Sequence record: MN850615.1 | Strand: one strand, 5' to 3' | DNA length: 64,000 nucleotides | DNA from: Escherichia phage kvi | Made by a program: the position numbers and the translations under genes | In this document: positions 1 through 64,000 of the stretch, piece after piece | Layout: every line of letters starts with the position of its first letter | Numbering within the stretch: the first letter of the stretch is position 1 | Notes under the pieces: model-generated | What the model was told of the DNA's origin: nothing | The model's database searches: none | Seen by the model: only the letters and a program-made list of their open reading frames with translations

Positions 1-309
1 ATAAATTTCGACGATCTGCGCTGGAGTCAGCCCGTCTACATTAATCAGACTATCAAGCCCAAAACTACGGAAACCTTCAACTGCAATTTCATATACTGGC
101 AAAGATGTTTCTGATTCTTTACGCGGTTTTTCAACATTCGGAACTAACCACTTTTCGTATGTTTCAAACGGCATCAGTGCCGGATCTCGCGTGGCGATCA
201 TCTCACGGACAGTACCATCTTTCTTAGTAAACTGCAAAGAGTGAGTACCGACCGAAAACATTTTCTTTAGTGCTTCACGAAGTGCGATATTATCAACTTG
301 TTCAGTCAT
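1..309 (-). CDS. hypothetical protein, partial (3' end beyond window start)
   Basis: ATG at 309-307 next to cd stop; frame open to window edge (MTEQVDNIALREALKK...); absent from ORF track because no stop in window. Confidence 0.35.
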   Translation of the reverse strand, partial: MTEQVDNIALREALKKMFSVGTHSLQFTKKDGTVREMIATRDPALMPFETYEKWLVPNVEKPRKESETSLPVYEIAVEGFRSFGLDSLINVDGLTPAQIVEIY

Positions 310-808
310 TATCAATACCCTTCAAATCAGTCAATAATGCTTTTGGAATACGCGTGATTGTAATATCTGCATTATTCAGAATATCAGCCCAATCACGCCC
401 ACCATTTCGATCATATGTGTCGCAATAGTATAGATGTTTAATACCACTGTTTGCAATTGCTTTAGCGCAATCTGGACACGGTGAAGCAGTACACCACATA
501 CTAGCGCCTTCAATCGATACACCGCTACGGGCAGCAAACAAAATAGCATTTAATTCAGCGTGGATCTCGTTTTTCTGTGACCATGCACTATGCTCTGGTC
601 GTTTTTCTGGGATCATTTTGCCGTCATCATCCAGCCAACCGTTTTTATGTGCATGACAGCTACAATTTACTTGCCCTGCTGGAGTTCCGTTAAATCCAGT
701 AGAAATGATTCGCCCGTCTTTTTCAATTAGTGCGCCTACCTTCCACGAAACGCATTTAGAGTTCTTTGCGATTAGATAGGCGATCTGCATGTAAGTTTGT
801 GACAACAT
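302..808 (-). CDS. cd: dCMP deaminase
   Basis: 168 aa; cytidine/dCMP deaminase zinc motifs (HAELNA ... PCPDC); T4-like position downstream of pseT. Confidence 0.9.
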   Translation of the reverse strand: MLSQTYMQIAYLIAKNSKCVSWKVGALIEKDGRIISTGFNGTPAGQVNCSCHAHKNGWLDDDGKMIPEKRPEHSAWSQKNEIHAELNAILFAARSGVSIEGASMWCTASPCPDCAKAIANSGIKHLYYCDTYDRNGGRDWADILNNADITITRIPKALLTDLKGIDND

Positions 809-834
809 AATATAATCCTCACATCACATATTAA

Positions 835-1038
835 TTAACCGTATACGCGAAAGTATTCTACTGATCCGTCGCTATACTGTTTTACATTGAATGTATTCAC
901 ACCATGATTATTTCTCATGATGACATATACACTGCGACGTTCATCGCTAAACGGCATAACTGGCGCTGGTTCAATATCAACACTAAAACCACGTTTAGCA
1001 AGTGCTTCGCCTAATTGCTTGAGTTTATCGGTAAACAT
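835..1038 (-). CDS. hypothetical protein
   Basis: 67-aa ORF between pseT and cd; no recognisable motif. Confidence 0.4.
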   Translation of the reverse strand: MFTDKLKQLGEALAKRGFSVDIEPAPVMPFSDERRSVYVIMRNNHGVNTFNVKQYSDGSVEYFRVYG

Positions 1039-1916
1039 TAAAAGTCTCCGTAGTTAACCTGAAAACATTCTACACCAATTGAGCGGTACATGTCAACCAC
1101 TTGATCACGGTCATCTACTGCCAACACAACATGATAACGCGGTGCAATTTCAGAGAAGAAGATCTCTTTCTTCACTTCATGATCAGGACGACGATCATTA
1201 GTTTCACGTTGAAAGTGATCGCTAGGTTCAATACCCTGTTCACGCAGCCATTGCAGAGTATCTTCTTCGCAAACATCCTCACGCCCTGAGCATGTAATGA
1301 TACGATAACCATTATCACGATACAGTTTAAGCATTTCGATCACTTGCGGACGCGGTTTATCTTCTTTGACCTTTGTCCAGTCAAACGGATGACGACCGCC
1401 CTTATCCGCTAATGTTCCATCAATATCAAAGATCACTGCCTTCGGCAGCATGGTATTCGGTTTGTATACTTCTTGACCCATATATTCCTGCATCAGATAA
1501 AATTGGTTGCGCAAATGAGAAAGTGGGATTGCTTTCTCTCCGCGATAGAAATTACGTTTCTTTAGTGTCTCAAATGATTCATTGAACACTTGTTCAGTAT
1601 ACACCGCGTTAAATTCTTTTGCAAGTTCTTTGTAGAATACACGATGTTTTTCTTTCAGGTTAGTATCAGAGATAATGATACTTAATCCGCGTGATAGAGT
1701 CTCACGAGCAATCATTCTCTGAATAGACTCTACCAGCTTTTCTTTTTCCTTAGTATACTTGTATTTCAAATGTGAGTCAACGCCAAACAACATAAGACGA
1801 AGATCATCGCGATTCACATTACGATAATTACTAAACCGTTTACATGTTTCCATAGCCCATGTAGTTTTACCGGACCCAGAACAACCAACGGTTAAAATCA
1901 CTTCACATTTCGGCAT
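1038..1916 (-). CDS. pseT: polynucleotide 5'-kinase/3'-phosphatase
   Basis: P-loop GCSGSGKTTW at N-terminus plus HAD-type DxDGT phosphatase motif (FDIDGTL); start refined to ATG 1916 with SD AAGGAG, TAATG overlap with upstream gene. Confidence 0.9.
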   Translation of the reverse strand: MPKCEVILTVGCSGSGKTTWAMETCKRFSNYRNVNRDDLRLMLFGVDSHLKYKYTKEKEKLVESIQRMIARETLSRGLSIIISDTNLKEKHRVFYKELAKEFNAVYTEQVFNESFETLKKRNFYRGEKAIPLSHLRNQFYLMQEYMGQEVYKPNTMLPKAVIFDIDGTLADKGGRHPFDWTKVKEDKPRPQVIEMLKLYRDNGYRIITCSGREDVCEEDTLQWLREQGIEPSDHFQRETNDRRPDHEVKKEIFFSEIAPRYHVVLAVDDRDQVVDMYRSIGVECFQVNYGDF

Positions 1917-2368
1917 TATTTCTCCTTCGGTTTGCACCGTTCCTCATTAAGTTCTTTTCGATAATAACACATGATCAACTTACTTTCAAGTGTATATCTC
2001 TTAATATCCGCAAGCCAGACTCTGAATTTTTGGGAGTCCTCCCACGACATAGAAACTCTAGGTTTACCGTCTATTGTATCCACTTTCAGGTCAATGTCAA
2101 CTTTTTCTATTGGTGCTGGTAGTGGTGGATGTAATTTCGGTTCCTGTGAATAATGGTCCATTGTACACGAAGAAAGCGCAAATACAATAGGCACAGCGAA
2201 GACATGGATTATGGAGGTCTGAAAATTCTTATGTGCTTTCTTAAACATCCAGTGTATCACGAAAATTGAAAACACCATCAGGATAATAATGCTTGCACCT
2301 ATCCCCAGATAATCAACCAGATTAAAATTGCTTATCTGCTCTTGTGTAGGCAATATTTCTATGCTCAT
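1916..2368 (-). CDS. putative o-spanin (outer-membrane lipoprotein, PseT.2-like)
   Basis: Lipobox-like ALSSC after hydrophobic stretch, proline-rich segment; ATGA overlap and strong SD after i-spanin candidate; position between rnlA and pseT as for T4 spanins; start uncertain (M1 2368 or M41 2248). Confidence 0.4.
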   Translation of the reverse strand: MSIEILPTQEQISNFNLVDYLGIGASIIILMVFSIFVIHWMFKKAHKNFQTSIIHVFAVPIVFALSSCTMDHYSQEPKLHPPLPAPIEKVDIDLKVDTIDGKPRVSMSWEDSQKFRVWLADIKRYTLESKLIMCYYRKELNEERCKPKEK

Positions 2369-2688
2369 TTAGTAGCCTCCTTTAATTCTTCGGTAAACTC
2401 CTTAAATGAATCATTAAGCTGTTTCTCTACCAACTTTGGTTTTTGTGCTACTACATAGCCTCGTGTAGCGTCTTTCATTGCTTTGTTTTGTTCTTCTGCA
2501 AACTTAGTTCTTATTCCGTACATCTCCTTTTGTAGTGAGTCTACGACCTTCATCTTTTCATCTGTCTTTTTCTTATATTCTGTAAATTCCTGATTCAGCC
2601 GATCTACCTCCTTTTTATTTTCCCACCACATATTGCCACCTACCCCCAGCAATACAGATATGATAACAATGTATATCAGCTTTGACAT
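2365..2688 (-). CDS. putative i-spanin (type II membrane, coiled-coil; PseT.3-like)
   Basis: N-terminal TM helix (LIYIVIISVLLGVGG) followed by charged coiled-coil region; start refined to ATG 2688. Confidence 0.5.
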   Translation of the reverse strand: MSKLIYIVIISVLLGVGGNMWWENKKEVDRLNQEFTEYKKKTDEKMKVVDSLQKEMYGIRTKFAEEQNKAMKDATRGYVVAQKPKLVEKQLNDSFKEFTEELKEATK

Positions 2689-2699
2689 ATTACCCCCAA

Positions 2700-2727
2700 C
2701 GACAAAAGGCGGGGAACTAGCCCCGCT
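2700..2727 (-). terminator. rho-independent terminator downstream of rnlA
   Basis: GCGGGG-CTAGTT-CCCCGC hairpin followed by TTTTGT on minus strand. Confidence 0.55.
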
Positions 2728-2732
2728 TATTA

Positions 2733-3902
2733 TTACCAATCAATCTTATCAGCCGGAATAAGTTTCTTATAATTCCGTAGATAGTAAGTTTTCATTGAAT
2801 CCAGAATACGGTCATAATCAAGACCATCAAATGCAATCATCAGACACATGAAAATATATGCTTGTGCATCACCATGTTTACGTGATTCGATAGTCGCATT
2901 TGATGCATATGTCTTTCTGTCTTCTCCCGCGTGTGCGTTATAAAATTCTGTTGCTGTCGTGAAGGCATTGCGAAGAATAGACCTGAATGCTTCCTCGAAT
3001 AGCTCGATTCGTTCCAGTGCTTCCGGTTCGCCTTCATATGCAGCACGCAAATCATCGGTTTCGCTTTCTACGACATAGTAGATCAGGTTATTAGGAAACA
3101 TCGATGTGTTTTTAATGTTATGCACACCAATATACCATTCACTCTTCACTTTGAACATTTGACCGTCTTTAGTGCGTGCAACAATTCCTTCGATACCTTC
3201 TGCGGTCCGAACTTCATCAAGAATATTGCTAAAACGCGCTGAATCAACCTGTAACGCATTTACCAGATGAGGACGTAGGATTGCGTCAGCAAATAGCATT
3301 TGATGCGGTACGTACTCTCCTGTGACGTTATGGCGTACATTCAGAAGTGTTAGCGACGGTTCAGAATATTCTACAACAATTCGGTTGCTGGGTGCTGTAT
3401 ATTCAAAGTTGAAAGTATAATCAGACCCAATATCAGCAATCTTAGCGCGTAGATCCGCATACTTCTCTGAATACAGAAGACCGTTTGCTCTCTCTGCCTG
3501 GCTTGAGTACAAGGCCGCTTTAGACTTCAACTGAACATAGCCGTTATCAATGTATGTGCTTACTAGACTACCGTCCATTTTGTCCATGACCATTTCCACA
3601 TCTTCCGGCTTAAAGCGAGCGCGATCATTCTCACCCAAATTAAAAAACTTCTCCATAGGACGAGATGCGATGCGGACCGGACGACCTTTATCGTCAATTT
3701 CAAACATGATCCCGCGACACTCTAACGCATCTGGTTTATTCCACATTTCCGGTTTGCTCAAGTACAGATAGCTAAAAATGCGCATACGGGTTTGCATCGC
3801 CGTAATTTCATCTTTGTAATAGAACGTATCAGATCCGTCACATAGTGCCATCAGATTTTTGAACAATGCTAAAACTTTTTTGTTGTTTTCTTTTGTTGAC
3901 AT
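2733..3902 (-). CDS. rnlA: RNA ligase 1
   Basis: 389 aa; Rnl1-type motifs (DALECRGIMFE, nucleotidyltransferase lysine region KMDGSL), T4-like position (gene 63). Confidence 0.85.
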   Translation of the reverse strand: MSTKENNKKVLALFKNLMALCDGSDTFYYKDEITAMQTRMRIFSYLYLSKPEMWNKPDALECRGIMFEIDDKGRPVRIASRPMEKFFNLGENDRARFKPEDVEMVMDKMDGSLVSTYIDNGYVQLKSKAALYSSQAERANGLLYSEKYADLRAKIADIGSDYTFNFEYTAPSNRIVVEYSEPSLTLLNVRHNVTGEYVPHQMLFADAILRPHLVNALQVDSARFSNILDEVRTAEGIEGIVARTKDGQMFKVKSEWYIGVHNIKNTSMFPNNLIYYVVESETDDLRAAYEGEPEALERIELFEEAFRSILRNAFTTATEFYNAHAGEDRKTYASNATIESRKHGDAQAYIFMCLMIAFDGLDYDRILDSMKTYYLRNYKKLIPADKIDW

Positions 3903-4299
3903 AATTTGTGTTCCATTCTGGTTTAAATTTGGTGATCAAAACAGGTTCTTCGATATCGGCAGTGCTTATAATATCCTTGCCCGTTGGATTCTCAATATAT
4001 AACTCAAAGCACTGGCGGTAATAGAATGTTACTGTCTTACCTTCCTCTAGCGCCTTATGAATATTCTTACTCTTGCGAGTATCCGCTGTTGGTGTTTGTC
4101 TGTTAATGCTAGTCCGGTAATAATTGATCCGCTTTCTGAGATTGACAGTCTGACCAATGTATACCAGTTCATCATCAACCGAAATAGCGTAAAGAACATT
4201 TAAACGGTTCTTCTGAGGCGGTAGAATCACGTCACCATCTTTACACTCTAAACATGAATATTTAACGAATCCATAGTTTTCTATTAGCTCATTAATCAT
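3838..4299 (-). CDS. denA: endonuclease II (GIY-YIG family)
   Basis: 153 aa; GIY-YIG-like core VLYAI...VYIGQT...LRKRINYYR; between rnlA and nrdB as in T4. Confidence 0.8.
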   Translation of the reverse strand: MINELIENYGFVKYSCLECKDGDVILPPQKNRLNVLYAISVDDELVYIGQTVNLRKRINYYRTSINRQTPTADTRKSKNIHKALEEGKTVTFYYRQCFELYIENPTGKDIISTADIEEPVLITKFKPEWNTNYVNKRKQQKSFSIVQKSDGTM

Positions 4300-4349
4300 T
4301 ATCCTTTCCTCACGTCACAACAAAGGCGGGATTTCTCCCGCCCACCTTA

Positions 4350-4748
4350 TTAACTTTCCAGAATATCGCGAGCTTCGTTACGCTCCTTGATGATTTTCAG
4401 GACAAATTCCAGTTTTTCTTTGTTTAGTGTTCCGTTTTCCATTGCTTCTTTGACGGTAAACACTCCGCCACCTTGACCGTATACAGTGACAGTGATTTCA
4501 CCTAACATCGTGGTATGAAAACCGCCAATTTTCGGTGATTCGAAAGAAACAATTACCTCGCGGACAGTATTACCGTCGTTGATTTCTGAGAGGGTAATGT
4601 CGTTTTTGTAGGCGGTTGCTTTAACCATACGGATCAGCATAGTCTGATCTGGGGAGATGGTCATTTTGTCCATTGCATGTTGCAATGCAGCGTAACCGAA
4701 AACTTTAACGAAGTCCAGAACGTCTTTGCGAGTTTGAAATTTAATCAT
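4350..4748 (-). CDS. hypothetical protein
   Basis: 132-aa ORF with upstream promoter and SD. Confidence 0.5.
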   Translation of the reverse strand: MIKFQTRKDVLDFVKVFGYAALQHAMDKMTISPDQTMLIRMVKATAYKNDITLSEINDGNTVREVIVSFESPKIGGFHTTMLGEITVTVYGQGGGVFTVKEAMENGTLNKEKLEFVLKIIKERNEARDILES

Positions 4749-4781
4749 CTTGATACTCCTTAGTTGTTTTGGTATGGGAGT

Positions 4782-4810
4782 ATCTTACTACTCCCGTGAT
4801 ATGCTGTCAA
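4782..4810 (-). promoter_or_regulatory. sigma70-like early promoter
   Basis: minus strand TTGACA (4810-4805) N17 TAAGAT (4787-4782); -10 sits in loop of GGGAGTA/TACTCCC hairpin. Confidence 0.5.
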
Positions 4811-4818
4811 CTGCTTTT

Positions 4819-4968
4819 TTATGCAACCGCAAACATCAACATTTGAACATTCTTGGCTGTCTGGCTTTCAAAGTTCTGACATTCTTTGATAATGTCCTCT
4901 ACTTTCTCGCCGGAGATCTCCGCGTAAGTTTCGATTGCCATTTTCAGTACCGCGTCAAAGTTGTTCAT
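4819..4968 (-). CDS. small hypothetical protein (49 aa)
   Basis: ATG 4968 preceded by AAGGAGAATCAA; MNNFDAVLKMAIETYAEISGEKVEDIIKEC...; own promoter upstream; below ORF-track cutoff. Confidence 0.35.
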   Translation of the reverse strand: MNNFDAVLKMAIETYAEISGEKVEDIIKECQNFESQTAKNVQMLMFAVA

Positions 4969-5006
4969 TTGATTCTCCTTAAAGTGTATTTCGTTTCGAT
5001 GGGGGT

Positions 5007-5035
5007 ATATTAATACCCCCGTTATTCAGTGTCAA
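5007..5035 (-). promoter_or_regulatory. sigma70-like early promoter
   Basis: TTGACA N17 TAATAT; -10 embedded in GGGGGTAT/ATACCCCC palindrome. Confidence 0.5.
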
Positions 5036-5254
5036 CTACTTTTTAATGACAATTTCGAATTTTGCTACCTTTCGTCCTCGTTTATTGAAAGCAACCCACG
5101 GACGGTTTTCAATATAGAACAATTCTTCGCCAATAATGAATACTGGCTGATTGTAAAGGCGACCCATCAGGTCACGCTGGCGAATGGTAGTAGATTCGTA
5201 TACTTCGCCTACTACAAAGTGTTTGCTGATAGAGTCGGTGCAAGTAAATTTCAT
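5036..5254 (-). CDS. hypothetical protein
   Basis: 72-aa ORF with SD; own promoter. Confidence 0.45.
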   Translation of the reverse strand: MKFTCTDSISKHFVVGEVYESTTIRQRDLMGRLYNQPVFIIGEELFYIENRPWVAFNKRGRKVAKFEIVIKK

Positions 5255-5283
5255 TTTGATTCTCCTTTGTTTCTTGGTGGGGT

Positions 5284-5313
5284 ATATTACTACCCCCCGT
5301 TATTCAGTGTCAA
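5284..5313 (-). promoter_or_regulatory. sigma70-like early promoter
   Basis: TTGACA N18 TAATAT; near-duplicate of promoter at 5007-5035. Confidence 0.45.
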
Positions 5314-5320
5314 CTACTTT

Positions 5321-5539
5321 TTACTTGTTGTATTCATTCCACCATTGAGTGAGCTTATCAATTATTTTTGTGTTTCTATCCAACTTATCCCACCGTTTTC
5401 TAGGGTTTATCAACCGGAATAGGTAAGGTGTACTTGTTAAGTGAACTCGGTCAATGTAGTGATTGATGTACTGCTTTTCGATTCTAAGTTTCATCTTTTT
5501 ACGATGAAAATATGCAATGACTTGTTCTTCTGTTTCCAT
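5321..5539 (-). CDS. hypothetical protein
   Basis: 72-aa basic ORF. Confidence 0.45.
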   Translation of the reverse strand: METEEQVIAYFHRKKMKLRIEKQYINHYIDRVHLTSTPYLFRLINPRKRWDKLDRNTKIIDKLTQWWNEYNK

Positions 5540-5563
5540 ATGTTCCTCCGTTTCGATGTGCGT

Positions 5564-5592
5564 ATTATGCTATGGCAAGATCAGATTGTCAA
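5564..5592 (-). promoter_or_regulatory. sigma70-like early promoter
   Basis: TTGACA N17 CATAAT followed by conserved leader CATCGAAAC..GGAGG. Confidence 0.5.
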
Positions 5593-5601
5593 CACCCAAT
5601 A

Positions 5602-5628
5602 ACAAAAAAAGTCGCCACTATGGGCGAC
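5602..5628 (-). terminator. rho-independent terminator
   Basis: GTCGCC-CATAGT-GGCGAC hairpin + TTTTTTTGT on minus strand, after 5641..6117. Confidence 0.6.
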
Positions 5629-5640
5629 TTTGAACAAACA

Positions 5641-6117
5641 TTAATCATGACCGTGATTTGCAATATCCGCTCGCGTCTTATCTTTGTGATTTCCTACGTC
5701 AAAGACACGATAACCATTTTCACGCAAAACTTTAATCACTTCTGGGTTATCCTCAAAGACTCCGACAACTTCATCTTTATCAAAGGATTTAATTACCTCT
5801 AATTTGATGTGATAGTCTTTACGGGAATCTGTACGGCCTCTCATAAAGATTTTATCAAAACACACCCCGTTAGAAATTAACCAATCAATTGTTTCCATGT
5901 AAGCATGTGAACTTCGTCCGGTGAGGATGTAAATCAAATGCCCGTTGTCGGAAAGAGCATTAATAACACGAATTACATCGTAAATGGGGGAATCTCCCCC
6001 ACATGCCTTGTTATATTCGATCCATGACTCGACTTTATCAAGATTTTCGGTTGGCATCTTTGCTAGTCGATGCGTTGGATCTGTGATCGTAAAATCTAAA
6101 TCGACAAAATATATCAT
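5641..6117 (-). CDS. HAD-superfamily phosphatase (putative nucleotidase)
   Basis: 158 aa; N-terminal DxDxT motif (VDLDFTIT), later T/S (ILTGRS), K and acidic (FEDNPE) motifs; adjacent to nrdB. Confidence 0.5.
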   Translation of the reverse strand: MIYFVDLDFTITDPTHRLAKMPTENLDKVESWIEYNKACGGDSPIYDVIRVINALSDNGHLIYILTGRSSHAYMETIDWLISNGVCFDKIFMRGRTDSRKDYHIKLEVIKSFDKDEVVGVFEDNPEVIKVLRENGYRVFDVGNHKDKTRADIANHGHD

Positions 6118-7274
6118 AGATATTTCCCGAATCGGTTGTAGTCATCGTCTGTTAAATCGGTATTAACCTGAGATACCAGATACATGATCTCTACTTCTTG
6201 CGCCGCGTTTTGAACTTCGTCAGAGTTCAACCATTTACGCATCCACGGTAACGGATGACGACGAACACTAAACGGGCTTTTCAGTCCGGCAGCACGCATA
6301 CGGGAATCTGCCAGGTATTCTACATAGGTTTTCAGAATTTCCGGTGACAGGTTAGGAATTGCCCCCATTGCGAATAGGTGGTCTACCCATTCTTTTTCTT
6401 GCTCGACAACATCCAGAAAGATTTTCGTTGCTTCGCCTTCAAGTTCTTCCGCAATCTGTTTCCACTCATCACCATCAACCCCCGTTTGCCATTGACGAAT
6501 AATGTATTGTGTGCCTTTTAAGTGAAGTTGTTCATCACGCGCAATAAATTTCATGATCTTCGCGTTACCTTCCAGTAAACCACGTTCGGCAAAGCTGAAA
6601 GTACATGCAAAGGACACATAAAAACGAATTGCTTCCAGTGCATTGACGCAGTGTGCACACAGATAAATCGAAGCCATCAGATCTCGTTTTGTATCTTCAA
6701 AAAATCTTCTTGCATCATCTAATGCTGTCTGGTCGTCTCGTTCTTCCCAATAACGGAGATCTTCTTTTGCATTCTCATACTTACGAATCCAATAAAGAAC
6801 ATCATCATAATATTTCCCGATAGATTCCGCTCGCTTCATGATAGCAGGGTTATCGATGATCTGGTCGAACTCACTAGCCGGATCAATGAAACAGTTACGC
6901 ATAATGTGTGTATAGCTTCGGCTATGAATCGTTTCGCTGAATGTCCATGTTTGCAACCATGTATCGAGAGTTGGATCAGATACAATTGGACCAAATGCTG
7001 CGGACGGTGCGCGACCTTGAATAGAATCAAGTAATGTCTGATACTTCAAGTTTTCAGTAAAGAAACGCTTTTCAACGTCACCCATATTAAGATATTGAAT
7101 GCGGTCGGTTGCAAGTGAAATTTCTTCTGGACGCCAGAAAAATGACAATTGCTTTTCGATCAGTTCTTCAAATACTTGATGACGCTGAATATCATAGCGA
7201 GCTATACCCAACCCACTACCCAGAAACATCGGTTCGTTCATAATATCAACATGTTCGCGGTTAAATACGCTCAT
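6114..7274 (-). CDS. nrdB: ribonucleotide reductase small (beta) subunit
   Basis: 386 aa; class Ia R2 di-iron/tyrosyl radical ferritin-like signature; T4 synteny. Confidence 0.9.
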   Translation of the reverse strand: MSVFNREHVDIMNEPMFLGSGLGIARYDIQRHQVFEELIEKQLSFFWRPEEISLATDRIQYLNMGDVEKRFFTENLKYQTLLDSIQGRAPSAAFGPIVSDPTLDTWLQTWTFSETIHSRSYTHIMRNCFIDPASEFDQIIDNPAIMKRAESIGKYYDDVLYWIRKYENAKEDLRYWEERDDQTALDDARRFFEDTKRDLMASIYLCAHCVNALEAIRFYVSFACTFSFAERGLLEGNAKIMKFIARDEQLHLKGTQYIIRQWQTGVDGDEWKQIAEELEGEATKIFLDVVEQEKEWVDHLFAMGAIPNLSPEILKTYVEYLADSRMRAAGLKSPFSVRRHPLPWMRKWLNSDEVQNAAQEVEIMYLVSQVNTDLTDDDYNRFGKYL

Positions 7275-7289
7275 TAATTCACCTCACTA

Positions 7290-7457
7290 TCACTTTTTAA
7301 CACAAAAGAACTTAGTATTTCTGTTTATTTCGCTATCCTGCTGCAATTCCTGCACAGCTTCAAAACAATTTTGATATGATGAAAACTCTACGCTGGTAAC
7401 AGTTCCTTTATTATATACGCCTACGCTAACGGAAAGCAATAACCATAATGTAGTCAT
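7290..7457 (-). CDS. small secreted/membrane protein, paralog B (55 aa)
   Basis: MTTLWLLLSVSVGVYNKG... two Cys; TAATG coupling to upstream paralog; unlisted in ORF track. Confidence 0.35.
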   Translation of the reverse strand: MTTLWLLLSVSVGVYNKGTVTSVEFSSYQNCFEAVQELQQDSEINRNTKFFCVKK

Positions 7458-7630
7458 TAGTTCACCTTTTGTTTTTCAACGCAATATAGATTCATAAAGC
7501 GTTTATTGTCTTCGCTGATAATCTCGCGAGCTTTAACGCAATCCTGCTTTGTTGCAAACTCAATGCTTGACATATTTCCGTAATTATACATTGAATTGCT
7601 TATTGCAATCAATAACCATACAGTAGCCAT
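7457..7630 (-). CDS. small secreted/membrane protein, paralog A (57 aa)
   Basis: MATVWLLIAISNSMYNYG... two Cys; TAATG coupling to upstream ORF. Confidence 0.35.
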   Translation of the reverse strand: MATVWLLIAISNSMYNYGNMSSIEFATKQDCVKAREIISEDNKRFMNLYCVEKQKVN

Positions 7631-7797
7631 TATCCGACAACCTCAAAACATTTATCATCAGGAAGAATCGCCCATTCTACACCGTATTCATCCTCGACGT
7701 AGTAGCAAGTCCCATCATGTCGAGCATCATATTCATCACCAACAACAAAGCTATCAGCTAGTTCAAAATCTACAGCAACACATTTTAATTTGGTCAT
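7630..7797 (-). CDS. small acidic hypothetical protein
   Basis: start refined to ATG 7797 (downstream of promoter); 55 aa. Confidence 0.4.
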   Translation of the reverse strand: MTKLKCVAVDFELADSFVVGDEYDARHDGTCYYVEDEYGVEWAILPDDKCFEVVG

Positions 7798-7828
7798 AAT
7801 AAAATCCTCACTTGTTTTTGATGGTTGT

Positions 7829-7857
7829 ATTATAGCGGGGATTTCTCCCCGCGTCAA
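7829..7857 (-). promoter_or_regulatory. sigma70-like early promoter with hairpin spacer
   Basis: TTGACG N17 TATAAT; spacer is perfect GCGGGGA-GAAA-TCCCCGC palindrome. Confidence 0.5.
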
Positions 7858-7865
7858 CACTTATT

Positions 7866-10109
7866 TTACAGCTTGCAAGATGAGCACTCGCTAGAGTCTT
7901 CCGTACCATCTGCACCGTCGCGAACGTTCGCATAATACAGGGTTTTCAGACCGTAATATTGAGCAAACAACATATCATCTAAAACATCAGCAATATCGAC
8001 TTTACCCGTCTTATAAGTGCTTGGATCGTAGGATGTGTTGGAACTAATCGCCTGATCTACAAACTTCTGCATGATCGCTGCCAGTGTCAGATAAGGCTTG
8101 TTACCTTTCTTGATCAGTGTCCAAAGCAGGTCAATAACATCAGCATTATTCTCTACGTTCGGAATAACCTGATTAAATTGCCCTTCTTTCGATCCTTTAA
8201 CCGATACAATACCGCGAGGCGGTTCAATACCGTTTGTGCTGTTAGATACCTGAGAAGACGACTCACAAGGCATCAGAGCCGAAAGCGTACTGTTACGAAT
8301 GCCATATTTTTTCAGGTCTTCGCGCAGTTCTTCCCAATCCATCTCATATACCGGATCAACCAGTTCATCTACTGTCTTTTTGTACCAGTCGATAGGCAGT
8401 TCACCGCGTCCATAACGTGTTTCGTGCATCAGTTCGCAAGCACCCTTCTCTTTAGCCAGTTGCACACTAGCCTTAATCAGAGCATATTGCAAGCGTTCAA
8501 ACGTTTTATGCGTAAACTCGTTAGCGTCTTCATATGTGAAGAAATTATCCGCGAGATACGATGCAAAGTTAGTCACCCCAACACCCAGAGAGCGACGTTT
8601 TTTGGATGTCAGAGCTTGCTCTACAGGATAATCCTGGTAATCTAACAGGTTGTCAAGTGCACGCACCATAACCATAGCAATGCGTTCTACTTCTTCCATA
8701 TTTTCGATATCAAAGTTTCCTAAAACATATGCTGCCAAAGTACATAGGCTGATCTCTGAATCATCACGACCCATCGGTTTTGTAGGCAGAGCAATTTCAC
8801 AACACAGGTTGGATTGTTTAATCGGTGCTACATTACGAATAAACGCCCCGTGATTGTTCATGTTGTCTGTGAACGTTGGGTAGATTCGACCAGTGTTAAA
8901 ACGTTCAATTGCCACCGCTAAAAACAGGTCTTCGGCTTTAACACGAGTTTTACGAACACTCGGATCTTTTTCCAGTTTTTCGTAAAGCTGGCGGAAACCT
9001 TCCTCATCTCGGAAGTATAGATCCCACAACAAGCCACCTGCAACATCTGGACTAAACAGAGTAATGTAATCCCGTTTAAGGAATCGCTCTACCATCAGGT
9101 TATTAATCTGTACGCCGTAATCAAGATGACGAATGCGGTTATCTTCCACCCCCTTATTGTTCTTTAACACAATCAGACTTTCAAACTCTAAATGCCACAT
9201 TGGGTAATAGAGAGTCGCCGCCCCGCCACGAATACCGCCTTGTGAGCATGACTTAACGGCAGTCTGAAAATGTTTCCAGAATGGGATAACGCCAGTATGA
9301 CGAACTTCACCATGCCCGATCTTAGATCCTTCCGCGCGAATCATACCAGCATTGATACCGATACCAGCACGCTTGCTAATATACTTGATGATTGCATTTG
9401 CTGTTTCGTTGATGCCCTGCAATGAGTCATCACTTTCAATCACCACACACGAACTAAATTGGCGTGTTGGGGTACGCACACCAGCCATAATCGGAGTAGG
9501 CAGAGATATTTGCTTATTCGCAACAGCATTATAAAAATCAATCACATGTTCAAGTCGATTTTCTGTCTCTTCTTGATGCAAGCACATACCGATCAGCATA
9601 TACGCAAATTGCGGTGTTTCGATGATTTTCTTAGTGCTGCGATCCTGAACAAGATATTTCTCTTTTAACTGCATAGCACCAGCATAGGTCATTTTAAAAT
9701 CAAGTTTATGGTCGATGAATTTCTCCAGATATTCCACTTCTTCACGGGAATACTTTTGCAGAATTTCGCGATCATATTTTCCGGTTGCAATATTACGCTC
9801 AATATGGCTGTAAAAATCAATCGGTTGGAATTGACCGTATACTGATTTGCGAAGCGCGAACATTGCAAGGTTACTTGCTACATATTGATAATCGGGTGTT
9901 TCTACAGTAATGTTATCTGCGGCGACCTTAATCAATACTTTCTGGATATCATTGGTAGACATACCTTCTGTCAGAAGTGGTTCAACCATATCAAACAATT
10001 CATATGGATCAACGTTATGACCTTCGGCTGCCGCTTCCAGAATTTTCATTACTTTTTCTTTTTCAAACGGAACAGTCAGACCGGAAGACTTAACAACATT
10101 TTTAATCAT
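7866..10109 (-). CDS. nrdA: ribonucleotide reductase large (alpha) subunit
   Basis: 747 aa; ATP-cone N-terminus, active-site and C-terminal CSSC redox pair typical of class Ia NrdA. Confidence 0.95.
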   Translation of the reverse strand: MIKNVVKSSGLTVPFEKEKVMKILEAAAEGHNVDPYELFDMVEPLLTEGMSTNDIQKVLIKVAADNITVETPDYQYVASNLAMFALRKSVYGQFQPIDFYSHIERNIATGKYDREILQKYSREEVEYLEKFIDHKLDFKMTYAGAMQLKEKYLVQDRSTKKIIETPQFAYMLIGMCLHQEETENRLEHVIDFYNAVANKQISLPTPIMAGVRTPTRQFSSCVVIESDDSLQGINETANAIIKYISKRAGIGINAGMIRAEGSKIGHGEVRHTGVIPFWKHFQTAVKSCSQGGIRGGAATLYYPMWHLEFESLIVLKNNKGVEDNRIRHLDYGVQINNLMVERFLKRDYITLFSPDVAGGLLWDLYFRDEEGFRQLYEKLEKDPSVRKTRVKAEDLFLAVAIERFNTGRIYPTFTDNMNNHGAFIRNVAPIKQSNLCCEIALPTKPMGRDDSEISLCTLAAYVLGNFDIENMEEVERIAMVMVRALDNLLDYQDYPVEQALTSKKRRSLGVGVTNFASYLADNFFTYEDANEFTHKTFERLQYALIKASVQLAKEKGACELMHETRYGRGELPIDWYKKTVDELVDPVYEMDWEELREDLKKYGIRNSTLSALMPCESSSQVSNSTNGIEPPRGIVSVKGSKEGQFNQVIPNVENNADVIDLLWTLIKKGNKPYLTLAAIMQKFVDQAISSNTSYDPSTYKTGKVDIADVLDDMLFAQYYGLKTLYYANVRDGADGTEDSSECSSCKL

Positions 10110-10147
10110 ATTACCTCACTTCATATTTTAGCAGGAACAAGTTTATC

Positions 10148-10163
10148 CTCCATATTGGGGGCT
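10148..10163 (-). promoter_or_regulatory. GNRA-loop G5/C5 RNA hairpin upstream of nrdA
   Basis: GGGGGC-GAAA-GCCCCC on minus strand; identical copy at 21564-21579 on plus strand. Confidence 0.4.
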
Positions 10164-10177
10164 TTCGCCCCCTTTGT

Positions 10178-11398
10178 TTATACTGCCATTTGAGCGGTGA
10201 TCGCTGGATGGCTTTGATAGTTGTGAATTTTAAAGTCTTTCGGAGTCTTTGTCAATACCTCATCTAAAGATTTAAATTCCGGCAACTCAATTGTTGGTTT
10301 ATCAAACGGAACACGGCTTAACTGTTCCATAACTTGATCAAAGTGGTTTTTGTAAATGTGAGTATCTCCACCAGAGAAAATCAGTTCTCCTACCTCAAGA
10401 TCACACATTTTCGCTATGATGTGAGTTAACAGCGCATAGCTGGCAACATTAAAGGGCAAGCCCAAAAAGCTGTCTACGCTTCGCTGAAACCACATACAAG
10501 ACAGTTTACCTTCATTGACGTAGAATTGCACGAAAGGATGACATACACCTAATACAGCATTATGTGTTCCCTGTACGTTCCATGAGTCAATAATGATCCG
10601 GCGATCCGTTGGATTGTTTTTAATTTGTTCAATCACGTTTTGTAACTGGTCTTCCCAAATCTTCGGGCGATAGACATATTCTTCATCGTCTTTAGTGCTT
10701 GATGTGTCTACGTCCATACTAACAAACATCGTGGTATCCGGTGCTATAATATCCCCACCCAGATAATCACTATCAAGCAGATAACCGAAATAACCATCAT
10801 CTACCCATTCCTGGAATCCCCACAAGCAATATGCATCATTAACAAAATTAGATTGAGTCTTCCAGTGGTCTGCTACCAGAATATAATCAAACTCTTCATA
10901 ACGCATACCACGCCAGATAGCACATAAACGGTCTTCTGTGTCATTGGTTGGCGTAAAGTCTTCTACCCACGGGTGCTTAAATGTATGTGTATATTTGCTC
11001 TTAACGCGCTTAATTTTGATTTCACCATGTGGATGAATCGGTTTGCGTCGCCACGCCATACCATACATATTGCCGACATTATAACCATTGAATCGCAAGG
11101 GATTCTTTTCTTTCATATCAAGACAGTTGCCGCGCCAAATATCAAAGGCTTCCTCGTCAAACTTGCCGCGTGTAATTTCCTGTAAGCGACGGCGGTCAAG
11201 TGATCCCTCCATAAACCATAGCAATTCGCCAATTACAGAGGCTGTAGCCATCTTTTTAGTGGTCAGTAATGGGAAACCCTTGCTTAAATCAATTCGCATC
11301 TCTGCGCCGAATTTAGAGAGCGTACCTACCCCCGTGCGGTCTTCACGAGGACAGCCATTATCAAGAACATCACGCAATAGTTTCAAATATTCTTTCAT
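10178..11398 (-). CDS. td: thymidylate synthase with large internal insertion
   Basis: 406 aa; ThyA motifs DRTGVGT, LLWF, RRIIIDSWNV, catalytic CHPFVQFYV, GLPFNVASYALL, GGDTHIY; extra ~130 residues between AWRR and EDQLQ. Confidence 0.85.
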   Translation of the reverse strand: MKEYLKLLRDVLDNGCPREDRTGVGTLSKFGAEMRIDLSKGFPLLTTKKMATASVIGELLWFMEGSLDRRRLQEITRGKFDEEAFDIWRGNCLDMKEKNPLRFNGYNVGNMYGMAWRRKPIHPHGEIKIKRVKSKYTHTFKHPWVEDFTPTNDTEDRLCAIWRGMRYEEFDYILVADHWKTQSNFVNDAYCLWGFQEWVDDGYFGYLLDSDYLGGDIIAPDTTMFVSMDVDTSSTKDDEEYVYRPKIWEDQLQNVIEQIKNNPTDRRIIIDSWNVQGTHNAVLGVCHPFVQFYVNEGKLSCMWFQRSVDSFLGLPFNVASYALLTHIIAKMCDLEVGELIFSGGDTHIYKNHFDQVMEQLSRVPFDKPTIELPEFKSLDEVLTKTPKDFKIHNYQSHPAITAQMAV

Positions 11399-11639
11399 CC
11401 CACATCACCTTTTTCTTATTGATTGCTTTCTTACGCAGTTTTGCTACTGTCTCGTCAATGTCTATAAAGATAACACCACGGTCGAATATAGTAGCAGGTC
11501 TTGATATATCGCTATTTTCTTGCACAGGAAACCATGATGCGCTCGCTTCATCATAGAGATATTGTAAACCGTAATAATCTACGGCTACTGCGTAGTTTTC
11601 ACTGGTAGCTGTCCATAATTGAATAATACCGACTTTCAT
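11370..11639 (-). CDS. hypothetical protein
   Basis: start refined to ATG 11639 (TAATG overlap with zinc-ribbon sORF); 89 aa. Confidence 0.4.
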   Translation of the reverse strand: MKVGIIQLWTATSENYAVAVDYYGLQYLYDEASASWFPVQENSDISRPATIFDRGVIFIDIDETVAKLRKKAINKKKVMWDERIFETIA

Positions 11640-11731
11640 TATTGTTCCCGTCCGCAATGTAAGCACCGACTACCAGCAAACATTAAAGATTCACCACAAT
11701 GTTTGCACTCATAATCTGTCAGAATTTTCAT
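11639..11731 (-). CDS. small zinc-ribbon peptide (30 aa)
   Basis: MKILTDYECKHCGESLMFAGSRCLHCGREQ; two CxxC pairs; starts 2 nt after frd stop. Confidence 0.3.
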   Translation of the reverse strand: MKILTDYECKHCGESLMFAGSRCLHCGREQ

Positions 11732-11732
11732 G

Positions 11733-12314
11733 TTACGCCTTCTTACGTTCTAAAATTTGTTCGCTGATCAGGTAATTATCAAGGAAGTAATTATGTTCTT
11801 CTTTGGTTACAAAGTCAAAATACAATTCCTGAATCATTTCCTTAGATATACCAACATCATATTCAAATGGATCGTTGATCCCTGAACGTTTAACATACGT
11901 TAACACAATACGGTCCGCAAAGTCAACTGCTTTTTCAATCAGGGAAGGTCCACCAATAACGCTTACCAAACCTTGCAATTTCTCTATGACTTCTAATAAT
12001 TCCTTCAATCCACCATCATTAGTAATCGCGGTATACACATCAGGTTGTTCGCCGTTTTTTGCTTTCGGTGCTGGCTTACTAGTATCGGTACTAACAACCA
12101 CATTCACACGACCTTCCAGTGCTTTAGGGAGACTTTCAAAGGTATTACGTCCCATTACAACCGCCGCAAGATCAACATCTCCCATAGTGCGCATTTTAAA
12201 GTTTTCCATGTCCTTTTTAATTGGACGCCCCCAGGGTAAACCGCCTTTAAAACCAAAAGCCCAATTTTCATCTGACATTTTAGTGTCACCAATCGCAAAT
12301 ACACATTGAATCAT
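11733..12314 (-). CDS. frd: dihydrofolate reductase
   Basis: 193 aa; DHFR fold motifs (IGxxxxLPW, GR-T-ES, VIGG), adjacent to td. Confidence 0.85.
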   Translation of the reverse strand: MIQCVFAIGDTKMSDENWAFGFKGGLPWGRPIKKDMENFKMRTMGDVDLAAVVMGRNTFESLPKALEGRVNVVVSTDTSKPAPKAKNGEQPDVYTAITNDGGLKELLEVIEKLQGLVSVIGGPSLIEKAVDFADRIVLTYVKRSGINDPFEYDVGISKEMIQELYFDFVTKEEHNYFLDNYLISEQILERKKA

Positions 12315-12329
12315 AATATAAATCTCCCA

Positions 12330-12659
12330 TCAAATCAGTTTGAAATAGTTTTCGTTTACATTTTCTTCTGTGATTGCTGTCTTAAATTCTTGACCGTTAT
12401 CCGGTGTGATGAAATAACGGTCAGAATAATCACGAAAACGTTTTAAGTGAGATACCCCAACATTAACACCATGTTCCCAAAAACGAAAGGTAATCATTTT
12501 TGGTTCATATCGATAGTCGCTGGTTAACACAGTACCATCACCGCGACGGGCTTCATAAACCGTAATACATTCACGATTAGCGGCTTTAAGGCATTCTTCA
12601 ATAGTGCCGCACGAGATAATACTTACTTTTTCATCTACGATTTGTTCTACAGTCCACAT
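12330..12659 (-). CDS. hypothetical protein
   Basis: 109-aa ORF with promoter. Confidence 0.45.
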   Translation of the reverse strand: MWTVEQIVDEKVSIISCGTIEECLKAANRECITVYEARRGDGTVLTSDYRYEPKMITFRFWEHGVNVGVSHLKRFRDYSDRYFITPDNGQEFKTAITEENVNENYFKLI

Positions 12660-12690
12660 AATATAATCCTCTCTTTGTTTTGATGTTTGT

Positions 12691-12718
12691 ATTATACACT
12701 ATTGCGTTACGCTGTCAA
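12691..12718 (-). promoter_or_regulatory. sigma70-like early promoter
   Basis: TTGACA N16 TATAAT. Confidence 0.5.
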
Positions 12719-13044
12719 CCTTTTTGTTCCATGAAAAGCGGTGCTGTTTCTTCTTTCAGTTTAATAACTAGCGCGGAAACTTCATCAAGAAAATCTTTTT
12801 CCATATGAGCAAGCATTGATTTAGAATCTTTGATGACTTTCAAAGAATATTCACTTAGATTTCCTTTTCCTAACAATAATGCAGGATACACACTATGTGG
12901 GATCTCGATTTCATGATATTCGCTCATAGTATAATATTTGTGAATTTTTAAATCTATATTTCTTCGTTGTACGTCCACATCAGCAATGACATACAGAAGT
13001 TCGATTTTATCGCTTTTCTGGGAAAGGGTAGCATTCAAAAACAT
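12715..13044 (-). CDS. hypothetical protein
   Basis: 109-aa ORF. Confidence 0.45.
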   Translation of the reverse strand: MFLNATLSQKSDKIELLYVIADVDVQRRNIDLKIHKYYTMSEYHEIEIPHSVYPALLLGKGNLSEYSLKVIKDSKSMLAHMEKDFLDEVSALVIKLKEETAPLFMEQKG

Positions 13045-13073
13045 TGTTAATCCTCCTTTGTTTCGATGTGTGT

Positions 13074-13101
13074 ATTATACATTACCGCGCCAGCATGTCA
13101 A
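13074..13101 (-). promoter_or_regulatory. sigma70-like early promoter
   Basis: TTGACA N16 TATAAT. Confidence 0.5.
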
Positions 13102-13125
13102 TATATTTTTCATAAAAATTTAGGC

Positions 13126-13152
13126 AATAAAAAAGCCTCCCCGAAGGGAGGC
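13126..13152 (-). terminator. rho-independent terminator downstream of gene 32
   Basis: GCCTCCC-TTCG-GGGAGGC + TTTTTTATT on minus strand. Confidence 0.65.
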
Positions 13153-13163
13153 TGTAAAATTCA

Positions 13164-14138
13164 TTACATCGCTAACAGAGAGTCCAGGTCATCCAGATCA
13201 GAAGCGGAGGAAGTACCGCCACCCAGGTCCAGAGATGCCATCAGGTCATCAGCGGAAGAATCTAACGCCGTGCTAGCTGCGTTAATACCAACTACAGTGC
13301 TAGCTGCGGTCATACCAGAATCGAATGCATTCATCTGTGCGTCAAAATCGTCAAGCTGGCTGTTAATCGCTGCCGCAGCACTGGAAGCCGCAGCACCAGC
13401 TACCATAGAAACGCCCATAGTTTTCTTAAATTTGGTTTCCAGTTCATCGAACGGTTTAAACTGGCTAGGCGCTACAATCTCACTCAGATCAACCATGTTT
13501 TCCATCAGATATTTCTGATATGCTTCGTCTTCAATTTTCGGAAGCTGTGATTGCTGCATGAAACGAGAATCATCATAGTTCTGGTGTTTATCAACCTTCT
13601 TAGCTTTCAGGAGGAAGTTAGCACCGGAGAACACACAAGTTACATCTACCGGAACTTCGCCCATATCGGTATTCACGTTCACCATCGCAACGATCTTATC
13701 ATAAATTTTCTGACCGAAGCGGAATTTGAATACCTTACCTTCATTTTCTGGCGCTTGAGGATCTTTCAGTACCAGAATATTTGCGTAGTAAGAGGCTTTA
13801 CGCTTAATCAGTTGCCATTCGGTTTTATCGGTATTGTACAGGTCTTTTTCGTTAATATATTTGCACACAGGGCAAGAATCAAAATCACCGTGGGTGCTGG
13901 AGCAGTTTTCCCAATACCATTTACCATTAACTTTGAAGGAATGGTTTACCAGTTTCACAATCGGCAGACCGTCTTCTGTCTTAGACGGCAGGAAGCGAAT
14001 CAGGGCTTCACCGTTACCTGCTGCATCAGTCTTAATCTTCCACTCTTTCGGATCTTCTTTGGAGAAACCGTTGCCACCTTTCAGTGCGGCCAGTTGAGCT
14101 TGCAGTTTGGAGCTATCTTGACGACGAAACATGTTCAT
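13164..14138 (-). CDS. 32: single-stranded DNA-binding protein gp32
   Basis: 324 aa; gp32 zinc-binding subdomain (H..C..C..C: [10 protein letters not shown]), LAST-like basic N-term, acidic Ser/Asp-rich C-terminus. Confidence 0.9.
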
Positions 14139-14184
14139 AATTATACCTCTTTATACATTAACTATTGATTAATTTACGTTTTAT

Positions 14185-14213
14185 ACTATATCAGATACTT
14201 AATTGCTTGTCAA
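14185..14213 (-). promoter_or_regulatory. sigma70-like promoter for gene 32
   Basis: TTGACA N17 TATAGT within 3' end of HNH ORF. Confidence 0.4.
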
Positions 14214-14795
14214 TACTTTATCAATTATATCTAACAGTTTTGGCTTTCTATTTTCAAATTCTAACATCTCTTCGGGAGAAATGTCAACTACTTCTGTTTT
14301 GTTGAAAAAGTTTGGGTCTATAGCATCAGCAACAAAGTTTCTCGCAAGTGCTGCCGCTTTCTCATGAACATATATTCCCAAATATATCAACTTCTTTCTT
14401 TCGACCTGAATATTGGCAACATATTTACCATCTCGTTTATAAAGACTAACACCGATATATTCAGACGATCGGCCTTTCTGTTTACCCATATTTCTTGAGT
14501 TTTGTTGCTCGTTCGCATCTCTCAAGTTTTCAATCCGATTATCTGTTATAATTCGGTTAACATGGTCAACGTATTTTGGCATGTATCCATGATGCATAAA
14601 GAAAATTATTCTATGCTCTTTATGATGTTTACCATCGATACACACCAATCTGTATCCATGACTAGGATTAACTCCACCCGCTCTAGATCCGACTTTATGC
14701 TTTCTGTTTGTCGATATCTTGCGAATCAGCTTACCGTTATCATATTTAAAGAGTTCATGACAACGAGCATACAATTCAGGATCATATGTTTTCAC
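14199..14795 (-). CDS. HNH homing endonuclease with AP2 DNA-binding domain
   Basis: HNH core (HHGYMPKYVDHVNRIITDNRIENLR) followed by AP2-like segment (SEYIGVSLYKRDGKYVANIQ...GIYVHEKAAALA); free-standing between 32 and 59. Confidence 0.8.
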   Translation of the reverse strand: MKTYDPELYARCHELFKYDNGKLIRKISTNRKHKVGSRAGGVNPSHGYRLVCIDGKHHKEHRIIFFMHHGYMPKYVDHVNRIITDNRIENLRDANEQQNSRNMGKQKGRSSEYIGVSLYKRDGKYVANIQVERKKLIYLGIYVHEKAAALARNFVADAIDPNFFNKTEVVDISPEEMLEFENRKPKLLDIIDKVLTSN

Positions 14796-15459
14796 CTTTT
14801 AACCTCGATATTTCTTTACACTCTTTAACTACTTTAACAAATAATGCTCTTGCTTTTGCGGCGTCAATAACAAGTAGTTTCTTGTACGCCTTCATTTTAA
14901 CACTATAAGTTTGCCAAATCAAGTCTTTGGCTACCTTGTCGTGTTCGTCGATTATATTTAGAAAGCTATCTAACAACATAAACGACTCAAACGATATAAT
15001 CCGATTTTGCAGTAGTTTAAAGATACCGCTAGTTTCGGTTGCGGGATTGTATGTAATTAGCTCTTTAAGAGTAACCCCGCGTTTCTCTGAGAAGTATACC
15101 AGACTTTTAATGTCATCGTCAAATCGTGTTGCCGCATCAGTGATTTTACCGATGTACTCCATGTAAAACCCGTATGCGTCAACATCGGTGATTTCACCTA
15201 CCCATGCATCGGTATTAGATACCAGATTGCTTAGGAATAGGAAGTATAATTCTCTTAGATTGTACTTTTCCGCTAATTTTGCGAAATAATACTTATCTCT
15301 GCGTTTATTGAATGCGGCATCAGATAACCGCATCCTCCAATTATATTTTACGCAATCATAACGCCCGTTCATATGAGCTTTCATCATGCAATATAACATA
15401 TACACAGATTTAGCATTAATTCGCATATCTGGTTCTGGAGGAAGACGGTTTCTGATCAT
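14782..15459 (-). CDS. 59: helicase loader gp59
   Basis: 225 aa; T4-like synteny (between 32 and 33); basic HMG-like N-domain. Confidence 0.75.
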   Translation of the reverse strand: MIRNRLPPEPDMRINAKSVYMLYCMMKAHMNGRYDCVKYNWRMRLSDAAFNKRRDKYYFAKLAEKYNLRELYFLFLSNLVSNTDAWVGEITDVDAYGFYMEYIGKITDAATRFDDDIKSLVYFSEKRGVTLKELITYNPATETSGIFKLLQNRIISFESFMLLDSFLNIIDEHDKVAKDLIWQTYSVKMKAYKKLLVIDAAKARALFVKVVKECKEISRLKGENI

Positions 15460-15468
15460 ACATACCCC

Positions 15469-15738
15469 TTAAATATCGAGAGTGTTGGTCGGTTCGTCGA
15501 TCACTCCCTTCCTGAGTGTTCTATTTACTATACATTCTTGTGTGATCTTGTCAATAATGGACACCGGAATATACTTCTGATAGTGACCATATTCGATAGA
15601 GTTTTCCTCTACAAACTGCGTTGTCGCTTCAAGATAAGTCAATCCCTCTTCAACAACCAGTTTTTCGATTGCAAGACCGTTTGCTGTTTTATTCGCGGCT
15701 TTTACCGCATGTTCATTAAGCATTGAACACCCGATCAT
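15469..15738 (-). CDS. 33: late transcription accessory protein gp33
   Basis: 89 aa acidic protein at conserved position 59-33-dsbA. Confidence 0.5.
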   Translation of the reverse strand: MIGCSMLNEHAVKAANKTANGLAIEKLVVEEGLTYLEATTQFVEENSIEYGHYQKYIPVSIIDKITQECIVNRTLRKGVIDEPTNTLDI

Positions 15739-15991
15739 AGAGTTCTACCGCTTCGTCGCGTTCTGCTTCGAAGGTTTCGCGCTGTTGCTGGTGATACAGT
15801 TTAAACAGAATGCCCCACATTTTACCATCTACGCCTAATTCTTCTTTAGCACGCTGTTTGATCTCTTTGATCTTATCGCCATATGCTTCTTGAATGGTTT
15901 TCTGATCGCTGGCTTCTTTAATCAGTTGCGCCAGGGTATTTCCGTGTACATTTTCATCGAATACTACTTTTTCTTTTTTCTGTTCAGTCAT
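15716..15991 (-). CDS. dsbA: dsDNA-binding protein DsbA
   Basis: 91-aa basic protein at T4 dsbA position. Confidence 0.45.
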   Translation of the reverse strand: MTEQKKEKVVFDENVHGNTLAQLIKEASDQKTIQEAYGDKIKEIKQRAKEELGVDGKMWGILFKLYHQQQRETFEAERDEAVELYDRVFNA

Positions 15992-15996
15992 AATAT

Positions 15997-16596
15997 TTAA
16001 CCCTCTTTCGTCATTAATTGAAAACCACGTTCAGCTTTTGAAATTTCGCTAGGACTTAAATCGTCACCAACATATTCTAGCATCATTTCTCGGATAATGT
16101 CAAGTGCTTTTTCATCACCTGATTTTAACTCGAACTCAAGTTCATAATGAGCAGTGTTTCCCAATCCTTCGCCTACTTTGCCATAATAGAAAGTGTCTTT
16201 GCACATTTCCACTATACCACAACCCATATCTAGAGTCAATGACTTGCGATATGTCATTACTTGCATTATTGCAGTGATATAGTCGGAGTTTACCCCTAGA
16301 CTATCAATAAAATGGACGAACTCATCCCAATTTGAAAATGTCATTTCCTCGCGGTTGAATAGTCCAGATTCATTATCACCCATTTTGACCATGATCTCTG
16401 ATTTTCTACAGTCAAGTCGTGCATAAATTCCTTTTTGACGTAGCGCATGATCTTCGGTATCATAATAAAATTCGTGTTTTAATATGTTATCTCGGTCTAA
16501 GAGATTGTACCCGTCATACATTGCCACCCACAAATCACAGATGGTTTCGACGCCAATTTGTGAGTGTGCATAGTATTTTAATTCAAGTTCTTTCAT
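15997..16596 (-). CDS. CYTH-domain protein (triphosphate tunnel metalloenzyme, YgiF/CyaB-like)
   Basis: 199 aa; N-terminal ExExK (ELELK), YYDTEDHAL...ARLD, C-terminal ELEFELKSGD and SKAERGF, all CYTH hallmarks. Confidence 0.65.
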   Translation of the reverse strand: MKELELKYYAHSQIGVETICDLWVAMYDGYNLLDRDNILKHEFYYDTEDHALRQKGIYARLDCRKSEIMVKMGDNESGLFNREEMTFSNWDEFVHFIDSLGVNSDYITAIMQVMTYRKSLTLDMGCGIVEMCKDTFYYGKVGEGLGNTAHYELEFELKSGDEKALDIIREMMLEYVGDDLSPSEISKAERGFQLMTKEG

Positions 16597-16606
16597 GTGT
16601 CAACCC

Positions 16607-17554
16607 TTAGAACTCACCAATTTTCTGTAACATTTTAACTAACGCATTTGTTACAAAATAGTTATAAATTTTACCGCGTGGTGCTGGTTTAGATTTTTCC
16701 CATGCTAACAAAATTTCATATTCGATGTTATCAGGAATAAATTCAAAATCAATAAGTTCGCGGTTTTCGTCAAAGCGTCGTGCTTCTTCCTCTGTCATCA
16801 AAGACTTTGGATCTTCGGCATCGAAAATTTGCTCTAACCATTTGGTTGCAATTGGTTTAGCTCGTTCTCCTTCCAGTCGTGAGATAATGAAATCACTACG
16901 GCACTTGATAGAAGCTACACCGTCTTTTGCGTCACCCTTAACACATTTTACCATAAGGTCTTTGTAAGGGCTACCATATTTGCATTTCTTCCACGCTTTC
17001 TGTACTGGCGACCACTGTTTCACGTTTTTGTATTTGTGCAACTGTGTGTAGTCACCATCGCCGGAGTTGATTAGCACCTGGCGACCTTCTACAGAAAACT
17101 TTTTAGTTAATACAGCGATTATATCATCCGCTTCAACTTTGTCAACCTTAATAACGTGATAAGGCATGTTCTCTTTAAACTCTTCGGTGATCTTATTGAT
17201 CGCAGCAAAGATCATCTCCCAATCACGCGGATCTGCGTCTCGTTTTTCCTTACGGTTGCGTTTATAGTAAGGTGCGATATCACGTCGCCAGTAACCTTTG
17301 CTTGAATCAAAGGCAAGTACCGTAATTGGGTATTGCTCTTTGAATTTTGTCATATTATAACGCATGGTGTCAAGGATAAGATGACGGATCATACCTTCAT
17401 TAATAGGATCTTCCGGTTTAAAGGTATGTGAGATAGTAGCAATCATAAGCTGCGACATATCAATCAAATGCACACCTTCCGGCAGTTTATCTTCTGGATC
17501 ATCGAAGAAATCATTAAGTGTAGCGGTCGTTTTTGTAAATGGGTTATACGTCAT
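16607..17554 (-). CDS. rnh: RNase H / FEN-type 5'-3' exonuclease
   Basis: 315 aa; FEN-1/RNase H fold motifs (EADDIIA, SGDGDYTQL), T4 position before gene 34. Confidence 0.85.
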   Translation of the reverse strand: MTYNPFTKTTATLNDFFDDPEDKLPEGVHLIDMSQLMIATISHTFKPEDPINEGMIRHLILDTMRYNMTKFKEQYPITVLAFDSSKGYWRRDIAPYYKRNRKEKRDADPRDWEMIFAAINKITEEFKENMPYHVIKVDKVEADDIIAVLTKKFSVEGRQVLINSGDGDYTQLHKYKNVKQWSPVQKAWKKCKYGSPYKDLMVKCVKGDAKDGVASIKCRSDFIISRLEGERAKPIATKWLEQIFDAEDPKSLMTEEEARRFDENRELIDFEFIPDNIEYEILLAWEKSKPAPRGKIYNYFVTNALVKMLQKIGEF

Positions 17555-17556
17555 AA

Positions 17557-17742
17557 TTAAGTTCTCTCCACTCTCACAACAACATATTCGCCAAACGAGT
17601 TAGATACTTCACGGTCATACCCGTACTTCTCCATAACTCGCAGAATTGCATTGTTTAATTCGGCGCGGAAATAATTGTAATCCTTATCAGGGATTCTGTC
17701 AACTACCCATTTTGCACCTTCTGACAAATCAACTTTAACCAT
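17557..17742 (-). CDS. hypothetical protein
   Basis: 61-aa ORF coupled to rnh. Confidence 0.4.
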   Translation of the reverse strand: MVKVDLSEGAKWVVDRIPDKDYNYFRAELNNAILRVMEKYGYDREVSNSFGEYVVVRVERT

Positions 17743-17780
17743 AATATATCATCCTCTTTTGTTTCTATCAAGCCTTATTT

Positions 17781-17788
17781 TATAAATA
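17781..17788 (+). promoter_or_regulatory. T4-type late promoter box
   Basis: TATAAATA 29 nt upstream of gene 34 ATG. Confidence 0.55.
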
Positions 17789-17816
17789 TGAACATACTAT
17801 AAAAGGAGACCCAATA

Positions 17817-20800
17817 ATGGCAGATTTTTCTCAACATTTCAAGGCCACATTTGGCTTTGACGCTGGTAATGAAAAGGTCGTCAATGTAGCATTGGCTGAT
17901 AAGAATGTCAACACCGATGCGGTCAACGTTGAATTTTTCAATTACCATAATGGTATTACTCAGTATGACACAACTCGCGGTTATGATCAATACGGAACTA
18001 CAATCTATCAAAACCGTCCGTATTATGCAAAAGAAGATATCACAAAGCCAGCAGGTGATTTTGACCCGACTAAATGGCAAGCACTGCGCACGGACCCACG
18101 TTGGGATTATATTGCAGCAACTTCCGGTGATACTCCTTTACAGTCTGGTGATTATATCGCAGCAGATGGTCAATTTGCAAACTTGACTTTCTCTATGCCA
18201 ACTAAACCAGCAGAGGGAGACACTATAACAGTAAAAGATATCGGTGGCAAGTGTGGTGTTAACGAATTATCGTTCTTGAGTACAGGACATGAGTTTTACC
18301 ATAACGGTAATGTGTACAACCGAAAATGGTATTGCACTACCCCGTATGCAATGAACTATTTCATCTTTGTTCGTAATCGTTGGCATGTTTATCAGACAGG
18401 AACAGAGCCACGCGGTGTGTACGCACAGCCAGCGATTGATGCTATTCAAATGCAGAATGGTGATCAGGTATTTCGTCGTAGTTCGTTGGGTAATATTACC
18501 TTAGTGCTTCCTAAGTTTGCCAACAATGGCGACATGATCCAGACTACAGACCTTGACGGATTAACCGCAACCAACCACGTTACGGTTAAAGTTCATGAGC
18601 ACGCAGAAGAACAATCAATTGGCACGTCCGGTCTAAAAGAGATTATCGGTAAGCGTAGCGGTCATGGTGTATTCATCTTTGACAAGACGGAAAACTTATG
18701 GCGTTTGTGGGATGGTGATCAGTCTGTTCGTCTTAAACCGATCATCGATGACACTCGCTTGCAACCTAATAGCTATGTTGCTGTATTTGGTGATCGTGAT
18801 GTTACTCTGACGCTGCCGACCAATGTCGAGCCGGGTGATCGTATTCAAGTTTCTATGCAGTATATGAACGGAAACCAGAATTGCCGTATTATCACCGCCA
18901 CAGAGGATACAAAAATCCTTATGCAGAAAAACATGGTTCAGTTTCCTAAGCGTAGCGAGTACCCATTCAATGGGACCGATACATGGACGGGAGTATCTGA
19001 ATTATCTTTCAACGCTGCAAATGATTATGTACCTTATCTGGAGTTCTCTTATTCAGAAGGTGATGATGGTAAGAAATACTGGTTGGTGGCACATGCTCAC
19101 CCGATTGTAGAACGAGTAGATCCGACTCGTAAAGATCGTGTTGGTGTAATTGCACTGGCTACCCAGACTGAAACGAATAAAAATCATGAAGATAATCCTA
19201 GCGACGAAGTTGCGGTGACTCCAAAGGTTCTGGCTAATAAAACAGCCAACGAAACTCGACGCGGTATTGCTCGCATTGCGACTCAAGCGGAAACGCATCA
19301 AGATACTGGTTCCAACTTCCTGGATGATGTTATCGTTACGCCTAAAAAGTTAAATGACTGTGTTGCTACCGAAGCCCGTCGTGGTGTGATGGAAATTGCA
19401 ACTCAACATGAAACCAATGAAGGTTTAGACGATACCCGCGCTATTACTCCTAAGAAATTAGAAGAACGTCGCGCTTCCGAAGATCTCGCTGGTATTGCTG
19501 AAATTGTTCAGGCTGGCGGCAGTGCTGCCGCTCGACGTGGCGAAGCTGGTACAGGGATCTATAACATCAATGACCATGCTAAAATTGTTACGCCAAAAAA
19601 CATCAACGAAGTCAAGGCGACCGAAACTTCCCGTGGTGTTGGCTATCTGGCAACTGACGCGGAAGTGCAAGGGGCTACAGAATCAACCCCGCAAGATGCT
19701 TTACTCATCACGACTCGCACGCTAACGAAACGTACTGCTACCGAATCGCGCACTGGTATCGCTGAAATTGCAACTCAGGAAGAAACAAACTTAGGTCAAA
19801 GTGATAACCATATCATCACGCCTAAAAAGCTGCATACTCGCCGCGCAACGGAAACTTTACACGGTTTAGCAGAAATTGCAACTCAGCCGGAATTTGACGC
19901 AGGTCGTGACGATTCTCGCATTTCTACCCCATTGAAGATTAAAACCTTCTTTGAGAATGCACAGCGTTTGAAAGTAGATCCGACTCAGGGGCTTAACCTT
20001 ACTGGTGATTTGTGGCAAGGTATCATGATCAGCGGTCTGGATGCAACCGAAGACACAAAAGGTGTCGCTAAAGTTGCTACTACTCAGCTTACGGATGCGG
20101 GTCAAGATGATACTACAATCATCACGCCTAAAAAGCTGCAAGGCAAAAAGGCAACCGAAGGTAAAGAAGGTATTATCCGAGTTGGTACTCAAGCCGAAAC
20201 CGTGGCTGGTGCACTGGCTAATGTAGCAATTTCTCCGAAGAACTTCAAATATGTTGTTCAGACAGAGGATACATGGAAAGCAACCGAATCGCGTCGTGGC
20301 TTCTTGAAAGTTGCTACTCAGGAAAACTGTTTTGTTGGTGATAATCTGCAAGGTTCTACTCAAGAACTAGGAAACTACCAGCATGACGGAATTGCTGTTA
20401 CCCCGAAAGGATTAAACTACGCACTTGCTAATTTCTTACCTAAGATGGCAACCGCTCAGAATAGTTTGAAATTGGGTAACGTAGAGGCCGCTAAATGGGC
20501 GCGTAGAGACATTGACCAGACCATAGAGAGCAATTACACGTTTAATAAAAAAGTTAACGTGAAGGGCGATTTAGAGTGCTTAAAATCAGGTTCCTTTGAA
20601 ACTCTGTCTGTGACTAAGAACTCGACCGATGTTCCGAGTAATGGTCATCTGGTGTTGGGTGAGCGTGGAGTTGACGGTCACACCGGAATTACTCTGCATG
20701 GCACAACCGCATCGGAAGGCATGAAAAACTCTTGGTCTATTATCGTTGGTGGTACTGGAACAGCGCAAGTTGTTGATAGTGATGCTATCGCTTTCGGTAA

Positions 20801-21557
20801 AATCAATGATGGTGGAGTCGTTGAGCATTACGCCTTTGCTATGAAACACAATGGCGACGCGACAGCATATAGAGACTTTATTGCAGGTCGTAACCTGTAT
20901 GCGAAACAAGGCGGTTTATACATTGTTGACCAGTCTAATCCGGCAATGACTCGTTCCCCAGATGGTATGCTGAATATCGGTCACGGTGGAAGTGTTAACA
21001 TCAAGGCAGGGCATCAAACGTTAACTACAGAGATCGCCGGACAGAAGTATCAGATCGTACACGCAGGAAACGCTGACGAAGTTCTTAACCGTCAGTTTGT
21101 TAAGAATGCTGGCGATACAATGGTCGGTAAGCTGACTATGGATAATGCGCCTATTGTTTCTGTTAAGCATGAAGCTAGCGCGGCAACCGCTCCGGCAATC
21201 GGTAACATCGGTTTCTGGAATATGCGAGTTACTACCCAGAACATCAAAGAAACTTATCCAGAGAAGAAAAACGGTACTCTGATGCAATGGGGTACTGACG
21301 CGGACGGGCTTACCCAGCTTTGGTCCCCTGATGGTACTCATAAACATTATATCCGTTCCGGTACTGGTGGTCAATGGACCGCATGGGGTGAAATTTACAC
21401 CAAACAGAATAAGCCTACCGCTCAGGAAATCGGGGCAGTAGTTGCAGAAGGTGGTTTAATGAACTCTATGACGGTTCGTGACTGGATCAAAGTTGGTAAT
21501 GTTAAAATCATCGCCAATAATCTGACTCGTACCGTAGACTTTATTTGGGAAGACTAA
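17817..21557 (+). CDS. 34: long tail fibre proximal subunit gp34
   Basis: 1246 aa; repeated ...ITPKKL..R.ATE..RG.AEIATQ.E... fibre repeats; size and position as T4 gp34. Confidence 0.9.
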   Translation: MADFSQHFKATFGFDAGNEKVVNVALADKNVNTDAVNVEFFNYHNGITQYDTTRGYDQYGTTIYQNRPYYAKEDITKPAGDFDPTKWQALRTDPRWDYIAATSGDTPLQSGDYIAADGQFANLTFSMPTKPAEGDTITVKDIGGKCGVNELSFLSTGHEFYHNGNVYNRKWYCTTPYAMNYFIFVRNRWHVYQTGTEPRGVYAQPAIDAIQMQNGDQVFRRSSLGNITLVLPKFANNGDMIQTTDLDGLTATNHVTVKVHEHAEEQSIGTSGLKEIIGKRSGHGVFIFDKTENLWRLWDGDQSVRLKPIIDDTRLQPNSYVAVFGDRDVTLTLPTNVEPGDRIQVSMQYMNGNQNCRIITATEDTKILMQKNMVQFPKRSEYPFNGTDTWTGVSELSFNAANDYVPYLEFSYSEGDDGKKYWLVAHAHPIVERVDPTRKDRVGVIALATQTETNKNHEDNPSDEVAVTPKVLANKTANETRRGIARIATQAETHQDTGSNFLDDVIVTPKKLNDCVATEARRGVMEIATQHETNEGLDDTRAITPKKLEERRASEDLAGIAEIVQAGGSAAARRGEAGTGIYNINDHAKIVTPKNINEVKATETSRGVGYLATDAEVQGATESTPQDALLITTRTLTKRTATESRTGIAEIATQEETNLGQSDNHIITPKKLHTRRATETLHGLAEIATQPEFDAGRDDSRISTPLKIKTFFENAQRLKVDPTQGLNLTGDLWQGIMISGLDATEDTKGVAKVATTQLTDAGQDDTTIITPKKLQGKKATEGKEGIIRVGTQAETVAGALANVAISPKNFKYVVQTEDTWKATESRRGFLKVATQENCFVGDNLQGSTQELGNYQHDGIAVTPKGLNYALANFLPKMATAQNSLKLGNVEAAKWARRDIDQTIESNYTFNKKVNVKGDLECLKSGSFETLSVTKNSTDVPSNGHLVLGERGVDGHTGITLHGTTASEGMKNSWSIIVGGTGTAQVVDSDAIAFGKINDGGVVEHYAFAMKHNGDATAYRDFIAGRNLYAKQGGLYIVDQSNPAMTRSPDGMLNIGHGGSVNIKAGHQTLTTEIAGQKYQIVHAGNADEVLNRQFVKNAGDTMVGKLTMDNAPIVSVKHEASAATAPAIGNIGFWNMRVTTQNIKETYPEKKNGTLMQWGTDADGLTQLWSPDGTHKHYIRSGTGGQWTAWGEIYTKQNKPTAQEIGAVVAEGGLMNSMTVRDWIKVGNVKIIANNLTRTVDFIWED

Positions 21558-21563
21558 TTAAAG

Positions 21564-21579
21564 GGGGCGAAAGCCCCCT
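21564..21579 (+). promoter_or_regulatory. GNRA-loop G5/C5 RNA hairpin upstream of gene 35
   Basis: GGGGGC-GAAA-GCCCCC then TATGGGGTTATTATG; same element as 10148-10163. Confidence 0.4.
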
Positions 21580-21590
21580 ATGGGGTTATT

Positions 21591-22730
21591 ATGACACAAG
21601 AGATAGAATTACGCAACACTGGAATTAGGTTTGCGCATTTCGACGAAGACTCTGCGACATTTACCAGCATTTCAGAAAATAACTCTGTGATGTATAAGCT
21701 GGAAGTGCGCGGATCTAATGCGGATTCTACCAAACCAGCAAGAATTAGATTTAATGGAGTGGAGATCGTCGGGACTGGCTATGAGACTGGCCTAAACTTT
21801 AAAGTTTTTACTCCAACTGGACAATTGCACGAAGAAAAGGTATTCTATGGTCGTGGTGCTGTATTGGCAATGCGTGATTATCTTTATTTGCTAAAAGGCG
21901 ACTATATCATTGCGATGGCAACGCATGGAGAATTGTTTGCAGATCCGATAAGTGATGATATATTTTCTAAGCTGGGATCTGTATCATTCCCGAATCACAT
22001 TTTGCTACAGCAAATGCCTCGTGTATCCTATGCAGCAATTTATTCTACTAAAATGGGTAAAATTGTGTGCGAAGGGATGCAAGCAACTCACGGGGAAGGT
22101 CAAGATTCGTCTATACAGATCGAGAAAGTTTATGATACTATAGACGATCTTGCAATAACAGGAACACCACAACGATTTTTAGATTATCCGGTTGAGTATG
22201 TTAGCGAAGATTCCGAACATTTCGAGCTAATACAATGGCCTCGTGATGAGACCAGCGCCCCACTTGAGGATTTTAACATAAAGGCAGGTGACAAACTATC
22301 AATATCCTTTGAATTGTTCCGTGATAGTGCCGCAGCCGCAGCCAACGTAACAGCGCGTTTCTATCACAACTACTTCACCGATGGACAATATCAAACTGGT
22401 GTTCGATACAATGCCAGCAAAAAAGACCAATGGGAAAAGTTTGAAGCCGTCTATACCGTACCGGAAGGAGTTGATAGTGTAGTAACTGGTTGTATCAGAT
22501 ATCCAACCAACTCCAATGAAGGTATTGTTAAAATTAGAAACATACTAATAACGCCGATCAGTGGAGTCGTCAAAACTACTGGTCCTACTTCATTTGGTGT
22601 TAATGGTGTTAGAACAACTCATATTCAGGATAACGGTGATTTTACTAACCCTGTAATGAGTCTTCTTAAACTACCCAGAGATAATAAACACATCACATCC
22701 AACAACTTTAAAGAGTTCGATGTTGATTAA
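21591..22730 (+). CDS. 35: long tail fibre hinge/connector gp35
   Basis: 379 aa; synteny between 34 and 36. Confidence 0.65.
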   Translation: MTQEIELRNTGIRFAHFDEDSATFTSISENNSVMYKLEVRGSNADSTKPARIRFNGVEIVGTGYETGLNFKVFTPTGQLHEEKVFYGRGAVLAMRDYLYLLKGDYIIAMATHGELFADPISDDIFSKLGSVSFPNHILLQQMPRVSYAAIYSTKMGKIVCEGMQATHGEGQDSSIQIEKVYDTIDDLAITGTPQRFLDYPVEYVSEDSEHFELIQWPRDETSAPLEDFNIKAGDKLSISFELFRDSAAAAANVTARFYHNYFTDGQYQTGVRYNASKKDQWEKFEAVYTVPEGVDSVVTGCIRYPTNSNEGIVKIRNILITPISGVVKTTGPTSFGVNGVRTTHIQDNGDFTNPVMSLLKLPRDNKHITSNNFKEFDVD

Positions 22731-22742
22731 CATTTTTAACAA

Positions 22743-22772
22743 GCCGATCCATGTGGTCGGCTTTATTTTTAT
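22743..22772 (+). terminator. rho-independent terminator after gene 35
   Basis: GCCGATC-CATGT-GGTCGGC + TTTATTTTTAT. Confidence 0.6.
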
Positions 22773-22891
22773 ACAGTTGGTTAAATTGTAACCAAAACGA
22801 AGAAAGATCTTTAGAATAATAGAAAATTTGTTTCGGTTAAAAAGTAGTCAGTGCCTACGGCACGTCGCGAAGCGATATTTTGTTAACATTC

Positions 22892-22899
22892 TATAAATA
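22892..22899 (+). promoter_or_regulatory. T4-type late promoter box
   Basis: TATAAATA 34 nt upstream of gene 36 ATG. Confidence 0.55.
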
Positions 22900-22932
22900 C
22901 TCGGAACTATAACTAATTTTTGAGGTTACTTT

Positions 22933-24423
22933 ATGGCAGATTTGAAATATGGATCTACTGTAGGTGGATCTCCCATTTGGACGCAAGGAAACTTGACGAT
23001 CCAGCCAGCGGGGGATCAGCTTTTCTACAAAGGTCATAAAATCTATACCGCTTTTGATAAACCTTCGGCTGCCGATTTTGATGCTGTTAGTGCATCCGAA
23101 GGTGGCACATTTCAAAAGCAAGTTCATTTCGAGGAAGGTTTAAGCGTAGGTAGCGCATCGGCTGGAGAAACCAAAAAGAACGGGATCTTTAAAGGAAATA
23201 GTGATGCGGCTAACTTTGATGGTGTAAGTTGGGGTTTGCATTCGTGGAAATCTATTGGTTTTGTTAATGCCCGTGATGGCGTTATCATGGCTTATATTGA
23301 CACTACCACAGGTGATTTTAAAACTAAAGGGACTATCGAAGGGACAACCATTAAAGACACAGGTCAACGCGTCTATAGCCCTGTTAATAAACCAACGAAT
23401 AATGATTTAGATTTGGTGTCTCGTCGCGGTGATACCCTCACAGGAACATATAATTTAAACACTGTCACTGTTAAACTATCGGTTGATTCGAAATTAATTG
23501 CAAGGGAACGTGATTTAATTAATTTTGATGCGACTAAGATCTATTATGGTAACGTTCTTGATACGTTGGTCTTCCGAAGTAAAGATGAGCCTACCATTTT
23601 TGTTAATGGTAAAGAAGGTCGTTTTTATCACACCAACAATAAACCAACTAAAGCCGATGTGGGACTAGGCAATGTCACCAATGATGCACAGGTTAAACGT
23701 GCTGGTGATATTATGGAAGGTAACTTGCAAGCGCCTAGAATGTTGGCGACAAACGATCCGGCTGGTCCTAATGAATTGGTTCGTTTGAGCTACTTTGAGA
23801 AAAAATCAATGGTAGCAAATCCATCCATCATTGGAAACGTTGATTGGAACACTCTTATTAATCGCGGTATCTATCGTGTGGAAAATGCTGGGTCGGGTAC
23901 TAATAAACCGTCTGATAGCTATTATAACGGCGTTTTGATGGTATATCGCCCAGAAGATGCTGTCGGTACTCGTCGAATTGTTCAGGTATACTATCCTGAA
24001 TCTATTGATCATCCGATGTGCTGGCGTTCTTGTTCTAATGAATCATGGACTGTATGGAACTATGTAGATCACCGTAAATTGGCTGATATTCGCTATGTTA
24101 ACGTAACTGGCGATACCATGACAGGACCGTTAACTGTTCCGGCGGCAAATGGCGTTAAAACGGCTAGCGGTGCATATAATGGTGATAACTACTATGCTGG
24201 ACTTAATAGCTTAAATGGTACAGCAATGATTCATCGTGTTAGCGATATTAAAGCGCACGAGAAACTAGGAATCACACATGATTCTAAAATTATTTTCGTT
24301 AAATCTCGTGGCAATACTCAGGACACCGATACCTTTGAATTATACCACGAAGGACATAAACCAACTCCTGATGAGGTTGGCGCGGTTCCGCTCAATGCGG
24401 TAATTGATTTTGGTACTTTCTAA
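22933..24423 (+). CDS. 36: long tail fibre distal subunit gp36 (enlarged)
   Basis: 496 aa; repeated NKPT..D.GL / HKPTPDEVGA motifs typical of distal fibre proteins. Confidence 0.65.
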   Translation: MADLKYGSTVGGSPIWTQGNLTIQPAGDQLFYKGHKIYTAFDKPSAADFDAVSASEGGTFQKQVHFEEGLSVGSASAGETKKNGIFKGNSDAANFDGVSWGLHSWKSIGFVNARDGVIMAYIDTTTGDFKTKGTIEGTTIKDTGQRVYSPVNKPTNNDLDLVSRRGDTLTGTYNLNTVTVKLSVDSKLIARERDLINFDATKIYYGNVLDTLVFRSKDEPTIFVNGKEGRFYHTNNKPTKADVGLGNVTNDAQVKRAGDIMEGNLQAPRMLATNDPAGPNELVRLSYFEKKSMVANPSIIGNVDWNTLINRGIYRVENAGSGTNKPSDSYYNGVLMVYRPEDAVGTRRIVQVYYPESIDHPMCWRSCSNESWTVWNYVDHRKLADIRYVNVTGDTMTGPLTVPAANGVKTASGAYNGDNYYAGLNSLNGTAMIHRVSDIKAHEKLGITHDSKIIFVKSRGNTQDTDTFELYHEGHKPTPDEVGAVPLNAVIDFGTF

Positions 24424-24427
24424 TATT

Positions 24428-24452
24428 AGCGGGGATTCTCCCCGCTTTTCTA
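24428..24452 (+). terminator. hairpin terminator/attenuator after gene 36
   Basis: AGCGGGGA-TTC-TCCCCGCT + TTTCT. Confidence 0.45.
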
Positions 24453-24491
24453 AATAATATTATTCTAATAACCGTTTAAGGATTTTATAAA

Positions 24492-27260
24492 ATGGCAGAT
24501 TTAAACAGAATCCAGTTTAAACGCACTAGCGCAGCCGGACGTAAACCGGATGCTGGTACGATGAATCCGGGAGAGTTGGCAATTAACTTAGCAGACCAAT
24601 ATCTGCTTACAAAAAATGATGATGGGCAAATTGTTAATTTAAGCTGCCCTCCTGTTTATGATAAAGGCTTTAATGTAAACGGTCGTGTTGTTGTAGATGA
24701 CCTTGTGTGGAGTAATACCGCAAACTATTTCGATGATCCGACCGCACGAAATCTTGATAAATTTGGGGCGTTTCGTACTAATGATATGGATGGTCATCTA
24801 GCATTGGCTTTGCATATTCCCCATCCTAGCGGTATAAATCATGCTCGTGGGTTGGATTTTACTTATGGTTCTAACGTTGTTCCTACTGTAAAAACCTATG
24901 GTTATAACGCTGATGGTGTATTGGCATATTCATATCGCATGTATCACGAAGGTGATAAGCCTAGTCCGTCAGAATTGAATGTGTACAGCAAACAAGAAGT
25001 AGATCGGATGTTCCAGAAGACCATCAACTTTGGTGTAGAAACTGGATGGTTTAAAATTGCTACCGCCATTATTCCGCAAAATGATGGACGTAGCTTGAAA
25101 ATTAGATTGATTGGTGGAAATGGGTGGAACGTAGGACAAACTGGACAATGTAATATTATTGAACTTGTTATAAGGACTAGCAACGGTTCGCCTAAAGGAA
25201 TTAACTTTGTTGCGTATCATCATGTTTCTGGTTACGAGAATCAATTTTGTGCCATTAATACAAGTGATGACACTTATGATATCTATGCATATTACTTCGA
25301 ATTTACTAATATGGTAATGGCTGAATATCAAGCGTCTACCGGTGTTAATTTAACTGTACTTGATCGACCTGAATATGTAGGCGAAAAACCTGTAGCTGAT
25401 CATATCTATGATGCATATACAATACACTCCTTTAACAGTTTCAGTAACCGTGGGACATTAAATTTTGCTGGAAACCATCAAGGCCAATATGACATTGAGC
25501 ATATGAACGAACAACCGACAAATGCTAAAAATATGTTGCGTCGGTTTAGAAGCTCTGCTCTTGCCACTATCTGGCATGAAACCGTTGATGACCAGAATTA
25601 TCGTCTTGCCACTGGCAGTACAGATTCAGGTCAACAATTATTGCTGACAACAACCGGGTTACATGTCAAGAGATTAACATTGGATGGTGGTGCTGCGGGT
25701 GGAAATGCTGGTATTGATATTCGTCGAGGACCAAACGAAGCAAGCCATTTTAATTTTATGGATTATCGCACTGGTCAAGATGTTCGTAATGGCTGGTTTG
25801 GTTTTGGTGATTTGACGACCAAAGATTTTATTTGGTGGAACGATAACGGTCAAAACTCGATAAACTTGGTCGAAAACGGTGAATTACAGATTTCTGGTGG
25901 TAAAGGCCAGAAAATTGTAATGAATAGCGAAGTTGCATTATCTGAAAATGCTCGTTTGGCTGTTAGAGGTGGTAATTATGGCGTGATATTCCGTAATGAT
26001 GGAACGAGCTTTCATCTGCTTACTACCGATTTAAAAGATTCTTTTGGTAATTGGAATAATCGCAGACCGTTCAGTTATGATTTCGCCACTGGTGGATTAT
26101 ATTTAGGTGGTACTGACACCGCACGTTGTTTGCATCTGGGAATTGATGGTAGTACCCGTATCGAGGATAACTTAGTTTTCAGGGCGGGATCTCGTCAATC
26201 AATGGACTACTTAGAATTTGTTCATTGGGGGGCAAGCAATGTAGGTCGAAATAACGTTTTAAGTCTTCGTGACTCAAAAGGGTTTTTAGCAGAATTTGAG
26301 CGTAAAGGTGATAACACCATTCAAAATACATTCTTCGGAAGATTTAAAGTCAATGGTGATTCTAACGTTATTACCATTAATGCTCCTACTGATTCTGATG
26401 CTGTTTATGTGAAAGGTACTTGTAATGATGTAGATAACTGGTATATCGGTAAAGGTGGTGCTGGTAATGGATTAGTTTTTTGTAGTTATAAGACTAATGC
26501 GGCTGTTCATCTCACAGATAATGGTGAGATAGCACTTGCGCCACAAAATTTTAATAATGTTAGTATTAGCAAAGACCGCATCTATATAAACGCTACACAG
26601 TGGGTTGCTAATCATTCCGGTGCATGGGACGGACAATGGCGCGAAGAAGCACCTATCTTTGTTGATCAGGGTAGTGTTGGAGAAGATAGCTATTATCCAC
26701 TTATTAAAGGACATAGCCAGATCACAGGTCAAGGTTATTCTACTAAGGTTGACTTTGGCTTACGTCGTACTCCCCAAACATGGGGACAAGCTGTTATTCG
26801 TGTTGGTTCTGCGGAAAACTCGCCAGCGGCTGGTCATCCTCAAGCTGTATTCGAGTTCCATCATGATGGTACTTTCTATTCTCCGGGTAATGGTAACTTT
26901 AACGATGTTTATATTCGTTCTGATGACCGTCTTAAGATTAATAAAGAAGAGTTAGAAAACGGAGCACTTGAAAAAGTATGCCGTCTGAAAGTTTATACTT
27001 ACGATAAAGTTAAGTCTATTAAAGATCGTAGTGTGATTAAACGTGAAGCTGGTATTATTGCTCAGGATCTTGAAAAAGAATTGCCGGAAGCTGTATCGAA
27101 AGTTGAAGTTGATGGATCTGACGTACTGACAATTTCTAACTCGGCAGTGAATGCTCTTTTAATTAAGGCTATTCAGGAAATGAGTGAAGAAATTAAAGAA
27201 TTGAAAACTCCTTTCTTTACTAAAATTGCTCGCAAAATTAGTAAATATTTTAAATTCTAA
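24492..27260 (+). CDS. 37: long tail fibre distal subunit gp37 with C-terminal intramolecular chaperone domain
   Basis: 922 aa; fibre repeats; C-terminal ~110 aa (DDRLKINKEELENG...AIQEMSEEIKELK) resembles autocleaving chaperone domain. Confidence 0.8.
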   Translation: MADLNRIQFKRTSAAGRKPDAGTMNPGELAINLADQYLLTKNDDGQIVNLSCPPVYDKGFNVNGRVVVDDLVWSNTANYFDDPTARNLDKFGAFRTNDMDGHLALALHIPHPSGINHARGLDFTYGSNVVPTVKTYGYNADGVLAYSYRMYHEGDKPSPSELNVYSKQEVDRMFQKTINFGVETGWFKIATAIIPQNDGRSLKIRLIGGNGWNVGQTGQCNIIELVIRTSNGSPKGINFVAYHHVSGYENQFCAINTSDDTYDIYAYYFEFTNMVMAEYQASTGVNLTVLDRPEYVGEKPVADHIYDAYTIHSFNSFSNRGTLNFAGNHQGQYDIEHMNEQPTNAKNMLRRFRSSALATIWHETVDDQNYRLATGSTDSGQQLLLTTTGLHVKRLTLDGGAAGGNAGIDIRRGPNEASHFNFMDYRTGQDVRNGWFGFGDLTTKDFIWWNDNGQNSINLVENGELQISGGKGQKIVMNSEVALSENARLAVRGGNYGVIFRNDGTSFHLLTTDLKDSFGNWNNRRPFSYDFATGGLYLGGTDTARCLHLGIDGSTRIEDNLVFRAGSRQSMDYLEFVHWGASNVGRNNVLSLRDSKGFLAEFERKGDNTIQNTFFGRFKVNGDSNVITINAPTDSDAVYVKGTCNDVDNWYIGKGGAGNGLVFCSYKTNAAVHLTDNGEIALAPQNFNNVSISKDRIYINATQWVANHSGAWDGQWREEAPIFVDQGSVGEDSYYPLIKGHSQITGQGYSTKVDFGLRRTPQTWGQAVIRVGSAENSPAAGHPQAVFEFHHDGTFYSPGNGNFNDVYIRSDDRLKINKEELENGALEKVCRLKVYTYDKVKSIKDRSVIKREAGIIAQDLEKELPEAVSKVEVDGSDVLTISNSAVNALLIKAIQEMSEEIKELKTPFFTKIARKISKYFKF

Positions 27261-27297
27261 CAACAAGGGGGCAACGCCCCCCTTTGGAGTATAAATT

Positions 27298-28077
27298 ATG
27301 GCAGTAGTTGGTGTTCCTGGTTGGATTGGAAGTTCAGCCGCAAATGAAACAGGGCAACGATGGATGAGTCAAGCGGCTGGTCAATTAAGATTGGGTGTTC
27401 CTTGCTGGATGAGTCAATTTGCAGGTCGCTCGCGAGAAATTATTCATACACTTGGTGCAGACCATAACTTCAATGGTCAGTGGTTCCGTGATAGATGCTT
27501 TGAAGCAGGTAGTACACCTATAGTGTTTAATATCACTGGAGATTTAGTATCATATTCTAAAGATGTTCCTTTATTCTTTATGTACGGAGATACACCGAAT
27601 GAATATGTTCAGTTGAATATACACGGCGTAACGATGTATGGACGTGGCGGTAATGGCGGTAGCAATGGTCCTGGATCAGCCGGGGGGCATTGTATTCAAA
27701 ATGATATTGGTGGGAGACTAAGAATTAATAATGGTGGAGCTATTGCAGGTGGCGGTGGCGGTGGCGGTGGCGGTAACAGGGGTCGACTAGTATTTGGTGG
27801 TGGCGGTGGTCGCCCATTCGGTGCTGGTGGGTCTTCCTCGAATATGGGTTCTGGTGCAACCGCTGGCACTATTTACGCTCCGGGTCAAGGATCTGTTGGT
27901 TCGGGGTCTCTTAGTGCATATACAGGCGGTGCGGGCGGTAACGTTGGTGCTGCTGGAGGAAGATGTAATACTCACGGTAACGGTACAGAATATAACGGCG
28001 GAGCTGCTGGTTATGCTGTTATAGGGTCTGCTCCAACGTGGCAAAATCGCGGAGCTATTTACGGACCGGCTGTTTAG
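27298..28077 (+). CDS. 38: tail fibre adhesin gp38 (T2-type, glycine-rich motifs)
   Basis: 259 aa; conserved N-terminus [23 protein letters not shown] and multiple poly-Gly motifs separating variable segments. Confidence 0.8.
27748..27774 (+). repeat. (GGTGGC)n hexanucleotide repeat inside gene 38
   Basis: ggt ggc x4 + ggt encoding a Gly9 run. Confidence 0.9.
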
Positions 28078-28140
28078 ACGCAATTATAAAAAGAATTAAG
28101 GAAAACTCCCACGGAAGGGAACTACTAAGGAGAAACGGCT

Positions 28141-28380
28141 ATGGTCTATAATATCGTCATTGGTGCTTTGTCTAATTTCGGAATGAAACTATTGTCAAAG
28201 TTAATTAGTGAAAAGATGCTCACTAAAATTTTCTTCTATTGCGCTCGTCGTCTTGCGGCTTATACCAATACGCCAATTGATGATCGTTTTGTGGAAGAAC
28301 TTTATAAGGAGTTTAATAAAGATCAGTCAGAAGATAGTAACGAGCAAGATAAACCTAGTGATAGTCAACTACCTAAATAA
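28141..28380 (+). CDS. hypothetical protein
   Basis: 79-aa ORF between 38 and t; hydrophobic N-terminus, acidic C-terminus. Confidence 0.4.
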   Translation: MVYNIVIGALSNFGMKLLSKLISEKMLTKIFFYCARRLAAYTNTPIDDRFVEELYKEFNKDQSEDSNEQDKPSDSQLPK

Positions 28381-28413
28381 GAGTACACTGTCATAGTTAT
28401 CTTAGGGCATTAT

Positions 28414-29070
28414 ATGCAAGTTTCTGAAAAAGGGAAAGACTTTGCTATCTCAAATGTCCTGCGCGCTATTTTCACAACTAAAAGCACGGAGTTGCTCGTA
28501 CTTCGTGTTTTTGCTGCCGTCGTGTTGTCCATATTAGCATTTGTCGTTTATAGTAAAAACGAGTTATTTGCGCTTTATAAAGAGACTCGTTATGAGACTT
28601 ATGCTCACATTCTCCAGGTAGAGAAAGACCGCAATTTTGATAATGCAGCACAGGAGCAGTTACAGATAGTTCATGTGTCGGCTGATGCCGATTTTTCTGC
28701 TGTTTTTAGTTTTCGTCCGAAAAACCTAAACTATTTTGTTGATTTGGTGGCATATGAAGGAAAGCTACCGCATACAATCGATGAAAAAAATTTAGGTGGA
28801 TTCCCTATCAATAAAACGAGTGAAGAATATCGTAGGCATCTTTTAGGTAAATCCTATTTTACCGATAAAGATTTCCAGTATATTCCATCAAGAGAAAAGA
28901 AATTAGAGAATATCGATATAGGTTTCATGTATTCTTGTCCTATATTCAATCTCGATAATGTCTATTCTGGTAGTATCGCCATTTCATGGAAGAATAAACC
29001 GGATATTGACATTGAGAATTTAGATACTCTTTGCAATCAATCTGCCAGAATCCTCGGAAGGATTAGATAA
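28414..29070 (+). CDS. t: holin
   Basis: 218 aa; single N-terminal TM then large periplasmic domain with conserved block LQIVHVSADADFSAVFSFRPKNLNYFVD..AYEGKLP; T4 t position and size. Confidence 0.85.
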   Translation: MQVSEKGKDFAISNVLRAIFTTKSTELLVLRVFAAVVLSILAFVVYSKNELFALYKETRYETYAHILQVEKDRNFDNAAQEQLQIVHVSADADFSAVFSFRPKNLNYFVDLVAYEGKLPHTIDEKNLGGFPINKTSEEYRRHLLGKSYFTDKDFQYIPSREKKLENIDIGFMYSCPIFNLDNVYSGSIAISWKNKPDIDIENLDTLCNQSARILGRIR

Positions 29071-29073
29071 CTT

Positions 29074-29109
29074 AAAGGGGAAGCCTTTCGGCCTCCCCTT
29101 CTTTTTATT
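29074..29109. terminator. bidirectional hairpin terminator between convergent t and minus-strand early genes
   Basis: GGGGAAGCC-TTTC-GGCCTCCCC flanked by T-run on plus strand and on minus strand. Confidence 0.55.
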
Positions 29110-29353
29110 GGCGCATAGACGCGCCTGAATCGCATTTTGACGCTGTATGATGAAAACAGGTAGCGTACCAGTCATCGGCTTGTTTGTCTTCGTCAGAAAA
29201 CGCGTAATTGCGTTGTATGCCGTTTTCTACTTTGACCAGTGCAATAGCTGTTTCTGGAAGATCAATCAATCGGACAAAATCGCCATCTTCCCATTCTACA
29301 CGAGCAATATCATAACCCATCTCAAAATAAACAATCGCTTGCTCTAATCTCAT
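29105..29353 (-). CDS. hypothetical protein
   Basis: 82-aa ORF. Confidence 0.4.
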   Translation of the reverse strand: MRLEQAIVYFEMGYDIARVEWEDGDFVRLIDLPETAIALVKVENGIQRNYAFSDEDKQADDWYATCFHHTASKCDSGASMRQ

Positions 29354-29697
29354 TCTGGAAACTTCCCGTAAACATTCTCTGCCAACTTACGTGCATCGCT
29401 AATAATATCTTTCATGTGATGGTCGTATTGCTTTGCCATAATAAGAATACAATCAATGAAGAATGAATAACGTCTAGAATTTACTAAAAAGTTTTTACCT
29501 AGTGAATCAAACGGATCTGGATCATCAAGTTCGATAGATTCTCTAACTTTAGACAATTCTTTCATTACAAGGTTTACATCGTTTATAATATCTTTTGATT
29601 TATATGCGCCTTTCTTTAACAATATGGCGGTCAATTCTGACGCAGTTTCTTGAAATTCTTTCTGATAAGCTGAGTTTACATCATCGATATTAAACAT
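29350..29697 (-). CDS. hypothetical protein (paralog pair member)
   Basis: 115 aa, starts MFNIDDV; similar size and N-terminus to neighbour 29707..30039. Confidence 0.45.
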   Translation of the reverse strand: MFNIDDVNSAYQKEFQETASELTAILLKKGAYKSKDIINDVNLVMKELSKVRESIELDDPDPFDSLGKNFLVNSRRYSFFIDCILIMAKQYDHHMKDIISDARKLAENVYGKFPE

Positions 29698-29706
29698 AAT
29701 CGCCTC

Positions 29707-30039
29707 TCAAATATTGCCGTAAATGTTTTCAGTCATGGTTCTTGCTTCTTCCAGCATTTTGGTCATGCTCATGGTGTAGTTGTTATCTCGTACAGACTTA
29801 ATAACGACAAGCAAGGAATCTAGGAAAACTTTATATACTCTCCATTTTACGCTATTGTTGAATAGTTTTATATCTTCTACTTTATCGATCAGATAACCTA
29901 AAACAGATAGCGCCTCGTTCACTTCTTCCGTTACTTTACTGCCACTAAACCAGATGGGGTAAAGCTGGATTGACAGCGACCGTGCTGCCTCTTTCAGTTC
30001 GGTCGCCTTCCATGATTCATATTGATCAAAGTTAAACAT
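29707..30039 (-). CDS. hypothetical protein (paralog pair member)
   Basis: 110 aa, starts MFNFDQY. Confidence 0.45.
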   Translation of the reverse strand: MFNFDQYESWKATELKEAARSLSIQLYPIWFSGSKVTEEVNEALSVLGYLIDKVEDIKLFNNSVKWRVYKVFLDSLLVVIKSVRDNNYTMSMTKMLEEARTMTENIYGNI

Positions 30040-30051
30040 TATAGAATACCA

Positions 30052-30384
30052 TTACAGATGAAAACCTGTTACGATCACCGCATCGATCATACCGCTAGGA
30101 ATAAACGGTTCGCCCTCTTTTATTTCAACTTTGAATTGATGCCATTTCGCTAATACTTCTTCCGGTACACCCAGCGATTTGGCGTCTGCTTTAGTTTCAT
30201 CCATAATCCAACTAGGCTGCATGAGAGCATAGTTTACATAGTCCATTTCTGGGGTCATGTCATCAATGTTAATATATTTGCAGTTGACGCGTTTCAGAAT
30301 TTCAAATTCTTTATTGTCAACCTGTACCATGTATAATTCAGTAGTTTCTGGAATCAGTTCCCACACAATCAGTACATTTTTCAT
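30052..30384 (-). CDS. hypothetical protein
   Basis: 110-aa ORF. Confidence 0.45.
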   Translation of the reverse strand: MKNVLIVWELIPETTELYMVQVDNKEFEILKRVNCKYINIDDMTPEMDYVNYALMQPSWIMDETKADAKSLGVPEEVLAKWHQFKVEIKEGEPFIPSGMIDAVIVTGFHL

Positions 30385-30392
30385 AGTTCACC

Positions 30393-30761
30393 TCACTTAA
30401 CAAAGATTTTCTTTAATGCTTTCAGGATCGTTGCTTCCGGTGCTTCTTCCGGTGGAGGAAGCAATTCTACCACTTCCTCTTCCAACTCGATATAGTCTAC
30501 CAGATATTCTACATAGAATGCAAGTGCTTCCATGAAATTAGATGCTACATCCGATTCACCACAAGCGCCTACATGCATTGTATAAACATCACTGCGATCA
30601 AGTTTGTGGATGCTTCCCAGATAGTTTCGGTTATACCAGACTTCCCACACTTTCAGCTTTCCGGTTTTGGTTGCTGTTTTATAATCGGTTTCGTAATGAT
30701 GCAATTGACGTTGCAGATCATTGATAATAACACATTTTTCGTAATTGTTTTGAATTTCCAT
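30393..30761 (-). CDS. hypothetical protein
   Basis: 122-aa ORF with acidic proline-rich C-terminus. Confidence 0.45.
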   Translation of the reverse strand: MEIQNNYEKCVIINDLQRQLHHYETDYKTATKTGKLKVWEVWYNRNYLGSIHKLDRSDVYTMHVGACGESDVASNFMEALAFYVEYLVDYIELEEEVVELLPPPEEAPEATILKALKKIFVK

Positions 30762-30771
30762 GATGTAATCC

Positions 30772-30963
30772 TCACTTATCGTTAAGAAGTTCTAAAACTT
30801 TCTGTCGTACTTTGTCAATATTAGTTGATTCAAAAACTGTACGGTATCCCCAGCTTTGACCGTATGATCGCGAGCAATCCCCATATCCCCATTGTTCAAT
30901 CTGATAGTATTCAAGGAATGGGTGCTGCCGAACTATGATACCATCGCGATTAAAAATTACCAT
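30772..30963 (-). CDS. hypothetical protein
   Basis: 63-aa ORF. Confidence 0.4.
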   Translation of the reverse strand: MVIFNRDGIIVRQHPFLEYYQIEQWGYGDCSRSYGQSWGYRTVFESTNIDKVRQKVLELLNDK

Positions 30964-30986
30964 AATATAATCCTCACGTCAACAAC

Positions 30987-31274
30987 TTATTTTCGGTTGT
31001 GGTCACGATATGTTTTAAAATATCCCTCGTACCACGGTAAAATATCTGGATTTTTACCACTATACAGACCTTTAACCATCATGTCAATAAGGCCACCTGG
31101 TGTTTGATAGTTTCCAGCTTTTATAAGCTCTCTGATTAAAATCTCTCTGTATATGTCTTTCGGATCTTCGTAATCAACTTGTATTGTGGTTGTGTTCTCA
31201 TTCAATTTGGTTTCTGGAGTATCTCGCATCGCATCCCACCAATCTTTTGTGATCTTCATGTTATTGAATTGCAT
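30987..31274 (-). CDS. hypothetical protein
   Basis: 95-aa ORF. Confidence 0.4.
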   Translation of the reverse strand: MQFNNMKITKDWWDAMRDTPETKLNENTTTIQVDYEDPKDIYREILIRELIKAGNYQTPGGLIDMMVKGLYSGKNPDILPWYEGYFKTYRDHNRK

Positions 31275-31285
31275 AATTTAACCTC

Positions 31286-32044
31286 TTACTTGCAAACGTA
31301 TTGATCTACATCAATTGCGCCACCGAATGTAGGATGACGTTTTTCGAATCGAATAGTTCCGTCGTTTGGTTCGAAAACGGAGTATTCATATAGATCTTTC
31401 TTGCCAACATTCTTATAAAACCCGCCTTTAGTCATAACGGTTTCTTGTACGTTTGCTTTGTGTACGTTGTATTCGTCAATGTATACAAAATCAACCATCT
31501 TCCCATTTTTAATGGTTACTTTAAGATCTCCTGGTTGATTTCCATATTTGGCATACAGTGGCGCTTCTTTAATTTTTGTGGAAATTCCATCTTTCATACT
31601 CCACTCATAACGAACGGTGCATTGATAGGTAAAAGTTTCGACCTTCGGTTCTTCTACCACTTTTGCTTCCTGTTTCGGTTGTTCTTCTTCAACCTTCGCA
31701 GAAGTCTCTGAATCGCTTTCTGACGCGGTTTCTTCTTTAGGTAATACATTCATCAAGTTTTGGATTTGAGCGTTGTATACAGCCTCCAGTGGCTGAATCT
31801 GCCCGATATTGATCATTGTATCACGAACAGTTTTATTCCAGTTTCGTTGCTCTTGTTTCAGAGACGGATCAATCTTAACAGCCTTAACATACACCTCATG
31901 AAGTTTAGAGTCCAGTGCGGAGATAGACTCATTAGCACAAATAAACTTCTCTGATTTGGTAGTAGCTTTAGCGCAATCAAAGGACGCAGCGTTAGCACCG
32001 AAAGCAGTAGAAGAAAGAACGATAGCAGCGATAATGTTTTTCAT
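31286..32044 (-). CDS. secreted DUF1311 (LprI-like, putative lysozyme-inhibitor family) protein
   Basis: start refined to ATG 32044 (M1 of track lies inside promoter); signal peptide MKNIIAAIVLSSTAFGANA; DUF1311 signature SFDCAKA..EKFIC...LDSKL..VY...QR.W.K..RD; C-terminal Cys-bracketed domain (YQC...YVCK). Confidence 0.6.
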   Translation of the reverse strand: MKNIIAAIVLSSTAFGANAASFDCAKATTKSEKFICANESISALDSKLHEVYVKAVKIDPSLKQEQRNWNKTVRDTMINIGQIQPLEAVYNAQIQNLMNVLPKEETASESDSETSAKVEEEQPKQEAKVVEEPKVETFTYQCTVRYEWSMKDGISTKIKEAPLYAKYGNQPGDLKVTIKNGKMVDFVYIDEYNVHKANVQETVMTKGGFYKNVGKKDLYEYSVFEPNDGTIRFEKRHPTFGGAIDVDQYVCK

Positions 32045-32078
32045 AATATATTCCTCAGTGTTTTGTCTTGATGGGAGT

Positions 32079-32107
32079 ATCTTACTACTCACTTAATCCG
32101 GTGTCAA
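32079..32107 (-). promoter_or_regulatory. sigma70-like early promoter
   Basis: TTGACA N17 TAAGAT. Confidence 0.5.
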
Positions 32108-32114
32108 CTACTTT

Positions 32115-32270
32115 TTAAATTTCTTCTACAGTAAAGTCTTCAATGTTGTTGTGCTCGGCGAACGTTGCCAGACCAGCATTCCATGCATCATCCTCAGAGA
32201 AGAATACACCGTAACGTTCATATCCTTTAGCGCCTTCAAATTTAACCATTAATTTGTGAGTATGTTTCAT
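32115..32270 (-). CDS. small hypothetical protein
   Basis: start refined to ATG 32270 downstream of promoter (SD GAAGGAG); 51 aa. Confidence 0.4.
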   Translation of the reverse strand: MKHTHKLMVKFEGAKGYERYGVFFSEDDAWNAGLATFAEHNNIEDFTVEEI

Positions 32271-32301
32271 TTTGATTCTCCTTCGTTGTCTTGATGAGTT
32301 T

Positions 32302-32330
32302 AGTATAGGGGATCGCCGATCCCCTGTCAA
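32302..32330 (-). promoter_or_regulatory. sigma70-like early promoter with hairpin spacer
   Basis: TTGACA N17 TATACT; spacer GGGGATC-GGC-GATCCCC. Confidence 0.5.
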
Positions 32331-32339
32331 CAACTATTT

Positions 32340-32552
32340 TTAATTTTTACCCGCTCGTGCATTAATACGCATTTTCTGAATAGCCATGATCTGGCTTACT
32401 GCTTCTTCTTTACGTTCTTGCGTGATAACGTGACCAGATTCCGCAAACTCTCCCGCAACTTCTTCTACGATCTCGCGAACTTGAGAACGTCCAAATATGC
32501 GGTTTCCTTCGTAGCTCATAAATTCTGTTACTACTTGCTCGATAGATTTCAT
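32340..32552 (-). CDS. small hypothetical protein
   Basis: start refined to ATG 32552 (SD AAAGGAG); 70 aa. Confidence 0.4.
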   Translation of the reverse strand: MKSIEQVVTEFMSYEGNRIFGRSQVREIVEEVAGEFAESGHVITQERKEEAVSQIMAIQKMRINARAGKN

Positions 32553-32581
32553 GTGATTCTCCTTTCGTTTGGTATGGTAGT

Positions 32582-32610
32582 ATAATACTACTCCCATTTC
32601 TTTACGTCAA
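32582..32610 (-). promoter_or_regulatory. sigma70-like early promoter
   Basis: TTGACG N17 TATTAT. Confidence 0.45.
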
Positions 32611-32613
32611 CAA

Positions 32614-32775
32614 CTATTTTAAATTATTTTCGACCTTCACCCATTCCGCGTATTCTTGCGCGGCTACTTTCGGATTTAGTCCGTCTTCGTACATTGCTTC
32701 AAGTAATGCTTCGTCGGTGGGCTTATACCCTAGATAAGCCTCCACCTGATTTTTCCAAATTTTATACCAGTTCAT
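32614..32775 (-). CDS. small hypothetical protein
   Basis: start refined to ATG 32775; 53 aa. Confidence 0.35.
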   Translation of the reverse strand: MNWYKIWKNQVEAYLGYKPTDEALLEAMYEDGLNPKVAAQEYAEWVKVENNLK

Positions 32776-32779
32776 ATTA

Positions 32780-33052
32780 TCACCAGTCAAGAGCGCGTGT
32801 CTCTGCGTCTTCCCATGCTTGATCCATAACAGCCTTGAAAACATATTCTAAAGTATCATCTTTAGAGAATCCGAAGACCTTAGACGGAATATCTTCAATT
32901 GCTACTCCCGCGACTTCTGCATTACGCGCTTGGCAATAATGCAACTCTAAGTTATCGAGATAGCGACCGCCTAATTTCTCCATATCATCCCAGCATTTCC
33001 AGTAACCTACTTTATTTGCAATCGCTAACACCTTGCTGTTTTCGTTGTTCAT
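32780..33052 (-). CDS. hypothetical protein
   Basis: start refined to ATG 33052 (SD AAAAGGAG); 90 aa. Confidence 0.4.
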   Translation of the reverse strand: MNNENSKVLAIANKVGYWKCWDDMEKLGGRYLDNLELHYCQARNAEVAGVAIEDIPSKVFGFSKDDTLEYVFKAVMDQAWEDAETRALDW

Positions 33053-33083
33053 CTTTGATTCTCCTTTTGTTTGGTATGTGTGT

Positions 33084-33112
33084 ATTATGCAATGATGGAT
33101 TTGTGAAGTCAA
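33084..33112 (-). promoter_or_regulatory. sigma70-like early promoter
   Basis: TTGACT N17 CATAAT. Confidence 0.45.
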
Positions 33113-33121
33113 CAACTTTTT

Positions 33122-33153
33122 AAAATAAAAAAGCCGACCACACGGATCGGCTT
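33122..33153 (-). terminator. rho-independent terminator
   Basis: GCCGATC-CGTGT-GGTCGGC + TTTTTTATTTT on minus strand; near-identical to plus-strand terminator at 22743. Confidence 0.6.
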
Positions 33154-33162
33154 AATAATCAG

Positions 33163-33558
33163 TTACTTACTAAATTTCTTTTTGGCTTCGTCTACCGCAT
33201 GAGATGCCAGTACCGCAGCCGCATGTGCACTTTTATCTGTGTTGCAGAGAACGCCCAGATAAACATCACGCCAAAGTTTAATCATCTCGTAGATCATATC
33301 AATATCATTTTCTTGTTTGTTGGCGATGCTATTCGTCGTTATCTGGTAAGGTAACGGCTTGATCTGTACTGGTTCCGCCATCGGGCTAATCGGTTTCGGA
33401 TCAGTCATAATAGGTGCTGTTGTGGGTGGTGTTTTCCATACGTCATTATTCCACGGTTTAATCGTTGTATCGTAAAGTTTATAAGGATTTTTGTCTGGAT
33501 TAACCATCCAGGCATGATGAGTACCCAAACCATTTGAAGTGATGCGTCGTTCAGTCAT
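33163..33558 (-). CDS. hypothetical protein
   Basis: 131-aa ORF. Confidence 0.45.
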   Translation of the reverse strand: MTERRITSNGLGTHHAWMVNPDKNPYKLYDTTIKPWNNDVWKTPPTTAPIMTDPKPISPMAEPVQIKPLPYQITTNSIANKQENDIDMIYEMIKLWRDVYLGVLCNTDKSAHAAAVLASHAVDEAKKKFSK

Positions 33559-33760
33559 ACTTTCCCTCCAAAAATTCTTTCATCAAATAGTCTATCGTTG
33601 CTCTGTGTTCTGGTGTGTTTGTTATCTCTGCTAACTTATTCAGAGATTCAATAGTGATCCGGTTGGATTCTTCCAGTGTTTCAACGACAATTGGAACAAT
33701 CTTTTTATTGTTGTACACAAATGCAATATAACCGCCTTCTGGATATTCTTTCATAATCAA
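33551..33760 (-). CDS. hypothetical protein
   Basis: 69-aa ORF coupled to gene 52. Confidence 0.4.
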   Translation of the reverse strand: MIMKEYPEGGYIAFVYNNKKIVPIVVETLEESNRITIESLNKLAEITNTPEHRATIDYLMKEFLEGKYD

Positions 33761-35118
33761 CCCTTCTTAAGTTCTTTAAGATCTTTCTTATATTCCTTCA
33801 TTGCGGTCGTCTTTGTCCAATACTCATATTCACTATGATGTTTATCGGCATCTTTGACCAGTCGATCATACTCTTCTTGAGTAACGCTATACAATGGCAT
33901 AGAAACTAGCTTATCGGCGTATGGACGCAGTTTTTCATGTCCATTGATGGATTGCATTACCTCGGCCTTTTTCTTGCCCTGTAGCTCGATTTCGCCCTTA
34001 ATTACGCGGTCGATAAATTCAGCTTTAGCCATTGCATAATTGTATGCTTCCAGTGTTTCCGCTTGCATCAATTCAATGCGTTTATCGACATACCCTAATC
34101 GGATTTCGACGAATCGACGGATCAGATCGCTCGCTTTCTCGAATACTTCTACTAAACCACGTTCATTAACCACTACGATATTCTGGGCTACTAACTGTGT
34201 TAGTTTAAAATCCTTCATGATTTGCTCATGTCGAGCGGATTCATCTTCGCTTTTGAAATAATCGCGTTTCAGTGTTACTTCAAATCTGAATCCGTCCTTA
34301 GAGCAACGGTCATTATACGATACAATCAGATCTTTTTCTTCCAGTGCATCCAGTACCGCTACATATTCTTCACGGTCGAACTTATAAGGAACTTCTGATA
34401 TTGTCAGTTTAGTCTTGCCGTTTAGTTCATATGTACCCTCAAGAATCACACCATCGCGATCATCTCGCGGGATAACTTTACCCGTGAATTTCGGGAATTG
34501 AACATTAGGTTCTTTATCCAGTTTTCCGGCAAGTGCTAGCTCTGTGCATTCAATAAGGCTTTCCAGTGAATGCGGTAAAATGTCAGTTTTATACCCTGAA
34601 GCAATACCACTAATACCATTAGCCAATACCATTGGCACAACTGGCAAGTAGAACGCTGGCGGGATGTGTTCCAGATCTTCGTGCTTAGGTGCGCAATTCA
34701 TATCTTTATAGATTTTAAAGAAGTTTTCATGCACACGAGCAAAGATATAACGTGCTGCACCTGCTTTCTGGACTAAACGAGATCCGAAGTTACCTTGACC
34801 GTCAAGCAGTGGAGTATTATTGCTCCATGTATTCGCCATGAGTGATCCGGCTTCTACGGCATTAGTTTCGCCGTGGTGATACCCCAATTCAGCAACACCA
34901 GATCCAATATCTGCCATCTTACGGAATTTCTTACGGTCGCCTTTACTCTTTTGAAGTGCGCACTCCATAACAAAGCGTTGCACTGGTTTAAGCCCATCTA
35001 CTAATTGAGGAATCCCGCGTTCCTCGGCAGAATAGATCGCATATTCCTTAGCTTCATTATGTACAATGCTTTCAAGGCTGCGGTAAGTAACTGATTTATT
35101 CATCTTCACCTCATACAC
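33757..35118 (-). CDS. 52: DNA topoisomerase II medium subunit gp52
   Basis: 453 aa; GyrA/ParC-type N-terminal motifs (AIYSAEERGIPQLVDGLKPVQRF, active-site Tyr region). Confidence 0.85.
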   Translation of the reverse strand: MYEVKMNKSVTYRSLESIVHNEAKEYAIYSAEERGIPQLVDGLKPVQRFVMECALQKSKGDRKKFRKMADIGSGVAELGYHHGETNAVEAGSLMANTWSNNTPLLDGQGNFGSRLVQKAGAARYIFARVHENFFKIYKDMNCAPKHEDLEHIPPAFYLPVVPMVLANGISGIASGYKTDILPHSLESLIECTELALAGKLDKEPNVQFPKFTGKVIPRDDRDGVILEGTYELNGKTKLTISEVPYKFDREEYVAVLDALEEKDLIVSYNDRCSKDGFRFEVTLKRDYFKSEDESARHEQIMKDFKLTQLVAQNIVVVNERGLVEVFEKASDLIRRFVEIRLGYVDKRIELMQAETLEAYNYAMAKAEFIDRVIKGEIELQGKKKAEVMQSINGHEKLRPYADKLVSMPLYSVTQEEYDRLVKDADKHHSEYEYWTKTTAMKEYKKDLKELKKG

Positions 35119-35473
35119 GCTTACAAATCACATTCTTTACTTTATCAGATTTATCAGCCCAATCCAATAGCCATTTTAACGGAAGGATTGACACAATAAA
35201 CGGGGCAGCAATCAAAGCAAACATGATACACCGGATAATCAGGAAAGTGCAAGTAACAAAGCTAGCGATACTGATCCCGACAAAACAAAATACCATAGAA
35301 AACAGAGTAATGATATAGAAAGGCCAGAATACCCACTCCCGCATCTTAACGCCTTTGTATTCTCTGAATTGCTTAAAATCTACAAACAACTCTCGGATAG
35401 ACGCGTACAGGACCGAAAAATCATCTTTCATTGCTCTGAATGAGCAATCTTCTATTTTAGAATGACCTAGCAT
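35111..35473 (-). CDS. hypothetical membrane protein
   Basis: 120 aa with 2-3 predicted TM helices. Confidence 0.45.
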   Translation of the reverse strand: MLGHSKIEDCSFRAMKDDFSVLYASIRELFVDFKQFREYKGVKMREWVFWPFYIITLFSMVFCFVGISIASFVTCTFLIIRCIMFALIAAPFIVSILPLKWLLDWADKSDKVKNVICKRV

Positions 35474-35475
35474 TA

Positions 35476-35769
35476 TTAACCGCCTTTAACCATTGATACA
35501 GGAATTGTTTTCTGATTTGTGTATAAGTGGCCTACTTCAATTTTTTCTTGAATCACCACGACGTTACAATATCCACTGTCTTTAAGTTTTCTGATAATGA
35601 CTCGCTTTTGTTCGTCGGTGATAGGATTGACTGTTCTCACCAATTCACCGCAAATAATAGCACCATCTTTACAATTACCAGTAACTTTCATGCTACGACC
35701 GTGAACAACAACCACGTCACCGTAAATCACATTTTCGTCGTCGTATTTGGTAATAACCGTGACCGTCAT
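35476..35769 (-). CDS. hypothetical protein
   Basis: 97-aa ORF. Confidence 0.45.
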   Translation of the reverse strand: MTVTVITKYDDENVIYGDVVVVHGRSMKVTGNCKDGAIICGELVRTVNPITDEQKRVIIRKLKDSGYCNVVVIQEKIEVGHLYTNQKTIPVSMVKGG

Positions 35770-35780
35770 AATGTATTCCC

Positions 35781-35807
35781 TCTAAGAAAGGCCGCGCAAA
35801 GCGGCCT
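35781..35807 (-). terminator. hairpin terminator-like element
   Basis: AGGCCGC-TTTGC-GCGGCCT + TTCTTAG (weak U-tract). Confidence 0.35.
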
Positions 35808-35814
35808 ATGTTGA

Positions 35815-36147
35815 TTATTGTTCTACAGTATAACCGTTGTTTTCAAGCCATGCAATAACAATCTTTTCGCCAATTTCATCGAGCATTTCATCAGCGCCAT
35901 ATTCTTTAATGAAAGTCGATGGATCATTATTGCTTACTACGTGCTGGATCACAACATGTTCAGGAATTGCGTCTAGTAGTTCGCTATGATCATACTCATT
36001 AACGATATCTTCAACACTAACATTATTAACCAAATCAACATCATCCATAGTCACAGTAACGCGACCGGACGGACGCAATGAATATTGGCTACTTTCAACT
36101 TCAACATGTGCACTTTCGCAAGTAACTTTCATATCAACCATAATCAA
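35815..36147 (-). CDS. hypothetical acidic protein
   Basis: 110-aa ORF. Confidence 0.45.
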   Translation of the reverse strand: MIMVDMKVTCESAHVEVESSQYSLRPSGRVTVTMDDVDLVNNVSVEDIVNEYDHSELLDAIPEHVVIQHVVSNNDPSTFIKEYGADEMLDEIGEKIVIAWLENNGYTVEQ

Positions 36148-36155
36148 TTCCTCTG

Positions 36156-37157
36156 TTAGTAATGGCTAAAACCTTCGGTCACATCTTCAACCACATAGTA
36201 ACGATGACAGCGCATTTTGGCATTTGCATAATCTTTCGGGATACTTACAACGTGACGCGGATCAACTTTGCATTTAATGATTCGGCCTCGTCCACCGCCA
36301 TAGTGCGGAATATAGTGTTTCGCTGCAACGTGGAGGCCATTAGAGCAAGTGCGATCATCATCTGGGTCCACGTCTTTACGCTTCATTTTAACCGTGCGAC
36401 CTGGGCTATTATCAAACGTATGCGTAAAGAAATCTTTATAATCAACATCAACACGTTTCCATGCATAGAAACAACCATCTTCCACGATCTCAATGTCGTT
36501 GTGCTCTAAGAAGTCAAATAGACGATCTACGGCCTTACGGCTAGGGTTTTTCTTGCACTTCTCAAAGAAGTTAAGATAGTGCGTATATGGCTTATTCTCT
36601 TTAATCGACTCCACAACTCGACGAGTCAGATTATTATCAAGAACAATATTATGATAATACACAATACCATTTTCGATACGGAAAGCGCCGTGATAATATA
36701 CTTCAACCGCTTTCTTAATGTCAATCAGCGTAATAGCTTTGATGAAATCATTATGTTTAATCGCTTCCAGTGCTTCCTTAAAGTTAACATGTGATGGATC
36801 AGCAGTATAAACAATGTCACCACATGTAATAGTAATAAACTTAGTTGAGGCTATGGCTACGATTTTTGAGGAAGTAGTTACGGGCTTTTTTGCGCGTTCA
36901 CCGCCTTTTCCTTTACTGGTTTTACGGCGTGCTTTACGTTTTTCTAGTGCCTTGCGACCTTCCGCTACTGCGTCTTTCTGAATCAGTAATACACGGGAGG
37001 CAGTGCGACGAGATACACCAAATGCTGCCGCAAGTGCTTCGCGGGTAGTAAACTTACCTTCGCCCCACTGTTTAGCCAGTTTGATTTGTTTCGCAGAATC
37101 CAGACATTGAACGTTACGGTCAGAGACGGTGATTTTTGCTTTAGTCATAGTATTCAT
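36156..37157 (-). CDS. rIIB: rIIB lysis-inhibition/membrane-integrity protein
   Basis: 333 aa; conserved rIIB blocks (SRKAVDRLFDFLEHNDIEIVEDGCFYAWKRV, CSNGLHV, AKMRCHRYYVVEDVTE); directly downstream of rIIA. Confidence 0.85.
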   Translation of the reverse strand: MNTMTKAKITVSDRNVQCLDSAKQIKLAKQWGEGKFTTREALAAAFGVSRRTASRVLLIQKDAVAEGRKALEKRKARRKTSKGKGGERAKKPVTTSSKIVAIASTKFITITCGDIVYTADPSHVNFKEALEAIKHNDFIKAITLIDIKKAVEVYYHGAFRIENGIVYYHNIVLDNNLTRRVVESIKENKPYTHYLNFFEKCKKNPSRKAVDRLFDFLEHNDIEIVEDGCFYAWKRVDVDYKDFFTHTFDNSPGRTVKMKRKDVDPDDDRTCSNGLHVAAKHYIPHYGGGRGRIIKCKVDPRHVVSIPKDYANAKMRCHRYYVVEDVTEGFSHY

Positions 37158-37210
37158 TCCTCTATTAGTTGGGCGACTATTGCCGCCCGATTCACATCAT
37201 TATACCAGAA

Positions 37211-37342
37211 TTATTTTGCTTCGACAACCTTGCGGATTGTGCGGTCTGATACATTATAGATTCGTGCCAGTTCGCCTTTAGTCAAACCGCGAGCGTATTG
37301 TTTACGGATGGTTTCTTTCTGGATGGCGGTCAGTTTAGTCAT
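37211..37342 (-). CDS. small helix-turn-helix protein (43 aa)
   Basis: ATG 37342 with SD GAGGTGA; MTKLTAIQKETIRKQYARGLTKGELARIYNVSDRTIRKVVEAK; between rIIA and rIIB; not in ORF track. Confidence 0.35.
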   Translation of the reverse strand: MTKLTAIQKETIRKQYARGLTKGELARIYNVSDRTIRKVVEAK

Positions 37343-37353
37343 AATATCACCTC

Positions 37354-39462
37354 TTAAAATTTAACATTCTTAACCAGTTTCATAAAGTCTTGTGCGCGTT
37401 TGTCATTATGCAGAATACGATACCAGTTATCGACAATATCATACAGTAACGGGCTATTCTCTTTAAACTTCGCACAAACTGCTTTAATTCGTTCGTTTGC
37501 TACCGTGAATTTTTCATCACAAATCTTTTTAGTTTCTTCGTCCATAATCCAACGAGTACGAAGGAGTAACTTGGAAACCTCTTTATTATAATGACGACCG
37601 TACAGTCTGTCAATAAATTCTGGAACACAGCGTTCTAGTTCATCGTCATGAAACAACATAGTGATCACACCCAGATATTCGCCATACCCCAGATGATTGG
37701 TCTTAACCTTCTTAGCCAGACCAGCCAGCTTACCGCGAACAAATTCTAGCGCACATTCCAATTGTTCGTCAACGAGATATTTTTGTGTCTCGTTTCGAGT
37801 AATAATATACTTTGTTACCCCGAAGTAGTCAAGCGCCGTGTGTAATGTATTTTCACTATGGATCGATTTACGACTACGGCTTTCGAATGCATCACCTACG
37901 CGGAACATGTGCAAGCCTGATAACTCGCGAATCTCTGCCGCTTTCATGTGATGGCTGGTTTTATGCCAACTGTCACCAATCTTTTCCATGATATACACGT
38001 TAGGCAGCTTAGGAGTCGCTTCACGTTGTGTACGCTCGGTCTTCTCCGGTTTAACTGCTTTAGCACGCAGATCATCGGCCTCAGAAACTTTAATCACGGT
38101 CATTTCAGAATCATCATAATACTGTTTGATGTACTCGAAAGTTTCCATATGTTTTTCGTTGCGCTGACGGAACACCAGTACCTTTTTATTGATGCCGTAT
38201 TCCTGGACCATACCGTTAAGAGTCAGTGCGCGTAGTTTCGGTTTATCGGTATCATCAATAAGACACATAATATCTTCTTTATGCATCCATACAAAATGCG
38301 TAATGTTGTATTGACTGCTAACGAAAGCAGGGCGCAATTTACTGATTGTGTGACGAGTACGATACAGAGTATACACCTGACCTTCTACGTCATTAGGCGA
38401 ATCTTTACCCGCATTCACAAACTTATTATAGATTGCTACCGGATCATCCCACTGCCCGATCTTACCCATCTTGCTAATAATATTGCGTTGAGTCGATGAA
38501 TACTCGCTCATAAATTGCGCAAGTTTACGCTCTGTTTTAATGTTGGCGATCTTCTCTTTGACCTTTTCCAACATCATTTCATTGATTTCTGCAATGCGTT
38601 TTTCGATGTTCGCTTTAGTCTCAATTGACAAGTGAACTTCTTCACGCGATGGCATCAGGTCCAGATCACCCAACTCAAAATTAATGTAAATGGTCTGGTG
38701 CTGGCGGTTTACAGCTTCTAACCATGTTCCGCGAACATATTCATACGGGATCGGATACTGGATCTTACCCATGATTGCATATACTACATAGGAATCGTTA
38801 TCACGCCCATTACAAACATAATAATTATCAAAGCTAGGGAAATAATTAATTTCGATTGCATTGATATTAGGTTTGTGTTCCCCAAAATGACGCAGTACAA
38901 ATTGCGCTTCTCGATGCCATGTCTGAATATCTTTTTCTTTCACCGGAATAGTGATTTTCAGACCATTGTCTTCATAGGTCGGTTCGTCGAAAATCTGCAC
39001 CATTTTCGGCATAGAGTTTTGCACAAATGCCGTAAAGCCATAAGCGCGACCATTGTAATAGTTTACGATTGTAAAGGTGTCAGTGTAGCTATAAGCAGAT
39101 TTCGCACCTAAACCAAAAGACCCGATATAGTCATTAGTCTGGTCTTTTGTTGATTCAAAGTAAACCGTAAACAGTTGTTCTAATTCTTTCTTAGACGGAA
39201 TACCAGTACCATAATCACGCACAGAGAAATACGGTTCGATTGCAGTCGGTAAATGAATATCAAACGGACGATCTAAGGTTCCGGCTTCTTTGTGAGTGTC
39301 GGTAGCATTGCACGAATACTCACGGACGCAAGCACGCTCACAATATTGATAAGTGTTCTTAGAAAGCACCATAAAAGCCTTGCTACTTGCTTTCAGTGAA
39401 AAATCAACCGCACCGCTCAGGTCACTGCCAAATACTTCTTCATTATCAATATGCATTTTCAT
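37354..39462 (-). CDS. rIIA: rIIA protein (GHKL ATPase-like)
   Basis: 702 aa; HATPase_c-like motifs (E..SCNATD, DYGTGIP, SFGLGAKS); T4 position. Confidence 0.85.
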   Translation of the reverse strand: MKMHIDNEEVFGSDLSGAVDFSLKASSKAFMVLSKNTYQYCERACVREYSCNATDTHKEAGTLDRPFDIHLPTAIEPYFSVRDYGTGIPSKKELEQLFTVYFESTKDQTNDYIGSFGLGAKSAYSYTDTFTIVNYYNGRAYGFTAFVQNSMPKMVQIFDEPTYEDNGLKITIPVKEKDIQTWHREAQFVLRHFGEHKPNINAIEINYFPSFDNYYVCNGRDNDSYVVYAIMGKIQYPIPYEYVRGTWLEAVNRQHQTIYINFELGDLDLMPSREEVHLSIETKANIEKRIAEINEMMLEKVKEKIANIKTERKLAQFMSEYSSTQRNIISKMGKIGQWDDPVAIYNKFVNAGKDSPNDVEGQVYTLYRTRHTISKLRPAFVSSQYNITHFVWMHKEDIMCLIDDTDKPKLRALTLNGMVQEYGINKKVLVFRQRNEKHMETFEYIKQYYDDSEMTVIKVSEADDLRAKAVKPEKTERTQREATPKLPNVYIMEKIGDSWHKTSHHMKAAEIRELSGLHMFRVGDAFESRSRKSIHSENTLHTALDYFGVTKYIITRNETQKYLVDEQLECALEFVRGKLAGLAKKVKTNHLGYGEYLGVITMLFHDDELERCVPEFIDRLYGRHYNKEVSKLLLRTRWIMDEETKKICDEKFTVANERIKAVCAKFKENSPLLYDIVDNWYRILHNDKRAQDFMKLVKNVKF

Positions 39463-39476
39463 AATATAATCCTCAC

Positions 39477-39734
39477 TTAATTAAAATCTTCTTTGTCCAT
39501 CTCTGCGTAGATTACATCCCACGCCCATAAATCAATAAACGCATTATATGTCACGGTGCAATCGTTGTCAATCACTTCTTTCGCATATTTCTTGATGTTT
39601 TCGTAGGAAACTTGCGGGTCAATTTTGTGTTTACGAAGGTGCGCATATTCATATCTCAGACATTTCATAAACAGGTCCATCGATTTCTTTTCTCGATGAC
39701 ACTTGGCGATCATAAAATCAAAACTTCGACTCAT
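39477..39734 (-). CDS. hypothetical protein
   Basis: 85-aa ORF. Confidence 0.4.
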   Translation of the reverse strand: MSRSFDFMIAKCHREKKSMDLFMKCLRYEYAHLRKHKIDPQVSYENIKKYAKEVIDNDCTVTYNAFIDLWAWDVIYAEMDKEDFN

Positions 39735-39745
39735 TTTTCTACTCC

Positions 39746-39940
39746 TTATACATTTTCAATTACCCATTGCAGATGGGCTTCTGCGTCAACCAGTTCAGCG
39801 CGGCTTTTCTCTAAGCACTTGCTGTATTCTTTACGTTCCCACTCGGCAATTTCGTTTTTCAGGACTTCTTCATAGTAAGCAATTACGCCTTTCAGGTCTG
39901 AAACTTTACGGCTTGCCAATTCGATGTAATGGTTACGCAT
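39746..39940 (-). CDS. hypothetical protein
   Basis: 64-aa ORF. Confidence 0.4.
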   Translation of the reverse strand: MRNHYIELASRKVSDLKGVIAYYEEVLKNEIAEWERKEYSKCLEKSRAELVDAEAHLQWVIENV

Positions 39941-40136
39941 TTTGATTCTCCTTTGTTACTAGATAACGAATTTGGTCTTGCATTGCGATCAGTTCCCAGC
40001 GTGCTACTTTCATCATGGAAACTGACTCTTTGAACATAATATTAGCTTTTTCCTTCTCCCCTGTCAAGTAGATTTCTGCAATTTTTTCACAAAATTTTTG
40101 AGTTTCTTCATTCTTAAACGGTTTCATATAAGTCAA
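39933..40136 (-). CDS. hypothetical protein
   Basis: 67-aa ORF. Confidence 0.4.
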   Translation of the reverse strand: MTYMKPFKNEETQKFCEKIAEIYLTGEKEKANIMFKESVSMMKVARWELIAMQDQIRYLVTKENQNA

Positions 40137-40157
40137 CCTTTTGTTTTCGATGGGGAC

Positions 40158-40186
40158 ATTATGATATATCCCCGATCCAGTGTCAA
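40158..40186 (-). promoter_or_regulatory. sigma70-like early promoter
   Basis: TTGACA N17 CATAAT; -10 in loop of GGGGA/TCCCC hairpin. Confidence 0.45.
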
Positions 40187-40193
40187 CAGATTT

Positions 40194-40529
40194 TTAATCT
40201 TTTTTCAATGCATCCATTACTCGCTCTGCGATCAGTTCTCGTAAGCACTGATAACCATGATATTTGATGGCAATGTCACGCAGATCATTAACCAGTTCCC
40301 GTACTTCATGGTCTTTCAGATCGTCTCTGTATTTCGATTTAACCGTGTCTTTAGGTGGATTGTGGATAACCTGAAAACCTTGTTCTGCAATCACTGCGGC
40401 TTCTCGCTGGCGTTCATGTTGTACTGTATTTTTGATCAGGTCTACTTCCATGAACTTTGTCATACTCATCATCATGTTATTCTTTTTGCTCATTATTAAA
40501 TCCTCATAAACGAAAAGGGAGACTCCCAT
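40194..40529 (-). CDS. hypothetical protein
   Basis: 111-aa ORF. Confidence 0.45.
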   Translation of the reverse strand: MGVSLFVYEDLIMSKKNNMMMSMTKFMEVDLIKNTVQHERQREAAVIAEQGFQVIHNPPKDTVKSKYRDDLKDHEVRELVNDLRDIAIKYHGYQCLRELIAERVMDALKKD

Positions 40530-40551
40530 TATAGAGAATCTCCCTTGTATG

Positions 40552-41115
40552 TCAACTAAAATTTAAAGATGCAAACTCCCCGTGATGAATTTTTGCATAT
40601 TCATCATATGCTCTAGCGGCTTCCTCCTGAGTAGCAAACGATCCTATGTATTTTCTGTATCCGTTTATCCTTATTTGTGCTTGCCACGGTCTTTTGCTAG
40701 ATCCTTTGCGATGAGTAACACCATTATATATGCTCGTGCACCCGTCAATTTTCTTTTTATTGTACATGTTTTGTTGTTGTGTTGCCTCCCGTAAATTTGG
40801 TGGATTGTTGTTTTCTGGATTCCCGTCTATGTGGTCTATTACCTTAACCTGTGTTCCATATTCAAGAAACCAGACAATTCTATGTACAAGATATGTAGAT
40901 GTTCTCTTTTTAACCTTATTGTAAACATCTATTGCCAAATGACCGTAATTTAACTTTTTTGTTTTTACTTTATCACCGACTCGGTAGAAATATCCCTCTG
41001 GTAGACCATTAAAAGACGGACTATTTGTTTTGTGATATAGAACACCTTCCGTGTGTTCAAATCTGCGTTTTAATTCCTCTTGAATTTCAGTATTCCAAAA
41101 TTTCGCACTTTTCAT
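40552..41115 (-). CDS. HNH homing endonuclease with AP2 domain (Mob-like)
   Basis: HNH core (YLVHRIVWFLEYG..VIDHIDGNPENNNPPNLREATQQQN) plus AP2-like (GVTHRKGSSKRPWQAQIRINGYRKYIGSFATQEEAARAYDEYA); immediately downstream of gene 39. Confidence 0.8.
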   Translation of the reverse strand: MKSAKFWNTEIQEELKRRFEHTEGVLYHKTNSPSFNGLPEGYFYRVGDKVKTKKLNYGHLAIDVYNKVKKRTSTYLVHRIVWFLEYGTQVKVIDHIDGNPENNNPPNLREATQQQNMYNKKKIDGCTSIYNGVTHRKGSSKRPWQAQIRINGYRKYIGSFATQEEAARAYDEYAKIHHGEFASLNFS

Positions 41116-41116
41116 A

Positions 41117-42940
41117 TTATGACGCCATCCATGCCTTCCTCATGTCTGAATCTTCACTATAGAGCAAATCGAATAGCTCTTTATAGTTTTCCGGTAACGT
41201 GATGATCTCCATGACAGGATCGTTGATCACGCGATGATAGTCTGATTCTGTGAGCGATGCTAAACCTTTGATATATCGAATGTTGTAACCTTTGATATTA
41301 TCTCGGTCGGTCTCAAAATCTTCTAGGTCATAATACCATCGAACATCATCACCTTTCTTTGGTTCCGCAATGATAATAGGTGTTTTGATAAACCGGATTC
41401 GTCCATCTTCGAACAATTCAGGCCAACGAGCAAAGAAAGAGATCAGACTAGGTTTAATAGACCCGATCCCGTCAGTATCAGCGTCTGTCATAATCGCAAT
41501 ATTTTTGTATTGCATAACTTCCAATGCATCAACACCAAATTGCAAGCCAGTGATCGCCATGATGTTAAAAATTTCGGCGTTCTTAACGATCTTTGCCTCC
41601 GGTTGTTCCCACGTTGTAAGAGTTTTGCCTCGCAACGGGAAACCTCCATGTAAATCTGGATCACGTACAGAGACCAGATAGTTGATCGCGGAATCACCTT
41701 CCGTCAAAAACAGGGTAGTTTCTGCGTCAGTTCCAATAAGGTTAGCTTTAACGTGTTTTGCTACCTTAGCCCGTTTCGCTGCTTTTGCTACCTTAGTCGC
41801 TGCCGCTTTATCTGCTGCCTCTTTGCGTGCCAGGACTACAGCAATAATAGGCATGATAATGTTTTCTTTCTTCGCAATGACTTTAGCCAGCTTTTTAAAA
41901 TCAAGATCAATATGACGCTTGATATCACCAGTTGGATTAGTCAATCGTTCTTTTGTCTGTGAATCAAAACGAAGGTTAGGCAATTCACGAACAATAAGAA
42001 TACAGGTCAATCCAGACTTAACCGCAGCTTTAGTAACATCAACCTTATGTTCTTTCTTGATTCGTTTTACAATCTCTTCACAAAGATCATCTGTCACGTA
42101 GTCTACGTGTGTTCCCCCGTTTTTGGTAAACAGACCATTAGCAAAGGATACTGATTTAAAACCTTCTCCCTCGACCGCAGGAACTAGGGCAAGTGAAAAG
42201 TTTTTATCTTCAATGACAAACGGATCATCATTGTATAGTTTAGCATAATCCTTGAACTTACTAACAATACGTTTACCATTAAACTTAAACGTGATCTTAG
42301 GAAAGATTACGCTCAATGATTGCAGACGATCATGAACAATATCTAAAACAGAGTTGTCCATCATATAACCTTCGAAGTGGTCGAAGTCTGGGCAAAATGT
42401 AACCTTTGTTCCCTTCAATTTTGATGGTTTCGATGACCATGTGATATTTTCAGCACCGTTTGTACATTGAACGGTCATTTCTGTTTCTCCGTCACAGGTC
42501 ACACCAGTAAACCAATCGCTAAAGAAATTTGACAACGACGACCCCACACCGTTCATCCCTTGCGTTAATCGATTGGTATCATCAAAGTTAGACCCTGCTT
42601 TTGTTCGTGTCCATGCGGCTACAGGTTGCGGAATCTGCGTGCCCTCTGGAGTAGTAACCATATGTTGAGGAATACCGCGACCATTGTCTGTTACCGTAAC
42701 AATATTGTTTTGGATATCGACGCTAATCACATTGGCAAATTCAAAATTAGTGCGAATCGCCTCGTCTACAGAGTTGTCGATGATCTCATCAATGATTTTA
42801 ACCAGTCCTGGAACATATGAAATTTTTGTCCATTTACCGAACAGGAAACGTTGGTGTTCTTCGTAAGTTGTTGATCCTATATACATTCCTGCACGCTTAA
42901 GGACATGTTCACGATCAGATAAAATGCGAAACTCACTCAT
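41117..42940 (-). CDS. 39: DNA topoisomerase II large subunit (fused gp39+gp60 type)
   Basis: 607 aa; GyrB-type ATPase (GHKL) and TOPRIM motifs in one ORF. Confidence 0.85.
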   Translation of the reverse strand: MSEFRILSDREHVLKRAGMYIGSTTYEEHQRFLFGKWTKISYVPGLVKIIDEIIDNSVDEAIRTNFEFANVISVDIQNNIVTVTDNGRGIPQHMVTTPEGTQIPQPVAAWTRTKAGSNFDDTNRLTQGMNGVGSSLSNFFSDWFTGVTCDGETEMTVQCTNGAENITWSSKPSKLKGTKVTFCPDFDHFEGYMMDNSVLDIVHDRLQSLSVIFPKITFKFNGKRIVSKFKDYAKLYNDDPFVIEDKNFSLALVPAVEGEGFKSVSFANGLFTKNGGTHVDYVTDDLCEEIVKRIKKEHKVDVTKAAVKSGLTCILIVRELPNLRFDSQTKERLTNPTGDIKRHIDLDFKKLAKVIAKKENIIMPIIAVVLARKEAADKAAATKVAKAAKRAKVAKHVKANLIGTDAETTLFLTEGDSAINYLVSVRDPDLHGGFPLRGKTLTTWEQPEAKIVKNAEIFNIMAITGLQFGVDALEVMQYKNIAIMTDADTDGIGSIKPSLISFFARWPELFEDGRIRFIKTPIIIAEPKKGDDVRWYYDLEDFETDRDNIKGYNIRYIKGLASLTESDYHRVINDPVMEIITLPENYKELFDLLYSEDSDMRKAWMAS

Positions 42941-43039
42941 TATTAAACCTCTTCATAACATAACCATAACTTACTGCAACCGCCACAAAGACGGCTGCAA
43001 CAATCATATTAAAAATTGAGTGATTGTCAAGTATATGAC

Positions 43040-43213
43040 TCATGACACGCGCACATTTTTATCGTAATACCCGCCATTAATCCCGCGCGGGGCAGTTAAT
43101 CCCTGTTTACATTCTTTACCGCATTCAGGGCATTCTGCCTTTTCACGCTCGGAAATTTTGCGGATTTTCTGAAATTGACCGTGTTCTTCACAAGAATAAT
43201 CGTATAATGGCAT
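43040..43213 (-). CDS. FmdB-family zinc-ribbon protein
   Basis: start refined to ATG 43213; MPLYDYSCEEHG...ECPECG pattern. Confidence 0.45.
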   Translation of the reverse strand: MPLYDYSCEEHGQFQKIRKISEREKAECPECGKECKQGLTAPRGINGGYYDKNVRVS

Positions 43214-43214
43214 A

Positions 43215-43883
43215 TTATCCCCTTTGTTTCTTAACTGAATTTGGATCTGGATTTTCTGGTAGGTCTTCCAGACCCATAGCATAACGTTGTGCATAGATTA
43301 GCATAAGAATATCGCGAGCGCAATCATGAATTGCATCATGTGCGATAAAACCATCTAGCGTACCCATTGGTAACGGACACTCACACATCCCGCGATGCAT
43401 CAATGTACGCTCAATGGCGGTGCGAACATCTCGGATGTTCCAGAATCGCACAGGTTCAAGATTGAACGTCTCTCGTGTATTGTGTGCATCGCGGATCATA
43501 TCAACTAGTAACGGAATATCAAACGCATTACCGCGTGACCACAATACGGATTTAACCGGATCTACCCCTACGGCTTCACAGAATGCGTTAAAACGCGCTA
43601 AACCTTCTTTAGTTGATACTTCCGTACCATTTGTGATTAATTGCTTTCTCATGCCTTCTGAGGCGGTATTCTTCCACCATTCAACCACACCATGATCAAA
43701 CACCCTTACACCTTTCTGGGAAGGAATATCAAATTTTACCAGAAAGGAATTGTCAACCAGTTCTTTAAATGTAGGTGGGTTGTGCGGATCTTCTTTAAAT
43801 CCGATTGCCGCCATATTGATAACCGCCCCATCAGGCGGATAACCTAAACTTTCAAAGTCAATCATTAAATCCACTGGAAGCAT
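43215..43883 (-). CDS. dexA: exonuclease A (DEDD 3'-5' exonuclease)
   Basis: start refined to ATG 43883 (SD GGAGGA); DnaQ-like Exo I motif IDFESLG; T4 position next to dda. Confidence 0.7.
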   Translation of the reverse strand: MLPVDLMIDFESLGYPPDGAVINMAAIGFKEDPHNPPTFKELVDNSFLVKFDIPSQKGVRVFDHGVVEWWKNTASEGMRKQLITNGTEVSTKEGLARFNAFCEAVGVDPVKSVLWSRGNAFDIPLLVDMIRDAHNTRETFNLEPVRFWNIRDVRTAIERTLMHRGMCECPLPMGTLDGFIAHDAIHDCARDILMLIYAQRYAMGLEDLPENPDPNSVKKQRG

Positions 43884-43884
43884 T

Positions 43885-44127
43885 TTAAATATCCTCCGCG
43901 ATATGCCGGAACAACTCCAGATCGTTTTTATCCAGAATGAAACCGCTACAATCAATAATCCCGTTACCGTAATTATCGGTTAACAGTCGTTCCGTTGCCA
44001 TGTATGCGCGTACTTTGTTGTTAAAATTCATTACATGTTGTGCATAGTCACAATGAATCTTTTGACGGTTCCACGCGACAATTGATTGTAGATGTATTAC
44101 ATTAGCCACATTATTAATAACAACCAT
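43885..44127 (-). CDS. hypothetical protein
   Basis: start refined to ATG 44127 preceded by repeated junction AAGCGAGGGTTTTGAT; 80 aa. Confidence 0.4.
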   Translation of the reverse strand: MVVINNVANVIHLQSIVAWNRQKIHCDYAQHVMNFNNKVRAYMATERLLTDNYGNGIIDCSGFILDKNDLELFRHIAEDI

Positions 44128-44180
44128 ATCAAAACCCTCGCTTAGTGGAATGTTCTGACATTTTATTGATACATACAGCT
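44125..44180 (-). repeat. direct repeat copy 1 (gene-junction repeat)
   Basis: ~57 bp, ~85% identical to 44303-44360. Confidence 0.7.
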
Positions 44181-44305
44181 TGGTAGTCACGAGATTTTTT
44201 TGACGAATTAAGAGCTACGGCCAAAAAATCCTGTAACTGTTCGTTTGTCATTGTTGGCTTACACCGCGTATCTAAACTCTTCTTTCTTCTAGCTTCATTA
44301 GCCAT
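44129..44305 (-). CDS. small hypothetical protein (58 aa)
   Basis: MANEARRKK...CINKMSEHSTKRGF; C-terminus paralogous to neighbour; unlisted in track. Confidence 0.35.
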   Translation of the reverse strand: MANEARRKKSLDTRCKPTMTNEQLQDFLAVALNSSKKSRDYQAVCINKMSEHSTKRGF

Positions 44306-44360
44306 ATCAAAACCCTCGCTTAGTGAAATATTCGATCATTTTATTGATACATTCAGCTTC
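44303..44360 (-). repeat. direct repeat copy 2 (gene-junction repeat)
   Basis: see copy 1. Confidence 0.7.
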
Positions 44361-44474
44361 ACTGTCGCCGGATACGTTCCATCCATAATGACCCCAACTA
44401 AAACACATGGTAACAGTTCCATTGTGACGGCGTACCGTCACTTCGTCAAATTCGGGGATACTTCGCATAATCAT
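44307..44474 (-). CDS. small hypothetical protein (55 aa)
   Basis: MIMRSIPEFDEVTV...ECINKMIEYFTKRGF; SD GAGGAAA overlapping dda stop; unlisted in track. Confidence 0.35.
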   Translation of the reverse strand: MIMRSIPEFDEVTVRRHNGTVTMCFSWGHYGWNVSGDSEAECINKMIEYFTKRGF

Positions 44475-44484
44475 AATAATTTCC

Positions 44485-45876
44485 TCAAATATAGTCTACT
44501 CGATACCTCGCACGGGTAACACCAACATATAATAACTGCATTGCCAATTCAAAGTCAACATTATCTGTACACATGCAAGGGGTATACAGGAACACGCGGT
44601 CTACGCTGATTCCTTGTGACTTATGAATAGTGCAAGCTGGTAATGCTTTTACATTCAAGAACATACGCTTCATCGTCCAGAAAGAATCCCAATCCGGTTT
44701 AAAATTCGGATTCTCTTTCTTCATTTCGCGATATTGTCCGGCGACCGTATTCAGATAGATAGAGAAAATGTTCTTCTGACGTTGTTCTGTCAGAATGTTG
44801 ATTTCTACTAAATCTGGTTTATCTGTAGTTATTCCGACTGCATCTAAACCGACTTTCTGATTTAGGATTTCTTTGTCTTCGTCATCATCGACGCTTTCCA
44901 CTTTCAGAGTATATCCTAAAACTGGTTGCGGATCTACCCCCGTGCAACGTAATGTAAATTCGCGCGGTATAACCTCTTTAACTCGGATCATCTCACCATT
45001 GTTAAAAATAACATTGGGGATCTTCTTCCCGCGTTCATCTCGCAGATATTCGATCAATGGTTCCTGAGTAACCAGAATTTCATCTACAATCACTGGTTCA
45101 TCGGTGTTATAAACGCGCTTACGTACAATTTCATTGAGTTTTTCGACGCTCTTGTTAGTGTAAGCCAGAATACGGTTTTCTAGAAGGTCTTCCGGCGTTT
45201 TAACGGTTTCGAAATAATGCTTCATAAACTCCGGCAGAGTTGAGCTATGGAATACACCCTCGTTACCGCACTGCTTTTCGAATACCCATTTACCATTACG
45301 GACAGCGGTCGCCACATCAATTATTGGCGCATTAGATCGTTTAATCTCTGTAAGTTCTACATTCTGAAACCTTTCATCGGTGAAGAAAGGAGAGATCGAC
45401 GTTGCGCCGCTCGGATCAACTGGTCGTAACTGGTACAGATCACCCACGGCAATAATAACAATTCGACCGTTGATACTCTTCATGAGAATATCAAATAGTT
45501 TCTTATCGACCATACTCGCTTCATCAACAATGATGATCTGAACATCATCTAGCTTAGGAGTATCTTTTTGCTCAAATACTTGAGTATCTTCATAGTTGGT
45601 CGGGTTTAGTCGCAGTAGTGCATGTAAAGTAAATGCTTGACGACCTACCGCTTTACTCAAAACTTTTTTAGCCTGGTGGGTAGGCGTTGCCAAAACCACA
45701 CCAGTTACACCACGGCGGACCATTTCCTGAACAATGAATTTCATCATTGCGGTTTTACCAGTACCCGCCGCACCACGGACAGTTGTATGCTTCTTTTGTT
45801 CAATGCGTTTCATTAGAACATCAAAAGCATGTTTTTGCCCGTCTGTTAACATATCGAAAGTTAATACTCTGCTCAT
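44485..45876 (-). CDS. dda: Dda-type SF1 DNA helicase
   Basis: 463 aa; Walker A GAAGTGKT, Walker B IIVDEASM, SF1 helicase motifs. Confidence 0.85.
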   Translation of the reverse strand: MSRVLTFDMLTDGQKHAFDVLMKRIEQKKHTTVRGAAGTGKTAMMKFIVQEMVRRGVTGVVLATPTHQAKKVLSKAVGRQAFTLHALLRLNPTNYEDTQVFEQKDTPKLDDVQIIIVDEASMVDKKLFDILMKSINGRIVIIAVGDLYQLRPVDPSGATSISPFFTDERFQNVELTEIKRSNAPIIDVATAVRNGKWVFEKQCGNEGVFHSSTLPEFMKHYFETVKTPEDLLENRILAYTNKSVEKLNEIVRKRVYNTDEPVIVDEILVTQEPLIEYLRDERGKKIPNVIFNNGEMIRVKEVIPREFTLRCTGVDPQPVLGYTLKVESVDDDEDKEILNQKVGLDAVGITTDKPDLVEINILTEQRQKNIFSIYLNTVAGQYREMKKENPNFKPDWDSFWTMKRMFLNVKALPACTIHKSQGISVDRVFLYTPCMCTDNVDFELAMQLLYVGVTRARYRVDYI

Positions 45877-46190
45877 TATCCTAAAATCCTCACCTTGCGA
45901 ACACAGATAGTATTGAGTTCTCGCCGTACCCGTTCTTTTTCATATTCAGGAATTTTATATTCGATACCATCCCGAACAATTTCAGAAGACCGGATTATGC
46001 CAAATTTTCGTTTAGGTACAACCTTGTATTTCGGTTCACCCGCCAATAGACTCTCACAATAATCTATCTGATCACACATTGACGCTAACGCAGCATCATG
46101 TGTTTCGCAAGTTAGGACGCGACCTTTCGCGTCCACTGAGTATTGAAAGAATCCGTCTTTATCACGATAACATACAGCAAATACATGCAT
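45876..46190 (-). CDS. hypothetical protein
   Basis: 104-aa ORF coupled to dda. Confidence 0.45.
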   Translation of the reverse strand: MHVFAVCYRDKDGFFQYSVDAKGRVLTCETHDAALASMCDQIDYCESLLAGEPKYKVVPKRKFGIIRSSEIVRDGIEYKIPEYEKERVRRELNTICVRKVRILG

Positions 46191-46945
46191 TATAAACCTA
46201 CCTTCGCTTTCATCAATTCAATCCACGACGCATCAATCGGAAGCCCGTATTTCACGCGTTCTTTTTGTGCTGGCGTTAAGTTCTCATACTTAGAAAGAGA
46301 TTCAATCAAAACGCTGGTATATTTTAGCACGATTTCGGTATTGTTTGCAATAGCCTTAAGTTTTTCTTCTTTCTTGTTGATTTCGCTAAGGGCTTGCTTG
46401 AGATCTGCAATTTTCTGATAACGTTCTTCCATACGGAAGAGAGTATTTTTAATCGCTCGCTCGGCTGCCTCTGCTTTCTCCGGTTCGTTGTGCTTTTTGT
46501 GGCGCTCGATTGCTAATTTCTTTTCTTCGATTGCCATTTCCTGATTTTTGATGCGATTCTCGTTAAGTTCGATCCACTCGATGTACTTCGCACGTAGGGC
46601 AATTTCATCATCAGAAAGTTTACCGTTAGTTCCTAGTTCCTGGATCTCTTTAAGAGATTCGATAGTGTGATTGCCACGGAAAGAATTGTATTTCAGTTTA
46701 ACCGGAATTACATTGCCATCAACATATCCCAGATTGCAATCAATGCGCTCTAAGGAGAGTCCGTCATCACCTTCACCGAAAGCCTCACCTGAATAGGCAC
46801 AATGAGTCTGGCGGTAAATGTTACGAACAGTGACTAAGCTCATAGAGAAGTCTTTGTTGCGACGTGAAGCACCAGCCATGATAGAGTTCAGCCGGAAAAC
46901 AACCAACGCCAATTCTTCGTTAGATTTAAAAGCAAACAGTTTCAT
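46190..46945 (-). CDS. hypothetical coiled-coil protein (T4 srd position)
   Basis: 251 aa, long charged coiled-coil; identity to Srd not verifiable. Confidence 0.4.
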   Translation of the reverse strand: MKLFAFKSNEELALVVFRLNSIMAGASRRNKDFSMSLVTVRNIYRQTHCAYSGEAFGEGDDGLSLERIDCNLGYVDGNVIPVKLKYNSFRGNHTIESLKEIQELGTNGKLSDDEIALRAKYIEWIELNENRIKNQEMAIEEKKLAIERHKKHNEPEKAEAAERAIKNTLFRMEERYQKIADLKQALSEINKKEEKLKAIANNTEIVLKYTSVLIESLSKYENLTPAQKERVKYGLPIDASWIELMKAKVGL

Positions 46946-46974
46946 AATTGATTCTCCTTAGTTGGCATGTGTGT

Positions 46975-47003
46975 ATTATTGTCTATCTGGTTTGTGCTGT
47001 CAA
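46975..47003 (-). promoter_or_regulatory. sigma70-like early promoter
   Basis: TTGACA N17 AATAAT. Confidence 0.45.
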
Positions 47004-47006
47004 CAC

Positions 47007-47510
47007 TTAAATTAAAGAAAATTTGTAAATCTCTATCAGATCGCCGTTACACGCGTAAACTTCCTCGATCTCATCAAGGATCATGGTCGTCCCTGTCTTG
47101 TATATGCACTCGCGCTCATCTGCCAACATAGCATACAAAGACAGTCGAGTAGTCGGATTGTCATACTCTTTAGACACCACTCGGTCAATAGCATGTTCGT
47201 AATAATTCATGCAAGGCTTGGTAGGTTTTATTGCAATAATCTTTCCTGTTGCATAAACATCGGTCGCAAAGTCCTCTGCTGTTGATTGCAGTGGCGTAAA
47301 GCTCATAGGACGCTCTACAACGAAAGAATCGCCTACAATTAAGGTATCCAGCTTACGACCTTCTCTTTTGCTCACACCGCGATACAAGGCTTCATGATGC
47401 ACTAACCGCTCAGTCTTTTCGATCAATCCATTAAGGATCGACATATCGATATTTTCTTTAGAGTTCATCACTTCATCAATGATGTTAAGTTCTTCTGGTG
47501 TAAATTGCAT
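47007..47510 (-). CDS. putative ADP-ribosyltransferase (ModA/ModB-like)
   Basis: 167 aa; ordered R (LYRG) ... S-x-T (MSFT) ... E-x-E (ADERE) motifs; T4 modA/modB position. Confidence 0.4.
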   Translation of the reverse strand: MQFTPEELNIIDEVMNSKENIDMSILNGLIEKTERLVHHEALYRGVSKREGRKLDTLIVGDSFVVERPMSFTPLQSTAEDFATDVYATGKIIAIKPTKPCMNYYEHAIDRVVSKEYDNPTTRLSLYAMLADERECIYKTGTTMILDEIEEVYACNGDLIEIYKFSLI

Positions 47511-47543
47511 AATAAAAAAGCCTCCAATCTTTCGACGGGAGGC
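47511..47543 (-). terminator. rho-independent terminator
   Basis: GCCTCC-N12-GGAGGC + TTTTTTATT on minus strand. Confidence 0.5.
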
Positions 47544-47579
47544 ATAATAAAACCATTATAGAGTAGTGTCAACTAATTT

Positions 47580-48104
47580 TTAGTAGCCTCGTTCTTGACG
47601 GGCGAAGTTTTCAGCATTTTTCAGATAGTACAGAATAAAGAGTTCTTGAGCGTCAATACCCAGCGGGATCATCTTTGACAGAATGAAGTGGATAGCGTCC
47701 ACAAATTCAAATTTCACTTCAAGCTGATCTTCCGGTGACAGTTCAGAGAATTTACGCGCTCGCGCTTCCCCGTGGTTCTTTTTCCACATTTTCCAGATTG
47801 CACTTGCATCTTTACCATTGGACATTCCACCCAGCGATGTGTAAAGCTCTCGTGTTTCGTCTGCGATAGCGTCATCCATCCGCTGCATCCAATCCAGCAT
47901 TTCACCGCAAGTCTCTAGCTTAGTTGGATTTGGGACCCAATCAAATTTTTCGGATAGTGCAACCTGCAAACCAGTTTGCATTTCGAGCATCACCTGAAAC
48001 GGATCTTTACCTTCTGCAATCGCGTGATGATATGCGGCGATAGCCGCGTTAATATCTTTTTCGTTAACCAGACCAGCACAAGAATTAAATTCTGACATAT
48101 TCAC
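47580..48104 (-). CDS. 56: dCTP/dUTP pyrophosphatase gp56-like (MazG-type)
   Basis: 174 aa; MazG-like EExxE/D helices; position between mod-like gene and primase. Confidence 0.5.
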   Translation of the reverse strand: MNMSEFNSCAGLVNEKDINAAIAAYHHAIAEGKDPFQVMLEMQTGLQVALSEKFDWVPNPTKLETCGEMLDWMQRMDDAIADETRELYTSLGGMSNGKDASAIWKMWKKNHGEARARKFSELSPEDQLEVKFEFVDAIHFILSKMIPLGIDAQELFILYYLKNAENFARQERGY

Positions 48105-48112
48105 CTCATTAA

Positions 48113-49141
48113 TTAAAATTTACAATATTTCATAAACCGCATTTTAGCCATCAGACCTTGTACGGTGTTCTCTTTGATATATTCCATGATCTGGTCGCGT
48201 GTAGCGCCCTCGTCCTGAATCATGGCGTTAACGTCTTTAGAATGCCACGGGCAACGGTCCCACAAAACAATCTTTTCCCCTGCATTGATAAACTTTTCCA
48301 GTCGGTGCATTGTATCGGCAGACCGTGGTTCCGCATCAAGTACAAACACTCGCTGATCAGGGAAAGGAATTTCATCTAATCCCAAAGTACCGCCAGTAAT
48401 TGCACACCCGTTATCAATAAACAATGAATCGATCGGACCTTCTAAGAAATACACTGGTTTACTCGGATCGGCGCGTTCAAGACCATAGACCTTACTCGCT
48501 AACTCATGAGTTTTAATCGTCATATATTTGGTCTTTCCGTAATCCTTTCTCAATGCTCGCCCCTGAATGGATTCTATCTTGTTCTCGCGGTTAAAGATAG
48601 GAATCACTAAACGCGGTTCAGGTTGTGGATTCTTGAAAGTATCAGCCTTAATGTGATTTGCTACCTTTTGCCATTCTCTCGTGAAATACAGAAGATCCCA
48701 TTTATCGTGAGGAATACAGCGATCACTGACATACTTTATTATAGGATGATTAGCCGGAAGAGTATCTAATCTCTCGCAGAAAGGCAATGTTTGCACTTTC
48801 TTAATCTCCGGCTTTTCTACCTTTTTCAGTGGCTTGAACGTGGTGTTCTTGTGGTCGCCTTGTTCCTTCCGTCGTTCTATAAGCCATTCCCTGAATAGGT
48901 CCGGCTTATACTGTTTGAGAAATTCACCTAACGGCTGATTGTAGTTACAGTTGAAACAGCCGCAACGCAAACTATCCTTATAGGTATAGATACGGAATCG
49001 CGCTTGAGTATGATTTTTCTTTGAGTCACCGCAGATCGGACAACTACAGACCAGCGTAAATGAGCTAGTATGCAACCGTTTAAAATTTCGTTCGCCGTAT
49101 ATGGCTTTTTCCGCTATTTCATAATCTGCGTAGTAAATCAT
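48113..49141 (-). CDS. 61: DNA primase gp61
   Basis: 342 aa; N-terminal zinc ribbon (CSCPICGDS...CFNC) and TOPRIM-like C-domain. Confidence 0.85.
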   Translation of the reverse strand: MIYYADYEIAEKAIYGERNFKRLHTSSFTLVCSCPICGDSKKNHTQARFRIYTYKDSLRCGCFNCNYNQPLGEFLKQYKPDLFREWLIERRKEQGDHKNTTFKPLKKVEKPEIKKVQTLPFCERLDTLPANHPIIKYVSDRCIPHDKWDLLYFTREWQKVANHIKADTFKNPQPEPRLVIPIFNRENKIESIQGRALRKDYGKTKYMTIKTHELASKVYGLERADPSKPVYFLEGPIDSLFIDNGCAITGGTLGLDEIPFPDQRVFVLDAEPRSADTMHRLEKFINAGEKIVLWDRCPWHSKDVNAMIQDEGATRDQIMEYIKENTVQGLMAKMRFMKYCKF

Positions 49142-49150
49142 ATTAACCTC

Positions 49151-49354
49151 TTATAGCTCAAATTTCATGAAAGTTCCCACACTTTCATTTTCATTCTCTC
49201 CGTTCTCATCTAAGCCAAATTTGTAGACACTACCATCTGGCGATGTGTAAGAGAATACACGAAAACGGCCTACCGAATCAAGTTCTGTAAATTCATATTC
49301 TTTTCCGGCTTCAAAAAGTGCATATGTGCTTTTAAGACATTTCATCGTAATCAT
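49151..49354 (-). CDS. hypothetical protein
   Basis: 67-aa ORF. Confidence 0.4.
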   Translation of the reverse strand: MITMKCLKSTYALFEAGKEYEFTELDSVGRFRVFSYTSPDGSVYKFGLDENGENENESVGTFMKFEL

Positions 49355-49674
49355 TTAAGCGCCACCGACAACAGAATGAGAACTACACCAACATACATTG
49401 TGATCTCGGATAACTTTTCTGTTTTTGTTTTGTGTCCAGATAATCCGAAAACAACAACACCGACAATAGCGGACAGCAAGCCAACGATAAACATGATGAT
49501 ACTAAGCACCGTCTTTCTCCTTTTTGCGTTTTTCTTTACCCGCTACACTAGGTCCACGATTGGTAATAGATCCGCTCGTTTCCCCTGCTGCGATCTTCTC
49601 AGGATTGCCGCCAGCATCGCCAGCGGTCATATCTTCTTTGAGTTTATTTTCTTCAACAAACTGTTTAAATCCAA

Positions 49675-50052
49675 TCATAGAATAATCTCTTTCAGTAAGT
49701 CAACAATCTGGTCTTTCGTCAGTTTATCCTGATTCTCTACAATCTTGATAACACAAGCATTAACATCTTTTCGAGTCACGCGGGAGATCGTTTTAATACG
49801 ATGAAACGGTTCGTAGAAATATACTGCTTCATTATAGAGCGCAGCAATTTTTCGACGCATTTGATCTTTATCTGACAAGAAAACAAGTGCTGTTTTATGA
49901 CCTTCTACACCCGCCACGTTATATAGTTCAGCAACACCCCAGCGACCTTCCGGTTCAATCATTCCGGCGTGTTTACCGTCGATAAAAATAAGAATATCTC
50001 CGTTGAATGCGGTTTTGAATGCTACATCTTCCGGCGTAATCATATTTTTCAT
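49675..50052 (-). CDS. hypothetical protein
   Basis: 125-aa ORF. Confidence 0.45.
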   Translation of the reverse strand: MKNMITPEDVAFKTAFNGDILIFIDGKHAGMIEPEGRWGVAELYNVAGVEGHKTALVFLSDKDQMRRKIAALYNEAVYFYEPFHRIKTISRVTRKDVNACVIKIVENQDKLTKDQIVDLLKEIIL

Positions 50053-50082
50053 AATATCGTCTCCTTAGAGTTTCATTATAGA

Positions 50083-50718
50083 TCAAGCGAATGTAGAAAG
50101 CAAACGTTTTGTTTCTTTCAGTTGTCGTTCAAGATCTTTGCGTTTCTCTTTAAGTTGCATTTTAGCATTATTTCGCTCTCTTGTAACCTCTTTATCAATG
50201 CTCTTATTCCAGTTATCAATATCAGAATAAGTTGGCATACCCAATTCTAGACCTAATGCGGTTGGATACAGGGTAACAGTCCATAAACCGCTAATCTTCT
50301 TAAATAGGTCGGGGTGTAGTGTACTATCTACATCTTCCGGTGTCAACTCTTTTTCTTCTTTCAGTGGTGGGATCTCGTCATATGGTTCCAGTGCATTTAC
50401 TTTAATATCAGATACCTCATCAAAGAATCCGCGTACATCCGCAGGAAATACACAAGCAATTTCCCAACCGTGATCACGCAGAGAAGTAATATTTTTCACT
50501 CCCCCACCATGTGTGATGATTGATGTGACATTGCCATCAAGGTCCACCGAATTTACGAGAAATGGCTTATCGTCTGTCAGATCATTATAAAACTGTGCTT
50601 CGGCTGTAGTCATCTCCAGAAACAGATCTCGGATCGGACGACCATCAGGTGCGTTACCTTCCTTGAGAGTATAAAAGCGACTTACGATCCATTTTGGCGG
50701 TAAAGCATTAGCGATCAT
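50083..50718 (-). CDS. hypothetical protein (T4 61.2 position)
   Basis: 211-aa ORF between primase and helicase. Confidence 0.45.
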   Translation of the reverse strand: MIANALPPKWIVSRFYTLKEGNAPDGRPIRDLFLEMTTAEAQFYNDLTDDKPFLVNSVDLDGNVTSIITHGGGVKNITSLRDHGWEIACVFPADVRGFFDEVSDIKVNALEPYDEIPPLKEEKELTPEDVDSTLHPDLFKKISGLWTVTLYPTALGLELGMPTYSDIDNWNKSIDKEVTRERNNAKMQLKEKRKDLERQLKETKRLLSTFA

Positions 50719-50768
50719 GTTATATCTCCTATCAAATCATTCACCAGCGCCCCGTAGGGCGCATTTTA

Positions 50769-52181
50769 TTAGAAAGTCATGTTATTTGCTAGCTCGTCGA
50801 GTTTTTCTCGTTTCTCGGCTTGCTGTGCGCTTTGTGGTTTAACTTGTGCATTCTCCTGATCTGCGATCTGGTTTGGGACTTCATACCAACGCTGATTGCC
50901 TTTTTTCACACCAACGTTAAACCGTGAATAATAGTTCTTATCACCGTAACGAGACTTGATCTGCTTCATGAGTTGGACGCCCATTTTAGCCAGGTCTTCG
51001 GTTTCGATAACACCCAACATAAAGTCGGCAGTAGCCGGAAGACCTGCTGATTCAGCGGTATCACTCATGTTAAGGTCGGAAGCATCCCAACCAGCACGGG
51101 TAGTTTGTGCCGCAGTCCAACCAACAACATCCCACTTAACAAAAAATCCGCGAAGTTCTTCCGCAATCGCTTTAACGAGAGTGTAGCTATTCTCAGAGTA
51201 TACACGCAAGCGAGACGATGCGCAAATCCCCAGATAGTCAACAATCACAACATCAGGTTTAAACTGTTTCTTGAGTCGCAATTCATTCATTAACGCCTCA
51301 AAGTGATTGGAGTTCGCGCCACCAGTCGGATACTGCTTGATCATCAATTTTCCAACCGGACGATCTCCGATCTTCTTATTCTTAACACGCTTCATACGTG
51401 CGGAATATTCCGCAAAAGAAACATTACCATTATCCAATTCATCTAATGTAATGTCAAGCAAGTTTGCGTCGATACGTTTGGCTACGACATGCTCTGCCAT
51501 CTCCATTGAGATATACAATACATCATAACCACATTCCATATAATCCGCAGCAAGAGAACATAATCCAAGCGATTTACCAACATTTACACCAGCAAGCAAC
51601 ACATTTAGCGTTTTTCTTTCCGCACCTCCTTTCGTGATTTTATTCAACATCGGCAGCTTAAACGGGATCTTATTCGCCTTAGTCTGATATAGCAAGAATC
51701 GTTTTTCAAAGTCATTAAACCAGTCATGACCTACATCAGAATCAAACGTAATGGATAGTGCTTCCTGCATGATCTCAGGAATAGCACCCTCACTCGGCAA
51801 TTTCTTATTCTGTTTCTCTTTTGGTAGTTGTGCGTTCGCCTGAATCTCTAGCGCCCGTGACATTGCATTATACATGGCACGGTCACGAATAAATTTTTCG
51901 GTTTCCTTCATTAACCAATCAAGGTCTTCCGGTGTATTCTCAAGCGAATCAAGAAGAGTTTTAGCCCCTTCATATGTTGTCTGATTGCCTCTCTCCTTGT
52001 CTAAAGCAATCTGTAATGCAGTTGGCGTAGGAATGTTGGAATATTCGTCTACGTGCTTTTTAATCAGCTTATAAATCAGTTTTTCTTCGTCTTCGGTGAA
52101 GTAGTCCGCTTTAAGGTGAGGCCATACATTCGTAAAGAATGCGCCATTGTAAATCAACTGTGAAAAGATAGTTTTAATCAT
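50769..52181 (-). CDS. 41: replicative DNA helicase gp41 (DnaB-like)
   Basis: 470 aa; Walker A GVNVGKS, DnaB-family C-terminal RecA-like domain. Confidence 0.9.
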   Translation of the reverse strand: MIKTIFSQLIYNGAFFTNVWPHLKADYFTEDEEKLIYKLIKKHVDEYSNIPTPTALQIALDKERGNQTTYEGAKTLLDSLENTPEDLDWLMKETEKFIRDRAMYNAMSRALEIQANAQLPKEKQNKKLPSEGAIPEIMQEALSITFDSDVGHDWFNDFEKRFLLYQTKANKIPFKLPMLNKITKGGAERKTLNVLLAGVNVGKSLGLCSLAADYMECGYDVLYISMEMAEHVVAKRIDANLLDITLDELDNGNVSFAEYSARMKRVKNKKIGDRPVGKLMIKQYPTGGANSNHFEALMNELRLKKQFKPDVVIVDYLGICASSRLRVYSENSYTLVKAIAEELRGFFVKWDVVGWTAAQTTRAGWDASDLNMSDTAESAGLPATADFMLGVIETEDLAKMGVQLMKQIKSRYGDKNYYSRFNVGVKKGNQRWYEVPNQIADQENAQVKPQSAQQAEKREKLDELANNMTF

Positions 52182-52495
52182 ACATAGCCCCCAACTACAC
52201 GCATAACAAAGGTCTTGAGTTTATACCAGAAAGTTTCTTTTTTCAACTTTTCTTCTGCTTCTTTGATCTGCGCGGTTAACGCCTTAATGACGTGTGGATA
52301 TACCACATCACGATCTGACGGCGTGGAGTAGTCGACCACAATACCTTTAGTGTCTGGATCGTATTCAACATTATGAATATAGACAATATGATGTTCTCCC
52401 TCTTCATCAACAATTATCAGTTCCTGAATAACTGTCTTCATTGCTTCTTGAATCAAGCCGTGTGCTTCTTCTAAACTTGTTGGTTTCTTATCCAT
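52178..52495 (-). CDS. 40: gp40-like membrane-associated protein
   Basis: 105 aa; position between uvsX and 41; hydrophobic C-terminus. Confidence 0.4.
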   Translation of the reverse strand: MDKKPTSLEEAHGLIQEAMKTVIQELIIVDEEGEHHIVYIHNVEYDPDTKGIVVDYSTPSDRDVVYPHVIKALTAQIKEAEEKLKKETFWYKLKTFVMRVVGGYV

Positions 52496-52514
52496 AATAT
52501 AATCCTCTCTAGAT

Positions 52515-52538
52515 ATGAAAAAGGGGCACGTAGCCCCT
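52515..52538 (-). terminator. rho-independent terminator after uvsX
   Basis: AGGGGC-TACGT-GCCCCT + TTTTTCA on minus strand. Confidence 0.5.
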
Positions 52539-52550
52539 TTACTACCATTG

Positions 52551-53621
52551 TTATGCTAACATATCTTCGATTTCTTTGTCAACTGCTTCGTCGCTGATCA
52601 CTTGCCCCAGCTTATAATGATCGTTGATTGCTTCGTTAAACTTATCGTTTGTCAGAAGTGGTTTCCAGAACTCAATGCTATTGGTTTCTTTAGCACGGAA
52701 CTTGCGTTCTTCGGTTTCCATCTCTCCGGTCTCGGTATTTAGGATTGAACGAGAATACCAGCCGTTTGACGGTTTCACTACCCAGCCTAACTCTACAGCC
52801 AATTCCAGCAACCCGGAATAAGGATCGATACCACCGCTAAATGTTACGCTAATCGGGAACTTAGATTTTTCTTTAACGGTTCGTGATTTTTCCGCATTCA
52901 GGATAAAATCATAACCAGTAATTTCGGTTCCTTCTTTCTGCTGACGACGACCAATAATGAAAACTTCATTGGCTGAATACATCGCGCCCGTACCGCCGGA
53001 CATAACGGTCTTACTAAACATTTCTTGCGTTTCGTAAGTGTGGTTAATAGCGATGCACGGGATATCATTCATAGTCAGATACGGCGTAACCATACGGAAC
53101 AAGCCTTTAAGTGCTTTAGCTCGCGTCATATCCTGCGCTGATTTCTCATTAATCGCGTCTTCAACTTCTTTTTTGCTTGCTAAGTTACCGATTGAGTCAA
53201 TAAAGATGATCACTTTATCTTCACGGGTAATTTGCTCAAGCTGGTTCATGATTTCAAATTTCAGTTCTTCGATGTTCTTGATTGGAACATGCACCACGCG
53301 ATCAGGATCTACACCCATAGATTCAAGATAAGCGGACGTAATACCAAACTCAGAATCAAAGAACAAGCACGCCGCATCAGGATTCTGTTTCATGTATGCA
53401 CTAACGCAAGTTAATCCCATGTTTGATTTAAAGTGCTTAGACGGACCAGCAAAGAAAATCAGACCAGATTGAAAGCCTTTTTTAAGATCACCTGAAAACG
53501 CAATATTCAGCATCGGGATCTTAGTGCGAGTATTTGTTTTTTCGTTAAAGAAGCTGGATTTAGACAGTACCGCAGTAGTTTTCAGGGTAGAGTTCTTTTT
53601 CAGTTTTTCCAGTACAGACAT
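52551..53621 (-). CDS. uvsX: UvsX recombinase (RecA/Rad51 family)
   Basis: 356 aa; Walker A GPSKHFKSN, RecA-fold motifs. Confidence 0.9.
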   Translation of the reverse strand: MSVLEKLKKNSTLKTTAVLSKSSFFNEKTNTRTKIPMLNIAFSGDLKKGFQSGLIFFAGPSKHFKSNMGLTCVSAYMKQNPDAACLFFDSEFGITSAYLESMGVDPDRVVHVPIKNIEELKFEIMNQLEQITREDKVIIFIDSIGNLASKKEVEDAINEKSAQDMTRAKALKGLFRMVTPYLTMNDIPCIAINHTYETQEMFSKTVMSGGTGAMYSANEVFIIGRRQQKEGTEITGYDFILNAEKSRTVKEKSKFPISVTFSGGIDPYSGLLELAVELGWVVKPSNGWYSRSILNTETGEMETEERKFRAKETNSIEFWKPLLTNDKFNEAINDHYKLGQVISDEAVDKEIEDMLA

Positions 53622-53632
53622 TATTAATACCT

Positions 53633-53860
53633 CTATTCAGTTAATCCGTAATACTTTAATTGCTTCATTGTTATTCGATCTTTGTAGTGCTCTTGAATTA
53701 ACTTTTTCATCGCATCAACATCGATCGTCACAAATACTTCGTTGCTGTGATTTCCGTGAACTTTCTTGAAATGCTCTATGCCTTCCTCACGTTCACGTTT
53801 AATCTTTTCAATGTCTCTCATCGTATATTTCTCACGTTGGCGGGTATCGTCACCCAACAC
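53633..53860 (-). CDS. hypothetical protein
   Basis: 75-aa ORF, the only gene between 43 and uvsX. Confidence 0.4.
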   Translation of the reverse strand: MLGDDTRQREKYTMRDIEKIKREREEGIEHFKKVHGNHSNEVFVTIDVDAMKKLIQEHYKDRITMKQLKYYGLTE

Positions 53861-53882
53861 CCGCCATTATACACACTTTATC

Positions 53883-55359
53883 TTAAATGTCAAACAGGTC
53901 AGTCAGAGAAGCAACTTTCTCATATTGCAGCTTTGCAGCCGTGGTAATGTTCTCCAGTGGTTTGACGAAAGTCTTATTAAACAACAAAGGCCAGTCTAAC
54001 CACTTTAACACCTCTGATTCAATTTCTGGAGGAATACGAGTACCGGACAACCAACCAAAACAGATTTCTCCAAACGGATTTCGATCTTTCAGCGGTACAA
54101 TCATAACCTTCTCGCCCTCACGAATTGGATCTAGTCCGAATTTTCGAGCATTACGATTATAACACAATACACTCTTAACCGCATACGGACAACCCTTAAT
54201 CGGATACCCGTTTGAATCGCTGTATTTCTGTAGGTTGTTTGCAGATGATACCGCAGCAACCTCAAGATAATCAAGTTTTCTAAATTCTTGCTCAAAAATA
54301 CCGTAGTATTCCTGCAATGACTCTTCACCTTCCTGCAACATACGGCGAATACATTCTTTCAGTGATTTCTGACATGCTTTAGGGGTGGAGCTACGTTGCG
54401 TTTCCAAGCCCATGATTTTTAGCTTAGGTTCAGCAAAGCGCGTTCCTTCCATATCCCAAACATTAAGAGCATAACGCTTTTTGCCAGTCCAGAATCCACC
54501 GATACCCGCAGATTTCAACGGAGGACCAGCAATTGCCTCACGGTCCATAAACATCAAGTGCTCATAGTTGTTCATGTACTCGCATAACTCGCGATATCCC
54601 TTGTCGATAATAGGTTCCATTCGATGTTTACCGAAATTATCAAGGAAGTCAACAAGTTTTTCGGTATCGTCGAAACGGTCTTCCCCGCCAACCTTATCAA
54701 CAACATTGTTAACCAGCACATAAACGGAGTCAGTATCACAATAACGAACATATGCAAAATCGGTTGTTCCGCAAAGCTCGTTTAAGTATTCGTTAATCTT
54801 ACGCTCAATCCACTGAATTGCAAGCTGACCAAACAAGGTGATCGCACTAGCGTTACGGAGATCATAAAAACGGAATTTAGGATTCCCCAACGCACCATAA
54901 AGGGAGTTGATCAAAACTTTTCGAGAAAGCTGGTTTGTATTGCACAAGATCGACTCGTCTTTACATTCTTCCAGCAATTTCTCTAAGGCATCTTTACTTA
55001 ATTCAGAAAGCATCGATTTAAACGCTTCATCAAAGTCGTGACGTACTTCAACGCTATAGCTAATGGTTCCCCCATAAACATGATTTTCATCGTGTAGAAT
55101 CGCTTTACAGAGTTCAGCATTGCGATCACATGCCAACATCATGTTTTTGTACTGCTTACGCTGATCGAATACCTTTTTAATCTCAATCGGTACGATACCG
55201 TGAATATCTTTTCTATACATCCATCCGTTAGGAGAGCAAGAATACTCATCACTCGGACGTGGTGCAGTTTTATTGATATACTCGTGCATCGGTGCAGCAT
55301 CAAAAGATCCGGCGATTGTTTCCGGCGAAATGTTAACCTGACGGATGATTGATGGATAC
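53883..55359 (-). CDS. 43: DNA polymerase gp43, exon 2 (polymerase domain)
   Basis: frame open from 55358 (YPSIIRQVN...) with TAA just upstream; family-B motifs KILINSLYGALG and YCDTDS. Confidence 0.85.
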
Positions 55360-56473
55360 CATTATGTTCAGCGCGGTTCGCTACTCCCGCGCCCGTTCTC
55401 TTACGAACTGCTACATGTCACCATGTAGATCAGACTATATCACATTCTCATAGAGAATCCTGCCATTTCGAATCGCTTGATTCTACTCTACTCGGTTCGT
55501 TACCCTTTCGATAGTCGTTGAACAACTGCATCTTTAAGCTCATTTTGATCAAACGGTGTTCTCTTACAGTACCCGCTATAATTCTTAGCAAAAGGTTTCT
55601 TCTTACCAAAGATCTCTTTTCCTGAATTATGTGATTCAACAAGAAAATTCACCATTTCATCAAATGTGAAACTTGCAAATTTAGCATAAGTTTCATTACG
55701 TTTTGACATTATTTTACTCATAACTTCCGGTCGTTTAGACGCTGAATTTTCGCGTTTCTCGCCAGTATTAAATGATACCAACTCACCGGAAACATATCTA
55801 GGATCATCACAACTAACTCTAAACCGATTTCCTTCCTTATCCTTAACGATAACAGTATTCTTTAGCTTTTCTGCCATAGAATCAAGACCTTTTCGTATAG
55901 TGTCCTCATCAGCCCCGAAATATTTCTTTCCGCTCATATCGGTTCTGGCTTTTCCGGTCTTGTTTTCGGATATTTTCAGTCTAACTTCCTCTCGCTTGGC
56001 TGGGTTATTGTCTCCAGCGAATGCATCTTTGGTTAACGCCTTCACTTTATCGTCATAAGATCCTCTAGAGATGAAAGCATATGCTCTCTTGCATTCACCG
56101 TTATTGAATATTAAGCACAATAACCGATGCGCCTCGACGTGGTCTTCAAACTTAAGCCTAACAAGATTCCATTTATCTAACCGATATTCAGGGAACATTG
56201 ACTTCGGGCATATATGATGCACCTCGGAATATTCTTCACCCTGATACGGATTAGACACCAGTTTAATGTAGTCGTTTAATGCTTCCTCGTTATGTATTTC
56301 GTACTTTCTTAAAATGTCTTTCATCTCGCGCCTCCAATGTATATCAATATTTATATACATTATAAGACACGTTAGCTCAAAATGCAACTGCTGCTGATTG
56401 TCTCCTTAGAGATTTCCCAGCAATTAAGCAGGTTATTCGATCACTGTCACCAGTGAAAGCCCCATATCAGTTT
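55360..56473 (-). mobile_element. group I self-splicing intron in gene 43
   Basis: P, Q, R, S core elements in order; 5' exon ends in U, intron ends in G; encloses HNH ORF. Confidence 0.8.
55500..56324 (-). CDS. intron-encoded HNH homing endonuclease
   Basis: start refined to ATG 56324 (SD GGAGG); HNH motif EVHHICPKSMFPEY..WNLVRLKFEDHVEAH; 3' end overlaps intron R element. Confidence 0.8.
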   Translation of the reverse strand: MKDILRKYEIHNEEALNDYIKLVSNPYQGEEYSEVHHICPKSMFPEYRLDKWNLVRLKFEDHVEAHRLLCLIFNNGECKRAYAFISRGSYDDKVKALTKDAFAGDNNPAKREEVRLKISENKTGKARTDMSGKKYFGADEDTIRKGLDSMAEKLKNTVIVKDKEGNRFRVSCDDPRYVSGELVSFNTGEKRENSASKRPEVMSKIMSKRNETYAKFASFTFDEMVNFLVESHNSGKEIFGKKKPFAKNYSGYCKRTPFDQNELKDAVVQRLSKG

Positions 56474-57675
56474 AGGGAAGTAAGGTCAAAGCTCATCATC
56501 CAACGGTAAGCATTCGGCACAGGTTCTTTTACGAATGCGCCTGGATACGTCTGCTTAGGCTGTATCTTATTTTCCGGTACTACTTTACCCTCAGCTTTCA
56601 GAGATCCGAAGATAATAGCATCCCATACTTTCATCGGGTTATAAACATGGTTAAATTTAATCTTTGCATAGAAACATAGACTATACACCAGATCGATAAA
56701 TCCACGCTTTTTATCAATCGCCAGCACACGATCAACGTCGCCGATGTTATAATCGATGTAAAGTTGATGGTTGTCATCACGCAATTTCTTTAACGGACCA
56801 TCATAATCAACCTTACCGATTCCTGTCTCATATTCAGCAACATAATCTAACGCATATGTTGGTTGAGTCGTAAAGCTAAATTTCTTGTATAGGTCAATAT
56901 AATCAAGGCTTTCGATCCCCATGATCGTAAATGCTTCACGCTCGTTGCCAAAATCATCCTGTGAGATTCGGGATTTAATCTTACCGCACGGGCTTAGACG
57001 GTTAGCGGTTCTACTTCCGAACTTATTACTGATACGTTTAATGATATATGGAATATCGAATGTTTCTGTGTTCCAGCCAGTGAAACCAACGGGTCGGTTT
57101 TCCTCAAAGAATCGGATGTATTCTAACAGCAATTCATCTTCTGTGTCATAGACGTTATAAACAACGCGCTCTACAATATCAGGTCGAAGAATAGACTTGC
57201 TAGATTCCCAGATTTCACCGTTTTTTCCTTTCAAATCAAATACAAAGAAACGATCATGTACGGAATCATAATGCGTAATTGCATCGATAGGATATTTCGC
57301 TTCTTCTGGTTTAGGAAATTCTGGGGCAGTGACCTCGATATCAACCCATGCTACACGGATTTTATTTCGGTCATATCGAATCTCTCCTTTATACGTATCA
57401 GACAGATAGGAGATGATAAAATCATCCATCCCTAGCGCCTCTTGCCCCATTTCTCCCATCTTTTTACGCCATTTGTTGGCCTCGTTCATAGAGGGGAATT
57501 TTTTAGCAATGCAAGGCTTGCCATAGATATCTTTATAATTCGTAACCATACCAGGCGCGGCATGATGAAATAAAGTTGGCGTATATTCAACGTAACGCTC
57601 TTGTTCTTGTCCAGCATCATCAATATAACGCTCGTAGATCTTATCACCTACTCGCTCACATGACAGAAAATACAT
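56474..57675 (-). CDS. 43: DNA polymerase gp43, exon 1 (3'-5' exonuclease domain)
   Basis: start refined to ATG 57675 (SD GAAGGAG; track start is GTG); Exo I WVDIEV, Exo III YNIGDVD; ends ...SFDLTSL. Confidence 0.85.
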
Positions 57676-57707
57676 AATATAAACTCCTTCACTTACGAAA
57701 GACACTC

Positions 57708-57736
57708 ATTATAGGGGAATCGACTTAGTTTGTCAA
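57708..57736 (-). promoter_or_regulatory. sigma70-like promoter upstream of gene 43
   Basis: TTGACA N17 TATAAT. Confidence 0.5.
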
Positions 57737-57757
57737 TACCCCTATCCCATCAGTATC

Positions 57758-58120
57758 TTATCGCCCGATCTGATATTTCTCGATCAGCGTCCACTCTTCT
57801 TTCTGTTTGAAAGACAATACACGGAAATTATTAACTTCGGTAGTTTCAAAATCACTATCAATCAGGGTACACAGATTCCACTGCGCCAGAAGTTTTGCAA
57901 TGTTATTACGGCGTAATTCATCTTCCCACGTCATTTTAACACTACGACCATCTAATTTCAACAACTCCTTGAAATGAACGATGTAATAGCGCCCTTTCTT
58001 CTGGAGAATATGACAAGACTGATACAGTGTCTTGTCTCGATTGTTGGCAATGCCGCAGCGGGTTAAAGTTTCCTTAATTTTAAGGAAGTTTTCAGGACTA
58101 ATCAAATTAATTTCAATCAT
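57758..58120 (-). CDS. regA: translational repressor RegA
   Basis: 120 aa; conserved RegA block TRCGIANNRDKTLYQSCHILQKKGRYYIVHFKE. Confidence 0.85.
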   Translation of the reverse strand: MIEINLISPENFLKIKETLTRCGIANNRDKTLYQSCHILQKKGRYYIVHFKELLKLDGRSVKMTWEDELRRNNIAKLLAQWNLCTLIDSDFETTEVNNFRVLSFKQKEEWTLIEKYQIGR

Positions 58121-58121
58121 T

Positions 58122-58700
58122 TTACCACCTTTCTATAATCTTTTTAAGTCGTTTCCTTTCTGTCTGATTCTTAGTAACACCCGCCAAAAGTTCATCGGTC
58201 GCATACGGTTTAATGTGCTTCAATAACTTGTCCATATATCCCTTTTCATTAGCCAAATCGAGATAAAACCGGGCGTCATCCATATTTACACAATATGCTT
58301 TCGCCACTGCCATTAAAACCAATTTTTGGTCCAATTCTTCTGTTAGTTTAGCCCATTTACCGTATCGTTTCCCCTTAGAAATACTCTGTAAGAGATAATC
58401 AAAATGCATTTGATCTGGGAGGCCATGACCGATTAAATTCATCACATACGCGCTATATAGGCAATCTGCGTGCTGGGAAAGAGCGGTGTTAATCCATCTC
58501 TGGTTATATGCAGAATTGTTTCCCACATTAACGCGCTGTTTATCTAAGGTGATATGATCCATCAGAGCAAATAATGCATTGTCGGTTTTCTCGGTGAATG
58601 TATCCGCTAATTCAGACACCTTTTCCCAATCACGAGAGCGCCATGCAATTTCATGCTCGTTTAATTGTGTATCATCTTCACCGAAAAATTGACCTAACAT
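58122..58700 (-). CDS. 62: clamp loader small subunit gp62
   Basis: 192 aa; synteny regA-62-44. Confidence 0.65.
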   Translation of the reverse strand: MLGQFFGEDDTQLNEHEIAWRSRDWEKVSELADTFTEKTDNALFALMDHITLDKQRVNVGNNSAYNQRWINTALSQHADCLYSAYVMNLIGHGLPDQMHFDYLLQSISKGKRYGKWAKLTEELDQKLVLMAVAKAYCVNMDDARFYLDLANEKGYMDKLLKHIKPYATDELLAGVTKNQTERKRLKKIIERW

Positions 58701-59689
58701 TATACGAACTCCAATTCAACCATTAATTGCATTAACAAAAAGACAATGTGAATCTCTTTATCAGCCGCGTGTGCAAACATCTGATTATTTTCACCGATAA
58801 TCTCGGTCAGACGTATAATCGACGCTGGCTTAACTTGAGTATACAACTCATTATAAAGTTTCTTGACAAATTGAGCGTATGTATTGGTATATCGCGGTGC
58901 AAGTTTACGCACATTAGCAAACTGTTTAGTTTTAAGTGCTTCCACCACATCGGTTACTTCGGTATTGCTACTTTCTATAACCATGCTCAATACGCCAGCA
59001 TCAATTTTACCATGTTTAGCGTAGCGGTCCAAAAGTTTCATTACGCGTCGGAAGTCTGGGAAGTTCTGCTTAACCAGTTCCGCTAATACGCGCATTTCTT
59101 CGACTGGCACACCTTCTTTATCAAGAATTGCTTTACACCGGACGATCATTTCTTTCATCATGCGAAGCTGATCATCTTTAGTCGGAGATCCAAACGTGAT
59201 TGGATCAAATCGAGATCGTAACGCTGGGATAATACCTTCTAGATCGTTTGCTGTGATAATGAATGTTACATTGTTTGAGTATGCCTCAGAGAAACTACGC
59301 AAGTGTCTTTGAGCATCAGCTAGCCCCGCTCGGTCATACTCATCGATAATAACAACTTTGCCTTTTTCTCGTTTTTCTTCATCGAGTGATACACTCTGCG
59401 CAAAGCGTGTAATCTCATCTCGGATAAAATCAATCTTACAATCTGCGCCGTTAACAAACAGATAATCAACACCCACATCTTCGCAAAGCGCCTTAGCAAC
59501 GGTTGTTTTACCAGTACCCGGCGATGGGCTATGCAGAATCATTGAAGGGATTCGGCCTTGCTTAACAATCTGCGCGAAGATCTTTTTATCTGCTTCCGGC
59601 AGAATACATTCAGAAATTGATTTCGGACGGTATTTCTGTTCCCACTGAAACTCATTTTCATTAACACTCAGCATATAATCACCTCTCAC
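58700..59689 (-). CDS. 44: clamp loader large subunit gp44 (RFC-like AAA+)
   Basis: 329 aa; Walker A SPSPGTGKTT, Walker B IIDEYD, SRC-like motif. Confidence 0.85.
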   Translation of the reverse strand: MRGDYMLSVNENEFQWEQKYRPKSISECILPEADKKIFAQIVKQGRIPSMILHSPSPGTGKTTVAKALCEDVGVDYLFVNGADCKIDFIRDEITRFAQSVSLDEEKREKGKVVIIDEYDRAGLADAQRHLRSFSEAYSNNVTFIITANDLEGIIPALRSRFDPITFGSPTKDDQLRMMKEMIVRCKAILDKEGVPVEEMRVLAELVKQNFPDFRRVMKLLDRYAKHGKIDAGVLSMVIESSNTEVTDVVEALKTKQFANVRKLAPRYTNTYAQFVKKLYNELYTQVKPASIIRLTEIIGENNQMFAHAADKEIHIVFLLMQLMVELEFV

Positions 59690-59739
59690 AAATTACATCA
59701 TTAAAACGGGGAGTATTTATACTCCCCACAAACATTATA

Positions 59740-60429
59740 TTAGTCGGTGTAGCTGGAGTCAAGGTCACACGCGATCATATAAGATACGGTTTCACTTGCC
59801 AGCCATACAGCCTTACGGCGAGTGAAGCTCAGTTTGTAATCGCCGAAGTCAGTAGCAACCAGTTTCATGTTATCTTTACGAATAAAGAAATGGAAGTCTG
59901 CGGTTCCGGTATATTCGCCCATATCAAGACAAAACATCTCATTAGGATTATTTTTGTCAATCTCTTCCCAACCTTTGATCATCAGACGACCATCAATCGG
60001 AAGAAATTCAAGGCGATCCACTTTAAGCTGATTGCTCATTTTCATAAGCTGTTTCAGATCGTCGTTGCTCAGTTCGTAATCTACATCGCTTGCAGGTGGA
60101 GTAACTCGGCCTTTCGGTGATACGATAGCAGCAGCACTAGCACCAGGGTAATTAATTTTCAGACGATCATTAGACACACGAATGTTTCCGGTGCGGTCAT
60201 CAACCGTAATATCTGCTTCATCGCCTACCAGATTCAGAATACCCAGGAAAGAGTTAAGATCATAGATCCCGATTTCGTGTTCCAGTTCTTGATTCAGAGT
60301 CGCTTCACCATATACAACGTTTGTCATGTTTTTGGTGATTAGGACGTTTCCTTTTTTCAGGATGATACCTGGGTTAATAGCGGAAAAGTTTTTCATGGTA
60401 GCAATGGTTTCTTTAGTCAGTTTCATCAA
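59740..60429 (-). CDS. 45: sliding clamp gp45
   Basis: 229 aa; size and position of T4 gp45. Confidence 0.75.
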   Translation of the reverse strand: MMKLTKETIATMKNFSAINPGIILKKGNVLITKNMTNVVYGEATLNQELEHEIGIYDLNSFLGILNLVGDEADITVDDRTGNIRVSNDRLKINYPGASAAAIVSPKGRVTPPASDVDYELSNDDLKQLMKMSNQLKVDRLEFLPIDGRLMIKGWEEIDKNNPNEMFCLDMGEYTGTADFHFFIRKDNMKLVATDFGDYKLSFTRRKAVWLASETVSYMIACDLDSSYTD

Positions 60430-60456
60430 ATCACCTTTATCATGTTAATCAATTAA

Positions 60457-60855
60457 TTACGGGTTTACTTCGTGCTCATTTTGAATCTTTAGCATTCTTT
60501 CGATAAATTTTTTCTCGGCTTCCTTGTCGGATGAGTGAGTATACTTCAATCCAATGTAAGCTGTCAAGTATTGTTGCAGAGCATAGACAGTAACAGGATT
60601 CTTTGCGGTCTTTTTGCCGTCGAGATATACCAGATCACCACGAACATCAAACGCAAGTTTACGACGAATCACATCATCAACAAATTTATCTAGAACAAAA
60701 TACCACTCAATACACTCTATCCCGTGACGGTAGTTCATTACATCATTATCTTTGATATAGTCAAACGGAATATGACATAATTTACTATTTTGTAGGATGA
60801 ATAGCATTTGTTCTTTTAAGCTCATACGTTTCATTCTATCACTTCCCATCAGCAA
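60457..60855 (-). CDS. hypothetical protein (T4 rpbA position)
   Basis: 132-aa ORF. Confidence 0.4.
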   Translation of the reverse strand: MLMGSDRMKRMSLKEQMLFILQNSKLCHIPFDYIKDNDVMNYRHGIECIEWYFVLDKFVDDVIRRKLAFDVRGDLVYLDGKKTAKNPVTVYALQQYLTAYIGLKYTHSSDKEAEKKFIERMLKIQNEHEVNP

Positions 60856-61231
60856 TTGCGATTAGACGAGTTACTACTACGCTAGCGGCTTCAATCAGCA
60901 GTTCATCAGTATCAATCTGATAACCCTTTTCGAGAATATCTTTACCTCGAATAGTTTTAGCGCCTTTAGCAATTGAATCATCGTAATACTTGCGCATTGC
61001 CGCGATCCATTCTTTTTGCACCATATCATCAATATGCGCGTACAGTTCAAAGCGTGCTTGCTGCGGGATAACCTTCATTTTAGCTTTCTCGCTTTCCGGC
61101 ATTTGTAGTACCCACGCTTTACGGATCTTGTTCATTGCTCGGTCAAATTCGAGACTGGTTTTCTTGTTCTGAATGTCTGCTACAGTAATTTTAGCCAGGT
61201 TTGCGGAAGTAGTCATAATATTAATCTCCAA
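60839..61231 (-). CDS. hypothetical protein
   Basis: 130-aa ORF. Confidence 0.4.
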   Translation of the reverse strand: MEINIMTTSANLAKITVADIQNKKTSLEFDRAMNKIRKAWVLQMPESEKAKMKVIPQQARFELYAHIDDMVQKEWIAAMRKYYDDSIAKGAKTIRGKDILEKGYQIDTDELLIEAASVVVTRLIAIADGK

Positions 61232-61246
61232 AATAAAATCAGTATA

Positions 61247-61477
61247 TCACGTTCTAAAGTTTGTTGCAACCCCAGCATCAGGGTAATCAAGTTTATCAAA
61301 GTTTGGGACCAGCATAAACTCATGATGACGACAAGACAACATTTTTGTTATGTCTTCATCGCTGTATATGCTGTTTTTCATATCCCCCATACTAACTACA
61401 TATTCTTCACCGGAATATAGATTGATTAAGGTATACAATTCTAACTCCGGCTGCGTTACTCTGTCAAATGTTAACAT
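61247..61477 (-). CDS. hypothetical protein
   Basis: 76-aa ORF. Confidence 0.4.
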   Translation of the reverse strand: MLTFDRVTQPELELYTLINLYSGEEYVVSMGDMKNSIYSDEDITKMLSCRHHEFMLVPNFDKLDYPDAGVATNFRT

Positions 61478-63146
61478 TCATTTCAGTGAATCGCCCACGT
61501 TTAACCATCTTGAGATGACGGCTAAAATCATCAGGGTTATGGTCACGATGGCTGATAATATACACGTTATCATCTAACTTGTCAATGATGGAATCAAGTG
61601 CTTTTACGCCTTGAACGTCCGTAGCCCCATCATAAATTTCGTCGAGTACCAACAAAGAAATGTTAGTACCAGATACTTTACCAGCAACATCACGCCATGT
61701 AAAGAGCATCGCAAGGTCAATACGTGCTTTTTCGCCTTGACTGAACGATGTATACGAAAACGATTCACGCCCCCGTGATTTGATTGTTTCGTTAAACTCT
61801 TCATCTAGCGTAAAGATATAATCCGCTTCCATGATATCAAGATAATACGCAATCCGATCATTGAAATATGGAATATATTTCTTGACGATAGACGCCTTAA
61901 CACCGGAATCCTTCAACATTTCTGTTACAAATCCACGGTGATATTTTTCAAGAACTAGCTTTGATTTTTCATTAGTAATCTCTACCAGTTCGTGTTCCAG
62001 TTTAGCAAGTTCTTCGGAATTGTCAACCCTTTCTTTTTGTAATTCCTGAATTGCTTTCTGGATCTGTTTAGCCCGACCTACAGATGCCGTTAAATTCGCT
62101 CTCTGTGACTCTATAGCGCGTTTAATTTCCAAGACCTTAGTTTGTGCTGTCTGGAAAGAATTGGCTTTCTCTGCGTATTCTACGCGTTTCTCGTCAATAA
62201 GAGACAGTTTATGTTCGGCTTGTGCTTTTTGTTCGCGTACAGCCTGATCATTACCCTGAATGATCGGTTGTGTGCACGTAGGACAGATCCCGCCTTTCTC
62301 GTGCATATGGATAACACGGTCAAAGTTCTGGATCTGCGCACCAATCTGTGCGATAGCAGTATTAATTTTAGCCAATGCTGCGCTAGGATCTTCCGGCATA
62401 ACAACAGACAATAGCTCATCGGTCAAGCGCGTTTCTTCGGCTTTAAACGCTTTAGCTGATTCTACTTCTTTCTCGTACATATTCTGCAAACGCTGTAGAT
62501 TCTCGGCACTCGCCTTGCTAGCGTCTTCTATGTACTTTTTATGAGTGTTGATTTGTTGCTGAACGTGATTAGCTTTCATTTCCTGCATTTGGATATTCTG
62601 GGTAATCTCGCGCACATACGCTTTATTCAGTTTATCCATTTCGCCTAGCGTAGCAATATCAAGCAAATCCTCGACCAGTTTACGGCGACCCGCTGCCGGA
62701 AGACTCATAAACGGAACATAACCAGCAGTTCCTAAAACAACGATCTGTTTAAAGCTGGCTAGGTTCATTCCTATGATACCTTCAAAATATTCCTGAAAGT
62801 CTTTGGTGCTTGCGCTCTCGTCGATCTTTTGACCGTCGCGATGCACTTCGAATACTTCCGGTTTTTGACCACGTTTGATATAAAACTCTTTCCCGTCCAG
62901 TTCAAACCAGACTTCGACTAACAGTTTCTTTTTGTTGACGCTGTTAATCAATTGGCCTTTCTTGATACTACGAAACGGTTTACCGAACAACACAAAGCAA
63001 AGCGCCTCGATCATTGTTGATTTACCAGCACCGTTAACACCAGTGATTAGTGTCTTTTTGAATCCGTCTAGCTGAATCTCTACAGGTTCAGCACCCACGC
63101 TCATTATATTTTGATAGCGCAAGGTTTTAAAATTTAACTTTGCCAT
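61464..63146 (-). CDS. 46: recombination endonuclease subunit gp46 (Rad50/SbcC-like)
   Basis: start refined to ATG 63146; Walker A GVNGAGKST, central coiled coil with CPTC zinc hook, C-terminal LLVLDEIYDG. Confidence 0.9.
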   Translation of the reverse strand: MAKLNFKTLRYQNIMSVGAEPVEIQLDGFKKTLITGVNGAGKSTMIEALCFVLFGKPFRSIKKGQLINSVNKKKLLVEVWFELDGKEFYIKRGQKPEVFEVHRDGQKIDESASTKDFQEYFEGIIGMNLASFKQIVVLGTAGYVPFMSLPAAGRRKLVEDLLDIATLGEMDKLNKAYVREITQNIQMQEMKANHVQQQINTHKKYIEDASKASAENLQRLQNMYEKEVESAKAFKAEETRLTDELLSVVMPEDPSAALAKINTAIAQIGAQIQNFDRVIHMHEKGGICPTCTQPIIQGNDQAVREQKAQAEHKLSLIDEKRVEYAEKANSFQTAQTKVLEIKRAIESQRANLTASVGRAKQIQKAIQELQKERVDNSEELAKLEHELVEITNEKSKLVLEKYHRGFVTEMLKDSGVKASIVKKYIPYFNDRIAYYLDIMEADYIFTLDEEFNETIKSRGRESFSYTSFSQGEKARIDLAMLFTWRDVAGKVSGTNISLLVLDEIYDGATDVQGVKALDSIIDKLDDNVYIISHRDHNPDDFSRHLKMVKRGRFTEMNVNI

Positions 63147-63390
63147 TAATCCACTCCGCAATCACACATTCCATAATATTAAATGCTAACACATCTTCAT
63201 CAATGTTGTAAACACTTGCCGCCTTCACTTTAACTAATGTGTCTCTGCGATCTGGCAACATGATCACATAATCCAGTGTCGCAGGATCATATGTCATAAA
63301 GGGATCAACATAAATCCCTTTATTCAATGCCAGATATTCGCGAAGACCTTCTATAACCCTGTGTCTAAGGTAGGTCATCGATAGAATCAT
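63127..63390 (-). CDS. hypothetical protein
   Basis: 87-aa ORF overlapping gp46 start. Confidence 0.35.
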   Translation of the reverse strand: MILSMTYLRHRVIEGLREYLALNKGIYVDPFMTYDPATLDYVIMLPDRRDTLVKVKAASVYNIDEDVLAFNIMECVIAEWINGKVKF

Positions 63391-64000
63391 TTTAGTTTAT
63401 GTTCCTCTAAAAATTCTTCAATTTCACCTTGCAGGTCTTCCGCTTGCTGTTCCAGAATATCGCGAAATTCACCTACAGTCAAGCGGTAATCACATTTCAC
63501 CAGTCGATGCGGGAGAATATACCCTTTATACATTGTCTCTGACGCTTCCAGGAATACCCCACTATGCATGACAGAGATCCAACCTGTTAACGTCAATGGA
63601 GTATTCGGAAAATAATACTTGCTGGATTGTTTCCACTGTACGAAAGCACCATATACAATCGGATTATATTCACCAACCACACTCTTAATAATGGATTCTA
63701 CTTTGTCTTTTACAAAGTCGCCAATGTCCATAGTTACCATCAAATCCTGTGGATGAATCACTTTAAGGTAACGACGATAACCGTCATCATACCACATCTT
63801 AACCACTGGCTGACCCCACATTTTAGCAATACTCGCTTTCAGATAGCCATAGATCGGATTCTTGCAATGTGATTGTTTTAGTGTGTATGTGTGCACCAAT
63901 TTAATAAAATGTTCCATTACCAACAAATCAGAATCAGCCGCGACCATAGTCGTATTCATAATATGTTCCTCGTTCAATCTCATATTGTTTCAGGTCTTCT
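63387..64000 (-). CDS. 47: probable gp47 (Mre11/SbcD-like) C-terminal part; 5' end likely outside window
   Basis: frame remains open upstream of the track ATG to the window edge; synteny upstream of 46; phosphoesterase motifs not visible in this portion. Confidence 0.35.

Follow-up and report, generated by a model that had tools for sequence, protein, structure and literature searches.

Composite promoter/stem-loop cassettes are known from several T4-type phages. PeSLs (promoter-early stem-loops) were defined in RB49 and phi1 (Arbiol, Comeau, Kutateladze, Adamia and Krisch 2010, Genome Biol Evol 2:140; PMC2839356), with 51 reported in RB49. Each combines a near-consensus TTGACA-N17-TATAAT promoter, preceded by an A-rich tract with the stop codon of the upstream gene, with a G-run/C-run stem-loop, and each ends in a Shine-Dalgarno sequence and ATG. 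The stem-loop may occupy the spacer, overlap either the -10 or the -35, lie upstream of the -35 or come directly before the start. They precede orphan genes in variable regions, with indels and crossovers at the cassettes. Recombination between cassettes has been reported in RB49/phi1, including mini-circles formed by recombination between neighbouring cassettes (ORF192 and ORF210), and in mini-circle 210 the crossover lies within the loop. In lacZ assays, PeSL206/205 gave high expression and the stem-loop of PeSL211/210 lowered expression to a degree comparable to rrnB T1 (PMC2839356).

The PeSLs and PmSLs of T4/PST and KVP40/nt-1 are likewise composite promoter/stem-loop cassettes in variable regions with gene indels (Comeau, Arbiol and Krisch 2014; PMC4122927). 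Their stem-loops, however, are not inside the promoter but immediately upstream of it, the stems are A/T-flanked (A3-4G3...C3T3-4 or AGNA...TCNT), and the promoters are off the sigma70 consensus or Mot-dependent. The PeSL authors also drew a comparison with lambdoid "morons" and integron gene cassettes (PMC2839356), which are single genes with their own expression signals whose insertion is targeted to intergenic sites. Integrons need an integrase and attC sites, whereas PeSLs have no known dedicated recombinase.

Here we describe 64,000 nucleotides of Escherichia phage kvi (MN850615.1), referred to below as the window. It is an RB49-like T4-type coliphage (Krischvirus), collinear with RB49 from gene 217, where the window starts, with 94-98% identity over aligned blocks. 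An initial annotation had described early-promoter cassettes that recur along the sequence and have a GC palindrome within the spacer or -10, and pattern counts and folding both confirm these. The promoter-plus-hairpin units are very probably PeSLs, the composite promoter/terminator cassettes of RB49-type T4-like phages. They differ from the RB49/phi1 elements in nothing of substance: several match their RB49 copies base for base, and a few differ by point changes, hybrid arms or neighbouring gene content. The experimentally tested RB49 PeSLs 193/192, 206/205 and 211/210 correspond to positions just outside the window. PeSLs were published for this same lineage in 2010 and 2014, so no new kind of element is found here; our additions are incremental and concern the position of the 5' arm, exclusivity with terminators, the absence of a T-tract and the edges of rearrangements. 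The initial annotation had not linked the cassettes to the element already described in this lineage.

Promoter cassettes of the window

The strict sigma70 pattern (TTGAC[AGT]-N16-18-TAnnnT, with at least four of six positions agreeing with TATAAT) is found at 45 minus-strand sites in the window and at one plus-strand site; 200 dinucleotide shuffles yielded 2.6 +/- 1.5 matches (maximum 7). If CATAAT or AATAAT is also accepted as a -10, the minus strand has 54 sites, of which eighteen lie between genes and have a Shine-Dalgarno sequence and ATG 24-46 nt past the -10; the earlier estimate of at least fifteen minus-strand sites therefore holds. The signal is confined to near-consensus sites: in a scan of positions 1-15000, 20 sites matched at 10 or more of 12 positions, and 19 of them lay on the minus strand; at 9 of 12 matches the same region showed no enrichment (55 vs 42.6 +/- 6.7).

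The cassettes are intergenic, measure about 60-120 nt and make up a large share of intergenic space. Their order is upstream stop codon, A-rich tract, TTGACA, N16-18, TAnnnT, C-rich discriminator, leader, Shine-Dalgarno and ATG. As in PeSLs, TTGAC[AGT] is paired with a -10 carrying A2 and T6 at a spacing of 16-18 in 18/18 cassettes, and all 18 have the Shine-Dalgarno and ATG at the 3' end. The consensus before TTGACA reads ttAAAaAgttG, and most cassettes have a stop codon 3-12 nt upstream of the -35, again a PeSL feature. A compact three-frame stop (TAA..TAG..TGA) was considered as a 5'-edge feature and dropped, being present in only 5/18 cassettes. In an independent check with a repeat finder, the window's largest dispersed repeat families (D1, D2, D3 and D6) proved to be the cassettes. 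The leader previously described as conserved does recur, but more loosely than implied: the exact CATCGAAAC follows three cassettes only (4993-5001, 5550-5558 and 13060-13068), with variants including CATCAAAAC, CATACCAAAC and CATCAAGAC in the remainder.

Two clusters of cassettes, at 4.7-5.6 kb and 32.0-33.2 kb, precede ORFs of 49-132 aa, in keeping with the orphan genes of PeSL variable regions; a Pfam scan of five ORFs from the two clusters gave no matches. Isolated cassettes flank gene 43, an arrangement that Arbiol et al. (PMC2839356) also remarked on for PeSLs.

Position and stability of the hairpins

Among the 18 cassettes, all on the minus strand, ten contain a stable GC-rich hairpin within the promoter or directly after it, two have decayed stems, three have a canonical terminator upstream and three have neither. 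Short GC hairpins also form part of the early promoters of the phage N4 virion RNA polymerase, where the extruded DNA hairpin is the recognition element for the phage polymerase. The promoters of the window differ in being plain sigma70 consensus, and a third of them have no hairpin at all.

The hairpin covers the -10 in cassettes 4810, 5035, 5313, 40186 and 40555. Cassette 4810 (4749..4821; -35 at 4805-4810, -10 TAAGAT at 4782-4787), upstream of the ORFan at 4350-4748, has its -10 in the loop of GGGAGTA-gtaaga-TACTCCC (4776-4795; -11.9 kcal/mol, z -5.3), and an identical copy of the cassette is present in RB49. Upstream of the ORFan at 4819-4968, cassette 5035 (4969..5038; -35 at 5030-5035, -10 TAATAT at 5007-5012) contains GGGGGTAT-taat-ATACCCCC (5001-5020; -14.6 kcal/mol, z -3.1). 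Cassette 5313 (5255..5323; -35 at 5308-5313, spacer 18, -10 TAATAT at 5284-5289) precedes the ORFan at 5036-5254 and contains GGGGTA-gtaata-TACCCC (5279-5296; -13.5 kcal/mol); upstream, 29 nt are identical between this cassette and cassette 5035, and the ORFs downstream of the two are unrelated. Tandem duplication of neighbouring 72-aa ORFs behind near-identical cassettes was ruled out, there being no similarity between them. In cassette 40186 (40128..40196; -35 at 40181-40186, -10 CATAAT at 40158-40163), the -10 lies in the loop of GGGGAUAU...AUGUCCCC (40152-40173; -14.4 kcal/mol). The 13-bp hairpin of cassette 40555 (40494..40560; -35 at 40550-40555, -10 TATAAT at 40528-40533) occupies 40515-40546, spans the -10 and is followed by TTTTCG (-21.3 kcal/mol, z -5.8).

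Two further stems over the -10 have decayed. Cassette 32107 (32045..32117; -35 at 32102-32107, -10 TAAGAT at 32079-32084) reads GTGAGTA/TACTCCC, with 5 bp remaining at 32075-32090, where RB49 and six other genomes have a perfect GGGAGTA/TACTCCC. Cassette 32610 (32553..32616; -35 TTGACG at 32605-32610, -10 TATTAT at 32582-32587) carries a C>A change that leaves a shifted stem, GTAGTA-tta-TACTAC (32577-32591); its RB49 orthologue has a perfect 9-bp stem.

As in some PeSLs, the hairpin lies in the spacer of cassettes 7857 and 32330. The former (7798..7865; -35 TTGACG at 7852-7857, -10 TATAAT at 7829-7834) is located between nrdA and the ORF at 7630-7797, and its spacer is filled by GCGGGGA-gaaa-TCCCCGC (7835-7852; -15.1 kcal/mol, z -5.0). 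The latter (32271..32342; -35 at 32325-32330, -10 TATACT at 32302-32307) contains AGGGGATC-ggc-GATCCCCT (32307-32325; -12.8 kcal/mol). Upstream of gene 43, the outer stem of cassette 57736 (57676..57760; -35 at 57731-57736, -10 TATAAT at 57708-57713), AUAGGGG/CCCCUAU at 57711-57745, encloses the -35 and spacer, with its 3' arm overlapping the -10 (-17.7 kcal/mol). In two cassettes the hairpin comes just after the -10. Cassette 53893, just 3' of gene 43 (53822..53893; -35 at 53888-53893 within the end of gene 43, -10 TATAAT at 53866-53871), has its discriminator filled by the 5' arm of a 12-bp hairpin (53838-53866; -22.2 kcal/mol, z -6.3). Cassette 47572, upstream of modB (47511..47582; -35 at 47567-47572, -10 TATTAT at 47544-47549), has GCCUCC...GGAGGC at 47520-47543 with a T-run, which begins directly after the -10 (-15.0 kcal/mol) and whose 3' arm doubles as the Shine-Dalgarno.

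The remaining cassettes have no embedded hairpin. A canonical terminator lies upstream of the -35 in cassettes 5592 (5540..5643; -35 at 5587-5592, -10 CATAAT at 5564-5569; terminator 5608-5631 with a T-run), 13101 (13045..13166; -35 at 13096-13101, -10 at 13074-13079, leader CATCGAAAC; terminator 13134-13153) and 33112 (33053..33165; -35 TTGACT at 33107-33112, -10 CATAAT at 33084-33089; terminator at about 33132-33152 with a T-run). Neither is present in cassettes 47003 (46946..47009; -35 at 46998-47003, -10 AATAAT at 46975-46980), 12718 (12660..12718; -35 at 12713-12718, -10 at 12691-12696, leader CATCAAAAC) and 14213 (14139..14213; -35 at 14208-14213, -10 TATAGT at 14185-14190). The last is the early promoter upstream of gene 32, and the RB49 annotation has an "early RB49 promoter" at the equivalent place. 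The palindromes first listed at 4776-4795, 5001-5020 and 32308-32324 (GGGGATC-ggc-GATCCCC) are all found at those positions; GCGGGGA-gaaa-TCCCCGC is also real, though it had been placed one base off (7836-7853 rather than 7835-7852).

Folded alone, the ten hairpins range from -11.9 to -22.2 kcal/mol (z -2.4 to -6.3). When whole cassettes were scored with the hexamers kept fixed and the remainder shuffled, 8/18 had z < -3, compared with 1/36 other promoter-like sites at z < -2 (Mann-Whitney p=0.0018). For 38 distinct cassettes whose stem overlaps the -10, the proportion of pair cells that pair is 77.5% in the true register vs 32-54% in slid registers, and one stem position takes A-U, G-C, G-U, C-G and U-A. 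Covariation in this class is modest, most of it from a single stem position, as the copies are close relatives of one another. Stem-breaking single-genome mutations are not rare (about 6 among orthologue comparisons), and constraint on the stems is therefore moderate. Rfam covariance models at gathering score gave no matches in the whole window.

These patterns bear on the suggestion, raised in the initial annotation, that the palindromes are protein-binding operators, here bound by a dimeric repressor, of phage or host, that would turn early promoters off. Dyad symmetry and overlap with the spacer or -10 are the classical operator position. Yet there are at least six unrelated arm sequences at the same positions (GGGAGTA, GGGGGTAT, GCGGGGA, GGGGATC, GGGTGTAT and ATGCGGTTAT), loop length and position vary, and it is the pairing that is kept rather than the sequence. 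A third of the cassettes have the same promoter with no palindrome, and ordinary terminators distant from any promoter have the same arms. Together with the exclusivity between embedded hairpins and terminators described below, this makes the operator reading highly improbable.

Relation to terminators

Stems of the same kind occur outside promoters. The stand-alone terminators at 2709..2726 (GCGGGG-ctagtt-CCCCGC with a T-run, the same G-run/C-run stem style) and 4324..4343 (GGGCGGGA-gaaa-TCCCGCCT with a T-run) are on the minus strand, and a late-region terminator at 24428..24446 (A-GCGGGGA-ttc-TCCCCGC-T followed by TTTT) is on the plus strand. The terminators previously proposed at 2709-2726, 4325-4342 and 24428-24446 are thus real stem-loops followed by T-runs. 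The accompanying claim that palindrome families recur between promoters and terminators is borne out by the GCGGGGA/TCCCCGC arms at 24429-24445, which are those of the 7835-7852 promoter hairpin.

We grouped cassettes from 12 Krischvirus genomes into 47 orthologue groups. Twenty-three have only an embedded hairpin, 11 only an upstream canonical terminator, one has both and 12 have neither, such that the two features are mutually exclusive (Fisher p=7e-4). The embedded hairpins resemble intrinsic terminators in their GC-rich stems, which are 6-9 bp long (13 at most in the window), their short loops and their location at the 3' end of a gene. Most differ in that the stem is followed by the -10 or the start region ATCGAAAC instead of a T-tract: in 22/24 groups with an embedded hairpin, the 8 nt that follow the stem contain fewer than 5 T, the exceptions in the window being 40515-40546 and 47520-47543, whereas all stand-alone terminators of the window have the tract. 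The GC hairpin directly before a U-tract that defines an intrinsic terminator is therefore not what the embedded hairpins present, and a terminator scan of 1-15000 picked up 0/4 of those located there.

The RB49 PeSL211/210 reads TTGACAGGGGATcacgtATCCCCTATACT and also has no T-tract in its native context. Positions 32302-32330 of the window belong to the same class and share its position and stem family. By analogy with the published sister cassettes, those of the window would have promoter activity, and their stem-loops would block downstream expression. This block is presumably true termination. Since the T-tract is absent in 22/24 groups, "terminator" may be the wrong word for the published lacZ effect, which pausing, RNA processing or translation effects may also cause.

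One possible reading, which we hold to be less than likely, is that the embedded hairpins are RNA 3'-end caps or processing barriers rather than terminators. Read-through RNA would be cut or trimmed back to the stem, which would shield the upstream message from 3' exonucleases and separate it from the downstream message. This is in line with the contrast in T-tracts, and a T-less GGGGGC-gaaa-GCCCCC hairpin stands alone, with no promoter, in the td-nrdA gap (10157-10172). The stems are mostly 6-9 bp (12-13 bp in two), which is short for RNase III. The exclusivity with canonical terminators suggests that both do the same job. The published lacZ assay reads expression, not termination as such (PMC2839356), but for a T-less stem-loop to cut lacZ like rrnB T1, as that of PeSL211/210 did, is unexpected of a pure stability element. 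The RNA-stability or processing option of the initial annotation is compatible with the missing T-tract.

Proposed mechanism

We favor a PeSL model. Each cassette has an UP-like A-rich tract, in which the upstream gene has its stop codon, and a near-consensus sigma70 early promoter that would be read by unmodified host RNA polymerase. The same unit also contains the GC-rich hairpin, a short leader, and the ribosome-binding site and start codon for the gene that follows, which is usually an orphan. A literature search found no transcript-end mapping for any Krischvirus. Desplats and colleagues reportedly mapped 5' ends in RB49 in 2002. Standard sigma70 geometry and a statement by Nolan et al. 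2006 place the predicted start site 7 nt past the -10. According to that paper, 5'-end mapping bears out the RB49 early consensus, and C is preferred at -3 to -1. In the cassettes, the predicted start is an A about 7 nt past the -10 (AUCGAAAC, AUACCAAAC and AUCAAGAC).

The 5' arm of the hairpin is always upstream of the cassette's own predicted start, and therefore the hairpin should be unable to form in the cassette's own transcript. It would form only in RNA arriving from upstream, and would terminate, attenuate or cap such a read-through transcript. With that transcript stopped at the hairpin, each small gene would thus be an insulated unit. A cassette of ~70 nt would be an economical design, in that it ends one transcript, starts the next and gives a recombination handle.

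Rearrangement edges at the cassettes

Cassettes are alike over tens of bases and the genes between them are unrelated, and we therefore consider the cassettes to be homology patches for recombination, at which the phage recombination machinery may swap, delete or insert genes. In this way PeSLs would help to account for the exchange of small accessory genes by T4-type phages with regulation left intact. One option of the initial annotation, that of modular promoter/terminator units spread by recombination, is the published and best-supported PeSL model (PMC2839356).

Across six genomes, all indel breakpoints in the 32.0-33.1 kb cluster fall within cassettes, as at PeSL junctions. For example, a deletion in ECD7 runs from 32575 to 33056, and a 22-nt overlap in the leaders marks the crossover. 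Of 36 distinct rearrangement edges, 15 are no more than 10 nt from a cassette, and cassettes occupy 2.7% of the window. Part of this excess is to be expected, since a gene-sized indel has to end between genes to be viable and cassettes account for much of the space there. In LF73P4, an 851-nt insertion has the 7798..7865 cassette duplicated at its edges. Relative to RB49, a replacement has the cassettes 12660..12718 and 13045..13166 as its edges, and an inserted HNH gene abuts the -35 of the 40494..40560 cassette. Three cassette-adjoining insertions are homing-endonuclease genes, which have their own mobility mechanism. Hybrid stems (GGGGGTA/TACTCCC) are also seen and fit crossovers inside the loop.

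The same edges and hybrid stems, with the published crossover within a loop, could be taken to mean that the palindromes act in DNA. A cruciform or single-strand fold would draw a structure- or sequence-specific protein (endonuclease VII, gp46/47 or a putative GGGG...CCCC binder) and start recombination, making the cassettes semi-autonomous mobile units. In a variant, the extruded loop would show the -10 as a single strand and tune promoter strength to supercoiling. The arms are perfect inverted repeats with short loops, the commonest family has the -10 hexamer in the loop, and Arbiol et al. (PMC2839356) speculate on a DNA-binding protein for the GGGG...CCCC motif. We regard this reading as unlikely. 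Most breakpoints are in the A-rich tract or leader, not the stem; stem sequences vary among cassettes, which makes a sequence-specific binder unlikely; the stem may sit in the spacer with the -10 outside, and so has no fixed relation to the -10; and exclusivity with RNA terminators is not predicted. It is also quite doubtful that the T-less promoter hairpins in particular work in DNA or nascent single strands rather than as terminators, either by recruiting a recombination nuclease or by presenting the -10 in a loop and tying early-promoter strength to supercoiling or replication. If true, this would be only partly new, given the DNA-binding-protein version floated by Arbiol et al. (PMC2839356).

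Wobble pairs were considered as an RNA-versus-DNA test. Internal non-Watson-Crick pairs among distinct cassettes are G.T/T.G in nine cases and never A.C, at about five independent loci, which fits sense-strand RNA folding but is suggestive only (p about 0.06). Counted orthologue by orthologue, there are 2 G.T vs 2 A.C, the A.C being at outermost pairs, and we do not rely on the asymmetry.

A scan of viral contigs with TTGACA-N17-TANNNT-N6-ATCGAAAC (17 specified bases) returned at least 120 loci, chance level for the size of the collection, and was dropped. Among the matches listed, nearly all were single and in unrelated contigs, with two matches in each of three contigs. Annotated Krischvirus genomes were used in its place; about 58 related genomes are public now, compared with two in 2010.

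Identity and distribution of the early-promoter cassettes

A 2-kb stretch around the cassettes matches 58 phage records at 90–99% identity, all of them RB49-like T4-type coliphages of the genus Krischvirus. Window positions 1–37353 are collinear with RB49 126.7–164 kb and 37354–64000 with RB49 1–24.8 kb, in aligned blocks of 94–98% identity, with a few indels interrupting them. The genes are encoded on the minus strand, apart from a late tail-fiber and holin block at approximately 18–29 kb. The distal long-tail-fiber genes (24553–28087, plus strand) diverge strongly from those of RB49, Brandy, Whisky, and LF73P4, and the best match left is 74% identical over 325 nt. This is expected host-range variation, unconnected with the cassettes. 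No tRNA genes were found in the window, and an Rfam search of its full length gave no matches.

The minus strand holds 45 matches to TTGAC(A/G/T)-N16-18-TAnnnT and the plus strand a single one, against a chance level of 2.6 ± 1.5 in dinucleotide shuffles. Accepting CATAAT or AATAAT as the -10 gives 54 minus-strand sites, 18 of which are intergenic and followed by a Shine-Dalgarno sequence and ATG 24–46 nt past the -10. These cassettes also form the largest dispersed repeat families of the window in an unbiased repeat search. Not all strict sigma70-like matches belong to cassettes: approximately 31 are found elsewhere on the minus strand, where about 2.6 would be expected for the whole window. 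They fall mostly on the sense strand of coding sequence (for example 14258–17911, 36695–37832, and 60538–62026), are free of hairpins (mean z ~0), and in some cases are hypothetical early promoters in the RB49 annotation. MotA and middle promoters are absent from RB49, which may explain this density.

Arbiol et al. 2010 (PMC2839356) have already described these cassettes, in RB49 and phi1, as promoter-early stem-loops (PeSLs). They counted about 51 copies in RB49, presented reporter data in support of a promoter and a terminator function, and linked the elements to differential ORFans. Crossovers were placed between the -10 and the ATG, within the A-rich region, or in the loop, and mini-circle products were described. 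The ORF numbers of that study are RB49 locus tags; the published test copies 193/192, 206/205, and 211/210 lie just outside the window, which starts at gene 217. Comeau et al. 2014 (PMC4122927) extended the idea to T4/PST and KVP40/nt-1, although the stems there are different and sit upstream of the promoter. We found no transcript-end mapping for any Krischvirus in the literature. With both element and phage lineage known, the points presented here add detail to the published picture but leave it unchanged: a one-way hairpin geometry, exclusivity with canonical terminators, systematic absence of T-tracts, and breakpoint statistics from more genomes.

Cassette anatomy and conservation of the stems

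Alignment on the -35 and -10 hexamers gave a consensus in which the stop codon of the upstream gene lies within ttAAAaAgttG, followed by TTGACA, a 16–18 nt spacer, TAtaAT, a C-rich discriminator (Ac.c.C), aTc.aAA, AAGGAG.., and ATG. The initial annotation had proposed a conserved leader; a consensus does exist, but it is looser than claimed, with the exact CATCGAAAC following only three cassettes. The spacer and -10 flank are the only freely variable part, and this is where the hairpins are found. The stem lies in the spacer in two cassettes and over the -10 in five, often with the hexamer in the loop, an arrangement that imposes weak hexamers (TAAGAT and TAATAT, for example). In two further cassettes the stem over the -10 has decayed; in their RB49 orthologs it is perfect, with 7 and 9 bp. 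The -35 is enclosed by one stem, and two start directly after the -10. Of the remaining six cassettes, three carry an ordinary terminator upstream of the -35 in place of an embedded stem and three have neither.

All four palindromes quoted in the initial annotation are present, three exactly as placed and the fourth at 7835–7852 rather than 7836–7853, and the three terminator stems it listed are true stem-loops with T-runs. Its claim that arms recur in terminators also holds, as the 24429–24445 arms are those of the 7835–7852 promoter hairpin. When both hexamers were fixed and the remaining sequence shuffled, z fell below -3 in 8 of 18 cassettes, versus z < -2 in 1 of 36 non-cassette promoter-like sites (p=0.0018). 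Ten hairpins folded in isolation gave -11.9 to -22.2 kcal/mol (z -2.4 to -6.3). The feature is real, non-random, and functionally meaningful, and its first interpretation was essentially correct.

Among 124 distinct cassette cores from 12 Krischvirus genomes, 65 have a stem of at least 6 Watson-Crick pairs, with at least six different arm sequences occupying the same positions. Where the stem overlaps the -10 (38 distinct cassettes), pairing is seen in 77.5% of pair cells versus 32–54% in slid registers, and A-U, G-C, G-U, C-G, and U-A are all found at one stem position. About six changes break a pair, each in a single genome, so the constraint is not absolute. A palindrome could also be a protein operator. 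This is unlikely here, as the arms are many and unrelated, pairing is conserved but sequence is not, the same arms are found in ordinary terminators, and a third of the cassettes have no palindrome.

Proposed effect of the embedded hairpin on read-through transcription

We placed the predicted start 7 nt past the -10 by standard sigma70 geometry. This is consistent with Nolan et al. 2006, who state that 5'-end mapping matches the early consensus of RB49 and who note C at -3 to -1. The hairpin 5' arm is always upstream of this +1, including in the two "downstream" hairpins, where it fills the discriminator exactly. The hairpin can therefore form only in transcripts arriving from upstream. Across 47 ortholog groups, 23 have an embedded hairpin, 11 a canonical upstream terminator, one both, and 12 neither. 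This mutual exclusivity (Fisher p=7e-4) argues that the two do the same job.

The embedded hairpins are not textbook intrinsic terminators, since 22 of 24 embedded hairpin groups have no T-tract. The RB49 PeSL211/210 stem-loop, AGGGGAT-cacgt-ATCCCCT, sits in the spacer and natively lacks a T-tract, and it cut downstream lacZ about as much as rrnB T1 (Arbiol et al. 2010, PMC2839356). A sister of the window hairpin at 32307–32325 thus blocks downstream expression, and may do so by termination. A role in RNA 3'-end protection or processing would fit the missing T-tracts, and it may coexist with attenuation.

Upstream of modB, the 3' arm of a terminator hairpin (47520–47543, minus strand) is the Shine-Dalgarno sequence itself (GGAGGC), and the 5' arm is placed after the -10 and before the predicted start. 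In read-through RNA, the hairpin would both cause termination and hide the ribosome site, while RNA from the cassette's own promoter would leave that site free. A stand-alone hairpin without a promoter, GGGGGC-gaaa-GCCCCC (10157–10172), is found between td and nrdA. It has no T-tract on the sense (minus) strand, and only in the plus-strand direction does it read as a terminator. In LF73P4, an insertion of 311 nt occupies this site.

Rearrangements at the cassettes

In the 32.0–33.1 kb cluster, single small ORFs are inserted, deleted, or replaced in six relatives compared with the window. Every breakpoint is inside a cassette, either at the stop codon and A-rich tract immediately 5' of the -35 or in the leader (for example the ECD7 deletion of 32575–33056, with a 22-nt overlap). 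A comparison of 12 genomes along the entire window gave 36 distinct rearrangement edges, 15 of them no more than 10 nt from a cassette, although cassettes and margins make up 2.7% of the sequence. Some of this excess is to be expected, since a viable indel has to end between genes. Neighboring cassettes have 29 identical bases in common, yet unrelated ORFs follow them. Some stems are hybrids, for example GGGGGTA/TACTCCC, and resemble the products of crossovers inside the loop. A role of the hairpins as DNA, in recombination or promoter tuning, is a low-probability reading that Arbiol et al. 2010 (PMC2839356) also raised. Most breakpoints are outside the stems, and such a role would not predict that hairpins and terminators exclude each other.

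Two HNH_3 + AP2-domain homing-endonuclease-like genes (40552–41115 and 14199–14795, minus strand) are not in RB49, and both insertions directly adjoin a cassette or promoter: at 40555 the edge coincides with the first base of a -35, and at 14137 it adjoins the gene 32 start. The RB49 1.46-kb "endonuclease" gene p240 is missing from the window, with a 109-aa orphan ORF (12715–13044) in its place. Adjacent small ORFs of 58 and 80 aa (44124–44359 and 43885–44305) have in common a 58-nt stretch, 90% identical, that takes in the leader with the ribosome site, which is the same in both, and ~40 nt at the start of the coding sequence; segment 44181–44302 is an indel relative to RB49. This pair is a local partial duplication without a cassette.

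The gene 43 region and late-promoter motifs

Relative to RB49, a 1.1-kb insertion (55359–56485, minus strand) splits gene 43, the DNA polymerase. Its 274-aa ORF (55500–56324) matches HNH homing-endonuclease family phrog_12434 (E=1.9e-130), and it has its own late-promoter motif, TATAAATA, at 56348–56355. The 3' part gives a sub-threshold match to group I intron RF00028 (30.6 bits versus a gathering score of 50, E=1.5e-5). The insertion is probably a mobile group I intron. It is complete in 11 of 24 matching records, with partial matches of 80–90% in Acinetobacter, Proteus, Providencia, and Erwinia phages.

The gene 43 leader hairpin, CUUUCG-UAAG-UGAAGG (57686–57701, minus strand), overlaps the Shine-Dalgarno sequence. 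In RB49 the loop is UAAA, a loop cited in a review as the translational operator of gp43, where the bases on the 3' side of the loop matter for binding; phage kvi thus carries a loop variant. Between genes 45 and 44, a terminator hairpin with arms of the PeSL family and a T-run, GGGGAGTA-taaa-TACTCCCC (59707–59726, minus strand), has the T4-type late-promoter motif TATAAATA (59714–59721) as its inner stem and loop. The equivalent RB49 site is annotated as a hypothetical late promoter, and this hairpin is a late-promoter counterpart of the promoter-in-hairpin design.

What the first reader, a model, noticed from the sequence alone, without database searches (positions are those of the whole stretch)
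10655..11044. Thymidylate synthase with a ~130-residue in-frame insertion in the small-domain region
The td product is 406 aa versus about 264-290 aa for typical ThyA. All catalytic and dUMP-binding blocks are intact (DRTGVGT, RRIIIDSWNV with the dUMP-specifying Asn, CHPFVQFYV, GGDTHIY), but about 130 extra residues sit between the AWRR segment and EDQLQNVIEQIK. The insert has no intein termini and no homing-endonuclease motif and keeps the frame, so it looks like an extra domain rather than a mobile element. It lies where some ThyA enzymes have a variable small domain, but is much larger. DHFR (frd) lies just upstream, arguing for genuine TS chemistry.
Basis: partly seen in the sequence, partly recalled or inferred. 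Interest (0 to 1): 0.5.

Follow-up and report, generated by a model that had tools for sequence, protein, structure and literature searches.

The report
Decayed homing-endonuclease remnant inside thymidylate synthase
The extra 130 residues in this phage thymidylate synthase are a folded but stripped-down leftover of a selfish homing-endonuclease-like element that entered the gene in-frame, and fuller versions of it in other phages still look mobile.

Summary
The td ORF (10178..11398, minus strand) encodes a 406-aa thymidylate synthase (TS) with all catalytic residues intact. About 132 extra residues (118-249) sit in a surface loop. The window is an RB49-like coliphage (Krischvirus), and all 58 td-matching phage records carry the insert.

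The insert is not an orphan domain. It is homologous to larger inserts (196-284 aa) at the same td site in jumbo phages and a Vibrio phage. Through them it is homologous to a very large, unmodelled family of small basic phage proteins (hhalign 97%, E 3.5e-11). PHROGs labels that family "HNH endonuclease". Some members lie inside group I introns that interrupt terminase genes.

The long inserts keep every conserved residue of that family. They also move: phage UE-S1 carries the insert plus co-converted flanking td sequence, while close relatives (94-97% identical outside the cassette) lack it.

The window's version has lost a great deal:
- two of the three modules;
- the final helix of the beta-beta-alpha unit;
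- 9 of 17 conserved positions;
- its positive charge (net -16).

It is still confidently folded on a beta-ribbon stalk and under purifying selection (omega about 0.2-0.3, against 0.08 for the core).

Best reading: a fixed, inactivated relic of an in-frame, non-splicing homing element. Exaptation is not excluded.

The parts
10178..11398 (-). td gene: thymidylate synthase, 406 aa plus stop codon
11048..11398 (-). N-terminal TS core, residues 1-117 (DRTGVGT ... GNMYGMAWR)
   Evidence: Alignment A1; residue mapping
10652..11047 (-). Whole in-frame insert, residues 118-249 (the finding's 10655-11044 are residues 119-248)
   Evidence: Alignment and segment lengths; conserved in 58 Krischvirus records
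11009..11047 (-). Ascending strand of the beta-ribbon stalk, residues 118-130 (RKPIHPHGEIKIK)
   Evidence: AF2 model strand E118-130; motif P-x-PHG...I-x-RK shared with long inserts; omega 0.14 for the stalk
10943..11008 (-). Linker, residues 131-152. It occupies the place where long inserts carry module A (an SH3/Tudor-like barrel), which is deleted here
10718..10942 (-). Remnant of module B, residues 153-227: four helices plus a beta-hairpin. Homologous to the core of the free-standing endonuclease-like family but lacking its final helix
   Evidence: hhalign 97.2%, E 3.5e-11; secondary-structure order matches P0122; 8 of 17 family-conserved positions kept; omega about 0.2-0.3
10679..10717 (-). 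Acidic tail loop, residues 228-240 (MDVDTSSTKDDEE). It replaces the helix of the beta-beta-alpha unit and the DNA-binding tail (module C) of longer relatives
   Evidence: Alignment; AF2 shows no helix here; charge calculation
10652..10678 (-). Descending strand of the stalk, residues 241-249 (YVYRPKIWE)
   Evidence: AF2 strand E241-250; 100% conserved in P0003-P0005 despite about 62% overall identity
10178..10651 (-). C-terminal TS core, residues 250-406 (DQLQNVIEQIK ... catalytic C286 ... MAV) plus stop codon
   Evidence: PF00303 stretch 250-406; residue mapping
11733..12314 (-). frd (dihydrofolate reductase), upstream neighbour and folate-cycle partner
   Evidence: ORF; RB49 annotation; PF00186 on orthologs in L019-L021
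7866..10109 (-). nrdA (ribonucleotide reductase large subunit), downstream neighbour
   Evidence: ORF; RB49 annotation; Pfam on the ortholog

Best explanation
The insert is the fixed, inactivated remnant of a homing-endonuclease-like element that lives inside td as an unspliced, in-frame protein domain.

The complete element is seen in Asteriusvirus UE-S1, Alcyoneusvirus phiKp_21 and metagenomic phages. It encodes a two-stranded beta-ribbon stalk carrying three modules: A, an SH3/Tudor-like barrel; B, a helical bundle ending in a beta-beta-alpha unit with an invariant D-K-D...N signature; C, an I-HmuI-type NUMOD-like tail. The stalk holds the basic, DNA-binding-type head away from the TS body at a loop that tolerates length variation, so TS keeps working without any splicing.

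In the lineage leading to Krischvirus the element lost module A, module C and the last helix of module B. It also lost most conserved polar residues and its positive charge. What remains is a compact acidic knob on the stalk.

The knob is kept under moderate purifying selection. I infer two reasons: a misfolded insert would damage an important enzyme, and only a very precise deletion could remove it. The TS part performs ordinary dUMP methylation with frd as folate-cycle partner.

Shown here: homology, fold, loss of conserved residues, charge reversal, selection, and lateral transfer of the long form. Inferred: that the ancestral element was an active endonuclease, and that the present remnant has no nuclease or DNA-binding activity.
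For: 1. Homology chain. The window insert matches the long td inserts by tblastn (E 3e-12 and 1e-6). The long inserts match phrog_2081, phrog_953 and phrog_374, all named 'HNH endonuclease' (4e-32, 7e-25, 8e-21). A profile of the short inserts against a profile of 71 free-standing proteins gives 97.2% probability, E 3.5e-11.
2. The free-standing relatives behave like homing endonuclease genes. In two T7-like phages the 178-201 aa ORF lies between two terminase exons, directly after full-length group I intron matches (E 6e-8 and 1e-3). Other members carry I-HmuI NUMOD-like (PF22083) or AP2-like tails.
3. Structure. The AF2 model has pLDDT 93.5, with stalk strands 118-130 and 241-250, four helices and a hairpin. 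This is the same order of elements as module B of the free-standing P0122 (pLDDT 92.6), minus the last helix.
4. Decay. The window keeps 8 of 17 family-conserved positions (W, M, V, W, F, L, D, D). It has lost R102, K145 (now S), Y153 (now I), C158 and N166. The long inserts keep 14-17 of 17. Among the short inserts the invariant DKD triad varies freely: DSD, DCD, TQK, SCD, SCK, SLV.
5. Charge. Free-standing proteins average net +10 and pI 9.4. Long inserts are +10 to +17. The window's globular part is net -16, pI 4.05.
6. Selection. Omega is 0.075-0.10 for the core and 0.17-0.24 for the insert (module B 0.19-0.31).
7. Mobility of the long form. P0017's core is 84% identical to insert-less TSs but 59% to other insert-bearing TSs. 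About 20 Asteriusvirus genomes lack the insert at the same locus. UE-S1 td is 94-97% identical to 121Q outside codons 91-448. Inside that block it is 52-54% identical to 121Q and 86% identical to phiKp_21.
8. The same module sits in-frame at a different td site in Tenacibaculum phage PTm5.
9. Not an intein, intron or artefact.

Against: Purifying selection on the remnant, its fixation in every Krischvirus record, the invariant motifs DAYCLWGFQEWVD and APDT in the short forms, and the extreme acidity could equally mean a new function. In that case 'passenger' would be wrong.

The mosaic in UE-S1 could come from ordinary homologous recombination rather than endonuclease-driven homing. Structural conclusions rest on predictions, not on solved structures.
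Confidence: 0.75

Rival explanations
1. Exapted domain. The remnant originated from the mobile element but now serves the phage. It could be an acidic protein-interaction surface within the dNTP-synthesis complex, a regulator of TS, or a DNA-mimicking decoy. By disrupting the homing site, it could also give td immunity against related active endonucleases from co-infecting phages.
For: The insert is fixed in all 58 td-matching records. Omega of 0.17-0.31 is well below 1. Motifs invariant across short forms at about 60% overall identity include DAYCLWGFQEWVD and APDT, and the stalk YVYRPKIWE is 100% conserved in P0003-P0005. The charge shift to net -16 is strong and directional, not random drift. 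The fold is predicted with high confidence.
Against: Selection is 2-4 times more relaxed than on the core. Small indels are still accumulating inside module B: RB49 has +4 aa (SEYN) and JSE +1 codon. Linker and tail segments are only 20-35% conserved. Any in-frame domain within a needed enzyme is selected to stay foldable, so omega below 1 does not by itself show function. No partner or ligand is indicated by any search.
Confidence: 0.2
2. The window's insert is still an active homing endonuclease domain that cuts insert-less td alleles.
For: It is homologous to a homing-endonuclease-like family. TS is a dimer (established knowledge), which could bring two nuclease heads together.
Against: Modules A and C and the terminal helix are missing. 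The invariant R102, K145, Y153 and N166 are lost. Net charge is -16. There is no presence/absence polymorphism within Krischvirus.
Confidence: 0.03
3. An ordinary lineage-specific expansion of the TS small-domain loop, unrelated to mobile elements. From memory, Lactobacillus casei ThyA has a roughly 50-residue insert in this region.
For: The loop varies from 5 to 28 residues among normal TSs, and 121Q TS has an unrelated expansion of about 45 aa there.
Against: There is significant sequence and profile homology to endonuclease-like proteins that have nothing to do with TS.
Confidence: 0.01
4. An intein, an intron, or a sequencing or frameshift artefact.
For: Inteins and group I introns are known in phage nucleotide-metabolism genes. 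T4 td itself has a group I intron (established knowledge; PMC2988022).
Against: Pfam finds no Hint or intein domain. The junction residues are R-K...W-E, not Cys/Ser ... His-Asn-Cys/Ser/Thr. Rfam finds nothing at E up to 1. The reading frame is continuous and under purifying selection in 58 genomes and in relatives at about 60% identity.
Confidence: 0.01

Closest known systems
ShiLan domain: an unspliced insertion element in a mycobacteriophage DNA methylase (PMC11855218)
   Same: Both are insertions read through in-frame with the host gene. Neither has intein or intron features. Both are predicted to project from the host protein on connecting strands. Both have a sporadic, homing-like distribution and are associated with an HNH-type endonuclease.
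   Different: In ShiLan the endonuclease is encoded in a different reading frame, hidden within the insert. Here the host-frame translation itself is homologous to the endonuclease-like proteins, and no sizeable alternative-frame ORF exists in the insert. The host gene is td, not a methylase. The window's copy is a decayed and fixed remnant.
Intron-encoded and free-standing phage proteins of PHROG families 2081, 953 and 374 ('HNH endonuclease'), for example Yersinia phage fPS-19 g047
   Same: Module B of the insert is homologous to them (97% hhalign probability). The order of helices and hairpin is the same. The long td inserts keep all of their conserved residues.
   Different: Those proteins are separate, basic, 180-250 aa proteins with an N-terminal SH3-like barrel and often a NUMOD-like or AP2-like tail. 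The window's insert lacks both, lacks the last helix, has lost most conserved polar residues and is acidic.
I-HmuI-type HNH homing endonucleases (PDB 1u3e)
   Same: The overall layout of the complete element is parallel: N-terminal beta domain, a central beta-beta-alpha unit, then a NUMOD-like DNA-binding tail (PF22083 hits). I-HmuI is the only PDB sequence hit, and it is weak (E 0.35).
   Different: There is no Pfam HNH hit, and the profile comparison with a canonical HNH_3 protein was negative. The would-be catalytic His position appears to be taken by Lys in a D-K-D motif; this is my inference from spacing and was not tested.
Inteins carrying homing endonuclease domains
   Same: Both are selfish elements that sit in-frame in conserved sites of essential or near-essential genes, including nucleotide-metabolism genes. 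Both decay after fixation into smaller remnants (mini-inteins).
   Different: There is no Hint splicing domain and no splice-junction residues. The insert stays in the mature protein.
T4 td group I intron with I-TevI
   Same: The same host gene, td, in a T4-type phage is colonised by a homing element. Co-conversion of flanking exon sequence accompanies transfer.
   Different: The T4 element is removed at the RNA level and lies at a different td position. Its endonuclease is GIY-YIG and is translated separately.
Small-domain insertions of ThyA (Lactobacillus casei type, recalled from memory)
   Same: Both lie in the same permissive surface region of the TS small domain.
   Different: The L. casei insert is about 50 residues and, as far as I recall, has no link to endonuclease-like proteins. 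I did not test this here.

Membership tests
ThyA-type thymidylate synthase (PF00303 / TIGR03284) | Profile score above the curated cut-off | tested here: met
   PF00303 283.8 bits against 24.3; TIGR03284 284.5 bits against 108.35
ThyA-type thymidylate synthase (PF00303 / TIGR03284) | Catalytic Cys, phosphate-binding Arg quartet, Asn specifying dUMP, His/Tyr of the GGDxHxY motif | tested here: met
   C286, R21, R266, R267, R306, N317, H347 and Y349 align with E. coli C146, R21, R126, R127, R166, N177, H207 and Y209
ThyA-type thymidylate synthase (PF00303 / TIGR03284) | TS fold | tested here: met
ThyA-type thymidylate synthase (PF00303 / TIGR03284) | dUMP methylation activity | not testable with these tools
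   Needs an enzyme assay or thyA complementation
Intein | Hint splicing domain; N-terminal Cys/Ser; C-terminal His-Asn followed by Cys/Ser/Thr | tested here: not met
   No Pfam hit in the insert; the junctions read WR|RKP and IW|EDQ
Group I intron | Ribozyme core detectable; the interruption is not constrained as coding sequence | tested here: not met
   No Rfam match at E up to 1 in 9900-11800; omega of the insert is 0.17-0.24
phrog_2081-type endonuclease-like family (free-standing or intron-encoded) | Sequence homology of the core (module B) | tested here: met
   hhalign 97.2%, E 3.5e-11; transitive hits
phrog_2081-type endonuclease-like family (free-standing or intron-encoded) | Invariant residues R102, D144, K145, D146, Y153 and near-invariant N166 (P0122 numbering) | tested here: not met
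   The window keeps only D144 and D146. K145 is S, Y153 is I, N166 is D, and R102 falls in a deleted stretch. The long td inserts do meet this feature.
phrog_2081-type endonuclease-like family (free-standing or intron-encoded) | N-terminal SH3-like barrel and a basic overall charge | tested here: not met
   Module A is absent; net charge is -16 against about +10 for the family
HNH / beta-beta-alpha-Me nuclease superfamily | Beta-beta-alpha unit with a metal-binding and general-base motif; profile similarity to HNH families | tested here: inconclusive
Mobile homing element | Presence/absence polymorphism among close relatives, with co-conversion of flanks | tested here: not met
   For the window's short form, all 58 records carry it. 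The feature is met for the long form: UE-S1 compared with 121Q and about 20 other Asteriusvirus genomes, and P0017.
Mobile homing element | Site-specific DNA cleavage by the encoded protein | not testable with these tools
   Needs biochemistry

The most novel reading that the evidence does not exclude
The long td inserts may represent a so-far undescribed lifestyle for homing endonucleases. In this reading an active nuclease lives permanently as an unspliced, in-frame domain of a functioning enzyme. It is held away from the enzyme on a beta-ribbon stalk, possibly uses the TS dimer to pair two nuclease heads, and spreads by cutting insert-less td alleles. In the same reading, the Krischvirus remnant in this window has been exapted, for example as an acidic decoy or as a target-site block that protects td from related endonucleases during co-infection.
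Probability: 0.15. Interest if true: 0.85.

Novelty: new variant of a known kind. Interest (0 to 1): 0.6.

Why it matters
Homing endonucleases are thought to survive inside essential genes only by hiding in self-splicing introns or inteins, or by sitting between genes. This td insert family suggests a further route: staying in the mature protein as a tolerated surface domain.

The window shows the end state of that route, a decayed remnant frozen in a working enzyme. UE-S1 and phiKp_21 show what looks like the active state, with a clear co-conversion footprint. Together these give a testable system (UE-S1 against 121Q) for a new mode of selfish-element residence.

The work also points to a very large protein family without a Pfam or NCBIfam model: 47,701 cluster representatives at E <= 1e-3. 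Its nuclease chemistry is unknown.

There are practical consequences too. Krischvirus Td is annotated simply as thymidylate synthase or as hypothetical. At least one insert-bearing TS-like protein (Vibrio phage D181) is annotated as an HNH endonuclease.

Tried and rejected
- The word-indexed protein search with the insert alone found nothing. The full-length protein and a profile worked.
- Pfam and NCBIfam have no model for the insert, the long inserts or the free-standing proteins.
- The AFDB Foldseek library was not available.
- The idea that module B is a plain HNH domain was tested against a canonical HNH_3+AP2 protein and was not supported.
- I checked whether neighbouring endonuclease-like genes belong to the same family. 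RB49p240 and the gene that splits nrdA in L020 do not.
- I checked whether 450-720 aa top hits of the exhaustive search were insertions in other enzymes. Pfam found no host domain in ten of them, so they appear to be multi-module proteins.
- Intein, intron, frameshift and hidden out-of-frame ORF explanations were considered and rejected.
- Literature searches found no description of this td insert.

Full report
**The observation**

The window encodes, on the minus strand at 10178..11398, a 406-aa ORF. The finding's coordinates 10655-11044 are codons 119-248. Pfam matches thymidylate synthase (TS) in two separated stretches (PF00303, 1.5e-84), and NCBIfam TIGR03284 scores far above its cut-off. 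The extra residues lie between R117 and D250 and number 132, while ordinary TSs have 5-28 residues there. Every catalytic or ligand-binding residue of E. coli ThyA that I checked is conserved. The one exception is W83, which is Asn here and also in T4 Td.

The window comes from an RB49-like coliphage (Krischvirus; best match 99%). All 58 td-matching phage records carry the same uninterrupted gene, which rules out a frameshift or assembly artefact. RB49 itself has a 4-aa longer variant. frd lies upstream and nrdA downstream, as in other T4-type phages.

**What the insert is related to**

Pfam sees nothing in the insert. A translated search of phage genomes, however, found significant matches outside Krischvirus. 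One was a 517-aa TS of Asteriusvirus UE-S1 and Alcyoneusvirus phiKp_21 (34% identity, E 3e-12). Another was a 477-aa TS-like protein of Vibrio phage D181, annotated 'HNH endonuclease' (E 1e-6). A search with the whole protein found 17 clusters of long TSs (401-613 aa) among about 8000 ordinary ones. All have their extra residues at the same site, ranging from 127 to 284 aa.

The long inserts have three modules between two conserved stalk segments:
- module A, a beta-rich domain;
- module B, with the pattern LYxxWxxMxxRCY ... RW ... F ... LDKDY ... YS ... C.F ... N;
- module C, a tail.

The window's insert contains only the stalk segments and a shortened module B. The long inserts hit PHROG families named 'HNH endonuclease' (phrog_2081 4e-32, phrog_953 7e-25, phrog_374 8e-21), whereas the window's insert alone hits phrog_2081 only weakly (0.068). 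A profile of seven short inserts compared with a profile of 71 free-standing proteins gives 97.2% probability and E 3.5e-11 over 75 columns. Homology is therefore established.

**The free-standing family**

The module occurs in 1473 phage records. In an exhaustive profile search it matched 47,701 cluster representatives at E <= 1e-3, of which 2,395 were at E <= 1e-30. Even so, it has no Pfam or NCBIfam model.

Typical members are 180-250 aa and basic. In Yersinia phage fPS-19 and Edwardsiella phage DT115P1 the gene lies between two pieces of the large terminase gene. It sits directly after full-length matches to the group I intron model (E 1e-3 and 6e-8; these are below Rfam's curated cut-off but significant for the small search). 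That is the classical setting of an intron-encoded homing endonuclease. Other members carry an I-HmuI NUMOD-like tail (PF22083) or an AP2-like tail. In both cases module B sits where the HNH domain sits in known HNH homing endonucleases.

**The window's copy has decayed**

The free-standing family has invariant R102, D144, K145, D146 and Y153, and near-invariant Y93, W96, M99, Y107, V112, W116, F119, F122, L143, C158 and N166. The long td inserts keep 14-17 of the 17 positions I tabulated (these 16 plus S154). The window keeps 8, namely six hydrophobic core residues and two Asp. Across the short inserts the invariant DKD triad reads DSD, DCD, TQK, SCD, SCK and SLV, so that constraint is gone.

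Module A, module C and the final helix are deleted. The charge has reversed. Free-standing proteins average net +10 and pI 9.4, and the long inserts are +10 to +17. The globular part of the window's insert is net -16 with pI 4.05, and the other short inserts have pI about 4.8-4.9. Nuclease activity or DNA binding by this remnant is therefore unlikely.

**It is still a real, maintained domain**

AlphaFold models the whole protein at pLDDT 93.5 and pTM 0.91, with the insert at 84-98. Strands 118-130 and 241-250 form a long two-stranded ribbon. The ribbon carries helices 153-171, 177-180, 182-189 and 195-200 and a hairpin at 206-209/224-227.

I computed dN/dS from nine Krischvirus genomes and five metagenomic relatives. 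It is 0.075-0.10 for the TS core and 0.17-0.24 for the insert (module B 0.19-0.31, stalk 0.14). Among the P0003-P0005 group the values are 0.06-0.07 for the core against 0.15-0.26 for the insert. The insert is thus under purifying selection, but 2-4 times more relaxed than the enzyme. Small indels are still arising within module B.

**The complete element moves**

The TS core of P0017 is 84% identical to insert-less TSs but only 59% identical to any other insert-bearing TS. Within Asteriusvirus, about 20 genomes (121Q, PBECO4 and others) match the UE-S1 td locus at about 93.5% identity but in two pieces and about 625 nt shorter.

Codon by codon, UE-S1 and 121Q td are 94-97% identical at the nucleotide level for codons 1-90 and 449-517. 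For codons 91-448 they are only 52-54% identical. That same block is 86% identical to phiKp_21, whereas the outer parts of UE-S1 and phiKp_21 are 77-79% identical. The insert therefore travels as a cassette, together with about 27 upstream and about 90 downstream TS codons. That is the footprint expected from double-strand-break repair with co-conversion.

The sequence signatures of this cassette (RFNGxNxGNMYGMxWR upstream and NAxLGxCHP downstream) are also present in the window's td. This ties the Krischvirus gene to the same lineage.

In Tenacibaculum phage PTm5 the same module sits in-frame at a different td site. That site is between E. coli residues 83 and 88, whereas the window's insert lies between about 102 and 110.

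**Interpretation**

The simplest account has three steps:
- A homing-endonuclease-like element colonised td as an unspliced, in-frame domain, mounted on its own beta-ribbon stalk at a loop that tolerates insertions.
- In the ancestor of Krischvirus and its relatives (P0003-P0006, all in the gp32-frd-td-nrdA context) it became fixed.
- It then degenerated as expected for a homing element with no empty sites left. It could not be cleanly removed, so a foldable acidic knob remains.

TS chemistry is untouched. I put this at 0.75. The main rival is that the remnant has been put to use (0.2). The evidence for that rival is the fixation, the conserved motifs of the short forms and the striking acidity. 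Against it are the relaxed selection and the continuing indels. Continued endonuclease activity, an unrelated loop expansion, and an intein, intron or artefact are each very unlikely.

**Comparison with known systems and novelty**

The nearest precedent I found is the ShiLan domain of a mycobacteriophage methylase. It is an unspliced, read-through insertion with homing-like distribution, but there the HNH endonuclease is hidden in another reading frame (PMC11855218). Here the host-frame product itself is the endonuclease-like protein.

Inteins and the T4 td intron share the target logic but are removed by splicing. I found no description of the td insert in the T4-phage literature I searched.

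I rate it a new variant of a known kind. The window itself holds a relic, which limits the interest of this locus alone. Its relatives provide a directly testable system.

Noticed in passing
window 12330..13044 (-), between gp32 (13164..14138) and frd: The window has two 109-aa ORFs here. RB49 has a 485-aa 'endonuclease' (RB49p240; CapR and DUF723 repeats) plus one 109-aa ORF at this position, and contig L019 has a 340-aa CapR-type gene. This looks like a presence/absence polymorphism of another endonuclease-like gene right next to td.
   Followed up: partly
L020 4588-7239 (metagenomic T4-like contig carrying P0005): nrdA is split into two ORFs by a 237-aa gene with HNH and I-HmuI NUMOD-like domains, resembling the mobE-type gene splitting known from Aeromonas phage Aeh1. 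This gene is not of the same family as the td insert.
   Followed up: partly
L006 687-3226 and L007 540-3228 (Yersinia phage fPS-19, Edwardsiella phage DT115P1): The large terminase gene is interrupted by a probable group I intron carrying the 178-201 aa endonuclease-like ORF. The records annotate two separate terminase CDSs and a hypothetical protein.
   Followed up: partly
L004 2138-3571 (Vibrio phage D181): A protein annotated 'HNH endonuclease' is in fact a diverged TS-like protein with the insert. Its N-terminal motif is TRSGKV instead of DRTGxGT, and LKDAHTY replaces GGDxHxY, so its substrate or activity may differ from ordinary TS.
   Followed up: no
window 10652..11047 compared with the rest of td: Among nine Krischvirus isolates, synonymous divergence is about half as large in the insert (dS 0.116) as in the TS core (0.254). 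I have no explanation; it could reflect recombination history or constraint at the nucleotide level.
   Followed up: no
P0190 (360 aa, metagenomic): The endonuclease-like module is fused N-terminally to an RNase_T/DnaQ-type exonuclease domain (PF00929). This is another case of the module joined to an enzyme.
   Followed up: no
L024 856-1785 (phage 121Q td): This insert-less TS (309 aa) has an unrelated expansion of about 45 residues in the same loop. It shows how permissive the site is.
   Followed up: no
L008 1608-3191 (Tenacibaculum phage PTm5): This TS (527 aa) carries the same endonuclease-like module in-frame at a different position, before the GxxGxxYGxQW motif, plus a second expansion of about 42 residues after E. 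coli position 156.
   Followed up: partly
window 11370..11666 (-): A 98-aa ORF overlaps the start of td by 29 nt, as RB49p236 does in RB49. It has no family match.
   Followed up: no

Follow-up and report, generated by a model that had tools for sequence, protein, structure and literature searches.

In Krischvirus, the RB49-like coliphages from which the 64,000-nucleotide (64-kb) stretch of DNA analysed here (the window) derives, a gene for a protein of the CYTH/triphosphate tunnel metalloenzyme (TTM) family lies between rnh and dsbA, which raises the question of what such a protein does for the phage. To our knowledge, no phage CYTH/TTM enzyme has been characterised, and searches of the literature on phage CYTH/TTM proteins, ygiF, Krischvirus/RB49 and anti-defence found neither a functional study nor biochemistry of this gene or its family. 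The identification itself is not new and goes back to 2003-2006: "similar to ygiF" is how the RB49 RefSeq note describes the gene, and a CYTH hit for the RB49 gene, along with a weak one for Aeh1ORF004c, was listed by Nolan et al. (2006). New here are the invariant metal-binding and catalytic residues, eight re-lined tunnel positions, the absence of cyclase motifs and a swapped cassette. With moderate confidence, the gene is proposed to encode an active stand-alone TTM that would derive from a YgiF-like inorganic triphosphatase of bacteria and have an altered specificity, probably for an organic triphosphate.

The gene between rnh and dsbA

The open reading frame described in an earlier note on this DNA is confirmed. 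It fills its interval (Table 1) precisely, from an ATG to a TAA codon, and its translation equals the sequence quoted in that note, to which the minus strand is added here. The gap between rnh and the CYTH gene is only 10 nt, and this junction is kept in Skers, RB49, L014 and L013. On the other side, dsbA begins 5 nt past the CYTH stop codon, as seen in the junction sequence, and its Shine-Dalgarno sequence (AGAGGG) sits within the final CYTH codons.

In T4, no gene separates dsbA (149509-149778) from rnh (149787-150704), as had been claimed. The description of the CYTH gene as an accessory insertion is thus appropriate relative to T4. It does not hold within Krischvirus, where every one of the 58 database records that contain the locus has the gene (58/58), always between rnh and dsbA, nor for sister lineages, which carry it in the same slot with flanking genes that are only 77-82% identical. 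This distribution marks an old, stably kept gene that is selected and not transient.

The gene lies on the early/middle strand and forms part of the replication-gene cluster rnh-CYTH-dsbA-33-59-32, with which it probably shares a transcript. A candidate early promoter inside rnh, which is a consensus match only, precedes the CYTH start by about 520 nt; both of its hexamers are kept in L003 in spite of four spacer changes, and they are absent in T4. On the CYTH strand, the interval 15400-18000 contains no T4-type late promoter (TATAAATA). The order of the genes and the matches to promoter consensus sequences would suggest early or middle expression.

Table 1. Features of the CYTH locus, with positions in the 64-kb window
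Feature	Position	Strand	Remarks
CYTH/TTM gene	15997..16596	-	199 aa; orthologue: RB49p245 / RB49ORF244c / Phi1 ORF245
rnh (T4-type RNase H / 5'-3' exonuclease)	16607..17554	-	Upstream neighbour; Pfam RNaseH_C 2.6e-37, 5_3_exonuc_N 4.8e-18
dsbA	15716..15991	-	Downstream neighbour; Pfam Phage_DsbA 5.4e-22
rnh stop TAA overlapping the CYTH Shine-Dalgarno AAGGG	16604..16609	-	Sequence TTCTAAGGGTTGACACATG
Candidate early promoter inside rnh	17118..17145	-	TTGACA-16-TG-TATAAT, 12/12, consensus scan
Hypervariable central cassette (codons 8-152)	16141..16575	-	Identity profile to Skers
ExExK motif (E3, E5, K7)	16576..16590	-	Putative metal-2 ligands and phosphate-binding Lys, by homology
Y58-A-R60-L-D62 strand	16411..16425	-	Catalytic Arg kept; aromatic residue at the ThTPase W53 position; Asp for the second Arg
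F80-N-R82-E-E84 strand	16345..16359	-	R82/E84 conserved; F80 phage-specific
E130-M-C-K-D134-T-F136-Y-Y138 strand	16183..16209	-	Conserved E130/D134, then phage-specific F136 and Y138
H150-Y-E152-L-E154-F-E156-L-K158 strand	16123..16149	-	Putative metal-1 ligand E154 and metal-2 ligand E156, by homology
SKAERG, start of the C-terminal helix 187-196	16024..16041	-	Helix seen in the AlphaFold2 model

Family, fold and catalytic residues

The phage protein is a real member of the CYTH/TTM family, as the earlier note had recognised. It matches Pfam CYTH (PF01928) over residues 27-191 with 29.5 bits, above the gathering cut-off of 23.2 (E=8e-7), and PHROG 14893 over its full length (E=4e-133). The AlphaFold2 model (pLDDT 95.2, pTM 0.89) contains eight long strands and a C-terminal helix, and predicts the eight-stranded antiparallel β-tunnel that is characteristic of the fold. 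Because the Pfam and PHROG matches and this model are accompanied by dN/dS ratios of 0.13-0.43, which are below 1 throughout, the CYTH gene is more than a chance reading frame.

The closest solved relative by both sequence and structure is E. coli YgiF in its PPPi-bound form. A profile built mainly from bacterial relatives of about 200 aa (A2) aligns end-to-end with YgiF (PDB 5a60) at E=2.7e-52, and a mostly phage profile (A1) reaches 3.7e-13. Profiles are required for this match, as a single-sequence phmmer search of the PDB gave nothing significant (YgiF, E=1.2). Of the proposed likeness to YgiF and CyaB, only the YgiF half is therefore upheld; for CyaB there is no hit to the NCBIfam cyaB model and the structural matches are weak. 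NCBIfam offers no assignment for the phage protein.

The N-terminal TTM domain of YgiF (PDB 5a60/5a61) is a specific Mg2+-dependent inorganic triphosphatase (PPPase). In contrast to YgiF, the phage protein has no C-terminal CHAD domain and stops at residue 199 after the plug helix, its β3-β4/β4-β5 hairpin region is shorter, and eight tunnel-facing residues differ. Many of the bacterial relatives of about 200 aa likewise lack CHAD, the absence of which is not decisive. The shortening of the hairpin amounts to 2-3 residues, and an apparent difference of K71 versus Thr in the residue tally proved to be an indel artefact, which is left out of the substitutions; judged by spacing, K71 is the counterpart of YgiF K69.

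Stand-alone CYTH proteins of Gamma- and Betaproteobacteria (such as P0044 and P0045) are the closest non-phage relatives (30-31% identity). They have the same length and a single domain, share the ELELKSG and SKAERGY motifs with the phage protein, and are annotated as "CYTH domain-containing protein" or "inorganic triphosphatase". They are encoded by chromosomal housekeeping genes next to PhoU-like/PHO4 and RsmD-like genes and, unlike the phage protein, keep the small-x-R-x-R strand, Gly at position 136 and the bacterial tunnel lining. Other viral CYTH proteins, from Aeromonas phages 65.2 and D3, uncultured Caudovirales and the capping triphosphatases of giant viruses, have the same superfamily fold, which recurs among large viruses. 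They are only 9-16% identical (TM about 0.3-0.6) and none is found at the rnh/dsbA locus, which suggests that they may have been acquired independently.

The residues expected of an active TTM are present. The ExExK motif (E3-L-E5-L-K7) is invariant in 45/45 phage sequences and in 210-211 of 216 bacterial homologues, the remainder being gaps, and its aligned counterparts in YgiF, E4/E6/K8, bind metal 2. HMMER and MAFFT alignments agree in pairing R60 with YgiF R56. A placement of Y58 opposite the catalytic Arg-56 of YgiF, which would have implied a dead or cyclase-like enzyme, was dropped in view of these alignments. R82 and E84 are invariant, as are E152/E154/E156, which align to YgiF E158/E160/E162, such that the acidic pair of β8 for metals 1 and 2 (E154 and E156) is present. 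In the C-terminal helix, known as the "plug helix" of closed TTM tunnels, K187 is invariant; S186 and R190 are near-invariant. Martinez et al. tied E4, E6, E160, E162 and R56 of YgiF to metal binding or catalysis, and all of their phage counterparts (E3, E5, E154, E156 and R60) are invariant in the phage clade. The full CYTH signature reported in the earlier note is found at the expected places for ELELK, YARLD, HYELEFELK and SKAERG. The exception is the basic RxR strand, in which the first, catalytic Arg (R60) is present and the second is replaced by D62.

Tunnel lining and cassette evolution

Residues were tallied in up to 46 phage sequences and 216 bacterial relatives, and tunnel-facing positions were assigned by strand parity, supplemented by the literature for position 58. 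The YgiF-type lining is not kept in the phage protein. Eight inward-facing positions (58, 62, 80, 86, 115, 136, 138 and 150), near-invariant in the 216 bacterial relatives, carry different and largely fixed residues in the phage clade, with G54, R58, H79, N85, F124, G145, V147 and I156 of YgiF corresponding to Y58, D62, F80, T86, T115, F136, Y138 and H150. Position 58 is Tyr in 43/45 phage sequences and Ala, Gly, Ser, Val, Thr or Ile in 216/216 bacterial ones, with an aromatic residue in 0/216. Asp occupies position 62 in 45/45 phage sequences, compared with Arg in 213/216 bacteria. Phe is found at position 80 in 46/46 phage sequences (bacteria: His 144, Ser 42, Phe 19) and at position 136 in 44/45, where 211/216 bacteria have Gly. 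Position 138 is Tyr in 44/45 phage sequences and Val or Ile in bacteria, while the phage-specific His at position 150 takes the place of Ile or Leu.

All five divergent phage allele classes have D62, F80 and H150, and every class except the most distant one (P0121) has Y58, T115, F136 and Y138. Across nine alleles that have diverged to dS above 1, 23 of the 45 tunnel-facing strand positions are invariant, compared with 4 of the 46 outward-facing ones (Fisher p=9e-6).

Most of the gene belongs to a hypervariable cassette with sharp edges, in which nucleotide identity to Skers is 46-65%, compared with 96-100% in the flanks. Alleles from phages with 98-99% identical neighbouring genes are only 41-57% identical in the core and 87-98% identical in the tail, and the tunnel-facing residues stay fixed in the swapped cassette. 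The dS of the CYTH gene is 1.03, compared with 0.04-0.17 for dsbA/rnh, and its elevated dN/dS values (0.3-0.43) are 3-4 times those of the neighbours (0.0-0.2). Relaxed constraint on a gene of marginal use could also explain the elevated ratio. Since mosaic patches occur in rnh and gp32 too, mosaicism is not specific to CYTH.

Candidate substrates and functions

By homology, the phage protein would follow the two-metal mechanism of TTM enzymes. A complex of triphosphate with Mg2+ or Mn2+ would bind in the tunnel via E154 (metal 1), and metal 2, held by E3, E5 and E156, would activate a water molecule. R60 would help to cleave the terminal phosphoanhydride bond, and the phosphates would be bound by K7, K71, R82, R117 and K187. 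As AtTTM3 can catalyse without the second Arg, D62 should alter binding and not kill activity. Alternatively, an acidic residue in the phosphate-binding tunnel could lower activity, and the aromatic residues might do no more than fill the tunnel or shut it. Because eight tunnel-facing positions are re-lined and largely fixed, we infer that plain PPPi has ceased to be the preferred substrate. A small organic triphosphate of the nucleoside, deoxynucleoside or thiamine type would be more likely, and the phage would need this compound removed or converted. The statement in the earlier note that the substrate cannot be read from the sequence stands, yet the tunnel lining differs systematically from that of YgiF-type PPPases.

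Nearest-homologue logic points to PPPi as the default substrate. An ordinary YgiF-type PPPase would hydrolyse PPPi to PPi and Pi and clear a by-product of infection, and its substitutions would stem from neutral drift or serve stability; we regard this as possible, if rather unlikely. PPPi might be supplied, for example, by host dNTP triphosphohydrolases; dGTPase-type enzymes yield PPPi. That PPPi-bound YgiF is the closest match in sequence and structure agrees with such a role, as do the complete set of catalytic residues, the PhoU-like and PHO4 phosphate-transport genes adjoining the nearest bacterial relatives, and the tolerance of AtTTM3 to loss of the second Arg. Drift, however, is unlike the pattern seen, because eight near-invariant bacterial positions are replaced and kept across allele classes over dS >1, with three of them shared by all classes and most of the rest missing from the most distant class alone. 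Furthermore, E. coli pyrophosphatase accounts for most of the cellular PPPase activity, to which YgiF adds only marginally, so that a plain PPPase would add little.

The W/Y-x-R-x-R motif of thiamine triphosphatases (ThTPases) corresponds to Y58-x-R60-x-D62, with the aromatic residue and the central Arg in place and the second Arg missing; in ThTPases, a Trp (W53) at the position of Y58 stacks on the thiazole ring. The phage protein is not closer to 25-kDa ThTPases than to other TTM groups, and the mammalian 25-kDa enzyme, a far more distant relative, retains the second Arg, which is Asp in the phage. Iyer et al. (2021) raised the possibility that unmodified nucleotide triphosphates are degraded by the CYTH and MazG triphosphatases of phages, much as by dUTPase. 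T4 gp56 dCTPase/dUTPase and MazG-like NTP pyrophosphohydrolases would then be functional analogues with unrelated folds. Replacement of a missing dCTPase, with a possible connection to the cytosine modification of Krischvirus SAP, itself unexplained, was considered and ruled out: Krischvirus encodes a gp56 homologue (49% identical to that of T4), found in RB49 and ELT3, and thus the CYTH gene is not a gp56 replacement. The identity of the CYTH proteins of SAP (modified DNA) and TB34 (unmodified DNA) also counts against it.

An effect on defence signalling, as the earlier note had put forward, is conceivable because a triphosphate-bearing immune signal is described in the literature: in the Kongming system, dITP is the immune messenger, triggered by phage dNMP kinases. 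The re-lined YgiF scaffold would in this case destroy a triphosphate immune nucleotide or a toxic non-canonical one, such as the Kongming dITP signal or ITP/dITP from deaminase defences, and the diversity of the cassette would be the trace of an arms race. We consider this improbable. A hypervariable core between near-identical neighbours, its raised dN/dS and the aromatic residues of the remodelled tunnel are in line with it, but rnh and gp32 are mosaic as well, dN/dS stays below 1 and surface variation could be neutral. Moreover, neither the phage protein nor four relatives had a hit among the PADLOC defence-system models at E<=1. In favour of the idea, the one known phage counter-measure to Kongming acts on the precursor, and the Kongming paper reports no phage dITP hydrolase. 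T4-like phages carry Kongming-triggering dNMP kinases, and a conserved tunnel under a fast-changing surface might indicate a host factor that senses or inhibits the protein.

Action on RNA 5'-triphosphate ends in the manner of Cet1-type TTMs, on Okazaki primers or on host or phage mRNA, appears more doubtful still. RNA triphosphatases do occur among TTMs, giant-virus capping enzymes are among the weaker structural hits, the gene belongs to the lagging-strand/replication cluster rnh-59-32, and RB49 is without the Nudix hydrolase NudE (Nolan et al.). The primer option would fit the position of the CYTH gene beside RNase H. Searches with the Cet1-like RNA triphosphatase family (PF02940) produced no profile match and no close structural match.

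That the protein only binds, as a non-catalytic sponge, a triphosphate ligand or a partner protein, its efficient catalysis lost through the Arg-to-D62 replacement, is very unlikely. Exchange of a phosphate-binding Arg for an acidic residue would suit a binder, and phages commonly use sponges against nucleotide signals (Kongming paper), but the four metal-ligand Glu residues and the catalytic Arg, none of which a pure binder would need, are invariant in all alleles.

Synthesis of cAMP by a class IV (CyaB-type) adenylyl cyclase, which the earlier note had raised and which three database records imply by the label "adenylate cyclase", is extremely improbable. Class IV cyclases (CyaB, YpAC-IV) share the CYTH fold and ExExK with the phage protein, but Vogt et al. 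(2021) defined three determinants, HF before ExExK, a small residue for the central Arg and ExA on β8, that are all missing here. An HF motif four residues before ExExK (HFxxxxExExK) is absent, as only M1-K2 precede E3; R60 is kept and invariant in place of a small neutral residue; and β8 carries E154-F-E156 (ExE). The NCBIfam equivalog TIGR00318 (cyaB) gives no hit even at E<=1, and the GenBank labels are thus unsupported.

The CYTH gene is kept inside the replication-gene cluster by an entire genus of therapeutically used coliphages. If the protein is a plain PPPase, the finding is ordinary. The preferred reading of an altered specificity now has a short list of residues (Y58, D62, F136, Y138 and H150), and if the tunnel truly changes specificity, it would define a new TTM activity. 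If a conflict nucleotide is the target, the protein would be the first immune-evasion enzyme of the TTM family. An altered specificity would also mean that a small triphosphate metabolite matters in T-even-type infection, be it for pool hygiene, as a stress signal or as an immune messenger.

The CYTH locus in Krischvirus

The CYTH gene of phage kvi is a single long ORF of 199 codons, whose product starts with MKELELKYY and ends with SKAERGFQLMTKEG. The motif coordinates agree with the translation of the window. The rnh stop codon, 10 nt upstream of the CYTH ATG, overlaps the CYTH Shine-Dalgarno sequence, and dsbA starts 5 nt past the CYTH stop, with its Shine-Dalgarno sequence within the last CYTH codons. 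According to Pfam, the minus-strand cluster comprises gp32, an HNH-AP2 endonuclease, gp59, gp33, DsbA, CYTH, RNase H and a 61-aa ORF; gene 34 diverges from it on the plus strand. The GC content of the gene (37%) is similar to that of its neighbours (35-45%). T4 dsbA (149509-149778) directly adjoins rnh (149787-150704), as an earlier note had described. Its term 'accessory insertion' holds relative to T4, but not within the Krischvirus lineage, where the gene is fixed and ancient (58 of 58 records).

Coordinates of features in the window
Feature	Position	Strand	Remark
HNH-AP2 homing-endonuclease gene	14199-14795	-	between gp59 and gp32; 14-nt overlap with gp59 end
CYTH gene	15997-16596	-	between dsbA and rnh
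CYTH codons 8-152	16141-16575	-	diverged core
Promoter-like site	16575-16603	-	TTGACA directly before CYTH ATG, TAAAAT in codons 6-8; 11/12
rnh mosaic patch	16700-16760	-	about codons 265-285
Candidate sigma-70 promoter	17118-17145	-	within rnh; TTGACA-16-TG-TATAAT, extended -10 TG; perfect consensus match only
61-aa ORF	17557-17742	-	between gene 34 and rnh; conserved; PHROG 3594, unknown function
T4-type late promoter motif TATAAATA	17781-17788	+	29 nt upstream of gene 34 start (17817)

Every Krischvirus locus examined has the 61-aa ORF, which T4 lacks at the same position. The HNH-AP2 gene occurs in the window, Skers and FL20 and is absent from RB49, Phi1, GEC-3S, JK32, UPWr_E1 and contig L014; the same slot in T4 holds an unrelated GIY-YIG endonuclease (SegG).

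The window belongs to Krischvirus, the 'pseudo-T-even' RB49-like phages, since its locus is 99.2-99.6% identical to those of Escherichia phages FL37, AV108, SAP and TB34 and ~96% identical to those of RB49 and Phi1. The locus is matched by 58 phage records, the same number encode the CYTH protein, and none of them has an rnh-dsbA junction without the gene. Most label it 'hypothetical', three 'adenylate cyclase' and two 'inorganic triphosphatase'. In phage G2494 (vB_EcoM_G2494, MK327935), CYTH matches fall in two pieces annotated as two hypothetical proteins, reflecting either a frameshift or a sequencing error. The NCBI entry 'hypothetical protein AAHF58_000195 [Escherichia coli]' (P0035) is a Skers-type allele filed as an E. 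coli protein; its 163,765-bp contig is evidently a Krischvirus genome within a bacterial assembly.

The phage family has few members: 44 proteins came from a word-indexed search, and among 1.84 billion cluster representatives scanned exhaustively with an HMM only three lay below E=1e-30, followed by generic bacterial CYTH proteins. Every phage-clade member with readable context (P0042, P0043, P0121) lies in the RNase H-DsbA slot or, on a short contig, directly upstream of DsbA, and two of these contigs are sister lineages with flanking proteins only 77-82% identical to those of the window. Together with the 58 records, this shared slot indicates that the acquisition is old and that the gene has been kept since. 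Outside phages, the closest relatives are P0044 and P0045 (30-31% identity), CYTH proteins of a single domain encoded in gammaproteobacterial MAGs. Both lie in a conserved chromosomal neighbourhood, flanked by PhoU-like and PHO4 phosphate-transport genes and, on the opposite side, by an RsmD-like methyltransferase gene, and for this reason the phage gene looks like a captured housekeeping YgiF-like triphosphatase without a CHAD domain.

Fold and tunnel lining

The Pfam CYTH score is 29.5 bits (gathering threshold 23.2). The single phage sequence reached no match among solved structures, and profiles were needed: a mostly-phage alignment (A1) matched the E. coli inorganic triphosphatase YgiF (5a60) with E=3.7e-13, and a deeper one including ~200-aa bacterial relatives (A2) matched it over the whole length with E=2.7e-52. 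AlphaFold2 on A2 (pLDDT 95.2, pTM 0.89) predicts eight long strands and a C-terminal helix, and YgiF-PPPi is the top Foldseek match to this model (E=1.4e-12, TMq 0.78); the matches that follow are all other triphosphate tunnel metalloenzymes (TTMs). The profile match and the eight-stranded tunnel on which the earlier note had staked its CYTH assignment were thus both found. The identification is not new, because the RB49 RefSeq entry describes RB49p245 as 'similar to P45267, P30871, HI1598, ygiF' and Nolan et al. 2006 (PMC1524935) list RB49ORF244c as a Pfam CYTH match (E=0.0026). Literature searches found no functional work on this phage gene.

In YgiF, E160 binds metal 1; E4, E6 and E162 bind metal 2, which places the attacking water; R56 is the catalytic arginine (R56A strongly inhibits), and K69 aids substrate binding (Martinez et al. 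2015, PMC4641920). When 46 phage-clade and 216 bacterial sequences are aligned by HMM, E3, E5, K7, R60, R82, E84, R117, E130, D134, E152, E154, E156, K187 and R190 prove invariant or nearly so in both groups. HMMER and MAFFT agree in placing R60 opposite YgiF R56, which rules out Y58, suggested there by a by-eye alignment.

At eight inward-facing positions, the phage clade departs from residues that are strongly conserved among the bacterial relatives. The alignment at these columns is robust, because invariant anchors adjoin them without gaps between; what looks like a K71/T difference is produced by an indel.

Inward-facing positions replaced in the phage clade
Position	Phage	Bacteria
58	Y 43/45	of 216: A 159, G 24, S 14; aromatics 0
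62	D 45/45	R 213/216
80	F 46/46	of 216: H 144, S 42
86	T/M/I/V	of 216: E 174, N 33
115	T 44/45	of 216: F 191
136	F 44/45	G 211/216
138	Y 44/45	V/I
150	H 41/45	I/L

Class IV cyclases need HFxxxxExExK, a small residue for the central Arg, and ExA in beta-8 (Vogt et al. 2021, PMC8233210). The phage protein, in contrast, has just Met-Lys ahead of ExExK, keeps the central Arg and carries ExE, thus showing none of the three features, and the cyaB NCBIfam model does not match it. Cyclic AMP synthesis, raised by the earlier note, is therefore not supported, and an adenylyl cyclase is the most improbable of the less likely readings. ThTPases carry W/Y-x-R-x-R, the aromatic stacking on the thiazole ring near the plug helix, and other TTMs have a small residue at this position (Vogt et al. 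2021, PMC8233210). The phage strand reads Y-x-R-x-D, with the aromatic of ThTPases but Asp for their second Arg. Mutating this second Arg in AtTTM3 has no strong effect on catalysis (Martinez et al. 2015, PMC4641920). This dispensability and the eight replacements suggest that the substrate pocket has changed, not that the enzyme is dead.

A swapped core with a conserved interior

Pairwise Nei-Gojobori estimates between the window and seven Krischvirus genomes give dN/dS of 0.13-0.43 for CYTH, compared with 0.02-0.12 for rnh, 0-0.13 for dsbA, about 0 for gp33 and 0.03-0.19 for gp59. Against Skers, CYTH has dN 0.35 and dS 1.03, while dS is 0.17 for rnh and 0.04 for dsbA. This excess arises because, in a sliding profile, nucleotide identity of codons 8-152 drops to 46-65% with Skers and 68-98% with RB49-type genomes, while their flanks stay 96-100% identical. 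The edges are sharp, just past the ExExK codons and at the ELEFELK codons.

The cores form six classes at 75% identity. In classes from phages with 98-99% identical neighbours, the core shares only 41-44% identity with that of the window, against 96-98% for the C-terminal 46 residues. For a third class, P0034, the comparison covers the protein only: identity is 57% in its core and 87% in its tail. This combination indicates that the central part acts as a cassette that recombination draws from a diverse pool of alleles. In a metagenomic allele of 206 aa (P0033), seven residues inserted into the beta3-beta4 hairpin resemble a local duplication.

Mosaicism alone is not special to CYTH, since patches also occur in rnh and in JK32 gp32. 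The rnh patch shares only 58-78% identity with Skers, RB49, Phi1 and GEC-3S but 96-100% with FL20 and JK32, the remaining rnh being 90-100% identical. The gp32 of Shigella phage JK32 (L009, 4481-5428) is a divergent allele (78% aa identity, dS 0.58); the other Krischvirus gp32 proteins share 97-100% identity with that of the window.

Nine divergent alleles all agree at 23 of 45 tunnel-facing strand positions but at only 4 of 46 that face outward (Fisher p=9e-6). All allele classes retain D62, F80 and H150, and all except the most distant, P0121, retain Y58, T115, F136 and Y138; position 86 is T, V or L, never the bacterial Glu or Asn. This pattern indicates a tunnel maintained by selection, most of its phage-specific lining included, beneath a surface that turns over.

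Expression and possible substrates

The gene is encoded on the strand that carries the early/middle genes in T4 (Nolan et al. 2006, PMC1524935), is embedded without gaps in rnh-CYTH-dsbA-33-59, and has no late promoter TATAAATA nearby on its strand; we infer early/middle expression. The plus-strand copy of this motif before gene 34 is one of only two on that strand in the whole window. Both hexamers of the candidate promoter within rnh are kept in sister-lineage contig L003 despite four spacer substitutions and a rare ATA Ile codon, and T4 lacks the site. This candidate may act as an internal early promoter for CYTH-dsbA-33. All lineages, L003 and L013 among them, retain the TTGACA before the CYTH ATG. 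Transcription from this second site would start inside the CYTH gene, and the hexamer could equally reflect a ribosome-binding-region constraint.

The kept residues make it quite probable that the protein is catalytically active, and its chemistry would be that of a two-metal TTM phosphohydrolase. YgiF is a specific PPPase that attacks neither ATP, GTP, ITP, PPi nor polyP and has no cyclase activity; most PPPase activity of the E. coli cell is due to pyrophosphatase (Kohn et al. 2012), so a phage copy of unchanged specificity would add little. For this reason, and because the tunnel re-lining is fixed, an organic small-molecule triphosphate is the favoured substrate, and an active hydrolase of altered specificity has about an even chance of being correct. 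A plain PPPase, its main rival, is possible but rather unlikely. Among the less likely readings, phage CYTH and MazG enzymes have been proposed to clear unwanted nucleotide triphosphates (Iyer et al. 2021). One form of this proposal, a stand-in dCTPase, is ruled out by the gp56 homologue of Krischvirus. Counter-defence against a triphosphate-bearing signal, such as Kongming's dITP, would fit an arms-race-like cassette and is conceivable at a low probability; RNA 5'-end processing is less probable still, and a non-catalytic sponge slightly more doubtful again.

A 2026 paper reports fully modified (glucosyl-methyl) cytosines in the DNA of SAP (OZ034687), canonical cytosines in the 99.96% identical TB34 (OX001802), and the absence of known hmC-pathway genes from Krischvirus. 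Both phages, near-identical to the window, encode a CYTH protein identical to that of kvi, and the gene therefore does not account for this difference.

The analysis adds two points to the existing identification: this TTM of YgiF descent has a tunnel altered in a systematic way and none of the three class IV cyclase motifs, and its core behaves as a hypervariable swapped cassette with a conserved interior.
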